In this document: positions 1-64,000 of the stretch, in pieces | Layout of the letters: the number at the start of each line of letters is the position of its first letter | Numbering within the stretch: the first letter of the stretch is position 1 | DNA from: Malacoraja senta | Taxonomy: Eukaryota | Direction: 5' to 3' | DNA: 64,000 nt | Assembly (NCBI GenBank): GCA_038087875.1 | Contig: JAXLNO010004283.1 | Coordinates: forward strand, 1 to 64,000 | Notes under the pieces: generated by a model | Told to the model about the DNA's origin: nothing | The model's input: the letters and a program-made list of their open reading frames with translations, nothing else | Databases searched by the model: none | Program-made: the position numbers and the translations under genes

Positions 1-384
1 GAGGTTTAGTTAAGTTGAGGTGGGGTTAAGGTGTGAGGTGAGGTGCGAGGTTTATTGAGGGGTGAGGTTTAGTGAGGTACGGTTTAGTTGAGGTGAGGTT
101 TTAGGTGTGAGGAGAAGTTTGGTGGTGAGGTATCGTCGAGGCGAGGGGTTTAATGAGGCGAGGTATTAGTCGAGGTGTAGGTGAGGGGAAGAGAAGTGGG
201 TGTCTGAGCTCGGGAAGGGAGACCGAGGTGCTGCAGAAGGAGACGGGACCACTGCCTTTCTGTAGCATAAAATTCCACAAATTCACGACTCTGAGTGAAA
301 AAGTTTTTTCTCATCTCAGTGCTAGGCAAAGAGACATTTCCGGTAACATATTTTTTGTAAAGATTTTTTTAGCTGTATGAGGCC

Positions 385-760
385 ATTTATTGAAACATAT
401 AAGATTATTAAGGGGTTGGACACACTAGAGACAGGAAACATGTTTCCAATGCTGAAAAGTGTCCAGCACCCAGGGGCCACAGTTTAAGATAAGGGGTAAG
501 CCATTTAGAAAGGAGACGAGGAAATACTTTTTCACACAGAGAGTTATGAATCTGTGGAATTCTCTGCCTCAGAAGGCGATGGAGACCAATTCTCTGGAGG
601 CTTTCGAGAGAGAGAAAGATAGAGCTCTTAAAGATAGCAGAGTCAAGGGATATGGGGAGAAGGCAGGAATGGGGTACTGATTGTGGATGATCAGCCATAA
701 TCAGAATGGCGGTGCTGGCTCGAAGGGCCGAATGCCGTTCTCGTATACCTATTGTCTAAT
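385..760 (+). mobile_element. CR1-type LINE 3' fragment
   Basis: KIRGKPFRKETRKYFFTQRVMNLWNSLP motif followed by the family 3'UTR. Confidence 0.85.
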
Positions 761-1649
761 TATCTATTTCATGAAATATATATCTTTTGAGGGTTATTTT
801 ACTGCTTATGTTAGAAAAATTCTAAGCTTCTGTTATGTAAACTATCAGCAGAAGGCTTGAGAGTCACTTTCATTTATTGAAAATGCAGGACCCCCCACCG
901 GGGCTCTGCCCCTGGAACCCTAGCCAGCCTCCTGGACCCCCGGCCAATACTTCCTACTTTTTTTCTGGAGGCGAATATCATGCTTAGTCCACATTGCTTA
1001 AACAATTTGGGTCTGCTGTATGAGAAAGTTGTTTTTTAAATCATAATTTTAATAATATAGTGTAATTCAATACAAATAATTGTTCAAATTAAAATTAAAA
1101 GGTTATTAAAGTATCATGTAGGCTAACTGTCAATGAAAAAACGTTCAAATTTAGGATGTTTCATTCTAAACATATTTAATATAAAATAATTATAAGTAAT
1201 TTAAAACACTATTAACATTTATGACAAATTAAAATGTGTGGTGACCTGTCGAGGAACAACCCCATTGAAGAAGATAACAGTGATTACCCAGACCTCGTTG
1301 CTGGTTGTGAAGGGCACCCCATTAACAGTTCAAGTTTCAGGGCCACAAAAATGTAGGTCCGCTACTTGGGGGGGGGGGGGGGGGGGGTTGTAAATTCCAG
1401 AGGTACAAAAGAGGTACAAAAGAGGTAAATTCCCTCGGAGAATAATAGGGTTTTCAATTTATTTAAAAAGATTCCAGATTAGGAGAAAAGAAGTTAGACC
1501 GGACCGTGATGTCGCTGCACCTACGTGTGTTGAGCAGACCAGCAAACAGCGCAGCACGTTATTTTTGACTGTGCTGTCCTCCGCCCCCCGGTGGAGGGTA
1601 GACCACATGGCCCTGACAACAGCACATTGAACTGGAAGGCGTTACATAA

Positions 1650-2230
1650 CGTCTGCTGCCTCAAACGCAAGAAGCTGCACCAGCCCTGGTTCGTATAAAA
1701 GCATATTCCGCAGCCTCTTGATTTGCCCGCTGCCTCCGCTTCGCTCTGTGTAGTTGAAAGCCAGCCAGTTGCAGCGCATTGTCCGGGGTCGACTCACACA
1801 GCCAGGTCTCATGAAGCAAAGGGCAGCGGCTTGAGAGAAGTCCTTGTTTGTTTGGCACAGGAGTTGCAGTTCGTGCACTTTGTTGTTGAGAGAAGGGAGA
1901 TTTGCAAGGAATATACCCGAGGGTGGTGTCGCCGGAGTCGGGCGAGTGCTCCAGAGCGCTGCCCACGGGTCCTCCTCCGTCTCAAGACCTTGGACACAGC
2001 CACAGCCCCGCCGACCAGTATGTCCAAATAACCCAGCGAGTGAGAGAAATCCGGAACGATGTTTGGAGGTACCGAATATCTGATGGTAATGAGTACCTCT
2101 CTCATGAAAGTGATCTTTGTGGGATGTACACAGACGACAGAAAGGAACAAACACAGACAAAACAGCAAGGAGGAGCACACCGTGGTAGCCACCGTCGGCG
2201 CCACAAGAAGATGCTCGGGGCTCCGGAATC
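1650..2230 (-). mobile_element. Rex1/Babar-like LINE, 5'/endonuclease fragment
   Basis: IFLANLPSLNNKVHELQLLCQTNKDFSQAAALCF and ETWLCESTPDNALQLAGFQLHRAKR: APE-endonuclease N-terminus typical of this group. Confidence 0.7.
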
Positions 2231-3989
2231 GTGGGCTCTATGCCTGTGGGGGTGGCTCTGTGCCGGGTTGTATCAGGGAAGAGACTCTGGATGATGGATC
2301 TGTGTCCGGGGTGCTGGGCTCCGTGAGAGGGTGTTCGTGTCCCGGGGCTCAGTGGCCTGTGTTCGGGGAAGGAGGGGGGATGCTTGCGGCAGGGACGGGG
2401 GCTCCGCGTCTGGAGTGAAGGGGAGGGTGGACTCCCCATTAGGGGCACGAGGGGGCGCTGTCGGTGACCGGTGTCCGGAGCGGGGGTTCTGTGTCGGGGA
2501 GGAGGCGTGGGCTATCGTCGGAGAGCTATGTCTCGGAGGTTGGGAAACGGGCGGAGTGTTGGCGTCCGGAGTGGGGGCGGCATTGTCCGGGATGGGGGGC
2601 TCTCTGTCTGCGGGGGGAAGGAGGCTGTGTCCGGGGGGTGGGCGGCCCGGATCTCTAGTCCAAGAGGGGTTGAGTGGGGTTGGGGACCTGGGTTCCCTAT
2701 CTGGTGTTGGACTCAGTGTATCTGATGCGTCCCGATGTCCGGGTAACAGGGTTGCGCGTCGGGGTGGGGGGGGGGGTCAAGGGGAAGGCGAGTTGCGGGG
2801 TTTGTGTCTGGGTCGTGGGGGTCTGAGGTCGCCACGTCCGGGGGACGGACAAGGAATGGCAGTTCGTGTCGGGGGCGTGTGACGGGCGGATCGGAGAGTG
2901 GCGGTGATAGTTGTTTTAAAGAAAAATGACATTTGGACAAGTACATGGATGGATGGAGCAGATTTAGAGGGATATGGGACAAGCGCGGGCATGTGGGACT
3001 AGTGTAGATGTTGGTCGCCTTGGGAAATATGGCCGAGAGGCCTGTTTCCACTCTGTATGACTGGATGCTTTTCTAACAAAGAACATAACTTAATCCTGAG
3101 GTAATTGGACAGGGAAACCACAAACGGGCCGGCGTTGTGAGGGTGGGAGTTTTCAGTGTGACGTGGGGTCAGCTGGTAACTTGGGCAGGGGCGGGGGAAG
3201 TGAGTCCCGGTCAGTGCGAGCTGAAGCGCTTTGAGAGGAGCAGTAAGGGGCGGCCACACGCGGTGAATGGAGGGGTCCGGGGAGTATTGCGGAACGTGGA
3301 GAGCTCGGGGTTACTCCATGAAGATGCAGCGCTGCTCGACAAGACGGTGATGTCCCTGACCCTGGCACACACGGTGTTCATTCACCCTCACCGGCCGCGG
3401 CGAGGGCAGCAGGAGCCGGGAGACCGCTGGGAATGTGAGCGAAACACAGAGTGCTGGAGCAACTCAGCGGGTCAGGCAGCGTCTGTGGAGGGAATGGATA
3501 GGCGAGGATCCGGGTGGATTCAGTCTGATGAAGGGAGGGGTGGGTGAAGCTGAGAGAACCTGCCTCAGGGTAAGCGGCAGGGAACTGATGAGGGGAGCAG
3601 AGAAACGGCCGCGCCGTTAAACCAGTCCGCTGTAGCCGAGTTCGCAGAAGAGGTGACCGGCACTAATTTAGATTAATTCGTTTATTGTTGTCTCCGGCAC
3701 CGAGTCCAGTGAAACGTTTTTTTGTTACGTGCTATCCAATCAGCGGAACTATGATTGTAATCATAGCGTCCACAGTGTACAAATACAAAATAAACGGTCT
3801 AATGTTAAATGCAAAGATAAAGTCAGATTCATTGTTGTACGAGTGTCTCCAATGACGCACTGGAGAGCAGCGCTCTCTAGTTGGTGATAGTAAGTGAGTT
3901 TATTGCCAAGTATTCACATACAAGGAATTTGCCTTGGTGCTCCGCCCACAAGTAACAACATGACATAACCAGTGACAGTTACGAATGAC

Positions 3990-4450
3990 TCCGGAAAACA
4001 CTAAACATTAATAATAATAAATAATTAATGATAAAACACCATTGATCAAGCATGTGAACCAACAAAATACCAGATTAAAGGGAGGCTACAGATTTTTGGC
4101 TGTTGAGTAGAGCAACTACTCGTGGATAAAAACAGTTTTCATGTCTGGCTGTGGCAGCTTTGACAGTCCCGGAGTCGCCTTTCAGAGGGAAGTGATTCAA
4201 AGAGTTTGTGGCCAGGGTGAGAGCGGTCAGAGATGATCTTACCCACTCGCTTCCTGGCCCTTGCAGTGTACAGTTCATCAATGGAGGGAAGGTTGCAGCC
4301 AATAATCTTCTCTGCTGATGGGACGATTCGCTGCAGCCTCCAGGTGCCGTGCTTGGTGGCTGAGCCAAACCAGACCATGATGGAGAGGTGAGAACAGACT
4401 CTACGATGGCCGTGTAGAATTGGACCATCATTGCCTGTGGCAGATTGTGC
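3990..4450 (-). mobile_element. Rex1/Babar-like LINE 3' fragment
   Basis: FYTAIVESVLTS / VWFGSATK...LQRIVPSAEKIIGCNLPSIDELY...SHPGHKLFESLPS. Confidence 0.75.
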
Positions 4451-4875
4451 TTCCAGAATTGGTTACAGCGCAACGCAAGCCCACCCGTGTACCAGTAGTA
4501 CTGACCCAGCCCCCACACCGGGTATAAAACCCCCACTACCCCGGGAACACAGGACAGTACAGCACAACAGCCCTTCGGCCCACACTATCTGTGCCGACCA
4601 TGCTGCCAAGCTCACCTATCTGCCTGCGCATCACCCAACCCCTCTCTTTAATGCCACTGTCGTATCTGTGTCGCCCACCATCCCATCAATTATTAGGAAT
4701 AACACAAACCCCTTCTCGGGAATAACCTCAATCCCCCCCCCCCCCGGAAGTACCCTCCACTTACCCTTACGGGATATAATCCCCCCTAAACACACACACC
4801 GTAACAAACCCCAGCCCCCCCCTCTCTCACACCCCTCCCCACCCCCACCGCTTAAGGCTGGGCGCGGTTCCTACC

Positions 4876-4922
4876 TCAGGCTGTATCAGAGGAGTTTGAT
4901 GAATGTTCCCCTCGCTCCCAGG
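4876..4922 (-). CDS. UAA: MHC class I exon 7 (cytoplasmic [15 protein letters not shown]-stop)
   Basis: TTCCCTTCGCAG acceptor, Ser-rich tail, TGA at 4876-4878 followed 1 nt later by a donor (G|GTAGGA), implying a separate 3'UTR exon that I did not map. Confidence 0.82.
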
Positions 4923-7900
4923 CTGCGAAGGGAAGGAGCGGCTTTACACGTCAGCTGGCATCGCAGTGGGTGCAGTGAGACGCGGACTGCCGAACGAGCG
5001 CACACGCGAGCACGGGGACATGCACAGAGGTACGAGGACTCGCACGGACACGGGGACGGTTGTGGGGACGCGGGCAGACTGCCACATGGCAGAAACATGC
5101 GCTGATCCGCACAGGGACACATGGACACGCGCACACGGACGCGCGCAGGGTGCACACGGACGCGCGCAGGGACACACGGACGCGCGTAGAGCGCACACGG
5201 ACCCACACACGGACCCAACACATGGACGCATGAGGAGCGCACACGGACGCGCGCAAGGACGCGCGTCGAGCGCACACCGACCCGCGTAGAGCGCACACGG
5301 ACCCGCACAGGGACGCGCGCAGAGCGCACACGGACGCGCGTAGAGCGCACACGGATTCGCACAGGGACGCGCATAGAGCGCACACGGACGCAGCTTGGTT
5401 CCCTCCACCAGACACATTAACAATTTGCAACAAGGATCGAACTGTGAATTGAGGCGAACTTACATAGGGTGGGATTGTAGCCGCTGGTCCCCGCTGTAAA
5501 ACACAGAGACAGTTGGTGACTGACGAGGCCCCGCATCAGCTTGGTCTAAACACACAGATTCTGCAGCTGCCCCGTGTGGAGAGGCGGGGGGGGGGGGGGT
5601 AGAGGAGGTGGTGGGGGGGGGTAGAGGAGGTGGTGGAGGGGGGGGGGGGGTAGAGAGACGGTGGGGGGTGCGGGTGGAGAGGCGGGGGAGTGGAGAGAGA
5701 CGGGGGGGGGGGGGGGGGGTGGAGCGGCGGGGTGGGGGGGTGGGAGAGACGGGGTGGGGGGTGGAAAGGCGGGGTGGGGGGTGGAGAGGCGGGGGGAGGG
5801 ACGAGAGGCTGAGGGGGCGGGTCGAGAGACGGGGGTCGTGGAGGTAGGTTGGGGTGGGGGGTGGGGGCGGGGGCCAGGGTTGGCTGCCCTGTCTCCGCCC
5901 ACAACTACCTTGTCTCTTCTTCCAGTAGAGGACTCCCCCCACGGCCACTGCCACCACCGCCACGACAACGAGCACGGCAATGAGCGGCACCTTGATGCTG
6001 GGCTTGCGGACTGTCCGAGATTCAGAGACAGACGGCGGGTGAGTTACAGAGAGCGGGTTCGCGGCTGCCCCTCCCCTACCCCCTATTATCTAACCCTCCC
6101 GTCTCACTCACCCCTCCCCTTCTCACTTCCTCCACTCTCCCTCCCCTGCCGCACCAACATCTCACCCCACCTCCCCTCTCAGCCGCCCATCCCCTCACCT
6201 GTCCCTCCTCTCTTCACTCCCCTTCTCACCCTCCACTCACCTATCACTCCACTCTCACCTCCAACTCTCATCAACCCTTCCCTCACCCCTCCCATCTCCC
6301 TACCCTTCTCGACTCCCAGCCCGTGTCACCCCCCCTGGATGAGGGGCGATTTTATAGAAACATATATAATTATTAAAGGATTGGACAAGCTAGATGCAGG
6401 AAAAATGTTCCTAATGTTGGGCGAGTCCAGAACCAGGGGCCACAGTCTTAGAATAAAGGGGAGGTCATTAAGACTGAGGTGAGAAAAAACTTTTTCACCC
6501 AGAGAGTTGTGAATTTATGGAATTCCCTGCCACAGATGGCAGTGGAGGCCAAGTCACGGGATGGATTTAAGAGAGAGTTAGATAGAGCTCTAGTGGCTAG
6601 TGGAGTGAAGGGATATGGGGAGAAGGCAGGCACGGGTTATTGATAGGGGACGATCAGCCATGATCACAATGAATTGCGGTGCTGGCTCGAAGGGCCGAAT
6701 GGTCTCCTCCTGCACCTATTTTCTATGTTTCTATGTTTCTTCCCTCCAACCGCCCGCATCCCTCTCCCCTCCCCCTCACCCCAACCCACTTACCCAGGAC
6801 GACCTCGAGGGTCTCGGACAGCCCCGGGTGCTCCACACGGCAGGAGAGCGGGGTCCGGTCCCCAGGCTCCACGTCGACCCAGCGGCGCTGCTGGTAGGTG
6901 CCGTCGTGGTTGGGCAGCGTCCCGTGGGAGCGGCTCTCATCCAGGACCAAGCCGTCCCGCACCAGGTTCACCTCGATGGAGCGCGGGTAGAAGCCCGTGG
7001 TGAAACACGACACGCGGCGGCCATCGGCCGACAGGAAGATGCTCACCTCGGGCTGAACTGTGGGGAGAGTGACAGTGAGGGGGGGGGGGGACAGTGAGGG
7101 GGAGGACAAAATACAATGGGGGGGGGGACGGCGAGAGTGGAGGGTGCGGGAGCCAGAGAGGGAGAGGGGGGAAGGGACAACGAGGGCAGACAGAGGAAGG
7201 GGGAGATACAGCGGGGGGACAGAGTGAATGATACAGAGGGGAGAAACAGACAGAGGGGGAGACACGATAAGATGTGGGACAGAGGGAGGCGGGGATGAGA
7301 AAGTGCGGGGAGACAGGGAGAGGGGGAAGGGAGAGGGTGGGGAGACAGACAGAGGAGGGGGAGAGGCGGACAATGGGGGAGACAGTGAGGGGGAGACAAA
7401 GGTCGGGGGAGAGAGAGGGAGACACATAGTGGGGGGAGACAGGCGGGGGAGAACAAACAGAGGGGAGAGAGTGAGGGGGAGACAGAGGGGGGACGGATAG
7501 GGTGTGAGACAGAGGGGGAAACATGGGGGTTGAAACAGTGGGGAGAGACGGAGGTGGTAGACAGAAGGGGGTAGAGAGAATGATGCGATTGAGGGGGGAG
7601 TGATGGAGGGGGAGAGAGAAAGGGGAGGGAGAGAGAGGGGGACGGATAGAGAAAGGGGAGGAGAGAGATGGAGGAGAGCGGTAGGGGCTGGTGGAGGGAA
7701 GGGGGAGAAAGGAGGGGAGAGACAGACAGGGGGAGAGACACACAGAGGGAGGGCAGACGGAAGGGGGGATACAGACAAGCAGGGGGGCGGGAGAGAGGGG
7801 GAGAGACAGGCAGGGGGGGTAGAGACAGGGGGAAGACAGAGGTAGACAGTGTGAGATGGGTGACAGAGAGAGGATGGTGTAGAGGGGGGGGATAGGGGGG

Positions 7901-10900
7901 GCAAAGGGGGGGGCAGAGAGAAGGTGCCACACGTGGAACTGCTAAGGAAGATGAGACCCAAAGGGCAGACACTAGCATGGATAGCAGGTTGGCTGGATGG
8001 CAGAAGGCAATGAGAGGCAATAAAGGGGCCTTTTTCTGGCTGGCTGCCAGTGACAAGTGGAGTTCCGCAAGGGTCGGTGCTGGGGCCGCTACTCTTCACG
8101 TTGTATATTAATGACTTGGATGAGGGGATTGGGGGAGGACGAGTGTGAGTGTGGGGGGGGGCGCTGAGAGGGAGAGAAAAGGTAAGAGACAGAGAGAGGG
8201 AGGAGAGACAGAGAGGGAGGGGAGACAGAGAGGGAGCGGGGAAAGAGTGGGGAGACGGAGAGAGTGGGGGACACAGAGGGGGGGGGTGCACAGAGGGGTT
8301 GACACACAACGGGGGCAGAGAGGAGGGGGGGAACACAGACCGGGGTGGGGTATTGAAGGGGGGCGGCAGGGGAGATACAGAATGGGAGGCAGAGAAGGTG
8401 GGGAAAAGAAGGGGGCAGAGAAGGAGGAAGCGAAAGGGGGGGGGCAGAGAATGGCGACAGAGAAGGAGAACACGAGAAGGGGACACGGAGTAGGATGAAC
8501 ACAGAGTAGGGGGACATGGAGGAGGGGGCACAGAGGGGGGTAGATGGGGCAGAGAGCGCGGGGGGGACACAGATGGGGGGATCACGCAGAGGGGCACAGA
8601 GGAGGGGGAGCACAGTGAGGGCGGGGACTGAGAGGGGGAACACAGAGGGTGGGTGGCGGGGCACAGAGATGGGGGGGGGGGGGGAAGCAACAGCACTGAC
8701 CCACTCACCGGGGCTGAGTTGACTCTGTCCGGCCTGGACATATTTCCGCAGCCACTCGATGCACGTCTCCTCCAGGTAGGCTTTGTCCTGTTGGAGCCCC
8801 CCTTGTCCGTTCCCACTTGTATTTGGTGATTAACCCCCAGGTGACGGGCGTCACCCACACCATGTGGTCCTTGTCGTAGCTGATGAAGTCCTCTCCGTCC
8901 CAGCCGAACTGGTAAAATCCGGCGGTGGAGCCGTCCGAGCGCAGCTCACACCCGCACATCATCTGGGCAGTGTGGATCCCTGCAACACACGGCCAGCAGT
9001 GGAGGGGCTTTCCGCATCACCACCCCCCCCCCCAACATACATACACACAGACGCGTGGGTCTCTCCCCCCCCCACACACACATACATACACACAGACGCG
9101 TGGTCTCTCCCCCCCCCACACACACACACACACACACACGTGGTCAACCCCACCTTCCCAACCCCAACATCACAAATTCGACCCCAAACCACAGTACGCG
9201 CCCCCCCCTCCCCCCTCCCCCCTCCCCCCTCCCCCCTTCCCCCTCCCGCCCAACGCACTCACCCACGGTCCGGTTGGTCCGCTTCTGCAGGATCTGGACG
9301 TTGGCCTTGATTACCGGCTCCCAGCCCCGCCGTTTCTGTGTCTCCCGCTCCCAGTATTCGGGGCCCTGACTCTCCGCCATCCACCGCTGCCGCGGCACCT
9401 TTACCCGGGTCACGCTGTCGTAGTAATCAATCTGCTCCTCGTCCACGTATCCCACCGCCGTGAACTCAGGGACCCCCAGCCCGGGGTCACCCCCGTGTAG
9501 AGGTAACGGAGCGAGTGGGAGCCTGGAACCGGGCGGGGAGTCAAACAGTGCGAGAGACACCCCAACCCCACCTTCCACACACCCCCACCCCACACACTCC
9601 CTCCACCCTCAAGGCATCCCGCCCCCATCCCAACCCGCACCTGAGAGAGACACGTACCCGCACCCACTCCTAACCCTCCCCGTCTCGCCCCCGCCCACCC
9701 CCGTCCCGGGGACACACGTACCCTCACCCACACCACCCCCTCCTCCCGAGGCACCCTGCCTCAGACCCTCCCCCACATCACAAATTCGACCCCAAAACCC
9801 CAGAAACAGTAGGGTGGGGAGGAAGGGGGGGGGCAGAGACAGACAGCGCAGGGTGTGGGCGGAGAGACGGGGACTATCGTTGACGAGGGGGGTGGTAGAC
9901 ATGGATCATCAATGGATGGAGGGAGGGGGGGGGGAGGATAAGAGAGGCACCGACCGGTAGTGGAGGGGAGGACTCGAGTAGGGGACAAGGCTATGTATGA
10001 AACATCATTGGCAAGTCAGATTAAAGAAAATGCCAAGCCATTTCATGCGTAGATTAAAAAGAATAGGGTGATCAAGGAGAAGGTCGGACAGGGCAAGGAT
10101 AAAGGAGGGCGAGGTACTAAGCGAGCACTTTGCATCTGTTTTCACCATGGAGAAGGACATGGAGGACAGCAGGCTCAGCGTGGGGAATATTAGTTTGCTG
10201 AGGCAGTCTGAGACCAAGGAGTAGGTGGTGTATCGTGTACGGGTTCTTGAAGCGCATGAACATGGATATCTCACCAGGGTCTGATGGCATCTAACCACGG
10301 TGTTTGGCTTTGACAAAAAAGAAGATTGCAACCGCCTTGATGAAGAAACTTGAATCTTCTCAATCTGCAGACAAGGCCAATGTTTTCCTTTGTTTGAGAA
10401 ATTAAGTAGAGAGGGTGGTGGCAGTGTGGCTCAGCTGTAGAGCTACTGCCTGACAGCGCAAGAGACTCGAGTTCGATCCTGATTACGGGTGCTGTCTGTA
10501 CGGAGTTTGTACATTCTCCTCGTGAACTGCATGGGTTATATCTGAGATCTTCGGTTTTCTCCAAAGGTGTACAGGTTTATAGATTAATTGGCCTGGTGCA
10601 AAAATGTAAAATTGTCTCAAGTGTGTATAGGATAGTGTTAATGTGCGGGGAATGTTGGGCGGTGCGACTTCGGTGGGCCGAAGGGCCTGTTTACGCGCCG
10701 TATCTATAAACTAATCTAAAAAAAGCGAAAGTAGAGATAATCTGGGGAATTAGAGGGTTCGTGGGGTTCAAATCCAATCTCCTTGAAAGTGGTAACACAA
10801 GTACACAGAGTGGTAAAGGCGGCACATGGTATGATTGCGTTCATCGGTCAAGGCATTGAGTACAAGAGTCAGGAAGTCATGTTGCAGCTTCATACCACAT

Positions 10901-13900
10901 TGATTAGGCTGCATTTGGAGTATTGCGTGCAGTTCTGGACATCCCATTAAAGGAAGGATGTGGAGGCTTTGAAGAGGGTGCTGAAACTGTTTACTTTAAT
11001 ACTGCCTGGATTAGAGGGTATTAACTATACGGAGAGTTTGGACAAACTAGGATTGTTGGGGTTGAGGGGAGACCTGATAGAGGTATATACATTTTGAGAG
11101 GCGTATAAAGGGTAGACAGTTTGAACCTTTATCCAGGGTCGAAATGTCAAAGGCGAGAGGGCATACATTTAAGGTGAGAGGGGCAAAAATGTAAAGGAGA
11201 TGTGCCTGCTATTATTTCCACAGAGATGGTGTCGGTGGTGGAGGCCAATAATGCAGTGTGTATAAAAGGCTTGTGAATGGGCACATTGATATGTGGGAAA
11301 TGGATCACGTGCTGGCATGAGTTATTAGTCTAACTTGATATCTGTGGACCAAAGGGCCTTTTTCTGTGCCGGACTTTTGTACGTCGCATGGTACACCACT
11401 TGTTACAGACCTTCAGTCTGAAATACCTCATGCCACCACCACCCTATATTGCCTACCGACAAGCCAACATTGTACCCATGAGGGGAATATCCAGGCTAGG
11501 AGAATCAAGAACCAGAGAGCATAGGTTTAAGATGAGAGGGGGCAAGATTGAATAGGAACTTGAGGGGCAACGTTTTCATTCAATGGGTGATGGGTGTTTT
11601 GAACGAGCTGCCAGAGGCCTGATAAAACCTGTCCTCACCCTCAACAACTTTCACTTCTCTCACTTTCTTCTAGTTAAAGGTGTAGCCAAGCACTCGCATG
11701 GACCCCATCAATTTAATTAACTTTACCACTAACCCACCCTACACTCAAATTCACCTGGACTATCTCTGATGCCGCTCTCCCCTTTTTTGATCTCTCTTGT
11801 CTCTAACACAGGGGACAGATTATCGACTAACATCTATTACAGATATTTTAATGCCACTGTTATCTGGATACACCTCCTCCCACTCTGGCTTTTGCAAAGA
11901 CGCTAATCCTCTGCCGAATTCAATGTCTCTGCCACATCTGCTCCCAAGATGAGACTTTCCATTCTCGGACATTCGAAATGTCCACTTTCTTTAGTAAATG
12001 TGTTTCCCCCTGCTGCCTCAGGTGGATCCCTCAGCCACGTCTCCTCTGTGTCCAATAGATATGCTTTCCACCTTCCAGAGACTGCTCCCTCTGCAATCCC
12101 TTGGTTCACTCATCCCTTCCCACACAAACCACCCCTTCCCCAGGTACCTTCCCCTGCAACGGTAGCAGATGCAACACCTGTCCCTATACCTCCGTTCTCA
12201 CCTCCATCCAGGGCACCAGCTGTCCTTCTGGGTGAGACAGTGTTTCATATGCACCTCCACCAACCTCATCTACTGCAAACGCTGTTCCCGATGTGGCCTC
12301 CTGTACATCAGCGAGACCAAGCGTAGACTCACCGATTGTTTCGCCAAACACTTGGGCTCGGTCTGTCAAGGCCTACGGGATCTCCCGGTTGCTAAACACT
12401 AAACTCCTATTCCCATTCCTACACTGATATTTCTGTTTAAGCCTCCTCCACTGCCAGAGCGAGGCTACATGAAAAGTGGAAGAACAGCACAAACATTGAA
12501 TTCTCACATTTTAGGTAACTAGTTCACCAATCCCCTCCCCCTTCTTTGCCCCTCCCCAGTGCCCCACCTAGGTGCATGGATAGGAAAGATATATAGGGAT
12601 TGCCAGGGCAAATGAGACTAGAGTAAATGGGGCATCTTGGTAGGCATGGACAAGTTGGGCAAAGGGCCTGTTTCCGTGCTATATGATTCTGTGACCTAAT
12701 CTACATTCCGCAGAATTCTAAATACTCTATAAGGTCTCCACCTCAGTCCCCCATGCTTGAGAAAAACAGCCCCAGCCTTTCCTTACAACACAAGCACTCT
12801 ATTCCTGTTGATAACCGCATGAATCTTTCTTGCATCTTTTCCAGCTTAATGACATTCTTCCTGTAGCTGGGTGACCAGAACTGCGCACAGTATTGGCAGT
12901 GCAGTCTCACCAACATCTTGTCGAGCTGTAACATGATGTCTCAACTCCTGTACTTAATGTCATGACGGATGAAGGTAAGAGTGCAATTTACCAACTTTGC
13001 CACATTGTCTCCCTGATTTGCTATTTTTAAGGAACTATTTGCCTGTACCCCATCTATTCTACAAAACTCTCCAGGGCCCTACAATTACTGTGTAAGTCTG
13101 AGGGTGACATCAATCAGAGGGTGGTGAATCTATGGAATTGGAGCCCAAGCCAATGGATATTTTATAAGATGGGGATTGAAAGGTTCTTGTAAGTACGGGT
13201 GTCAAGGGTTATGGGGAGAAGGCAGGAGAATGCGGTTGAGAGCGAAGATAGATCAACCATGATTGAACGGCAGAGACCTTTTGGGCCGAATGGCATAATT
13301 CTACTCATACATCTCATGAACGTATAAGTCCTACCCTATTTTTTTTTTTTACAAAATGTGACATAGATACATAGATACATAGAAAATAGGTGCAGGAGTA
13401 GGCCATTCGGCCCTTCGAGCCTGCACCGCCATTCAATATGATCATGGCTGATCATCCAACTCAGTATCCCGTACCTGCCTTCTCTCCATACCCCCTGATC
13501 CCTTTAGCCACAAGGGCCACATCTAACTCCCTCTTAAATATAGCCAATGAACTGGCCTCAACTACCCTCTGTGGCAGAGAGTTCCAGAGATTCACCACTC
13601 TCTGTGTGAAAAAGTTTTTCCTCATCTCGGTCTTAAAGGATTTCCCCCTTATCCTTAAGCTGTGACCCCTTGTCCTGGACTTTCCCAACATCGGGAACAA
13701 TCTTCCTGCATCTAGCCTGTCCAACCCCATAAGAATTTTGTACGTTTCTATAAGATCCCCTCTCAATCTCCTAAATTCTAGCGAGTATAAGCCAAGTCTA
13801 TCCAGTCTTTCTTCATATGAAAGTCCTGACATCCCAGGAATCAGTCTGGTGAACGTTCTCTGCACTCCCTCTATGGCTATAATATCCTCCCTCTATGGCT

Positions 13901-16900
13901 ATAATGTCCTCCCTCTATGGCTATAATGACACTCAGAGTTGCATCCATTTGCCATTCTTTGGCTCATTTCACCCGGTCACCAGACCGTGTTGTAATCACA
14001 GATGAATCTCTTGGCGTCCACTACACCACCAATGTGGGTTTTATCTGAAAACCTACTAACCATGTCAACAACAAACTGTGAATAGAAATGACAAACCACA
14101 ATGGAGCCAGCTCTGATCCTGCAGTGCGCTGACCCTGGACTCATGGGATCTAACCTTCCGGACCAGCCTACAATGTGGGACCTTGTCAAAGGCTAAAGGC
14201 CATGTCAACCACATCCTCCACCTTACCCACATAAATCATCTAGGTCGCCTAATCAAAACCTCAAAGCAAATTTATAAGATGGTTCCCACAGACAAAGCCA
14301 TGCTGATTGTCCCTAATCAGTCCTGGCCTTCACAAACACAGGTAGACCCTGCCTCTCAGAATCCCCTCCAGTGACTCCCCCACCCCCCCACCCCCCCCCC
14401 CCCAGCTAATGTCAGGCTCCCTAGCCTAACTTGTCCTTGCAGCTCTTCTTAAATAAAGGCACAACATTCACCACCCCCAGTCTCGGGTAGCTCACTCGCC
14501 CAGTGAATGCAAATAAGTCCGCCAGAGCCCCTACAATTCCTTCCCTAGCTTCCCACAATTTTAGTTTTTAGTTTTAGAGATATGCGCGGAAACATAGAAA
14601 ATGGGTGCAGGAGTAGGCCATTCGGCCCTTCAAGCCTGCACTGCCATTCAATATGATCATGGCTGATCATCCAACTAAGTATCCTGTACCTGCCTTCTCT
14701 CCATACCCCTTGATCCCTTTAGCCACAAGGGCCACATCTAACTCCCTCTTAAATATAGCCAATGAACTGGCCTCAACTACATTCTGTGGCAGAGAATTCC
14801 TCAGATTCACCACTATCTGTGCAAAAAATGTTTTTCTCATCTCAGTCCTAAAAGATTTCCCCTTTATCCTTAAACTGTGACCCCTTGTTCTGGACTACCC
14901 CAACATCGGGAACAATCTTCCTGCATCTAGCCTGTCCAACCCCTTTAGAACTTTGTACGTTTCTATAAGAGCCCCCCTCAATCTTCTAAATTCTAGCGAG
15001 TACAAGCCAATTCTATCCAGTCTTTCTTCATATGAAAGTCCTGACATCCCAGGAATCAGTCTGGTGAACCTTCTCTATGGCAAGAATGTCCTTCCACAGA
15101 TTAGGAGACCAAAACTGTACGCAATACTCCAGGTGTGGTCTCACCAAGACCCTGTACAACTGCAGTAGAACCTCCCTGCTCCTATACTCAAATCCTTTTG
15201 CTATGAAATAAGCCATTCGGCCTACCGACTCTGCACCGACCAGCGATACCCGCTCACTCACAAGACCCTACACACTAGGGACAATTTACATTTACACCAT
15301 GCCATTTAATCTACAAACCCATTTGACTTTGGGGTGTGGGAAGAAACCGAATATCTTGGAGAAAACCCACATGGTCACGGGGAGAACGTATAAACTCCGT
15401 ATAGGCAGCCAGGGCTGGATTTAGATGAAGAGAGGCCCAAAGCTGATCCACTTGTGAGGCCCCTCCCAATCCCCCACCCTCACGACTAGAGGAAGATGGT
15501 CCACCAGATTGACATCGATTTGCAGCCGAGCGTGACCAATGAGAAAAGGGGCTGGAAAGCTGCCCTTATTTATTTATTTATTGCGAGTGCTAGTGTCGAG
15601 TTATTGGCTTAAAACACTATTATTCTGAAATGGAGGGCAAGGAAAATTACTGAAGGATTGTTTAGAGACTACAGTGTGTTGTGACAGCATATGTAAGAAA
15701 GGCCTATGACAGTGTCAAAAATATTATACACCTTGCAGGCTCTCACTTAATTTTTTTTCTCTGTTGTCAGCCGGGCAACCTTGGCAGCTTTTTAAGTTGC
15801 CAAATAACAGTTTAGGTGGTCATTTAAAATGGCTTGCATGATGCGTGCGATAATGTGCTCAGACGAAGTGCGCAGTTACCAGTCGGAATTATGCTCAATG
15901 AAGCATTCACATATTATTTCTGCTTCAAGTAAAGTCACAAACTAAACATATTCACCAATCAAGACATGATATATACCACAATGACATACAGCAAAATTAT
16001 AATACACTATCTCAACTCTTTTTACACATTGCAATGAATGCAATTTCTATTATTTCTTTCCACTTCCAAACAAAAATGTGGTTGGATTATTCAGCGTATG
16101 ATGAACCTCGGTGAGACCAAGCACAGCTTGGCGATCGCTTCGCACAACACCTCCACTCAGTTCGCAATAACCAACCTGATCTCCCGGTGGTCAACACTTC
16201 AACTCCCCTTCCCATTCCGAATCTGACCTTTCTGTCCTGGGCCTCCTCCATGGCCAGAGTGAGGCCCACCGCATATTGCAGGAGCATTTTCTCCAACTTT
16301 TTTGTCTCCCAATGGGATCCCACCACTGGCCACATCTTCCCATCTCCTCCCCTGTTGGCTTTCCGCAGAGACCGGTCCCTCCGTAACTCCCTGGTCAATT
16401 CGTCCCTTCCAACCCAAACCACCCCCTCTCCTGGCACTTTCCCTTGCAACCGCAGGAAATGCTACACTTGTCGCTTTACCTCCCCCCTGGACTTCATTCA
16501 AGGACCCAAGCAGTCTTTCCAGGTGCGGCAGAGGTTCACCTGCGCCTCCTCCAACCTCATCTACTGCATCCACTGCTCTAGGTGTCAGCTGCTCTACATC
16601 GGTGAGACCAAGCGTAGGCTTTGCGATCGCTTCGCCCAACACCTCCGCTCGGTCCGCATTAACCAACCTGATCTCCCGGTGGCTCAGCACTTCAACTCCC
16701 CCTCCCATTCCGAATCCAACCTTTCTGTCCTGGGCCTCTTCCATGGCCAGAGTGAGTCCCACCGTAAATTGGAGGAGCAGTACCTCATATTTTGCTTGGA
16801 AAGTTTACACCCCAGCGGTATGGACATTAATATTCTTCAATTTCAGGTAATCCCTGCTTTATCCTCCCCTTCCCAGCTCTCCCTCAGCCCACTGTCTCCG

Positions 16901-19900
16901 CCTCTTCCTTTCCTCTTCCCGTCCCCCCTACCCTCACAGCAGTCTGAAGAAGGGTCTCGACCCGAAACGTCGCCTATTTCCTTCGCTCCATAGATGCTGC
17001 CTCACCCGCTGAGTTTCTCGAGCATTTTTCTTTACCCATTCACACAAGTTCTGTTATCCCACTTTCCTCACCCACTCCCTACACATTAGGGGCAATTTTA
17101 CAGAGACAAGTTAACCTACAAAGCCAATGCATCTTTGGGATGTGGGAGGAAACTAACACTTGCAGGGAGAATGTGCAAATTCAACGCAGACAGTGCCCGA
17201 GGACAGGATCGAACACAGATCTCTGGCGTGTGAGGCAGCAAGTCTACCAGCTGTGCCACTATATTTTGTTTTCCAACACACAAAAAATTATACGTTGATA
17301 ACTTTGGTTACTGAAAAAATGAAAATATCCATTTTCAGTTTTAAATCTCCAAGTGACGCTATGTCCCCCTTTACAGCTACTGTATGTTTTAATTAAGTTC
17401 AAGACTATGGGGCAGTACATTGGACATAAAGTTGCTGTCTAAAAGTGCCAGAGACCCGGAATTGATCCTGAATATTATCTGAATGGTGGCCGATTAGGAA
17501 AAGGGGAGATGCAACGAGACCTGGGTGTCATGGTACACCAGTCATTGAAAGTAGGCATGCAGGTGCAGCAGGCAGTGAAGAAAGCGAATGGTATGTTAGA
17601 ATTCATAGCAAAAGGATTTGAGTATAAGAGCAGGGAGGTTCTACTGCAGTTGAACAGGGTCTTGGTGAGACCACACCTGGAGTATTGCGTACAGTTTTGG
17701 TCTCTTAATCTGAGGAAAGACATTCTTGCCATAGAGGGAGTACAGAGAAGGTTCACCAGACTGATTCCTGGGATGTCAGGACTTTCATATGAAGAAAGAC
17801 TGGATAGACTCGGCTTGTACTCTCTCGAATTTAGAAGATTGAGGGGGGATCTTATAGAAACTTAGAAAATTGTTAAGGGGTTGGACAGGCTAGATGCAGG
17901 AAGATTATTCCCGATGTTGGGGAAGTCCAGAACAAGGGGTCACAGTTTAAGGATAAGGGGGAAGTCTTTTAGGACCGAGATGAGAAAATCATTTTTTACA
18001 CAGAGAGTGGTGAATCTGTGGAATTCTCTGCCACAGAAGGTAGATGAGGCCAGTTCATTGGCTATATTTAAGAGGGAGTTAGATGTGGCCCTTGTGCTAA
18101 AGGGATCAGAGGATATGGAGAGAAGGCAGGTACAGGATACTGAGTTGGATGATCAGCCATGATCATATTGAATGGTGGTGCAGGCTCGAAGGGCCGAATG
18201 GCCTATTCCTGTACCTATTTTCTAATATGGGTGCTGTCTGTATGGAGTTTGCTCCTTTTCCCTTTGATCGCATGGGTTTCCTCCTGGTGCTCTTGTTTCC
18301 TTCCACATTCCAAAGGTGTGCAGGAATCTATTTCAGACCCAACCCAAAGCGTAATATTTTCCTTTTGTTCAGAGATTCTGTCTGACCTGTTGAGTTCCTC
18401 CAGCTTTTTGTGTCTATCTTCAGTTTAAACCAGCATCTGCAGTTCATTCCTACACACACGATACTATACGATAGAACTTTATTAATCCTCGGAGGGAAAT
18501 TGTGTGTGTGTGTGTGTGTGGGTATATATATTATACACACACACACACGCACACATATATATATTTATTAGTTATATATTCATATATAAATATACACCGT
18601 TTTGTTTTCTCGTTTATAACATTGTTTACAGAGTACTATGTTTACATATTCTGTTGTGCTGCTGCAAGTAAGGATTTCATTGTTCTAACTGGGACGTGAG
18701 AGAATAAAACACTCTTGACTTACTCCGCTAATGTGTGGGATAGAACTAGAGTACGGGTGATCGGTGGTCGGCGTGGACTCGGTGGGCCGAAGGGCCTGTT
18801 TCCACGCTGTATCTTTAAATTAAACTAAAAACACTAAAACCAGAGGGAGTCTAAAGAAGGGTCTCTACCCGAAACGTCACCCAATTTCTTCTACCCAGAG
18901 TTGCTGGCTGCTCCATGGAGTTCCCCCACACAATTAAAACATGGAATAGTCTTCACCCTACCATAGTTACCCAACCAGACGCAACTAAATTTAAGGTACC
19001 TCTTTTTTCCCCCAAGAACCCTTTTTTGCTTAAGTCCAAGTCAAGAGTCAAGAGAGTTTTATTGTCATGTGTCCCAGATAGGACAATGAAATTCTTGCTT
19101 GCTGCAGCACAACAGAATATGTAAACATAATACAGAACAGGAGAAAAAAGTTCAGTGTGTTTATATACCATAGACCATATATATACACAATAAATAAACA
19201 GATAGAATTCAATAGGCTGTTATTGTTCAGCCCCCCACCACCTCCAGTTTAAATTCCATTTAGAATATTTATGGAGGACCAGGAAACCAGAAGTTACTCC
19301 AGGGAGTTACTCCAGATCCAGGGTCAGGGAGTGATTCTGCATTGGTTTTCAGCGGTCGCGGTGAGGCAGCAACCGGACAGCAACAGAGGCCAGATCTCCC
19401 ACAATTCAAAGCGGGGGAGAAAGTGCCCAGCGCTGACCAGTTGCCGTGGCAGTGCGCATGCGCAGGGCTGCCGATGATGTGCTGGCCATGGTTGTGAGCA
19501 TGTGCAGGGGGGGAGGATGTGCTGTAGCAGTGTGCATGTGCAAGGTGGCCTGCCGTGTCGGTGGATAAGGAGCGAGCGGAGAGCGGAGACCCAGCGGCCT
19601 GGATACGGATGGCAGGCGGAGACGGAGATTGACACAGAGAGAGAGAGAGATAGAGAGGGGGACCCGCCCAGAGTTGAACGGCAGGTGTCCTGCCTTGGCC
19701 GGAGGCCGCCTAGATTTCGAGGCTGTAGGCTTCAGCCGATGAAGCCTAGTGGTAAATCCGGCTCTGCGAGGCCCCCCTAGATCTCGAGGTCCTAAATTTA
19801 AGCTTGTCAAGCTTATAGGTAAATCCGGCACTGTTGGCAGCACCCGTAGTCAGGATCGAACCCGGGCCTCTGTAAGACAGTAAGCAGTCCTACCGCTGCG

Positions 19901-22900
19901 CCACCCTGCCGCCCAGTATACAAGGCTATATTTGAACCGGCCTCTAGGTAAAAATCAAAATGCTGGAGTAACTCAGAGGGTCAGGCATAATCACTGGAGA
20001 ATATGGATTGGTAACGTTTCAGGTCAAGGCCCTTCTTCAGACGCCATCGATAGAAACATAGAAACATAGAAAATAGGTGGAGGCCATTCGGCCATTCGAG
20101 CCGTTCATTGTGATCATGGCTGATCGTCCCCTATCAATAACCCGTGCCTGCCTTCTCCCCATATGTCTTGACTCCACTAGCCCCTAGAGCTCTATCTAAC
20201 TCTCTCTTAAATCCATCCAGTGATTTGGCCTCCAATGCCCTCTGTGGCAGGGAATTCCATAAATTCACAACTCTCTGGGTGAAAAGGTTTTTTCTCACCT
20301 CAGTCTTAAATGACCTCCCCTTTATTCTAAGACTGTGGCCCCTGGTTCTGGACATGCCCAACATTGGGAACATTTTTCCTGCATCTACCTTGTCCAGTCC
20401 TTTTATAATTTTATAAGTTTCTATAAGATACCCCCTCATCCTTCTAAACTCCAGTGAATACCATATAACCATATAACCATTACAGCACGGAAACAGGCCA
20501 TCTCGGCCCTTCAAGTCCGTGCCGAACATTAAAAAATTTTTTTTTAATAAATACTTCCCCCTAGTCCCATCTACCTGCACTCAGACCATAACCCTCCATT
20601 CCTTTCCCGTCCATATACCCATCCAATCTATTTTTAAAGGATAAAATCGAACCAGCCTCCACCACTTCGACTGGAAGCTCATTCCACACAGCTACCACTC
20701 TCTGAGTAAAGAAGTTCCCCCTAATGTTACCCCTAAACTTCTGTCCCTTAATTCTCAAGTCATGTCCCCTTGTTTGAATCTTCCCTACTCTCAATGGAAA
20801 AAGCTTATCCACGTCCACTCTGTCTAACCCGCTCATAATTTTAAAGACCTCTATCAAGTCCCCTCTTAACCTTCTGCGCACCAAAGAATAAAGACCTAAC
20901 TTGTTCAACCTTTCTCTGTAACTTAGTTGCTGAAACCCAGGCAACATTCTAGTAAATCTCCTCTGTACTCTCTCTATTTTGTTGACATCCTTCCTATAAT
21001 TAGGCGACCAAAATTGTACTCCATATTCCAGAATTGGCCTCACCAATGCCTTGTACAATTTTAACATTACATCCCAACTTCTATATTCAATGCTCTGATT
21101 TATAAAGGCCAGCACACCAAAAGCTTTCTTTACCACCCTATCTACATGAGATTCCACCTTCAGGGAACTGCACAGTTATTCCTAGATCCCTCTGTTCAAC
21201 TGCATTCCTCAATTCTCTACCATTTACCATGTACGTCCTATTTTGATTTGTCCTGCCGAGATGTAGTACCTCACATTTATCAGCATTAAACTCCATCTGC
21301 TATCTTTCAGCCCACTCATCCAAATGGCCTAAATCTCTCTGTAGACTTTGAAAATCTACTTCATTATCCCCCACACCACCTATCTTAGTATCATCTGCAT
21401 ACTTACTAATCCAATTTTCCACACCATCATCCAGATCATTGATGTACATGACAAACAACAGTGGACCCAACACAGACCCCTGAGGCACCCCACTAGTCAC
21501 CGGCCTCCAACCTGACAAACAGCCATCCACCATTACTCTCTGGCATCTCCCATTCAGCCACTGTTGAATCCATCTTGCTACTCCACCATTAATACCCAAC
21601 AATTGAATCTTCTTAACCAACCTTCCATGAGGAACCTTGTCAAAGGCCTTACTGAAGTCCATATAGACAACATCCACTGCTTTACCCTCATCAATTTCCC
21701 TAGTAACCTCTTCGAAAAATTCTAGAAGATTAGTCAAACATGACCTTCCAGGCACAAATCCGTTGACTGTTCCTAATCAGACCCTGCTTAACCAGATGCT
21801 TATATATATTATCTTTAAGTATCCTTTCCATTAATTTGCCCACCACTGACGTCAAACTAACAGGTCTATAATTGCTAGGTTTACTCTTAGAACCCTTTTT
21901 AAACAACGGAACAACATGCGCAGTACGCCAATCCTCTGGCACTATTCCCGTTTCTAATGACATTTGAAATATTTCTGTCATAGCCCCTGTTATTTCTACA
22001 CTAACTTCCCTCAATGTCCTCGGGAATAGCCTGTCAGGACCTGGAGACTTATCCATTTTCATATTTTTCAAAAGTGTCCGCACCTCCTCTTCATTGAATC
22101 TCAGAGTAGTTTCCATTGCTACTCTGCTTGTTTCCCTTACCTCACATAATTCCATATCCTTCTCCTTGGTAAATACCGAAGAAAAGAAATTGTTCAGTAT
22201 CTCCCCCATCTCTTTTGGCTCTGCAGATAGCTGTCCACTCTGACTCTCTAATGGACCAATTTTATTCCTTGTTATACTTTTGCTATTAATATAGCTGTAG
22301 AAACCCTTTGGATTTACTTTCACCTTACTTGCCAAAGCAACCTCATATCTTCTTTTAGCTTTTCTAATTTCTTTCTTAATATTCTTTTTACATTCTTTAT
22401 ACTCCTCAAGCACCTCATTTACTCCATGCTGCCTATAATTATTGTAGATCTCTCTCTTTTTCCGAACCAAGTGTCCAATTTCCCTTGAAAACCATGGCTC
22501 TGTCCAATTTTTACTATTTCCTTTCAACCGAACAGGTACATAAAGATTCTGTACTCTTAAAATTTCACCTTAAATGTCCTCCATTTCTCTTCTACATCCT
22601 TCCCATAAAAAACATGTCCCAATTCACTCCTTTTAAATCCTTTTGCATCTCCTCAAAGTTAGCCTTTCTCCAATCAAAAATCTCAACCCTAGGTCCAGTT
22701 CTGACCCTCTCCATAATTATATTGAAACTAATGGTATTGTGATCACTGGACCCGAAGTGCTCCCCAACGCTTACCTCCGCCTCCTGCCTGGTCTCATTTC
22801 CTAACAGGAGGTCCAGCACTGCCCCTTCTCTAGTAGGCACCTCTATGTATTGCTGCAAAAAACTATCCTGCACACATTTTACAAACTCCAAACCATCCAG

Positions 22901-25900
22901 CCCTTTTACAGAATGTGTTTCCCAGTCTATGTGTGGAAAATTGAAATCTCCCACAATCACTACCTTGTGCTTACTACTAATATCTGCTATCTCCTTACAT
23001 ATTTGCTCTTCCAATTCTCGCTCCCCATTTGGCGGTCCATAATACACCCCTAAAAGTGTTGCTACACCTTTCCCATTTCTCAGCTCCACCCAAATAGCCT
23101 CCCTAGACGAGCCCTCTAATCTATCCTGCCAAAGCACTGCTGTAATATCTTCCTTGACAAGCAATGCAACACCCCCACCTCTTGCCCCTCCAATTCTATC
23201 ACGCCTGAAGCAACGAAATCCTGGAATATTTAGTTTCCAATCACAGCCCTCCTGCAACCATGTTTCACTGATCGCCACAACATCATACTTCCAGGTGTCA
23301 ATCCAGACTCTAAGCTCATCCACCTTTCTTACAATGCTCCTAGCATTAAAATATACACATTTAAGAAACCCACCACCACTTATTCTCTGTTTATTATCTT
23401 TTTCTTCTTTCTCCCCTACATTTTGGGTCCGAGTGCTTCCCTTCTCTGCCTCCTGCCTCCCACATTTTCTACCATCTTTCTCTATTTGAGTCCCTCCCCC
23501 CAACCGTTCTAGTTTAAAGTCTCCCCAGTAGCCTTTGCAAATCTCCCCGCCAGGATATTGGTTCCCCTCGGGTTCAAGTGCAACCCGTCCTTTCTGTACA
23601 GGTCACACCTTCCCCAAAAGAGGTCCCAATGATCCAGAAATTTGAATCCCTGCTCGCTGCACCAGTTCCTCAGCCACGCATTTATCCTCCACCTCATTTC
23701 ATTCCTGCTCTCACTGTCGCGTGGCACAGGTAGTAATCCTGAGATTGTTACCTTTGCGGACGTTCTCACTAACTCTCATCCCAACTCCCTAAATTCTCCT
23801 TTCAGGACCTCTTCTCTTTTTCTGCCTATGTCATTGGTACCTATATGTACCACAACCTCAGGCTCCTCTCCCTCCGATTTCAGGATCTCTTGGACACGTT
23901 CAGACACATCCCGGACCCTGGCACCAGGGAGGGACACTACCATCCGGGTCTCCTGACTGTGTCCACAGAATCGCCTATCCGACCCCCTAACCATAGAGTC
24001 CCCTATTACTATTGCCCTCCTCTTCTTTTCCCTACCCTTCTGAGTAATAGGGCCGGTCTCTGTGCCGGAGGCCCGGCCGCTGTCGCTACCCCCAGAAAGG
24101 CTGTCCCCCGCAACAGTACTCAAACAGGAGTACTTATTTTCTAGGTGTACAGCCACTGGGGTACTCACTAGTCCGTGCCTCTGCCTCTTGCCCTTCCTAA
24201 CCGTGACCCACTTGTCTGCCTCCCGTGGTCTTGGAGTGGCCACCTCCCTGTAACTCCTTTCTATGACCTCCTCACTCTCCCTGATCAGACAGAGGTCATC
24301 GAGCTGTTGCTCCAGGTTCCTAACACGGTCCCTTAGGAACCCCATCTCTACGCACCTGACACAGATGTGGACGTCTGGAGGGGTATCAGACTCCATGACC
24401 TCCCACATCTGACATCCAGAACAGTAAACTGCCCTGGCCCTCATTCTCCCCCCTCCCCTGGATACAATACAAAGCCTTACCCTGGATACAATACAAAGCC
24501 TTACCCTAGATACAATACAAAGCCTTACCCTGGATACAATACAAAGCCTTACCCTGGATACAATACAAAGCCTTACCCTGGATACAAATACAAGCCTAAT
24601 CTTTTCAATCTTTCCTCATATGGCAGTCCCGCCATCCCAGGGATCAATCTCGTGAACGTACGCTGCACTGTCTCAATCACAAGGATGTCCTTCCTCAAAT
24701 TAGGAGACCAAAACTGCACACAATACTCCAGATGTGGTCTCACCGGAGCCCTATACAACTGCAGAAGAACCTCTTTACTCCTATACTGAAATCCTCTTGT
24801 TATGAAGGCCAACATTCCATTAGCTTTCTTCACTGCCTGCTGTACCTGCACGCCAACTTTCAGTGACCGGTGTACAAGGACACCCAGGTCTCGCTGTACC
24901 TGCCCCTTACCTAACCTAACCCCATTGAGATAATAATCTGGCCCCTTGTTTTTGCCGCCAAAGTGGATAACCTCACATTTATCTATATTATACTGTATCT
25001 GCCACGCATCTGCTCATTCACTCAACCTGTCCAGGTCACCCTGCAACCTCCTAACATCCTCTTCACAGTTCACACTGCCACCCAGCTTTGTGTCATCCGC
25101 AAACTTGCTAGTGTTGCTCCTAATTCCCTCTTCCAAATCATTAAGATATATGGTAAACAGTTGTGGCCCCAACACCGAGCCTTGCTGCACTCCACTCGCC
25201 ACTGCCTGCCATTCTGAAAAAGGACCCGTTCACTCCTACTCTTTGCTTCCGGTCTGCCAACCAATTTTCTATCCATGTCAACACCCTACCCCCAATACCA
25301 TGTGCTCTAATTTTAGTCACCAGTCTCCCGTGCGGGACCTTATCAAAGGCTTTCTGAAAGTCTAGATACACTACATCCACTGGCACCCCTTCATCCATTT
25401 TACTTGTCACATCCTCAAAAAATTACAGAAGATTAGTCAAGCATGATTTCCCCTTCATAAATCCATGTTGACTTGGACTAATCCTTTTACTGCTATCCAA
25501 ATGCCCCATTATTACCTCTTTAATAATTGACTCCAGCATCTTTCCCACCACCGAAGTCAGGCTAACTGGTGACTATTTTAGTTGAGATCATTCTTCAGAC
25601 TCTCCAGAAATGCGGTCTGACCTGTCGAGTTACTCCTGCACTTTGTCCTGTTGTATCATAACCAACCAGCATCGACAGTTCTTTGTTACTACTACTTAAT
25701 ATGCCGTAAGACCAGCTCTTTTATAATGTGGATTCATTCCACGACATGGCTGTTCATATCCTGTAATTGGCTTCTATGAACTTCTGTACAGTAAATACAG
25801 TTGCAACCTCACCTACTTGTAAAAACTCTCAGGATACTTATCTGCAACATCTCCCATATCCCTTCTTTATTCTGATCTCCCCCTTGATTTGTGTATCAGG

Positions 25901-26643
25901 GAATATTTTGATGTGCCCGCCTAACATTGATCCTCGCCCACTGATTTATGAATCCTGTGCCCAGCCCGACACCGACCCCCCTCATCCCCTGATCCCAAAG
26001 TTGCCCAGCTGATCGCTGACATAATGCACTGACTATGGCCAGCCCGCCACTGACCACCACCCACTGTCTGGGGCTGTTACTCTGTGTCCAGCCTAACACT
26101 GAATCCATGCGCACTGTCCGGGTTGACGGTGCCCTGATCAACACTGACCCTCACCCACTGACACTGACTGGGGGCTGTTGACCCTGTGGCCAGGCCAACA
26201 CTGACCCTCACCCACTGACACTGACTGGTGGCTGTTGACCCTGTGGCCAGGCCAACACTGACCCTCACCCACTGACACTGACTGGTGGCTGTTGACCCTG
26301 TGGCCAGGCCAACACTGACCCTCACCCACTGACACTGACTGGGGGCTGTTGACCCCTGGCCAGCCCAACACAGACACCTCACCCACTGATACTGACTGGT
26401 GGCTGTTGACCCTGTGGCCAGCCCAACACTGATCCTCACCCACTGATACTGACTGGTGGCTGTTGACCCTGTGGCCAGCCCAACACTGACCCTCACCCAC
26501 TGATACTGACTGGTGGCTGTTGACCCAACACACAGACACCTCACCCACTGACCGGGACTGGGTGTCCAGCCCGACACTGACCCTCACCCACCTGCGCACT
26601 CCCCTCCACACAGGAGGGCCGCCAGCAGTAGCAGACGTAGCAT
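4876..26643 (-). CDS. UAA: MHC class I heavy (alpha) chain, classical UAA-like; 7 coding exons; frameshifted as assembled (assembly error or pseudogene)
   Basis: Exons 26592-26643, 9263-9522, 8709-8979, 6794-7057, 5909-6010, 5464-5493 and 4876-4922 all have AG/GT boundaries and phase-1 junctions. They translate to leader, alpha1 (GSHSLRY...), alpha2 (CGC...TCIEWL), alpha3 Ig-C1 (SCFTTGFYP...SCRVEH), TM and cytoplasmic tail. The symbol is inferred from conserved anchor residues. Confidence 0.93.
5115..5390. repeat. CpG-rich degenerate minisatellite in the MHC intron between the cytoplasmic exons
   Basis: Repeated GCGCACACGGAC(G/C)CGCG(C/T)AG motifs. Confidence 0.85.
5464..5493 (-). CDS. UAA: MHC class I exon 6 (cytoplasmic, [10 protein letters not shown])
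   Basis: 30-nt phase 1-1 exon, TTTTACAG acceptor, T|GTAAGT donor; contains the conserved class I tail tyrosine (GYNP). Confidence 0.85.
5909..6010 (-). CDS. UAA: MHC class I exon 5 (connecting peptide and transmembrane)
   Basis: [34 protein letters not shown]; 102 nt, GGACAG acceptor, G|GTAGTT donor. Confidence 0.92.
6335..6740 (+). mobile_element. CR1-type LINE 3' fragment in the MHC alpha3-TM intron
   Basis: [23 protein letters not shown]...RGHSLRIKG; ends in (TTCTATGT)n tail. Confidence 0.9.
6794..7057 (-). CDS. UAA: MHC class I exon 4 (alpha3 Ig C1 domain), intact
   Basis: [30 protein letters not shown]...PNHDGTYQ...[18 protein letters not shown]; 264 nt, CCACAG acceptor, G|GTAAGT donor. 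Confidence 0.96.
7060..8700. repeat. Purine-rich low-complexity intron (G/A on + strand) with an embedded CR1 RT fragment (~7918-8130)
   Basis: Long GGGGGAGA/GACAGA runs; embedded AAGGTGCCACAC...GGGTCGGTGCTGGGGCCGCTACTCTTCACG (KVPH...GSVLGPLLF). Confidence 0.85.
8709..8979 (-). CDS. UAA: MHC class I exon 3 (alpha2 domain), frameshift at ~8797-8810
   Basis: [37 protein letters not shown]...ITKYKWER, then frame change to [29 protein letters not shown]. Acceptor TTGCAG, donor G|GTGAGT; 271 nt. Confidence 0.95.
9263..9522 (-). CDS. UAA: MHC class I exon 2 (alpha1 domain), 1-nt deletion at ~9483-9486
   Basis: [14 protein letters not shown], then frame change to [23 protein letters not shown]...PEYWERETQ...LQKRTNRTV. 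Acceptor TTCCAG, donor G|GTGAGT; 260 nt where a multiple of 3 is required. Confidence 0.95.
10420..10720 (+). mobile_element. HE1/V-type tRNA-derived SINE (other copies at ~15210-15410 -, ~17040-17260 -, ~27250-27400 +, ~55190-55320 +)
   Basis: A box TGGCTCAGCTG, B box GAGTTCGATCC, V-domain GCTGTCTGTACGGAGTTTGTACATTCTCC, CR1-like 3' end. Confidence 0.8.
10750..11385 (+). mobile_element. Old degenerate CR1 3' fragment (paralogous to 41420-42040)
   Basis: Degenerate [11 protein letters not shown] and RGHTFKVRG motifs with many indels. Confidence 0.75.
11480..12500 (+). mobile_element. Degenerate Penelope-like element (with a short CR1 piece at its 5' end)
   Basis: [29 protein letters not shown] (GIY-YIG endonuclease) plus RT remnants. 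Confidence 0.7.
13365..13880 (-). mobile_element. CR1 LINE 3' fragment
   Basis: ORF 13461-13865: [20 protein letters not shown]...[14 protein letters not shown]; (ATAGATAC)n tail. Confidence 0.92.
14590..15210 (-). mobile_element. CR1 LINE 3' fragment
   Basis: [16 protein letters not shown] motif and the same 3'UTR as the 13.4 kb copy. Confidence 0.9.
16090..17030 (+). mobile_element. Penelope-like element 3' part (GIY-YIG) with hammerhead-bearing terminal repeat
   Basis: [34 protein letters not shown]...HFNS; internal partial duplication; CTGAAGAAGGGTCTCGACCCGAAACGTC at 16944-16971. Confidence 0.88.
17478..18225 (+). mobile_element. CR1 LINE 3' fragment
   Basis: [14 protein letters not shown]...[12 protein letters not shown]...[14 protein letters not shown]. 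Confidence 0.92.
19300..19833. mobile_element. Putative non-autonomous DNA transposon remnant (second copy 32496-33030)
   Basis: Two diverged ~530-bp copies in the window, both with GTGCGCATG(C/T)GCA arrays; ends GGTAAATCCGGCACTG, a terminal-inverted-repeat-like end with no partner seen. Confidence 0.55.
20050..20460 (-). mobile_element. CR1 LINE 3' fragment
   Basis: [17 protein letters not shown]...NLWNSLPQ; (ATAGAAAC)n tail. Confidence 0.9.
20461..24444 (-). mobile_element. Near-full-length CR1-clade LINE (family with (TATGGT)n tail): ORF1 zinc-finger/esterase plus ORF2 EN-RT, disrupted
   Basis: ORF1 [16 protein letters not shown]...[10 protein letters not shown]...VVHIGTNDI...GLHLN (SGNH esterase); EN YFNARSI...SETWL...VGDFNFP...SSDHN; RT AFDKVPH...PQGSVLGP...YADD; several frameshifts. 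Confidence 0.95.
24458..24595. repeat. 24-bp tandem repeat (5 copies plus partial) at a CR1/CR1 junction
   Basis: CCTGGATACAATACAAAGCCTTAC x5 (one copy CCTAGA...), grading into TACAAGCCT of the adjacent CR1. Confidence 0.9.
24590..25570 (-). mobile_element. CR1 LINE RT fragment
   Basis: [16 protein letters not shown]...[11 protein letters not shown]...FADDTKL. Confidence 0.92.
26040..26590. repeat. Minisatellite, ~57-bp unit, ~8 copies, at the start of MHC intron 1
   Basis: Repeated ACACTGACCCTCACCCACTGA(C/T)ACTGACTGGTGGCTGTTGACCCTGTGGCCAG. Confidence 0.9.
26592..26643 (-). CDS. UAA: MHC class I exon 1 (signal peptide [17 protein letters not shown])
   Basis: ATG at 26643 in context CTACCATG, hydrophobic leader, donor CAG|GTGGGT in phase 1 that joins GC of alpha1 to give G-SHSLRY; class I-type promoter directly upstream. 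Confidence 0.85.
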
Positions 26644-26842
26644 GGTAGATAGACAGACCCCCGACTGTCCAAGTTGTTGCAAGTTTGCGAGTCCTGGGAC
26701 CGAGCGCGGTTCACTTCCAGTCGGCGGCGCAGTGCCCGCGGCCAATCACAGTACGGCCCGCCGGTGAGTCACCGGTATCCGGGCAGAAGAGCCGAAAGAT
26801 TTATGTCGCTCGAAATGACAGACCGAAAATATCCCAGTGTGT

Positions 26843-26885
26843 CCAATCAGCAGCGGAGCTGCGTTCGCGTCACCGGTTGTCGGGG
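26843..26885 (-). promoter_or_regulatory. MHC X1-X2-Y promoter module
   Basis: Sense strand CCCCGACAACCGG (X1-like), TGACGCG (X2/CRE, 26866-26872), 18 nt, then ATTGG within CTGATTGG (Y box, 26843-26850), ~200-240 bp upstream of the leader ATG. Second ATTGG at 26742-26746; AP-1-like TGAGTCA at 26765-26771. Confidence 0.75.
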
Positions 26886-27944
26886 AGAGTGGAGAGCATG
26901 ATTTGCAATGACACACACCGAAAGTGTGCGAAAAATCAAAACGACGCAAAATGCTGGAGTAACTCAGCGGGTCAGGCATAATCACTGGAGAATATGGTTA
27001 TGGAATATGGTCACATCGATAGGTGACCTTTTTAGTTGAGATCATTCTTCAGACTCTCCAGAAATGCAAACTTGCCACAACCTGGCTGGACAGACACACC
27101 GACACAGCCCCTGGAGATGCTGACTATCCGGACGGAACCTGGGGATAGAGAATCTAAGGACAGACACTCGGGACAGACCAGAGTCACGGACCCTCGAGAT
27201 AGAGACCGCGGGAACACAGACCCTGAGGCTACAAGGGCAGTCACGATGGCGCCGGAGACCGGGTTCGATCCCGATTACTGGTGCTGTCTGTATGGAGTTT
27301 GTACGTTCTCCCCGTGACCTGCGTGGGTTTTCTCCGAGATCTTCGGTTTCCTCCCACATTCCAAAGACGTGCAGGTTTGTAGGTTAATTGGCTTGGTAAA
27401 CTATACTACTCCCACTTGCTTACGTTTGACCCATGTCCATCTAAACCCGTACTGTACATGTACTGTACGTGTCTAAATGTTTCAAGATGACCAAGGCTGG
27501 GAGCTCAACATGTAGGGGTATTCAATATTCAGGAAAGATAGACCAAAAGGAAGAACAGTTAAAGAGGAGACTAATGCATTAGTAAGGAGAGACATTTGCC
27601 TGGATGCTGTAGAATTCGTGGGTAGAACTGCGAAATAACCAAGGGCAGAAAACGCTTGTATACAGACCACCAAACAGCAGTTGGGCGGTTGGGTTTGGCA
27701 TCAAACAGGAAACTAGGGATGCGTGTAGCAAAGGAACAGCAGTTAACATGGGTGACTTTAATCTACATAGAGATTGGGTCAACCAAATTGGTAACAGCGC
27801 TGAGGAGGAGGATTTCCTGGAATGTATACGGATGGTTTTCTAAGCCAATATATAGAGGAACCAACTAGAGGGTAGGCCATCCTAGACTGGTATTGTGTAG
27901 TGAGGAAGGATTAGTTAGCGATCTTGTTGTGCAAAGCCCCTTGG

Positions 27945-29420
27945 GCAACAGTGCTGCGTGGACTACACATGAAGCTTCTGGAAACCATCCCAGACAAGCA
28001 CATGGTGAGCTTCATCATGGAGATGCTGAGCAACCGCAGCTTCAGGCTATACACCAGCAACGGGCAATGCAGCAGGGTGAGGAAACGTAAGAACGGCGTC
28101 CCACAGGGCTCAGTGCTGGCACCAATGCTGTTCAACATCTACATCCATGACCTGCCTGCAACCCAGTCAAAGATTAGATTAGATTTTATTTGTTGTCATT
28201 TGAACCCAGAGGTTCAAACGAAATTTGGTTTCTGCAGTCATACAAACAAGAAGAAGAACCAAGACACAACACAATTTACACAAACATCCATCACAGTGAA
28301 TTCCTCCTCACTGTGATGGAAGGCAAAGTCTTATCTCTCCCCTGCACTCCCCATTCCCCTCCAGATGTCAAAGTCAAAGCCCCCGGCGGGCGATGGTAAA
28401 TAAGTCCCGTGGCCATTAAAGCCGCGCCGGGCGATGCAAGGCCGCACTCCGGGTTTTGTTGTTGGAGCCCCCGGCAGGCGCTAGCAAGTCCTGCGTCAAT
28501 TTAAAGCCACGCCGGGCAATGTAAGGCCCCGCTCCAGGTCATCTTCAACCCCGCAACTCAGGCGGGAGAAGTTGCCATTGCGGAAGCTCCGAAAAGCGGT
28601 CTCCCACCAGGGACCCGCGAGCTCCCGGTGTTACCGTCCACCGGGCCGGCGGCTGGAGCCTCCGAATCTCCAGGGTCGGGCCGCAGCAGCGCTCCACGCT
28701 CCGAACTCGGCCAGCTCCACGATGGTAAGTCCGCAGGCTCTGCGACACGAGCCCCAGGTCGTTCCGGTTGGAGGCCGCTCAATGGTGCTAGGCCCCAACG
28801 ACAACGGAGACCCGACAGAGAAAGGTCAGGTCCTCCGTACAGGGAAAAGATTTTTAAAATTTCCCCGCCCCAGCCAACATCAGACGAAAAGCAGCCACGC
28901 TGGCCCTCTCTCGAAAGGTACAGACCAGTGAATCCCACCTCCTCCATCAGATCGTCACAGAGACACCACGACGAGTGCGCCTCAAGTCACGGCACCCCTT
29001 TGCCACGCAAGCCCAAGAGCTGCTCTGCACAACACCGGCTGACGCTTCTAAGGCCGCCTGGGTCAAGACGAGATGGAGAGACCAGTGGAAGTCAGCGGAA
29101 CCATCTAGGCTGCACCATTACATCAGTGACCTCATGGACGTCCCTGGCCAGGACCTGCCCCGAAAGCAGTGGACAACCCTCAACCGCTTGAGGACAGGCA
29201 TCGGACGCTATGGAGTAGCGATGAAGAGGTGGGGCCTCGTGGACAGCACCTCCTGCGAGTGTGGGGACCCAACACAGACAGTGGAGCACATAGTCACCAG
29301 TTGCCCCAAACACCGGCCACCGAATGGTGAACGAGGTCTGATTGACCTGGACGATGACACGTTGGCCTGGCTCGCCTCAACGGAGCTGCAGGTCTAAAAG
29401 ACATACGACAGAAGAAGAAG
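27945..29420 (+). mobile_element. Vingi/ingi-like non-LTR fragments (27945-28170 RT; 28960-29420 C-terminus), interrupted by an unclassified repeat
   Basis: LSNRSF...[23 protein letters not shown]; WTTLNRLRTG...CECGDPTQTVEHIVTSCP; (GAA)n tail. Clade assignment is tentative. Confidence 0.6.
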
Positions 29421-32050
29421 AAGAAGGCAACAGTGCCCATAATATGATAGAATTCTGCATTAGGATGGACACAGTTAATCCACAGACCAGGGTCCTGAAT
29501 TTAAAGAAATGAGACTTTGATGGTAGGAGACGGGAATTGGCAAGGATAGACTGGCAAATTATACTTAAAGGGTTGAGGGTGGAGATGCAATGGCAAATAT
29601 TTAAAGATCGCATGGATTAACTACAAAAATTGTTCACACATGTCTGGCGAAAAAATAAAATGGGGAAGGCGGCTCAACCGTGGCTAATGAGGGAAATTAA
29701 GGAGAGTGTTAAATCAAAGGAAGAGGCATATAGCGTTAAAGAAGGAACTGCAGATGCTGAAAATCGAAGGTACACAAAAATGCTGGAGAAACTCAGCGGG
29801 TGCAGCAGCATCTATGGAGCGAAGGAAATAGGAAACGTTTCGGGCCGAATCCCTTCTTCAGAGAAGAGGCATATACATTGGCCAGAGGAAACAGCAAACC
29901 GGAGGACTGGGATAAATTGAAAATTCAACTGAAGAGGACAAAGCGGTAAGAAGAGGGGGGAAAAAGAGCTTGAAAGAAAGATTGCAGGGAATATAAAAAC
30001 TGACTGTAAAAGCTTCTTTAGATATGTGAAGAAGAAAAGATTAGTTAAGACAAATGTAGGTCCCTTACAGTCAGAGACAGGTGTATTTATAAGGAGAAAT
30101 AAGGTAATGGCAGACCAGTTAAACAGATACTTTGGTTCCGTCTTCATTAAGGAAGACACAAACAATCTCCCGGAAATATTAGGGGACTGAGGATCTAGTG
30201 GGAGGGAGGAATTGAAGGGAATCCACATTAGTCAGGAAATGGTGTTAGGTAAACTGTTGGGACTACAGGCCTATAGATCCCCAGGGCCTAGTGGTCTGCA
30301 TCCCAGATTACTCACGCAGTTGGCCCTAGAAATCGTCGATGTATTGGTGATCATTTTCCAATGTTTTATGGACGAGATCAGATCCTGTATACAGGAGGGT
30401 AGATAATGTAACCCCACTTTTTAAGAGATGGAGGAGAGAAAATTGAATTATTCTGGGGAATAATGGTGATGGGGAGGACTGCTTGAATCGATTATTAAGA
30501 TGTAATAGCAGCCCATTTGGAAAGCAGTGGCAGAATCGGTCAGAGTCAGCATGGATTTATGAAGAGGAAATCATGATTGACTAATCATCTGGAATTTTTT
30601 TGAGAATGTAACAAATAGAATGGACAGGGGAGAGGCAGTTGATGTGGTGTATCTGGACTTTCAAGAAGCATTTGACAAGGTCCCACACAAGAGCTTAGTG
30701 AGCAAAATGAGAGCACATGGTATTGGGAGAAGGATATTGACATGGATGCAGAACTGGTTGGCAGACAGGAAGCAAAGAACTGCAATTAACGGGTCCTTTT
30801 CAGAATGGCAGGCAATAGACAATAGCTACAGGAGTACGCCATTCGGCCCTTCGAGCCAGCTATTCACTGTGATAATGGCTGATCATCCCCATTCCTACCT
30901 TCTCCCCACATCCCCTGACTCCGCTATCTTTAAGAGCTCTATCTAACTCTCTCTTGAAAGCATCCAGAAAATTGTCCTCCACTGCCTTCTGAGCAGAGGA
31001 TTGCACAGATTCACAACCCTCTGTGAGAAAAAGGTTTTCTTCATCTCCGTTCAGGCAGTGACTAGTGGGGTGCCGCAAGGCTCGGTGCTGGGACCCAAGC
31101 TTTTTACAAGATATATTAACAATTTAGATGGGGGAATGAAATGTAACATCTCCAAGTTTGCGGTTGACACAAAGTTGGGTGTCAGTGTGAGATGCGAGGA
31201 GGATTCTATGAGGCTGCAGGGTGACTTGGATAGGTTGAGTGGGCAGATGCAGTATAATGTGGAGAAATGTGAGGTTATCCACTTTGGTGGCAAGAACAGA
31301 AAGGTAGATTATTATCTGAATGGTGTCAGTTTAGGAATAGGGGAGGTGCAATGAGACCTGGGTGTCCTTGTACATTAGTTACTGAAAGTAAGCATGCAGG
31401 TACAGCAAGCAGTGAAGAAAGCTAATGGCGTGTTGGCCTTCATTGCGAGAGGATTTGAGTTTAGGAGCAAGGACGTCCTACTGCAGTTGTACTTGGCCCT
31501 GGTGAGACAGCAGCTGCAGTATTGTGTGCAGTTTTGTTCTCATAATTTGAGGAAGCACTTTCTTGCGATTGAGGGAGTGCAGCATATGTTCATCAGGTTA
31601 ATTCCTGGGACGGCGGGACTGACATGTGATGAAACAATGGGTCGACTGGGCTGGTAGTCACTGGAAATTAGGATGAGAAGGGATCTTAAAGAAACATATC
31701 GAATTCTTAAGGGCTAGATGCAGGAAAAATGTCCACGATGTTGGGGGAGTCCAGAACCAGGGGTCACAGGTTAAGAATAAGGGGTAGGCCACTTAAGACT
31801 GAGATGAGGAAAACCTTTTTTATCCAGAGAGTTGTGAATCTGTGGAATTATTTGCCACAGAATGCAGTGGAGGCCAATTCGCTGGATGTTTTCAAGGGAG
31901 AGTTAGATTTAGGCCTTTGGGCTAAATGAATCAATGGATATGGGGGAAAAGCAGAAATGGGTACTGATTTTGGATGATCAGCCATGATCATATTCGGTGC
32001 TGGCTCGACAGGGCGAATGGCTTACTCCTGCACCTATTTTCTATGTTTCT
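29410..32050 (+). mobile_element. Degenerate CR1 ORF2/3' end with nested insertions (PLE terminal repeat ~29735-29860; inverted CR1 3' piece ~30815-31050)
   Basis: [33 protein letters not shown]; the nested minus-strand piece is flanked by repeated CAGGCA. Confidence 0.88.
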
Positions 32051-34337
32051 GTGTTCAGAAGTCAACTATCTCTTCCTTCAACTATCTCCTTCCATGCTTC
32101 ACTCTCTGCAAGACCAGCCTCCTAAACTCGGGTATCCAGCGTATCCAGTCGTTCCCTATAGCTCGATCCCTCCTGACCCCATAGCTTGCTAGTAAATCTT
32201 GTTTTGCACCTTTTCCAGTTTAATGACAGGTACAGAACAGAATGCACCAAATGCAGCCTTACCAATGTCTTATTCAGCTGTAACATAGTTCGTCAACTCC
32301 TGTACATGATTGATGAAGGCAAGCACGTCACGCGCCTCCTTCACCACCCTGTCAACCCGTGCCGCCACCTTCATGGAACAATGTACCTATACCCCGGGTC
32401 TCTGTCCTACAGCACTCCATAGAGTCCTGGCACTTTCGCCATAAGTCCTGTCCCACCACCTTGCAACACTATCTATCTATGCTCCATGGAGTAAGAGTTA
32501 CTCCAGATCCAGGGTCAGGGAGTGATTCTGCGTTGGTTTTCAGCGGTCGCGGCGAGGCAGCGACCGGACAGCAATGGCGGCCAGATCTCCCACAATTCGA
32601 AACGAGGGAGAAAGTGCCCAGGACCGACCAGTTGCCGTGGCAGTGCGCATGCGCAGGGCGGCAGATGATGTCCTGGCCGTGGTTGTGCGCATGTGCAGGG
32701 GGGAGGATATGCTGGTCGTCGCAGTGCGCATGTGCAAGGCGGCCGGCCGTGCCGGTGGATGAGGAGCGAGCAGAGAGCGGAGACCCGGCGGCCTGGATAC
32801 GGATGGCGGGCCGCGATGGAGATTAACAGACAGAGAGAGAGAGATAGAGAGGGGGGCCCGCCCAGAGTTGAACGGCAGGTGTCCCTGCCTTGGCCGGAGG
32901 CCGCCTAGATTTCGAGGCCCTAGGCTTCAGCCTATGAAGCCTAGTGGTAAATCCGGCTCTGTGAGGCCCCCCCTAGATCTCGAGGCCCTAAGCTTAAGCT
33001 TGTGAAGCTTATACGTAAATCCGGCCATGGCTGCGTGTGTTACTAGTGTGCGCCGGATGCTGCCTTGTACTCCAGAAGCATTGAGCTACTCCGTGCATCA
33101 CGCCCTTTGACCTGATGACCTTATGTGCAACCACCCTATAGGGAGGGTGGGACAAAGGACAATGGGGACCCGACATGGGGGAACTGCTGGGGTGAGAGGC
33201 AAAAAGGGGAGCCACGTGCTTTCTAACTTTGTCAGCACTAGGTGGCTTGGTGGTGGTGTGGCAGCGCTTAACATCAGTGGCTCGACTGCAGTCCGTCTGT
33301 CTTTTTTAAAATTTTTGTCTCGTTAAATGTATGTGTTGATTTTAGTTTTTATTATTTTTTAGCTGTGTATAGGTGGGGGGTGGGGAAAACCATTGAATCT
33401 CTTCCCTGTACGGGGGACCCGACTTCCCTGTCGGGTCTCCGATGTCGTTGGGCCTAACATCATTGAGCCGGCGGCGGCCTCCGGCCGGAACCAACCTAAA
33501 GGCTCCAGTTGCAGAGCCTGCGGACTCACCATCGTGGAGCTGGCCGATTTCGGAACAGGAAGAGCTGAGGTAGCGTGCGGCTGCGACCCGACTTCGGAGC
33601 TTCGTAGGCTCCAGCCGCAGGCCCGGTGGACAGGAACTTCAGGAGCTCACAGGTCCCTGATGGGAGACCGGTTTTCGGAGCTCCCGGAACGGCAACTTCT
33701 CGCACCGGAATCGCGGGGTTTAAATGACTAGGAGCGGGGCCTAACATTGCCCCGCGCGGCTTAACTGCCGCGGGACTTACCATCGGCTGTCGGGGGCTTT
33801 AACATCGTGAGCCCCAGTCAACGTTGCAGTTGGACTGCTGGACCGTGGGAGAAGAACAAAGGGAAGAGATAAGAATTTTCCCTTCCATCACAGTGAGGTG
33901 GTGTTGGAAATTCACTGTGATGGATGTTTGTGTAAATTGTGTTAAGTGTGTGTCTTGTTTTTTTTTTTGGAATGTTAAGACTGTAGAAATGCAATTTCGT
34001 TAAAAAAAAGCTGTTTGAATGACAATAAAAGGCATCCTATTCTATTCTATTTGTGTACATTGTGTATACAAGTAAAGAATCTCACTGTGCTTAGTCACAT
34101 GTGACAATAAAGTATTCCTATTCCTTTTTTTTTCACTTAAATTTTTATTGATTTTTCAGAGATATTTACAAAACAGTGCAACACCATCACCATAAATAAA
34201 ACAAAATAAGAAAAACAATCAAAATAAAAAAATAAATAGATAGGGGAAAAAAAGAAGTAAATAAATAAAAAAAATGGAATAAGACCATGTGGTTCACTTA
34301 CCAAATTAAAAAAAACGTTACATTGATTCGTTGATCA

Positions 34338-34678
34338 GGACGACAGATGGCGCAATGGGCTAAGTGTTCGGCTGGCAACCGGAAGGTAGCCGGTTCGAAT
34401 CCCGCTTGGAGTGCATACTGTCGTTGTGTCCTTGGGCAAGACACTTCACCCACCTTTGCCTGTGTGTGAATGTGTGTGAGTGATTGGTGGTGGTCGGAGG
34501 GGCCGTAGGCGCAAATTAGCAGCCACGCTTCCGTCAGTCTGCCCCAGGGCAGCTGTGGCTACAGAAGTAGCTCACCACCACCGAGTGTGACTGAGGAGTG
34601 AATGAATAATGCGATGTAAAGCGCCTTGGGTATTAGAAAGGCGCTATATAAATCCAATCCATTATTATTATTATTATT
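34338..34678 (+). mobile_element. tRNA-derived CORE-type SINE with L2-like tail
   Basis: A box TGGCGCAATGG (34348-34358), B box GGTTCGAATCCC (34392-34403), CORE-like GTGTCCTTGGGCAAGACACTT, tail TGTAAAGCGCCTTGG...AAAGGCGCTATATAAAT, (ATT)n. Confidence 0.85.
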
Positions 34679-36953
34679 GTTATCTGGAGATATTTCAATA
34701 TTCACACAAACATACCATCTAATTCTATATAATACAATCTTCCCATATCTAACGCTGCATTTATCTAATTGGTGTCATGACTCAAATAAACGGTCCATTT
34801 TCCCCAGATCTTCTCAAATGAATTCTCCTTGACTCTCAAGGAATATGTCAGTTTCTCCACATTAAAGATGTCTCGCACAATTTCTAACCACTGTTCCTGT
34901 TTTGGACTTTTTTTATTAAGCCACTGCCCGGTAATGGCCTTCTTACTTGCTGCAAGCAAAACTTTAATCAAATATGTATCTTCTCTCTTTACTATATCTT
35001 TAATGTGCCCCAGATACATCACAGGGCAGGTATTTGGGATTTTATAACCCAAGATATTTTTAACAACTGCATTAACATTTTCCCAATCTTTACACAGTTT
35101 CAGAAAATATGCAAGTGGTCTGCCTCCGTACTCCCGCACAGCCTCTAACAGTGTTGTTGGACAGCAAGTGTTGTTCGACAGCAAGTTGTCTGCTTTTTAT
35201 TTTGGGTGTTATAAAAAAGCGAGTTAGATTCTTCCAGCAAAATTCTCTCCATACTAGTGAACTTGTGGATGTACATTGTGTTTCACACATTTGATACCAT
35301 TCTTCTTCTGTTATTTGAATTTTTAATTCTGCTTCCCATTTTGTTTTTATGTAGAGCGTTGATTCTCCCCCACTTCCCACTAGAGCTTGGTAGAAAGCAG
35401 AGATGACCCGAGACCCCTTCTGTTTGTATGCATCCACATTCACCTTGATCACATTATTTGAAGTTTCATCTAGTTCTGGCCTTATCTCTTTTGTAAAGTA
35501 GTCTCTTAATTGCAAGTATCTAAAAAATCTTTGTTTTCGAGACCATACTTTGACTTTAAATTTTGGAAGCTCATAAACTCGCCATTTTCTGAAAGTGTAT
35601 ACATTGCCGTTATGCCTTTTTGTGCCCATTCTTTGAATCTTGAATCATACATCCCTGGCTTAAACTTTGAGTCATATGCGAACCACTTCAATGCGTGAAC
35701 CCCTCTTTTTAATTTGTATTTTCCTACTATAAATAGGTCTGCGGTCTGAGGGCGTCCCGCCGCGGGCGGGCGGCGCTGGGTCGAGAACACCACGGAGTCA
35801 GAGTCGAAGCTCCAACCGGCGCGGCCTGAAGACTACGGGCGTCGCAGTCTCCGGGGAGGAGGCGGCCCCTTCAGACATTTCCAAGCCGCTGAGGACTTTT
35901 CCACCCGATGCCAGTGTTCCAGCTTCCCGGCGGGTGGGCCTACAACATCGGGCTGCCGTTGCGGCAACTGGCTGCGGAGCCCTCAAACTGGCCCCGATCT
36001 CGGGTGGACTAGGAGGAGGACTGGACATTTTGGTGCCTTTCCCTCGCAGTGGAGAGTGTCGACTCTGCTGTGGGGGGATGTTCGTGTTGAGTCTCTGATA
36101 GTGTGTTGTGTATTTTTTATTCTACCTTTTTATTTTTTATTTGAGTGGATAATTCTCTGTAAAGCACTTTGGTTTCAGTGATCTGATTGAAAAGTGCTAT
36201 ATAAATAAACTTACTTTACTTTACTTTATAACATTCCATATTTCTAACGTAAATGCTACTATTGGATCCATATCATGTCTCAAAGCCCCTCTCAGATATT
36301 TGTCTCCCACCAAAATCTGGGTCTGGTAACCCTGTTTATACATTTCTTTCCATCGAGATTCATAATCAGGTCCACACCAACAATCCAGAGGTCTGAGTTG
36401 AGCTGCATAAAAGTATTTCCTCAGATTTGGTAAAGCCATTCCACCCTTGCTTTTCGGCAGTTGAAGTGTTGTTAATTTTATTCTTGTTTTTTTGCTGTTC
36501 CAAATGAATCTAGAGATCATCTTATCCCAGGCTATGAATTTGTCTCGGGGAACATTAATTGGGAGAGATTGGAATAAATATAGTAATTTGGGTAGGATAT
36601 TCATTTTTACCGTTTGTATTCTGGCACTGAAGTCTAGAGGAAGGCTAGACCACCTTTCAACATCCTTTTTCATGTTTTCTTCAATTTTGTTATAATTAGT
36701 TTCAAACATGTTGGAAAGTGTTTTGGTTATAGTTACACCAAGATACTGCATTGTTTTAGAATTCCATTTCAGATTATATGCGTCTCTGATTTGTTGGGAT
36801 GGAGAATAATTGAATGAAAGAATTTGTGTTTTTGTTAAATTCAGTTTATACCCTGAGTAGTATCCATATGTTTCAAATAGGTTCATTAGATTTGGGAGAC
36901 ATACACTGGTCGATCAAGAAAAATAATGACATCATCAGCAAAAAGACCAATGA

Positions 36954-37373
36954 TATAACCATATAACCATATAACAATTACAGCACGGAAACAGGCCATC
37001 TCGACCCTTCTAGTCTGTGCCGAACACGTATTCTCCCCTAGTCCCATATACCTGCACTCAGACCATAACCCTCCATTCCTTTCCCATCCATATAACTATC
37101 CAATTTATTTTTAAATGATAAAAACGAACCTGCCTCCACCACCTTCACTGGAAGCTCATTCCACACAGCCACCACTCTCTGAGTAAAGAAGTCCCCCCTC
37201 ATGTTACCCCTAAACTTCTGTCCCTTAATTCTCAAGTCATGTCCCCTTGTTTGAATCTTCCCTACTCTCAGTGGGAAAAGCTTATCCACGTCAACTCTGT
37301 CTATCCCTCTCATCATTTTAAAGACCTCTATCAAGTCCCCCCTTAACCTTCTGCGCTCCAAAGAATAAAGCCC
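36954..37373 (-). mobile_element. CR1 3' fragment nested in the L1 RT, just before its FADD motif
   Basis: [14 protein letters not shown]...; (TATGGT)n tail; removing it restores L1 KEHIIGLFADD. Confidence 0.88.
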
Positions 37374-38727
37374 TATGTTCTTTCCCCCCTATTTTGATCC
37401 CCTGCAGGTCTTCTCTCTGCCTTATTGCTTGTGCTAAGGGTTCAATATACAAAACAAAGAGAGTAGGAGAAAGACAGCATCCTTGTCTTGTGCCCCTGTC
37501 TAACTGGATCCTTTTTGATAGGTTTCCATTTACCTTAATCCTAGCTGTAGGCTCCTGATATATAGTTTTAATACACCGAATTGCATCTTCATTGAGACCA
37601 AATCTCCTCAGTACTTCATATAAAAATACCCAACTAACACTATCAAAGGCTTTTTCTGCATCTAAACTGACCAGGACCATATTTGTATCCTTTTTTTTTT
37701 AACATTATCCACAATGTGGAGGGTTCTTCTAATATTGTCTTGTGTTTGACACCCCCTAATAAATCCAGTTTGGTCTTCATTAATCAGATCTGGTACAAAA
37801 GTCTTGAGTCTTTTGCAAATGATTGAGGTAAATAATTTGTAGTTTACATTTAAAATTGAGATTGGCCTGAAATGTTTACATTGCTCTTTGTCTTTGCCTT
37901 CCTTAGGTAAAATGGTAATAATTGCTTCCTTCCATGATGGGGGAGCCCTGCCTTCTTTAAGGGTCCAGTTAAAGCAAGACAGGAGCAGAGGTGTTAGCTC
38001 TTTCTTAAAGGCCGTGTACCATTCTGGTGGAAACCCATCGCTGCCTGGTGATTTACTAGCCTTAAGTCTACTGATTGCAGCTTCCAGCTCCTTAACCGTA
38101 AATTGTGACGTAATGGTATTTTTTTGTGTCTCACCAATGGATGGCAGGTCGAGTGAGTTAAGAAAACTTCTCATTGTCCTTTCGTCAGCTGATGGTGGTT
38201 TAGAATAAAGTTTCTTATAGTACTCTTCAAATATTATTTCTATCTCATCTGGCTCATGTGATAATTGATTGGTTTTAGGATCTCTTATGTTATGAATTGT
38301 ATTAGAGGCCTGCTGTTTACGCAGGCGTCTGGCCAGGAGTCTAGTTGCTTTTGGACCTGCTTCATAATAGGTCTGCTATACAAATCTTGCCTTTTTTTCC
38401 CATATCTCCCCTGAGGATCTCATCTATCTCCCCCCTTATTTCCTTTATCTGTTTTAGTACCAACTGCTCATATATGTTTTTACTCCAATTCTTTCAATTT
38501 TTCCACTTTATGTTCATACGTAGCTAGCCGGGCCTTTTTTTGTGATGATGTCAGGGCGATCAGCTTTCCACGTATAACTGCCTTCATAGCATCCCACAAT
38601 ATTACAGGATCCACATCCCCATTATCATTCTCTTCTATGTACCTTTTTATCTCTTCCCTTATTTGTTCCACATTTGCCTTATTATTCAAAATACCCACAT
38701 TGAGCCTCCAAACAGTATTGCTTTTTC

Positions 38728-40158
38728 CAAATACAAGGCGTAGCTATGGGCACACGCATGGGCCCCAGCTACGCCTGCCTCTTTGTCGGGTACGTAGAAC
38801 AATCCTTGTTCAATGCGTACCAGGGCCCCATCCCCGACCTCTACCTCCGCTACATCGATGATTGTTTTGGTGCCACATCCTGCACCCACACACAACTGAC
38901 TGACTTCATCCGCTTCACCACCAACTTCCATCCGGCACTCAAATACACCTGGACCATTTCCGACACTTCCCTACCATTCCTTGACCTCACTATCTCCATC
39001 GCAGGTGATAGACTCCTTACCGACATCCACTACAAACCTACCGACTCCCATGGCTATCTGGACTACACTTCTTCCCACCCTGCTTCCTGTAAGGACTCCA
39101 TCCCCCACTCCCAATTCCTCCGTCTACGCCGCATCTGCTCCCAGGATGAGGCGTTCCACACCAGGGCATCTGAAATGTCCTCATTCTTCAGGGAACGGGG
39201 GTTCCCCTCCTCCACCATAGATGAGGCTCGCACCAGGGTCTCTGCCATACCCCGCAACACTGCTCTCTCTCCCCATCCCCCCACTCACAACAAAGGCAGA
39301 GTCCCCCTAGTCCTCACCTTTCACCCCACCAGCCGTCACATACAACAAGTGATCCTCCGTCAGTTTCGCCACCTCTAACGTGACCCCACCACTCGCCACA
39401 TCTTCCCATCTCCCCCTATGTCTGCCTTCCGCAAAGACCGCTCCCTCCGTAACTCCCTTGTCAATTCTTCCCTTCCCTCCCATACCACCCCCTCCCCTGG
39501 TACTTTCCCTTGCAACCGCAAGAGATGCACCACTTGTCCCTTCACTTCCCCCCTCCACTCCATTCAAGGACCCAAGCAGTCGTTCCAGGTGCGACAGAGG
39601 TTCACCTGCATCTCCTCCAACCTCATCTATTGCATTCGCTGCTCTAGATGCCAGCTGATCTACATCGGTGAGACCAAGCGGAGGCTTGGCGATCGTTTCG
39701 CCGAACACCTCCGGTCGGTCCGCAATAACCAACCTGAACTCCCGGTGGCTCAGCACTTCAACTCCCCCTCCCATTCCGTATCTGACCTCTCTGTCCTGGG
39801 TCTCCTCCATGGCCACAGCGAGCAACACCGTAAATTGGAGGAAATGCACCTCATATTCCGCTTGGGCAGTCTACATCCTGGTGGCCTGAACGTTGAATTC
39901 TCCCAATTCTGCTAGCCCTGGCTGTCCCCTCCCCTTCATCAGCCATCTGGTTGTCTCCTCCCCTCCCCCAGCCCTCGGGCTCCTCCTCAGCCTTTTCCTT
40001 TTTTCCTTTCTTCTCCCCACCCCCTATCAGTCTGAAGAAGGGTTTCGGCCCGAAACGTTACCTATTTCCTTCGCTCCATAGATGCTGCTGCACCCGCTGA
40101 GTTTCTCCAGCATTTTTGTGTACCTTCGATTTTCCAGCATCTGCAGTTCCTTCTTTAA
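38728..40158 (+). mobile_element. 5'-truncated Penelope-like element (RT C-half, GIY-YIG, hammerhead terminal repeat) nested in L1
   Basis: GPSYACLFVG...LYLRYIDD; [22 protein letters not shown]; one premature TAA at 39376-39378. 9-bp TSD TGCTTTTTC at 38719-38727 and 40159-40167; removal restores L1 LNSRKSNTVWRLN. Confidence 0.93.
40032..40059 (+). ncRNA. Minimal type I hammerhead ribozyme motif in a Penelope terminal repeat (intact-core copies also at 16944-16971, 42132-42159, 48544-48571)
   Basis: CUGAAGA-A-GGGU(UUCG)GCCC-GAAA-CGUU: conserved core, stem II hairpin, palindromic ACGU stem III, NUH cleavage triplet. Confidence 0.75.
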
Positions 40159-43100
40159 TGCTTTTTCTACTATTCAGGTGTACTGACAAGCTGATCGCAC
40201 TGTGATCAGATACATCTGCCACCCCGATTTTACACTCTGTGATCCTGTGGCTTTCACCCGTATTCATTAAAAAGTAGTCAATCCTGGAGTAGACTGAATG
40301 AGGTACTGAATAGTGTGTGTAGTCCCTTTCTAAAGGGTGAAGTTATTTCCAAACATCAATTAAGCCCATTTCCTGCACTGATGTGTTAATAAACGGTCAG
40401 ATGCATCTTGTTTTTTTTAGGCTTGTTGTATCCAAATTATGATTCATAACCACATTGAAGTCCCCTCCACATATCAAAATACCTTCAGTCTCTAAAGCAA
40501 TAATGTCAAACAGAGTTTTGAAAAAACATTTGGTGCTCTCTGGGGGGGCATATACATTGATCAGTGTCACTACTTTGTTTTCCAGCTTTCCTTTAACTAA
40601 TACATACCTTCCCTCTTTGTCCCCGACTTCTTTATGGCATTCAAATTGGACTGCATTTGTGATAAGGATAGCCACTCTCCTCTTTTGGCTAGTTTTATAG
40701 GAACTATAAAATGTATTTCTAAAGCCAAAGGGTTTTAATTTCTCATGTTCTTGTTGAGGCAGGTGGGTTTCTTGTAAAAAATAGTACCTGAGCCTTTTCT
40801 TTTTTCAGTCCGTAGATGCGAATGTTATTTCGTCTAGACCGTCCTTCCAAATCAGTCAGTTTTTCTTGCATGACTTTCTGTTTTTTCATAGATTTAAACA
40901 GCACATTTTTCATAGCCATGAATTGCCTCTGCCTCTTCGATTCGTGCCTCTGCTTTGTTTAGTCTAGTTTCGTGGGCATGGATTTGTTTGGAGTTAGCAG
41001 AAAGTTTATGATAAATTTCTTGCTTCAGATCTTTGAGTTCGGCTTTCATGTCTTCTTTGAGTCCTTCTTTAAATTTATATGTCCACTTTATATTCAGCCC
41101 TGAAGTCACGTATTTCTTTACTGATATTGTGGAGCATTGAGCGCACGGTTTCTGCCGAGTCATCTTTTGAGCTTTGAGCTTTGTCCATCTCCGGTGAATT
41201 CTTTCTTTCTCGTCCGTCACGTATCTTTTGACTTCTAGTTGTCGCTCCCCCACTCATTCCAATACAGAAAACTTCCGGTGGCGAGGCGAGCAGATGGCTG
41301 CTTAATCTCGAGCTCCTGATAGCAAGTTTAAAACTAGCCTCCCTTAATTCACTAATTGCGACATAATTCACAGTTTTCTGTATTGGAAAGTATTCCTATT
41401 CCTAACCGCATTGATGTTTAGAGGAATCTTGGGGTCCAAGGCCATAACTCTCTGAAGCTGACAACATAAGAAGACAAAGTGGTAAAGGTGGCATATGGTA
41501 TGCTTGCCGTCTTTGGTCAGGGCATTGAGCACAAGAGCCAGGAAGTCATAGGACATTGATAAGGATGCATTTGGAATACTGCGTGCAGTTCTGGACACTG
41601 CATTCCAGGTGAAGGCTTTGGAGAAGGCGGAGAAGCTGTTTATCGGAGCGCTGCCTGGATTAGAGGGTATTAGATATAAAGAGAGTTTGGACAAACTGGA
41701 ATTGTTGAGGTTGAGAAGTATATACATTTTAAGAGGCATAAAAAAAATGTAGACAGTGAGAATTGTTCTCCGGGGTAGAAAGGTCAAAGTCCAAAAAGCA
41801 TAAATTTCATGTGAAGGGGCAAAAATGTAAAGGAGTGTAAAGGTTTTATTTCCGTAGAGAGGGTGGTGGTGGTGGAGGCCTACACAACAGTGTGTAAACA
41901 AGGCTTGTGGATGGGCACATAGATATGCAGGAAATTGAGGGATATAGATCACGTGCAGGCTGCAGAGATTAGTTTAATTTGATATGTTTAACACAGACAC
42001 TGTAGGCAAAAGGACCTGATTGTGTGCTGTACTGTTCTACTTCCTATGGTACACTACTTGTTACAGGCCTGCACTGAGAAACCCGATACCACCACTCTGT
42101 TGTTTATCTTCAAGCCAAGTTTGTATCCAGTCTGAAGAAGGGTTTCGGCCCGAAACGTTGCCTATTTCCTTCGCTCCATAGATGCTGCTGCACCCGCTGA
42201 GTTTCTCCAGCATTTTTGTGTACCTTGTATCCAGACTTTGTGTCTCTACACTTAACTCAACCCTGTTCAGTTATTCACAAAATGCTGGTGTAACTGAACA
42301 GGTCAGGCAGCATTTTTTAAACACAGATAATAAAGGGATATGGATCACGTGCAGGCAGCTGAGCTCAGCTTGGTACCAACATTGTAGGCCAAAGGGCCTG
42401 TTACTGTGCTGTACTGCTCTATGTTCTATCTGCGGAGTGAATGGACAGGCGACGTCTCAAGTCAAGACACTTCTTCAGACTGATTATATTCAGGGGGAGG
42501 AAATACAAGAGAAGGGAGAGTGGAACAAAGCCTTGCAAGTGGGTGATTGGCAGATGGGTGGAGTAAGTGAAAATGGCTGGAGGTGAAATCTGGCTGTAAA
42601 TTTTGCTTCAGAGGCGTTTTCTTTTTGTATGTAAAAACCCACTTGAGAACCATGGGTGATTTTAAAATTTTACAGCCAGATTTATCACTTCTGAAACTTT
42701 TTAAATGCCAAAGGAATCAAGAAAAAACACAAATAATGCCTTAGTTGATGAAATGCAGTGAGCAAACGGCCAATGTTCGCCAAGCACTCTGGCTGTTGTC
42801 CCTTCAGCTCTCGCTTCTATATACCGTCATTTCTCCTCCCATTAGGAATTCTGAAGTAGGCTACATGTCTCTCACGCTTATCCCGATTTCCATAATTATT
42901 TACAGCGCAAAAATTGACAATTTCGGCGGGTTTTAACGGGCCCGCTACGCTGGAAACAATGGTTAGTGCTTACCTGCAGTTCATCGCGTGTACTCCACTT
43001 GGCGTAGCGTAGCAACAGTATGGGTCATGGGTCGTGACCCGACTGCCGTGAAACCTCCCTATAGTGGGGAGATATATGTGTTCACTGAAGTAGAGAGAGG

Positions 43101-43904
43101 GGCACAGGAATGAGAGAGGTAAAGACTTTCCTTCTTTAATAAAACAAACCCACTCTCTGACCTTTTCCTTAGAAGTCAAACTGGGATAGAACATAAACTG
43201 TAAATGGCAAGATGCCAAGGACTACTGATGATCAGAGAAACATTAGGATTCAAGTCCATAGTTACCTGGATGATAGGTGTTGAAGAAGACATCTGGCCGT
43301 TGTCTTTATCGGCGAGGATGCAGCACTTAAGTGTAAAGACGTAATGTTGGAAGAGAATTGGCTAATTGGGGATAACACGCACGGCTTTGTCCGCTGTACG
43401 TCACGTCTCACTAACTTGATGGAGTTTTTTGAGGAGTTGACCTAGGAGATTGATGAAAGAAGAGTGGTGGATGTTGCATACATGGATTTTAGTAAGACTT
43501 TTTGATGTGGTCCCTCATGGTAGACTGATCCAGAGGATTATGATGTGTGAGATTCATGGTGACTTAGCCGTGTGGATTCTGAACTGTCTTATTCATAGAA
43601 GATAGAGGGTTGTGGTGCAAGGAAGATATTCGGGCTTGGTGGGTGGAGGGACCAGACTGTCCCCAACTCTGCTGCAACTGACTGGGACTTTGCCGGGTTT
43701 TCGACCCGTGTGTCCACAGCCCGGGGCCGCGGTACTGGTCCACCCGGCCCCGTGCGCGGGCGCTGCCGACCCACAGGCCGTGACAGTGCGGCTGCACAGA
43801 TGGTGAGTTCGCAGTCTCGGGCCCTTCCGCTGCTGGACAATGGGGGACAGGGTGTGGTGGAGACCCCCCTCAATTAAAGGAAGGGATATCACCCCAGGGG
43901 GGCC

Positions 43905-44645
43905 ACATGAGTGGCAGTCTGGGGGCGGGGCTGTCTATGAGTGGCAGTCTGGGGGGGCGGGGCTGTCCATGAGTGGCAGTCTGGGGGCGGGGCTGTCTGT
44001 CCATGAGTGGCAGTCTAGGGGCGGGGCTGTCCATGAGTGGCAGTCTGGGGGGCGGGGCTGTCCATGAGTGGCAGTCTGGGGGGCGGGGCTGTCTATGAGT
44101 GGCAGTCTGGGGGGCGGGGCTGTCTATGAGTGGCAGTCTGGGGGGGCGGGGCTGTCCATGAGTGGCAGTCTGGGGGCGGGGCTGTCTGTCCATGAGTGGC
44201 AGTCTGGGGGTGGGGCTGTCCATGAGTGGCAGTCTGGGGGGCGGGGCTGTCTATGAGTGGCAGTCTGAGGGGGCGGGGCTGTCCATGAGTGGCAGTCTGG
44301 GGGCGGGGCTGTCTATGAGTGGCAGTCTGGGGGCGGGGCTATCCATGAGTGGCAGTCTGGGGGCGGGGCTGTCCATGAGTGGCAGTCTGGGGGCGGGGCT
44401 GTCCATGAGTGGCAGTCTGGGGGTGGGGCTGTCTGTCCATGAGTGGCAGTTTGAGGGCGGGGCTGTCCATGAGTGGCAGTCTGGGGGCGGGGCTGTCTGT
44501 CCATGAGTGGCAGTCTGGGGGCGGGGCTGTCCATGAGTGGCAGTCTGGGGGCGGGGCTGTCCATGAGTGGCAGACTGGGGGCGAGGCTGTCCATGAGTGG
44601 CAGTCTGGGGGCGGGGCTGTCTGTCCATGAGTGGCAGTCTGGGGG
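43905..44645. repeat. GC-box minisatellite, ~29-34 bp unit, ~24 copies
   Basis: Repeated CATGAGTGGCAGTCTGGGGGCGGGGCTGTC(TGTC). Confidence 0.93.
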
Positions 44646-44649
44646 CGGG

Positions 44650-45100
44650 GTGGGTATCAGGGACAGGGCTGGGACCGGGGGCGGGGCTATGGACTGGGGG
44701 CGGGACCACAAGCCGCTACGTCACGCGCTCCGGGACATCTGAGTGACGGCCCGACGGTCGGTCACGTGGTCCGGTGCCGGCATCGCCGGGTCCTGGCGGC
44801 TCAAATCTGTCCGAGGCGCCGCCTGACGTGAGGGCGGAGCGGGGCCGTTGTGACGCGGGGCCGCTGTGACGTGAGTGCGGAGCGGGGCCACTGTGACGCG
44901 CGGCCTCTGTGACGTAAGGGCGGAGCGGGGCGGCTGTGACGTGAGGCCGCTGTGACGTGAGGGCGAAGCGGGGCGGCTGTGACGCGGGACCGCTGTGACG
45001 TGTGCGCGGAGCGGGGCCGTTGGGACGCTGTGACGCTGTGTCGACTTGAGGCGACAGGTCAGTCAGTCAGTCCCGGGCCGCCGGCGGGGATCCTTGCAAC
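44650..45100 (+). promoter_or_regulatory. CpG island with tandem TGACG (CRE half-site) and GC-box array; candidate promoter or non-coding first exon
   Basis: About 10 TGACG motifs in 44820-45035, CACGTG near 44763, donor-like CAG|GTCAGT at 45057/45058. No downstream coding exon identified. Confidence 0.5.
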
Positions 45101-45904
45101 GGGGAATAATGGAGTCAGGGTTGTGAGGGGAGGGTGTTGCTAGGGTCAGAGTGCAGTGGGGTCAGGGTTCAGTGGGGTCAGGGTCTGTGTGGAAACTCAC
45201 TCAGGGACAGTTGTTTTCAGTGAACTATGTTTACATATTGTGTCTGTTGTGCTGCTGCAAGGATGAAGAATGTCATTGTTTTATCTGGGACATGTGGCAA
45301 TAAAACACACTTGGCTTAAAGTTCAAGTTCAAGTGGTTCAGGGGCTCTGGGATAGAAGGTCAGAGTTCAGGTAAGGTCAAGACACAATAGGTGCAGGAGT
45401 GGCCATTTGGCCCTTTCAATGGCTGATCATCCCCAATCAGTACCCCGTTCCTGCCTTCTCCCCATATCCCCTGACTCCGTTATTTTTAAAAGCCCTATCT
45501 AGCTCTCTCTTGAAAGCATCCAGAGAACCTGCCTCCACCGCCCTCTGAGGCAGAGAATTCCACAGACTCACCACTCTCTGTGAGAAAAAGTGTTTCCTCG
45601 TCTCTTTTCCAAATGGCTTACTACTTATTCTTAAACTGGTCCCTGGTTCTGGACTCCCCCAACATCGGGAACATGTTTCCTGCCTCTAGCGTGTCCAAAC
45701 CCTTAACAATCTTACATGTTTCAATGAGATATCCTCTCATCCTTCTAAACTCCAGAGTGTACAAGCCCAGCTGCTCCATTCTCTCAGCATATGACAGCCC
45801 GCCATCCCGGGAATTAACCTTGTATACCTACGCTGCACTCCCTCAATAGCAAGAATGTCCTTCCTTCAGGGGTTCAGTTGGTCCCAGGGTTTTAGGGGTC
45901 AGAG

Positions 45905-47760
45905 TGCAAGGGTTGATTGTGGGAGATTTCAATTTTCCACACATAGACTGGGAAACACATTCTGTAAAAGGGCTGGATGGTTTGGAGTTTGTAAAATGTG
46001 TGCAAGATAGTTTTTTGCAGCAATACATAGAGGTACCTACTAGAGAAGGGGCAGTGCTGGACCTCCTGTTAGGAAATGAGACAGGGCAGGTGGCGGAGGT
46101 ATGCGTCGGGGAGCACTTCGGGTCCAGTGATCACAATACCATTAGTTTCAATATAATTATGGAGAGGGTCAGAACTGGACCTAGGGTTGAGATTTTTGTT
46201 TGGAGAAAGGCTAACTTTGAGGAGATGCGAAAGGATTTAAAAGGAGTGAATTGGGACATGTTGTTTTATGGGAAGGATGTAGAAGAAAAATGGAGGACAT
46301 TTAAGGGTGAAATTTTAAGAGTACAGAATCTTTATGTCCCTGTTCGGTTGAAAGGAAATAGTAAAAAATGGAAAGAGCCATGGTTTTCAAGTGAAATTGG
46401 ACACTTGTTTCGGAAAAAGAGAGAGATCTACAATAATTATAGGCAGCATGGAGTAAATGAGGTGCTTGAGGAGTATAAAGAATGTAAAAAGAATATTAAG
46501 AAAGAAATTAGAAAAGCTAAAAGAAGATATGAGGTTGCTTTGGCAAGTCAGGTGAAAGTAAATCCAAAGGGTTTCTACAGCTATATTAATAGCAAAAGGA
46601 TAACAAGGAATAAAATTGGTCCATTAGAGAGTCAGAGTGGACAGCTATCTGCAGAGCCAAAAGAGATGGGGGAGATATTGAACAATTTCTTTTCTTCGGT
46701 ATTCACGAAGGAGAAGGATATGGAATTATGTGAGGTAAGGGAAACAAGCAGAGTAGCAATGGAAACTGTGAGATTCAAAGAAGAGGAGGTGCGGACACTT
46801 TTGAAAAATATGAAAACGGATAAGTCTCCAGGTCCAGACAGGATATTCCCTAGGACATTGAGGGAAGTTAGTGTAGAAATAGCAGGGGCTATGACAGAAA
46901 TATTTCAAATGTCATTAGAAACGGGAATAGTGCCGGAGGATTGGCGTACTGCGCACGTACACGGTAAATGGTAGCGAATTGAGGAATGCAGTTGAACAGA
47001 GGGATCTAGGAATAACTGTGCATAGTTCCCTGAAGGTGGAATCTCATGTAGATAGGGTGGTAAAGAAAGCTTTTGGTGTGCTGGCCTTTATAAGTCAGAG
47101 CATTGAATATAGAAGTTGGGATGTAATGTTAAAATTGTACAAGGCATTGGTGAGGCCAATTCTGGAGTATGGAGTACAATTTTGGTCGCCTAATTATAGG
47201 AAGGATGTCAACAAAATAGAGAGAGTACAGAGGAGATTTACTAGAATGTTGCCTGGGTTTCAGCAACTAAGTTACAGAGAAAGGTTGAACAAGTTAGGTC
47301 TTTATTCTTTGGAGCGCAGAAGGTTAAGAGGGGACTTGATAGAGGTCTTTAAAATTATGAGCGGGTTAGACAGAGTGGACGTGGATAAGCTTTTCCCATT
47401 GAGAGTAGGGAAGATTCAAACAAGGGGACATGACTTGAGAATTAAGGGACAGAAGTTTAGGGGGAACATTAGGGGGAACTTCTTTACTCAGAGAGTGGTA
47501 GCTGTGTGGAATGAGCTTCCAGTGGAAGTGGTGGAGGCAGGTTCGATGTTATCCTTTAAAAATAGATTGGATGGGTATATGGACGGGAAAGGAATGGAGG
47601 GTTATGGTCTGAGTGCAGGTAGATGGGACTAGGGGGAAGTATTTATTTTTAATTAAAAAAAAATAATAATAATTAAGAAAAAAAAAAAAATGTTCGGCAT
47701 GGACTTGAAGGGCCGAGATGGCCTGTTTCCATGCTGTGATGGTTATATGGTTATATGGTT
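45905..47760 (+). mobile_element. CR1 LINE (same family as 20461-24444), 5'-truncated, with internal deletion of the RT core at ~46960
   Basis: ORF 45904-46974 runs EN to DWRTAHV, then jumps to the post-RT segment; (TATGGT)n tail. Confidence 0.93.
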
Positions 47761-50159
47761 GGGGGGGGGTCAAAGTGCAGGGAGGGTTTCGTGATTAATG
47801 ATGGTTTAGTGAGGCCTCTTAAACCTTCCCAAATAATGGGATACCATCATCTGCTGCCCCAACATCTGTTGTCCCCTTTCAGTCACTATCTCCAACCCTC
47901 CCATCTGACCCGGGTCCACGTGCCCCTCAACCCTTCCTCTCCTGGATCCACCTGTCACCCCTTCCCACACCCCTCCCCACCCCCTGTTTATACTTAGAAA
48001 CAGAAAATAAAAGTACTGGAGTATGCCATTCGGCCCTTCGAGTCAGCACAGCCATTCAATATGATCATGGCTGATCATCCAAAATCAGTACCCCGTTGCT
48101 GCTTTCTCCCCATCTCCCTTGATTCCGTTAGCCCAAAGAGCTATGTCTAACTCTCTCTATCTCAGCAATCTCCACTTTCCAATCAGTCCAGGCTCAGGGT
48201 CTCCATACCCAAAACATATGTTTATATGTACAGCCCTCTGCTCACTCTACAGCAACCCGACCTTATCATCAAACCTGCCGACAAGTGAGGTTTGCTGGTA
48301 GTCTGGCGAGCTGTCTTCTACCGCACTGATGCCACGCACCAGCTCTCAGACACCTCCTCCTAGCTATCCTTGGACCATGACCCCACAGATGAGCACCAAG
48401 CCATAATCTCGCAGATCATTTCTGATGTTATCACTTCCAGTTGTCTGCCCTCCACAGCCTTCAACCTGATTGTTCCCCAGCCCCGCAAGTCCCGGTTTTC
48501 CTTCTCCCCAAAATCCATCAACACAACTGCCCTGGCAGACTGTCTGAAGAAGGGTCTCGACCCGAAACGTCACCCATTTCTTCTCTCCAGTGATGCTGCC
48601 TGTCCCGCTGAATTACTGCAGCATTTTGTGTTTGCCCTGGCAGATCTATTGTGTCCTCCCTGCTCCTGTCCCACTGAATTCATTTCCACATACAAAGTCT
48701 GAAGAAGGGTCTCAACCCGAAATGTCAACCATTCCTTCTTTCCAGAGATGCTGCCTGTCCCTCTGAGTTATTCCAGCATTTTGCGCCTATCTTCGGAGCA
48801 GACCAGCATCTGCAATTCCTTCCTACATTTTATGTTTTGCTCTTGATTCTACCATCTGCAGTCTTGTGTTCCTATTTTAACGATAGAACATAAAACACTA
48901 CGGCACAGGAACGGCCCTTCAGCCCATAATGTCTGATGAACATGATGCCAATTTCAACTAATCTACTCTACCTGCATGTGATCCATTTCCATTCCCTGCA
49001 CACCTAATTAAAAGCCTCATAAATGCCACTATCGTACCTGCCTCCACCACCACCCCTGAAAGTGTGTTCCCGCTACCCTCTGTGTAGAAAAAAACTTGCT
49101 CTGCACATCGCCTTTAAACTTGCCCCCTCTCACCTTAAAGCTATGCCCTCTAGTCTTTGATAGCCTGGAAAAAAAGTTCAGACTATGTCTCTCACCCTTT
49201 GTGTAGCCTTACCTTAAGGTAACACCCTCTCATCCAGGCTGCGTTCTGGTAAACCTCCTCTGCACCCTTTGCAAAGCCTCCACATTTTTCCTGTAATGGG
49301 GCGTTAATTAAAGTCATATGAAGCTGCATCATTAAGGGATTGTAGAGAAAAGTGCTGGAGAAACTCAGCGGGTGCGGCAGCATCTATGGAGCGAAGGAAA
49401 TAAGCAACTTATTTCCCATAGATGCTGCCGCACCCGCTGAGTTTCTCCAGCACTTTTGTCTACCTTTGATTTTCCAGCATCTGCAGTTCCTTCTTAATCA
49501 TTAAGTGATTGGACAGGCTCGATGCAGGAAAAATGTTCCTGATGTTGGGAGAGTCCAGAACCAGGGCTCACAGTTTAAGAATAAGGGGTAGGCAATTTGG
49601 GACTGAGATGAGGAAAAACTTTTTAACACAGAGAGTTGTGAATCTGTGGAATTCTCTGCCACAGAAGGCAGTGGAGACCAATTCACTGGATGTTTAAGAG
49701 AGTTAGATATAGCTCTCAGGGCTAACGGAATCAAGGGGATATGGGGAGAAGGCAGGAACGGGGTACTGATTTTGGATGATCAGCTATGATCATATTGAAT
49801 GGCGGTGCTGGCTCGAAGGGCTGAATGGCCTACTCCTGCACCTATTGTCTATGTTTCTATCATGACTTCCTGTCACTTGTACTCAATGCCCCGACCGACA
49901 AAGGCAAGCATACCATACGCCTTCTTTACCATTTGGGTGAGACCCGTGCAGCCACTGAGGGCCACGTGTGCGGGAGGAAGGAGATCACACACTCTTTCAT
50001 TCAACATGTGGCAGCAGAATGGTTCAATCAAAATGTTATTATCCTTGAGCCACAAGGGACTGCAGATGCTGGAATCGTGAGTAAAACACAAAGTTCTGGA
50101 GCAACACAGTGGAGCAGGCAGCACCTCTGGAGAGCATGGATATGCGACGCTTCAGTTCA

Positions 50160-53100
50160 TAGAAACATAGAAACATAGAAAATAGGTGCAGGAGGAGGCC
50201 ATTCGGCCCTTCGAGCCAGCACCGCCATTCATTGTGATCATGGCTGATCGTCCCCTATCAATAACCGTGCCTGCCTTCTCCCCATATCCCTTGACTCCAT
50301 TAGCCCCTAGAGCTCTATCTAACTCTCTCTTAAATCCATCCAATGACTTGGCCGGGAATTCCATAAATTCACAACTCTCTGGGTGAAAAAGTTTTTTCTC
50401 GCCTCAGTCTTAAATGACCTCCCCTTTATTCTAAGACTGTGGCCCCTGGTTCTGGACTCGCCCAACATTGGGAACATTTTTCCTGCATCTAGCTTGTCCA
50501 GTCCTTTTATAATTTTATATGTTTCTATAAGTTTCCCCCTCATCCTTCTAAACTCCAGTGAATACAAACCTAGTCTTTTCAATCTATCCTCATATGACAG
50601 TCCCGCCATTCCAGGGATCAATCTCATGAACCTACGCTGCACTGCCTCAATCACAAGGATGTCCTTCCTCAAATTAGGAGACCAAAACTGTACACAATAC
50701 TCCAGATGTGGTCTCAACAGAGCCCTATACAACTGCAGAAGAACCTCTTTACTCCTATACTGAAATCCTCTTGTTATGAAGGCCAACATTCCATTAGCTT
50801 TCTTCACTGCCTGCTGTACCTGTAAGCCAACTTTCAGTGTACAAGGACGCCCAGGTCTCGCTGCACCTCCCCCTTACCTAACCTAACCCCATTGAGATAA
50901 TAATCTGCCCCCTTGTTTTTGCCGCCAAAGTGGATAACCTCACATTTATCTATATTATACTGCATCTGCCACGCATCTGCCCACTCACTCAACCTGTCCA
51001 GGTCACCCTGCAACCTCCTAACATCCTCTTCACAACTCACACTGCCACCCAGCTTTGTGTCATCTGCAAACTTGCTAGTGTTGCTCCTAATTCCCTCTTC
51101 CAAATCATTAATATATATGGTAAACAGTTGCGGCCCCAACACCGAGCCTTGCGGCACTCCACTCGCCACTGCCTGCTATTCTGAAAAGGACCCGTTCACT
51201 CCTACTCTTTGCTTCCGGTCTGCCAACCAATTTTTTATCCATGTCAACACCCTACCCCCAATACCATGTGCTCTAATTTTAGTCACCAGTCTCCCGTGCG
51301 GGACCTTATCAAAGGCTTTCTGAAAGTCTAGATACACTACATCCATTTTACTTGTCACATCCTCAAAAAATTCCAGTAGGTTTGTCAAGCATGATTTCCC
51401 TTTCATAAATCCATGCTGACTTGGACTAATCCTTTTACTGATATCCAAATGCCCCATTATTACCTCTTTAATAATTGACTCCAGCATCTTTCCCACCACC
51501 GAAGTAAGGCTAACTGGTCTGTAATTCCCCGTTTTCACTCTAGCTCCTTTCTTGAAAAGTGGGATAACATTACCTATCCTCCAATCCACAGGAACTGATC
51601 CTGAATCTATTCAACATTGGAAAATGATTACCAATGCGTCCACTATTTCTAGAGCCACCTCCCTGAGGACCCTGGGATGCAGACCATCAGGCCCAGGGGA
51701 TTTATCATCCTTCAGTCCCATTAGCCTACCCAATACTATTTCTCGCCTAATGAAAATTTCTTTCAGTTCCTCTACCCCCTTGGATCCTCTGTCCTCCAGT
51801 ACATCTGGGAGATTGTTTGTGTCTTCCATAGTGAAGACAGATCCGAAGTACCTATTCAACTCTTCTGCCATTTCGTCGTTGCCCATAATAATTTCACCCG
51901 TGTCTGCCTTCAAGGGACCCACATTTGACTTTGCTACTCTTTTTCCCTTAACATATCTAAAGAAGCTTTTACTGTCCTTCTTTATATTCCTGGCCAGCTT
52001 CCCTTCATACTTCATCTTTTCAGCACGTATTGCCCGTTTTGTTTCCTTCTGTTGTCCTATGAAAGTTTCCCAATCCTCTGGCTTCCGGCTACTCTTTGCT
52101 GGGTTATACATCTTTTCTTTTAGTTTTATTCTATCCCTAACTTCTCTTGTCAGTCACGGTTGCCTCCTACTCCCCTTAGAAACTTTCTTCCTTTTTGGAA
52201 TGAAATGATCCTGCGTCTTCTGGATTATGCCCAGAAATTCCTGCCATTGCTGTTCCACCGTCATTCCTGCTAGGATCCCTTTCCAGTCTACTTTGGCCAG
52301 CTCCCCTCTCATGCCTTCATAGTCCCCTTTGTTCAACTGCATCACTGCCACTTCCGATTTAACATTCTCCTTCTCAAATTCGCAGATTAAAACTAATCAT
52401 ATTATGATCACTACCTCCAAGCGGTTCCTTTACCTCGAGTTCTCTTATCATATCTGGTTCATTGGACAACACTAAATCCAGAATTGCCTTTTCCCTGGTC
52501 GGCTCCATTACAAGCTTAAGAATCCATCTCGGAGGCATTCTACAAACTCTCTTTCTTGGGGTCCTGAACCAACCTGATTTTCCCAGTCTACCTGCATATT
52601 GAAATCCCACATCACCACAGTGGCATTACTTTTGTTACATGCCAGTTTTAACTCCTGCTGCAACTTACACCCTACATCCGGGCTACTATTTGGGGGTCTG
52701 TAAATAACACCAATTAGTGTCTTCTTGCCTTTACAATTCCTCAACTCAATCCACAGTGACTCTACCTCGTCAGTCCATATGTCTTCCTGAATGAATTCCA
52801 TCCCTTACCAGCAGAGCTACCCCCCTCCTCTGCCCACCTGCCTGCCCTTTCTATAGCATGTATAACCCTGAATATTAAGTTCCCAGTCCCGATCCTCCTG
52901 CAGCCACGTCTCAGTAATTCCCTCAATGTCATATCTACCAACCTCTAACTGAGCCTCAAGCTCATCTACTTTACTTCTTATACTTCGCGCATTCATATAC
53001 AATAGTTTTAATTCCTTACGCATCTCACCTTTCACATCGATCCCTATTACACTTGGTCATACTCTCCTATCCCTTTGTGAGCTTCCTTTCCCGTTAATTC

Positions 53101-54500
53101 TGGGGTCATTAACCATCCTTTTACTCTCTTTCCCTTTAACTCCATCCTCGACTATTCCATTAGACACCCCACCCCCCTTATTCAGTTTAAAACCACCCGT
53201 GTAGCAGTGGCAAACCTGCCTGCCAGAATGCTGGTCCCCCACGTGTTAAGATGCAATCCGTCCCTCTTGTACAGTTCCTCCTTACTCCGAAACAGATCCC
53301 AGTGATCTAAGAATCTAAATCCCTGCCCCCTGCACCAGTTCCTCAGCCACACATTCAGGTCCCGTATCTCCCTGTTCCTGCTCTCGCCAGCACGAGGAAC
53401 TGGAAGCAAACCGGAGATAACAACCCTGGAGGTCCTGCTTTTCAGCATTTTTCAGAGTTCTCTAAAGACACGCTGCAGAATATTCATCCCCTTCTTTCCG
53501 ACATCGTTTGTGCCGACATGCACTACCACTTCCGGCTGTTCACCTTCGCCCTTGAGGATATTCTGCACTCTGTCCGTGACATCCTGGATCCTGGCACCAG
53601 GAAGGCAGCACACCATCCTCGAATCCCGTATGCTGCCGCAGAAACCCGTCTGTACCTCTCACAATGGAGTCTCCAACTACAATGGCGTTGCCTGACGTTG
53701 GCCTCTTTGGTTTTGGCTCTACAGCCCTTTTTGCTTCGCAAGCCAGTCCGCCGCTCAGTGTGATAACGTCTTCTGTCCCGACAGCTTCTAAGTGGGTGAA
53801 CCTGTTCACAAGAGGTACAACACCCGGGGACCTTTGCATTCCAAGTTTCCCTCCCTTTCTCACCGTCACCCACCTTCTCTCTTCCAGTACCTTAGGTATA
53901 ACAATCTTACTGTAGGACTTGTCGAGGAACGACTTAGTTTCTCAGACGAACCTGAGGTCATCCACTTGCTTCTCCAGTTCCCCAACACGGTCCTTCAGGA
54001 GCTGAACCTGGATGCATTCTCACATTTGTAGCAGCCAGAGGCACCAGCAGTGTCCTTGACCTCCCACATACTGCAAGCATCACACTGAATCAGCTTGCTT
54101 GACATCTCCTTCTTTCATCTCTCCCTCTCCAGCGTTTTGCGTAGCCTCCTCTCCTCAGCCTCCACGCTGAAGACTCTCGAGCCAAAGACTCACACTTTTC
54201 TCACAAGACACTCTCGAGCCAAAGACTCACACTTTTCCCACAGGGCACTTCTCACTGCCGCTCCCTAAGAGCCATCCTGCTTATATTGACTGATAAATTG
54301 CCTAATTTACCAATTTACAAACCAAATTCCTCAGTTTTAAACAGTTTTCCCCCTCTGACTCACTTCTAACTCTCCTCCCACTCGGGCTAGATCCAATCAG
54401 TTCGCGACACTTCTTCAGACAAAAAGGTGACAAAAGGGGAGCTTTCCCTGGTGGTGTGCGGCAGCAGATTACCAGCTGTGCCACTAAGTAAACAGCGCCT
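50160..54500 (-). mobile_element. Near-full-length CR1-clade LINE (family with (ATAGAAAC)n tail), disrupted
   Basis: ORF1 ATG ~54105 MSSKLIQCDACSMWEV...VVGDSIVRG...GLHLN (esterase); EN YMNARSIR...TETWL...SDHN; [21 protein letters not shown]; multiple frameshifts. Confidence 0.95.
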
Positions 54501-55395
54501 GACCGCGGGGTTTAGTTTAGTTTATTGTCACGTGAACCGAGGTACAGTGAAAAGCTATTGTTACGTGCTAACCAGTTAGCAGAAAGACAATACATGATTA
54601 CAATCGAGCCATACAGTGTACAAATACATGAAAAAGGGAATAATAGTTGATGCAAGATAAAGTCCAGTCAAGTTTGATTAAAGATAGTCCAAGGGTCTCC
54701 AATGAGGTAGCTAGTACCTCAGGACCGCTCTCCAGTTGGTGATAGGATGGTTCAGTTGCCTAATAATAGCTGGGAAGACACTCCCTGAATCTGGAGGTGT
54801 GCATATTCTGTACTTCTTGCCTGAGGGGAGAAGAGGGAGTGGCCAAGGTGTGACTCGTCCTTGATTATGCTGGTGGGCTTGCCGAGGCAGCGTGAGGTGT
54901 AAATACGATACGATATGATAGAACTTTATTTATCCCAGGAGGGAAATTGATCTGTCTACAGTCATAAAACGCAAGATACATGAAACGGAGAAATGGAGTA
55001 AAAATTTGAAGAGAGATAAACACAAAATGCTGGAGTAACTCAGTGGGTTAGGCAGCACCTCTGGAGAGAAGGAATAGGTGATGTTTCGGGGCTGCATCCT
55101 CAATTTCTTTTAGCCTTGGATGGAGCTGTTCCCAAACCATTCTGCGATACATCCCGATAAAATGCTTTCTGGGGCACATCTGTAGAAGTTAGTGCTATCC
55201 GTGTGGAGTTTGTACATTCTCCCTGTGACCACATGGGTTTCCTCCGGTTTTCTCCCACATCCCAAAGACGTGTGGGTTTGTAGGTTAATTGGCCCTCTGT
55301 AAATCGGCCTTGGTGTATCGGGGCAATTTCCCTTGGTGTTCTCCCCCAGCCTTGTCCAAATGGCTGATGGTGAAATCTTAAAGATGCACTGGATC

Positions 55396-56188
55396 TGAAA
55401 AAGTTACTTTTATAACTACTAAACCAGGTTCGCTTCTTAATAAACAGACACCACACAAACTGTTTGGTAGACCAGTTCAAAACTTTACTTAACATCGGCC
55501 GATGCAAGGGAGCGAGAATTCCAGCTAAGTGACCAATGTAGACACTCGACTGTCCTCGGTCCCCTTCTCTGAACAACAGAATTACATCGCATTATATAGT
55601 GTTTCTTTGTCACATTAGCACATTCCACAGACATTAGTCATGGTCAGAGGTACAGGAAAAGGCATCACATCAAAGGCCTTTTGTTTACAGGTTATGATAT
55701 ACTAAAAACATTGGCCATTTGTTTTAGGTCATTTTATCTTCAAAGAGATCACCCTAGCTCTTTCGCTGTTTCCTCTCTGTCACTTGGTCCTTCATAACCA
55801 TAGGCCATTTGTTTTATGGCATCTTATCTTTCCACTTCCCTGGATCCTCTCTCATCACTTCGCCCCTCCTAAACATTGGTCATTTGGTTTACGGCATCTT
55901 ACTTCAAAGATGTGACTAGCTGTTTCTCTCTTCCTTTATTGCCTCCTCCCCCATAAACATTGGTCATTTGGTTCATGGCATCTTACTTCAAAGATGTGAC
56001 TAGCTGTTTCTTTCTCTGTCACTTCCTCACTTGGGAGATAATGTTATGGTATTTATTATCGCAATACCCCAAAACCTGAGGCAACTTAACTTGCCTTTCT
56101 GTATTATTCTACTGGAGAAAAGCCTGATTTGAGACTAAATATAAGCTGTAAGCTTTTCTTATATTTTTAACATAATTCAGCTTTATCA
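55396..56188 (-). repeat. ERV 3' LTR
   Basis: Preceded on the minus strand by the PPT; same 793-bp length as the 5' LTR. Confidence 0.95.
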
Positions 56189-57807
56189 TTCCATCCTTTT
56201 ATCAAAATCTTGATAATAACTACAGTCCTTGCCGAGTACATACGAAAGACCATAAGCATCTCATCAGGCAAATTATCTCACTGTCTGTAGTCAGGGTATC
56301 TTTGCTGCATTTGTCATGTTTGACTCCAATCTTGTTTAAAAGGATGTGTGTACCATCCTTTAAATGTGGGTTAGTCCGCAAGTTTGCCATTCTGAAGAAA
56401 GTCCAGTCCATGTGGGCCACCCCAGAATAAAAGAGGGTCAATAGCTCCACAAACCGTTCACAGTCAATCAAATGTATCCAACGACGATGATCTTCAATCT
56501 TCACAGCAGTTTATGTTGTTGATAGCACTTGGTTGTTCCTTTCAACACAATCTCAATTTCTTCTTGCCCCAGCACATGGTCATTTTGTAGCCTTTATGGA
56601 ATCGTCCCTGTGCTCACAGCTCCTCTAACCTGGGAATGCAGATCTGGCAAGACCTGGGTTAATTGCTGTCCATACATAATTAGTTAATTGCCCAGGGCCT
56701 GTAGGTGGCTTCCCCCCACTCTCCAGGGGGTGGGCACAGCAGCCTTTCCTGTATCAATAAAAAAGTTGTAAATCCTGTTTCTCCAGCTGCAGTTGAATAA
56801 CCCCAATCTACTCTGAAGAAGGGCTTCGGCCCAAAATGATGCCTATTTCCTTCGCTCCATAGATGCTGCCTCATCCCCTGAGTTTCTCCAGCACTTTTGG
56901 CTACCTTTGATTTTCCAGCATCTGCAGTTCCTTCTTAAACACTTCTCTGTGAACTTATTCTTTAATCCGATTATATCTGAAGAGGCTCTCCCCACCTAAA
57001 TATTAAATTCTCCAAATATGTTCTCTTCCCCAATCTACTTATCTTCTCACCTTTTATCCCTCATTATGAGATCCCTCAAACCCCCTTTTGTAAGCCATAA
57101 GACAATTTTACATGTACATTCATTTCCCTTACACAGCACATGCTTCAACACCTTTGTTCGTCTGCAGACCGTAATCTTGCTTCATTTGCATTTTAAAGGA
57201 CAACCTCTGTTATCACATCAAAACAATCTTTCCCAAAAGAACTCACTCAGAATCAGTAATCAATAATACATTTTCTTTTTCTCTGTAATTTTGACATTTC
57301 CAATCTCATTTAACACTTTAATTGGGATGAGTCTCTTTTTGAACTCGGCTCAAAAGATTTATAACAACCAACACATTTTATCATTTGAGTATAGCTCCAC
57401 CCCCCATTCATGGCAGTGTCTTAAAGGAACACACCATAACCTGCCTGTTCATTTGCATTTTATAGGACAAGCTGTTCTTAAAGGGACTCACACCTTTGCT
57501 CATTGCTTCAAATTTCACACATTCCACATACAAAAAACATTGTTTTACAAGCAGTACATACACACAAAAAAATTGTTTTACCAGCAGTATATAATATTTC
57601 ATCTTCAAAGACGTCTCTTTGTAATTTACTTTCCCTTTTTCTGACAAGACTTCTGTTTACCAGAATCCTGGTTACCTAACCCTAATTGGACTTTGATCCA
57701 GATCATGATTAGTCAGACTCCCCGTGACTTTTCAGTCTCCCTATCCTATCCTCATTTCTCCACCGAATTTGTCTTCATCCCCAATTTTTCTATAACATAG
57801 TTGCTTG

Positions 57808-58422
57808 TCAGAAAAAGGATTCCCCCGGGGTAATTTTGTTTTGCAATGCCCCATAGGCTCTTTCCACCATCCCAGATGCCTGTGGGTGATGTACACAGTG
57901 AAATTGCTGTCGGATATAAAAATGTGTACATATTTCCTTATTAATAGTGGCAATAAAATGGGGACCATTGTCCAAGCTTATGACAGTAGGTAGGCCAAAC
58001 CTGGGAATAACTTCCCTTAACACCAATGTTACTGTAGTCTCAGCAGTATCATTAGTGGTTGGTAGAGCTTCAATCCACCTGCTAAATAAATCTAAAATAA
58101 CTAAGCAATATTTATAACACTGGGCCCTTGGCATTTCAATAAAATCAATCTGTATGCATTCAAACGGTCGTGATGGCATTGGCGTCACCCCTGAGGGTAT
58201 CCTAATTGGTTTGCCTGGATTATTTCGTTGGCAAATTTTACATTCAGAGGCCTGCTTCAGTGCCTCTTGCCGGATTTTTGGGTGCCACCACGTTTCCTTT
58301 GTCATCCTTATCATTCCCTCCTTACCAGCATGGGTAGGTGAGTGAATATATGTTAGTAAAACAGGTAAAAATGCATCAGATACACCAACTTGTCCAAGCG
58401 GGGTGAGCCGAATCAATGGCAC
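57808..58422 (-). pseudogene. pol: ERV integrase, C-terminally truncated
   Basis: HHCC zinc motif (HSPTH...CKIC), QIDF, SLDNGPHF and VERA (D,D35E triad). Confidence 0.9.
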
Positions 58423-58526
58423 AGCCCTCTTGTTTCCATAGTTATTTTTATATATGAGAGGCGTCCCTCTGTAATGTACATACCTCCCTCATGTTTGGCA
58501 GGACCGTTCTATTTGCTAGTATCTGT

Positions 58527-59360
58527 TTACCAGATGTCACTAAGCATTTGGATGCAATAGGCTGTTTGTTTGGCTACACTATCGGCAAATGCATTGCCTT
58601 TTGTTATAGGGTCCCCAGCACCAGTGCGTGTAGCACATTTAATAATGGTCAGCTGTTCTGGTATCATCAATGCCTTAAGCAAATAACGCACAGAAAGGCA
58701 TTCCCGTGCTCCCAATCCTGGGGAGCTTTGTACGGTCAGAACTTCAAGGTATAGGGATATTACTGACGGAGCTGTCACAGGTAAGTATGCCATCGCTACT
58801 GGTAGGACGTAGGGAGGTGGACATCTCCCAGGATTATCTAACTCCTCATCTTCACTACCAAACAGGGTCGTCGTGCCAGACATGAAGTCTCCTCCAGAGG
58901 ATTTACCAGTACTGAGGTTATTTTTACTAACCATCACCTGTTTCTCACCTCCTGCCTGTCTCTTAATTATTTTCTCTTGTTCCTCTGCCCACTGGCATTC
59001 TAGTTGCAATACTTTCCATCCTTTCATAGTGCCATCCTTATTTCGTAACTCTATCCCTTGTTTACACGCCGTATCCATCCAACTTCGATCTCTACTCTCC
59101 TCATGCTTCTTTTCTGCTTCTGCTTTCCACGTCTTAATTCCCTTCTTCCATTTCTTTCCTGCCTTCCTTTCCCATATCAACATTTCTGCTTTTTTAATTG
59201 TCTCGACATTCCATGTGCCCCCTACTGGCCAGGCTTCATCCCCCAACCGTTTGGTCAACTTGTAACTTAACATTCTAAATGTCTTATTATACTTAGGATT
59301 CAAATAACACATATGTTGGACGGGGGTTCCCCCCTCACTGTTATCCAGAGCATTCCCCAT
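58527..59360 (-). pseudogene. gag: ERV gag matrix region fused in frame to the RNase H C-terminus
   Basis: MGN start (myristoylation-type), WPVGGTW matrix motif, PPPY late domain, then LLKAL...IIKC...KGNAFADSVAK (RNase H); CA, NC, PR and RT absent. Confidence 0.8.
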
Positions 59361-60003
59361 AGATAGATAGAGAGAAAGAGAAAGAGAAAGCAGACTTCTT
59401 AATTCCGAATCGTTCCAAATATATCAACCAGGCCGACTCGCTACTCGAGACCCCAGTTTCTCAATTTGGCTGACTTCTTACTCTTTAATATACAACGCCA
59501 CTTATTTCTTAATCCGACAACTCTTTGGATGTCTCAATAAGCCAGACGCACACCTCAACTCCCGTATCTCAACCCGACAAAACACGGATGTCTCAACGAG
59601 GCCGATAAGCCCTTAGTAGAGAGAAAAGAAAAAAACAAAGAGAGATAGACAGAGAGAGAGAAAGAGAAACCACTCACGTCCTTCTTAACAATATACACAA
59701 GCCCTTCTTAAAAATACATGCACAATTCTGTCTTAAAAATACATACACAATCCCTTCTTAAAAAAAAACCCCTATAAAGCCCAACTGGTCTTACCTTGGT
59801 CTGTTTCTAAGAACCTCGGCAGGGAACCTGGATCAACCTCTGATGAAGGATCACAGACGTTCCCGGGAGTTTCTAGGGAGTCGGTCTTACAAGGGGGCCG
59901 ATAGAGCTCAGTTATCTCCCTTCCAATCCCGGCAACCTCTGCAACCTCTTGCACAGTCAGCTGTCGATGGGGTCCCAGCGAGGCCTGCCAAAAAAAACGC
60001 CAA

Positions 60004-60796
60004 TGAAAAAGTTACTTTTATAACTACTAAACCAGGTTCGCTTCTTAATAAACAGACACCACACAAACTGTTTGGTAGACCAGTTCAAAACTTTACTTAA
60101 CATCGGCCGATGCAAGGGAGCGAGAATTCCAGCTAAGTGACCAATGTAGACACTCGACTGTCCTCGGTCCCCTTCTCTGAACAACAGAATTACATCGCAT
60201 TATATAGTGTTTCTTTGTCACATTAGCACATTCCACAGACATTAGTCATGGTCAGAGGTACAGGAAAAGGCATCACATCAAAGGCCTTTTGTTTACAGGT
60301 TATGATATACTAAAAACATTGGCCATTTGTTTTAGGTCATTTTATCTTCAAAGAGATCACCCTAGCTCTTTCGCTGTTTCCTCTCTGTCACTTGGTCCTT
60401 CATAACCATAGGCCATTTGTTTTATGGCATCTTATCTTTCCACTTCCCTGGATCCTCTCTCATCACTTCGCCCCTCCTAAACATTGGTCATTTGGTTTAC
60501 GGCATCTTACTTCAAAGATGTGACTAGCTGTTTCTCTCTTCCTTTATTGCCTCCTCCCCCATAAACATTGGTCATTTGGTTCATGGCATCTTACTTCAAA
60601 GATGTGACTAGCTGTTTCTTTCTCTGTCACTTCCTCACTTGGGAGATAATGTTATGGTATTTATTATCGCAATACCCCAAAACCTGAGGCAACTTAACTT
60701 GCCTTTATGTATTATTCTACTGGAGAAAAGCCTGATTTGAGACTAAATATAAGCTGTAAGCTTTTCTTATATTTTTAACATAATTCAGCTTTATCA
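60004..60796 (-). repeat. ERV 5' LTR
   Basis: Direct repeat of 55396-56188; only one mismatch found by eye (60707 A vs 56099 C). Minus-strand TATATAA and AGTAAA; internal U3 repeats. Confidence 0.95.
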
Positions 60797-60959
60797 GATC
60801 TTCCCAAGCTTTCCTCTCCATTGGCCATCATGAGCAGGCGTGGACACAGACCAGGCATTAAATCACCCTGAAAATCAACAAACTCCATCAAGACTTGGAT
60901 GTTGCTGGAAAGAAAAGACTCAAAGTCTTGCTGGAGGCACTCAGCGGGTCAGGCAGTAT

Positions 60960-62360
60960 CTGCGGCTGTGTAAGGCACTGGTCAGGCTGCATTTGGAGTA
61001 CTGTGAGCAAATATGGGCCCCATTATCTGAGGAAGGATGTGCTGGCTCTGGAGGTTTACAAGAACGATTCCAGGCATGAGTGGGTTAGCATATGATGAGC
61101 ATTTGACAGCACTGGGCCTCTACTCGCTGGAGTTTAGAAGGATGAGGGGGCGACCTCATTGAAACTTACAGAATAATGAAAGGCATAGATAGAATGGATG
61201 TGGAAAGGATGGGACTAGGGGGAAGTATTTATTTAAAATTAAAAAAAAAAATTTTAATGTTCAGCACGGACTTGAAGGGCCGAGATGGCCTGTTTCCGTG
61301 CTGTAATGGTTATATGGTTATATGATGTTTCCACTGGTGGGAGAGTCTAGTGTTAAGGTTCATTTTCTTAAAACAGACAACTTACAATGTTAGGTAAAAC
61401 CAACACAAGCTTTAATGATCATTTAGCTAGAGAGTGCTAGGAGATACAAAGTCAAGCATACAGCAGATACTTAACTCCTTCCAGGCCACCACTCTAATGA
61501 ATGAAGACATACACCATCTTTTATACTGTTTTGGAAACATAGTCACATGTTCATACAGAATTGCAGCAATGACATCTAACATATCAATCACAGCTCTACC
61601 CATTCAAAGCATGCTTGTCACTAATACAATACTTCTCATGCTATGGTTATATCGATCACAAACTTTAGTTACGAAACCCGCAAATAACAGGAAGTAAGTC
61701 AAAGGTCTATCATCTGCAGTACCTTCTTAAACAATGTAAGGATCCTTATCAATTGCCCACAGAAGTTTCTGTTTACAACTTCCAGCTTCCAACTTTTCAG
61801 AAAGCTTATCCTCTCTTAAGGCTTCTGTTTACAGAAGCTAGAACCTTCTCAAGAAGTACAAACCCTCTCACCATTGGCAATATCTTTTGCTTGGGCACAA
61901 CAGGAACCAGCTTGGATGCAGTTTGAATGCTGGCCTCCAATTTCCTGATTACCCAGCCCTTCTACAGAACCCAAATTTCAAAGCTTTCATTTCCTCAGAA
62001 TCCAAAACCCAAATTACTTTACTTAATAAAATACATAAAATATTCCATTATTAACTAGGATATTATCACTAGGACCAAAGGTCATAGTCTCAGAATTAAA
62101 GGGAGCTCATTTAGAAAGGAGGTGAGGAGGAACTTCTTTAGTCAGAGGGTAATTAATCTGTGAAAATCATTGCCACAGAGGGCTGCTGAGGTCAAGTCAG
62201 TGGATATTTTTAAGGCAGAGATGGACAAATTCTTGATTAGAACGGATGTCAAGGGTTATGGGGAGAAGGCAGGAAAATGGGATTAGGAGGCAGAGATCAG
62301 CCATGATTGAATGGCAGAATGGACTCAATGGGCTGAATGGCCTAATTCTACTCCTATAAC
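60960..62360 (+). mobile_element. CR1 3' fragment interrupted by a second CR1 tail (~61213-61325) and the solo LTR
   Basis: ALVRLHLEYCEQIW motif; FFSQRVINL-type 3' end after 62072. Confidence 0.8.
61351..62068. mobile_element. Solo LTR (718 bp) inserted in a CR1 fragment
   Basis: TG...CA termini, 4-bp TSD CTAG (61347-61350, 62069-62072); removal restores the CR1 sequence GGAGAGTCTAGGACCA. Confidence 0.85.
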
Positions 62361-63849
62361 CTGTGAACTTGTGAACATCTCTGGAGGGAACGGGCAAGCG
62401 ACGTTTTGGGTCGGGACACTTCTTCAGACATTGCCAGGGTCATCCCACATCCCACAACATCCCAATCCATTGAATCCCTCCACTTTGGCAACCATGGGTG
62501 AGGGCGGGCCATTGGAGACGATGAAGAAGGGTCCCTACTCGAAAGTCTCAAGAAGAGGCCCAACCCGAAACATCACCTACCCATTTTCTCTCACCCTTTA
62601 CGTCACCACGGACCACGTTGAAAGCAGTTGTTCTAGTGGGCGTAACTTTCTCCAGAAACACAGAGTCCAGGTAATTCTCCCCGAGACCCTTCTTCAGACT
62701 GAGAGTCAGGGGAAAGGGACATGAGAGATATAGACGATGGTATAGAGAGATAGCGAACAAATGAATGAAAGACATGGAAAAAAGTAACGATGTTGAAGGG
62801 AGCAAGCTTTGTTGGCTGCGGGCTAGGTGAAAACGAGTTACAGACAATGAGACTCAACAGGATGACAGTGAAACTAGTACCATGACTCAGGTGGGGGAGG
62901 GACGGAGAGAGGGGATGCAAGGGTTACTTGAAGTTAGAGAAATCAATATTCATACCGCTGGGTTGTAAGCTGCCCAAGCGAAATATGAGATGCTGTTCCT
63001 CGACCTGATTTGTCACTGATTCCTTTTCTCTAGAGATGCTGCATGACCTGCTGAGTTACTCCAGCACTTTCTAAACCAGCTTCTGCTTCAGTTCCATGTG
63101 TCAACAGGACCCTCTGGGTGGTGGCATCAGGATGTCCAGCAGCAGGGAGGTGCCGCCTATAGCAAGACCCTCCCTCAGTCCCAGGACATCAGCCCTCAGC
63201 CTGCATGGAGAAGACAGGCTTCCCTTAGGTGGTGACTGTGGCCAAGGGAATAACCTCCTCCACCACTGGCCATGGGCCACGATATTGGCCAAACGCAGGC
63301 AGGTGGGACTCGTGTAGGTGGGACATGTTGGTTGGTGTGGGCACGTTGGGCCACGGGGCCTGTTTCCACACTGTATGAGTAGGAAGGAACTGCAGATGCG
63401 GGTTTAAACCAAAGATAGACACAAAAAGCTGGAGTAACTCAGCGGGTCAGGCAGCATCTCTGCAGAAAAGGCATAGGTTTGGAGATGTGTTTAGCTGGGG
63501 TTCTGGCGTTGAAGGTGGAGCTGCTCAGTCCACCTAAACCTACCTGATTTCCCAGTTGCTAAACACTTTAACTCCCCCTCCCATTCCCACACTGACCTTT
63601 CTGTCCTGGGCCTCCTCCATTGTCAGAGTGAGGCCCAGTGCAAATTGGAGGAACAACACCTGATATTTCACTTGGGTAGCTTACAACCCCAGCAGTATGA
63701 ATATTGATTTATTTTAATAACCCTTGCATCCCCTCGCTCTCCATCCCTCCCCCGCCCCAGTCATCGTACTGGTTTCACTGTTGTCTTGTTGAGGCTCATT
63801 GTCTGTAACTCGTTTTCACCTAGCTCACAGCCAACAATGGCCTATATTA

Positions 63850-64000
63850 TACATAGATACATAGATACATAGAAAATAGGTGCAGGAGTAGGCCATTCGG
63901 CGCTTCGAGCCTGCACCGCCATTCAATATGATCATGGCTGATCATCCAACTCAGTATCCCGTACCTGCCTTCTCTCCATACCCCCTGATCCCCTTAGCCA
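63850..64000 (-). mobile_element. CR1 3'UTR/tail (continues beyond the window)
   Basis: Nearly identical to 13365-13510 (ATAGATACATAGAAAATAGGTGCAGGAGTAGG...). Confidence 0.85.

Follow-up and report, generated by a model that had tools for sequence, protein, structure and literature searches.

The window, by which we mean the whole 64,000-nucleotide stretch of DNA analysed, carries on its minus strand a real MHC class I heavy-chain gene of a skate (family Rajidae). The gene is composed of seven exons, all with AG acceptors, GT donors and phase 1 junctions, which are arranged as follows:

26592..26643, minus strand: exon 1, leader peptide, 17 codons plus 1 nt, followed by a GT donor
9523..26591, minus strand: intron 1, 17,069 nt
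9263..9522, minus strand: exon 2, alpha1 domain, 260 nt, which is a multiple of three minus 1
8709..8979, minus strand: exon 3, alpha2 domain, 271 nt as against 273 nt in all relatives
6794..7057, minus strand: exon 4, alpha3 C1-set domain, intact
5909..6010, minus strand: exon 5, connecting peptide, transmembrane segment and KKRQ, intact
5464..5493, minus strand: exon 6, cytoplasmic, with the tail tyrosine in SGYNPT
4876..4922, minus strand: exon 7, coding part, with the TGA stop at 4878-4876

This structure was compared with transcripts of related species. A cDNA contig of a skate relative (L001) matched exactly the seven exon blocks, leader included: positions 86-139 of the contig aligned with 26644-26591 at 91% identity and continued directly into alpha1, exon 2 was 96.6% identical with one gap, and exons 6 and 7 were 100% identical, the latter over 48 nt. 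The same leader is carried by the proteins P0002, P0143 and P0145. In addition, three junctions were found spliced in RNA contigs of another relative (X13), namely 8709>7057 upstream of exon 4, 5909>5493 downstream of exon 5 and 5467>4922 into exon 7. The seven-exon, phase 1 structure proposed in an earlier, sequence-only reading of this DNA therefore holds across all exons, as does the distant leader, since L001 aligns across the 17,069-nt intron 1.

Three pieces of alpha1 and alpha2 matched the Pfam family MHC_I (PF00129; E 7e-15, 4e-14 and 3e-6), alpha3 matched the C1-set (PF07654; E 6e-10), and the best solved-structure match of each of the three domains was the nurse shark class I molecule 6LUP. 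These matches bear out the earlier assignment to chondrichthyan class I, which can now be narrowed to a skate; exon 4 is 92-93% identical to class I of Rostroraja eglanteria. When the translations were aligned to 6LUP and HLA-type chains, the equivalents of the anchor residues Y7, Y59, R84, T143, K146, W147, Y159 and Y171 were all located in in-frame pieces, and the NRT sequon, both cysteine pairs and the tail tyrosine were likewise present, so that the residue set, glycan site, disulfides and tail tyrosine first read from the letters were recovered. The leucine that replaces the usual tryptophan in alpha3 (EVNL) was considered as a defect and rejected, as nurse shark 6LUP has the same residue.

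Intron 1 is enlarged by transposon insertions, including a LINE at about 20.4-24.5 kb, for which LINE open reading frames are present. The orthologous intron of the little skate is about 2.5-3.5 kb long, and five anchors within the window's intron (25875-25568, 20053-19836, 15409-15205, 14957-14590 and 13658-13426) are collinear with it. Upstream of the leader, a proximal promoter conserved with the little skate ortholog L002 was recognised, with the following elements:

26700..26890, minus strand: proximal promoter
26884-26866, minus strand: X1/X2-like block
26850-26841, minus strand: Y/CCAAT box
26749-26740, minus strand: second ATTGG
26718-26708, minus strand: ISRE-like element GGAAGTGAA

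The alignment with L002 was nearly identical from the X1-like box to the ATG, while similarity was gone upstream of that box. The region may thus function as an SXY-like promoter.

The gene is of a known kind. By sequence and position it is the syntenic ortholog of Leucoraja erinacea XP_055487160.1 (P0143; 'H-2 class I histocompatibility antigen, Q9 alpha chain-like'; transcripts P0002 and P0144-P0150), which is already annotated and is expressed in that species. Two flanking segments, at 42.6-41.4 kb and 4.45-3.75 kb, are collinear with the loci L003 and L002 and match them at 88-93% identity. Both genes share the locus, leader, seven-exon plan, tail and promoter, and at the protein level they are 93-94% identical in alpha1 and 90% in alpha2. 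An unbroken frame and a short intron 1 distinguish the little skate gene, whereas the window gene has three 1-nt deletions and a 17-kb intron 1; the alpha3 of the window is moreover closer to that of Rostroraja. Full-length spliced mRNA contigs of this lineage, referred to as L2 below, were found in at least six RNA runs of a relative, and spliced contigs were also found in X13.

In the phylogenetic tree, the window gene and Leucoraja L2 formed one group (100/100), sister to a second skate lineage, L1 (100/100), and both were placed within a batoid clade (100/99) that also holds ray class Ia-type genes; batoid and shark UAA clades formed a polytomy in this tree, whose reference set was without labelled UBA or UDA sequences. 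The placement identifies L2 as a probable skate-specific duplicate of the batoid UAA-type (classical-type) lineage. Lineage L1 comprises Rostroraja eglanteria AGH32767.1 (P0001), Amblyraja radiata XP_032903661/2 and Leucoraja XP_055486554. Its members have the same anchor residues as the window gene and are 88-92% identical to it in alpha3, but leader and tail differ and alpha1 is only 66-72% identical. That L1 and L2 are alleles of one locus was rejected, as the flanks of the loci L004 and L003 show no correspondence.

The two lineages evolve at different rates. Between genera, L2 is 93% identical in alpha1 and 90% in alpha2, while L1 reaches only 70-74% and 79-82%, respectively; L1 thus diverges fast, as is expected of a classical locus, and L2 slowly. 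Variation within L2 was assessed in a little-skate-type set of nine proteins together with six cDNAs, drawn from two SRA accession series and from an unspecified number of individuals. In this set, 6 of 178 residues were variable, with 5 non-synonymous against 6 synonymous variable sites in alpha1 and 1 against 9 in alpha2. The L2 groove consequently appears strongly conserved both within and between genera, unlike that of its sister L1. Since L1 and L2 share the anchors and differ sharply in the rate of the groove, anchor residues alone are insufficient to assign classical status.

In the assembly, three single-base deletions, judged against every ortholog, interrupt the reading frame; they fall within 680 nt of G-rich DNA, at two sites:

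9473..9477, minus strand: alpha1 frame break, G5 where orthologs have G6 (TGG GGG, Trp-Gly) or TAT GGG
8797..8806, minus strand: alpha2 frame break, A missing at about 8806 and C missing between 8798 and 8797

An uninterrupted frame is accordingly absent, with alpha1 short of 1 nt and alpha2 of 2 nt. The premature TGA in alpha1 was confirmed and ends at 9410. Its cause had earlier been sought in a C run; however, the CCCC at 9486-9483 is identical across orthologs and the lesion lies in the G run at 9477-9473. The alpha2 lesion, previously described as a loss of frame at a G run, turned out to consist of two separate missing bases, and the apparent G6 in alpha2 arises because the C between 8798 and 8797 is lost. 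For alpha2, six cDNAs and two genomic orthologs were compared: both bases are present in all six cDNAs and in the genomic locus L003, and in the window the codons between the two missing bases are out of frame. An in-frame alpha2 allele of 11 codons with one extra G was also considered; it is less likely, as a 12-codon loop at this position is common to both skate lineages and nurse shark. A search among short database proteins for a match to the frameshifted alpha2 ORF found none, which is uninformative either way.

Whether the three deletions belong to the animal or to the assembly was examined with read-derived contigs. Contigs of X1, probably the source species, contained an extra C after 9472 (plus strand) at 1459 of 1884 depth in five contigs, and the single contig of X13 at the alpha1 site had the same extra C after 9472 (plus strand). 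The in-frame G6 form is hence dominant in X1 and X13 contigs, a statement that applies to the alpha1 site only. X35, from the same organism, contributes no contig over the exons and X31 almost none over alpha1 and alpha2, a coverage too low for interpretation. At 8918, 8907, 6864, 6895, 6950 and 6812, however, all X1 exon contigs depart from the window sequence, and they therefore derive from other copies or alleles, so that the G6 form does not come from the window haplotype. The read check at the alpha1 site thus yields mostly the in-frame form, but from contigs of another origin. One X1 contig that adjoins alpha2 (record 6, 8369-8653) has 0 substitutions and 2 bases more than the window. 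In X1, the exons reach about 20-30 times the depth of unique intron, which suggests many similar copies, with dead ones expected among them.

If the deletions were real, the haplotype would carry an L2 class I gene inactivated only very recently, as a null allele or pseudogene, from which no functional heavy chain is made or whose mRNA is removed by nonsense-mediated decay. We regard this alternative as having somewhat less than an even chance. It is favoured by the fact that all three lesions stand in the assembly and that, among the contigs recovered, none had the exon variants of the window and could contradict them, and the multi-copy family suggested by exon depth points in the same direction. 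The little skate copy L002, a haplotig or paralog, carries the annotation LOW QUALITY PROTEIN, and its alpha2 is likewise broken by a 1-nt indel. Nor was a general deletion bias of the window relative to L003 detected in 8.5 kb of alignment, in which one-base gaps numbered 29 against 23. Between two LINE copies of the window there are 29 substitutions and 3 gaps per 1048 nt, a normal indel-to-substitution ratio, and hence neither the LINE pair nor the L003 gap comparison shows an assembly-wide signature of indel errors.

On the other hand, relaxed constraint beyond the lesions themselves, as would be a sign of a pseudogene, was not observed. In their proper frames the exons are without stops, all splice sites are intact, the promoter is conserved, and there is no larger indel. 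About 7 amino-acid changes, of a conservative kind, are specific to the window, which does not exceed the count on the Leucoraja branch. With so few changes and neither stops nor splice defects, any real inactivation must be very recent. Neutral flanks show about 0.3% 1-nt indels per branch, and three independent deletions in a short time are therefore unlikely; by our own estimate, about 0.15-0.3 events would be expected over an interval as short as the low non-synonymous load permits. The contig adjoining alpha2, which agrees with the window haplotype apart from the 2 bases absent from the window, argues against a null allele as well.

Weighing these observations, we place consensus errors of the assembly slightly ahead of real mutations as the cause of the three deletions, somewhat above an even chance, in which case the gene would probably be functional in the animal. 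The homopolymer errors assumed in the sequence-only reading are compatible with the G-rich DNA and the dominance of G6 in X1, but those contigs represent other copies or alleles, and the alpha2 deletions lie outside long homopolymers and are not simple changes of homopolymer length. Should the breaks be artefacts, annotation of the genome would miss an antigen-presentation gene that is expressed, or label it wrongly as a pseudogene, and other G-rich immune genes of this assembly may suffer the same fate.

Our main reading is that the window contains an ordinary L2 gene, peptide-presenting and oligomorphic, which is broken only by probable assembly slips; we assign it a probability of roughly 0.5. 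L2 would most likely act not as a polymorphic classical locus but as an oligomorphic one, whose 'class Ia-like' product associates with beta2-microglobulin and presents peptides. Both the presentation of peptides and the oligomorphic role are deduced from the conserved anchors and groove. HLA-E and Qa-1 are conserved peptide-binding class Ib molecules. L2 resembles them as a functional analogy, in that anchors are kept, the groove is oligomorphic and conserved, and the lineage is derived from a classical one; homology is limited to the class I fold. We offer only tentatively, and as a possibility well short of even, that L2 may be an HLA-E/Qa-1-like conserved presenter of independent origin in Rajiformes, of which the window holds a working copy hidden by slips. 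Through the contrast between L1 and L2, skates offer a usable case in which to study the budding of a conserved class I presenter from a classical gene.

The first interpretation of this DNA had been that of a functional, polymorphic classical (UAA) locus hidden only by sequencing errors. Parts of it stand: the gene retains all residues that contact the peptide termini, together with the glycan site and disulfides, it is placed in the batoid UAA-type clade, the SXY-like promoter is conserved, and relatives make full-length mRNA. Nurse shark Gici-UAA (PDB 6LUP) also shares the alpha3 EVNL motif and the 12-residue alpha2 loop with the window gene, although identity is about 55% and the shark sequence falls in a separate clade of the tree. 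What does not agree with a classical locus is the membership in a skate-specific sister lineage whose alpha1 and alpha2 are nearly invariant in the nine little-skate-type sequences and which has changed far less between genera than L1. The groove polymorphism characteristic of classical class Ia is thus missing in the orthologous little-skate-type set, which represents another species than that of the window. We consider the polymorphic classical locus unlikely.

The neighbourhood of the gene may point the same way. The elasmobranch class Ia region is characterised by close linkage to TAP1/2 and PSMB8/9, and 'MHC-Ia-like genes', with which L2 may be compared, are located near the Ia gene, with zinc-finger genes around the Ia-like genes (PMC10751288). 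Neither TAP nor PSMB neighbours were found among the large ORFs of the 64-kb window, in which small exons would escape, or in the 10 kb flanks of the relatives, zinc-finger motifs were likewise not found within the window, nor zinc-finger neighbours in these flanks, and no other gene was recognised in the window. Within 10 kb on either side of L003, L004 and L010, a short-chain dehydrogenase gene was the only one seen, and it is the sole neighbour observed in the little skate. The remaining large ORFs in the 64 kb resemble transposons or retroviruses in sequence.

The class I gene on the minus strand is real and well supported. As the sequence-only reading had anticipated, it comprises seven exons with canonical junctions: all acceptors are AG, all donors are GT and the junctions are uniformly phase 1. 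The DNA of a relative's transcript contig (L001, run SRR13269367), which encodes the protein P0002, aligned to exactly these seven exon blocks of the window. The long first intron was likewise borne out, with the leader located 17,069 nt upstream of alpha1 and matched by L001. Because L001 aligns to all seven blocks, the distant leader is the true first exon of the lineage.

Exons of the class I gene and identity of the corresponding blocks to L001
26643-26592, minus: leader exon, GT donor, phase 1; block 26644-26591, 91%
9522-9263, minus: alpha1 exon, AG acceptor, GT donor, phase 1; 96.6%
8979-8709, minus: alpha2 exon, AG acceptor, GT donor, phase 1; 94.2%
7057-6794, minus: alpha3 exon, AG acceptor, GT donor, phase 1; 93.2%
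6010-5909, minus: connecting peptide and transmembrane exon, AG acceptor, GT donor, phase 1; 85%
5493-5464, minus: first cytoplasmic exon, AG acceptor, GT donor, phase 1; 100%
4922-4876, minus: second cytoplasmic exon, TGA at 4878-4876; 100%

Pfam MHC_I matched the three in-frame alpha1/alpha2 pieces and C1-set matched alpha3, and the best solved-structure match for each domain was nurse shark class I (6LUP). The alpha3 motif EVNL, with Leu for the Trp of the Ig fold, was considered as a defect and rejected, as the same Leu is present in 6LUP. In a protein search alpha3 was 93% identical to Rostroraja eglanteria class I and 87-89% to Leucoraja erinacea and Amblyraja radiata proteins. The translated pieces keep the full set of peptide-terminus residues, confirming the classical-type anchors read earlier, and peptide presentation by the encoded molecule is very likely. 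No other class I gene lies within the 64-kb window. Contigs of a run from another organism (X13) were RNA-like, with spliced joints 8709>7057, 5909>5493 and 5467>4922.

In an alignment with the little skate gene, about 190 nt 5' of the ATG were nearly identical, including an X1/X2-like block, two ATTGG boxes and an ISRE-like element; further 5' the likeness ends abruptly. Intron 1 opens, directly after the exon 1 donor, with a tandem array (26080-26580, minus) of about eight copies of a ~55-60-nt unit (…GGTCAACAGCCACCAGTCAGT…GTGGGTGAGGGTCAGTGTTGG…), each with the donor-like motif GTGGGTGAG. The ~19-28-nt motif GGGGTCGAATTTGTGATGT, present in two exact copies in the window, is located just upstream of alpha1 in intron 1 (9793-9775) and in intron 2 (~9191-9163). 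The last two introns (5000-5400, 5580-5835) harbor a 54-nt GC-rich tandem repeat built of CGCACACGGAC units, together with a 20-22-nt G-rich repeat whose G runs reach ~17, and read contigs break or change length at these repeats.

The window is collinear with two Leucoraja erinacea (little skate) loci, L003 (XP_055487160, P0143) and L002 (a LOW QUALITY PROTEIN model), and the collinearity extends into non-coding DNA on either side (42.6-41.4 kb and 4.45-3.75 kb, 88-93% identity). The window does not come from little skate, given a neutral divergence of ~10% and an alpha3 nearest to that of Rostroraja. The gene is real, as proposed, but it is the ortholog of an already annotated little skate gene. 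Intron 1 measures ~2.5-3.5 kb in little skate versus 17 kb in the window, where it was swelled by insertions, including a LINE at ~20.4-24.5 kb. This LINE family has two copies with endonuclease and reverse transcriptase ORF pieces (20400-24600, minus, within intron 1, and 45900-47760, plus), which are 95-97% identical. Retrovirus-like ORFs between repeated ends were found at 55100-61300 (integrase-like 57808-58422, gag-like 58527-59360). Upstream of the ortholog at L003 (positions 1-2275, JAMYXN010000067.1) lies a short-chain dehydrogenase gene (adh_short), which we take to be possibly HSD17B8-like and MHC-linked; the window showed no recognisable counterpart.

A maximum-likelihood tree of 58 sequences placed the window gene with those of little skate (100/100) in a lineage termed L2, whose sister (100/100) is the other skate lineage, L1, with Rostroraja AGH32767, Amblyraja and Leucoraja XP_055486554. 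Both are nested in a batoid clade (100/99), and Triakis and nurse shark UAA meet three further shark-dominated clades, one of which includes two Pristis sequences, at a polytomous base. Being nested in the batoid clade as the sister of L1, L2 is, judged from this tree, a skate-specific duplicate, probably of a UAA-type gene and not of an old class Ib lineage. It fits the UAA-derived kind represented by the shark UBA class Ib family, which descends from UAA (PMC12562908).

Variability in L2 was analyzed in nine little-skate-type proteins and six cDNAs from two SRA accession series, the number of cDNAs not being a number of individuals. Variable sites were synonymous versus non-synonymous in 9 versus 1 cases in alpha2 and 6 versus 5 in alpha1, and six residues varied among the proteins (mature positions 4, 16, 18, 19, 47 and 163). 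Between genera, L2 identities were 93% (alpha1), 90% (alpha2) and 89% (alpha3), versus 70-74%, 79-82% and 89-95% in L1, indicating a conserved pattern for L2 and a classical one for L1. The classical call stands for the anchor residues and probably for the UAA-type clade; in the sense of polymorphism the label is, from these comparisons, probably wrong. This contrast between L1 and L2 is the sole part of broader interest, the gene being otherwise of known type. The alpha3 exon (6794-7057) is 92% identical to Rostroraja L1 (P0001) versus 89% to Leucoraja L2 orthologs (P0002). Within Leucoraja, and likewise within Amblyraja, the two lineages have their alpha3 variants in common; alpha3 looks to have been homogenised between the loci within species.

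The reading frame is broken in alpha1 and alpha2, as had been described, but the lesions are of another nature. One nucleotide is missing from alpha1, not in the CCCC run, which is the same in all relatives compared, but in the G run 9477-9473, where six cDNAs and three genomic relatives show G6 (TGG GGG) or TAT GGG and the window shows G5. Alpha2 is out of frame not through a G run but because bases that all L2 relatives carry are missing at two separate sites: an A at ~8806, and a C that would stand between 8798 and 8797. The apparent G6 results from the loss of this C, and the three or four codons between the two sites are read out of frame. The affected loop is 12 codons long in L1, L2 and nurse shark, so two missing bases are likelier than a shortened in-frame allele carrying one spurious G. 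In total, three 1-nt deletions, zero insertions and no further lesion were found.

Among read contigs, those of a run of the probable source species (X1) contained 45% of sampled words of 4800-10700, compared to at most 12% in every other run. An extra C at plus-strand position 9472, equal to the G6 form, accounted for 1459 of 1884 depth in X1 (five contigs) and also occurred in the sole X13 contig. However, every X1 exon contig departs from the window at 8918, 8907, 6864, 6895, 6950 and 6812, and their summed depth is ~1000 versus ~36-58 for unique introns (20-30 times). Owing to these differences and this depth, they represent other copies or alleles and are silent on the window haplotype. 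That the deletions are real and the haplotype a very young null allele is given somewhat less than even odds. A general error problem is opposed by the single-base gaps in 8.5 kb aligned with L003 (29 in the window, 23 in L003) and by the ordinary indel-to-substitution ratio of the two LINE copies. The ~7 window-specific amino-acid changes are all conservative and no more than on the Leucoraja branch, and the seven exons contain neither stops in the proper frames nor splice defects, so that any inactivation must be confined to a short stretch of the branch. With one-base indels in neutral DNA at ~0.3% per branch (window versus L003), ~0.15-0.3 would be expected in the 1026-nt coding sequence over so short a time (our estimate), which speaks against a young null allele. 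As the three observed far exceed this, an assembly artefact is favored, with a probability of roughly 55-60%. An X1 contig of the adjoining intron (8369-8653), with zero substitutions and 2 nt longer than the window, also suggests local base loss in the assembly. The earlier proposal of read errors hiding an intact frame receives a modest lean, with three missing bases in place of a C run and a simple G run.

At the little skate locus L002 (14899-15178, JAMYXN010000534.1), an L2 alpha1 is accompanied by a divergent alpha2, 86% identical to the window and with a 1-nt insertion (GACAAGGGAGC), which qualifies the conserved picture of the L2 groove. This copy may represent a recombined or disrupted allele, or else a further slip in assembly.
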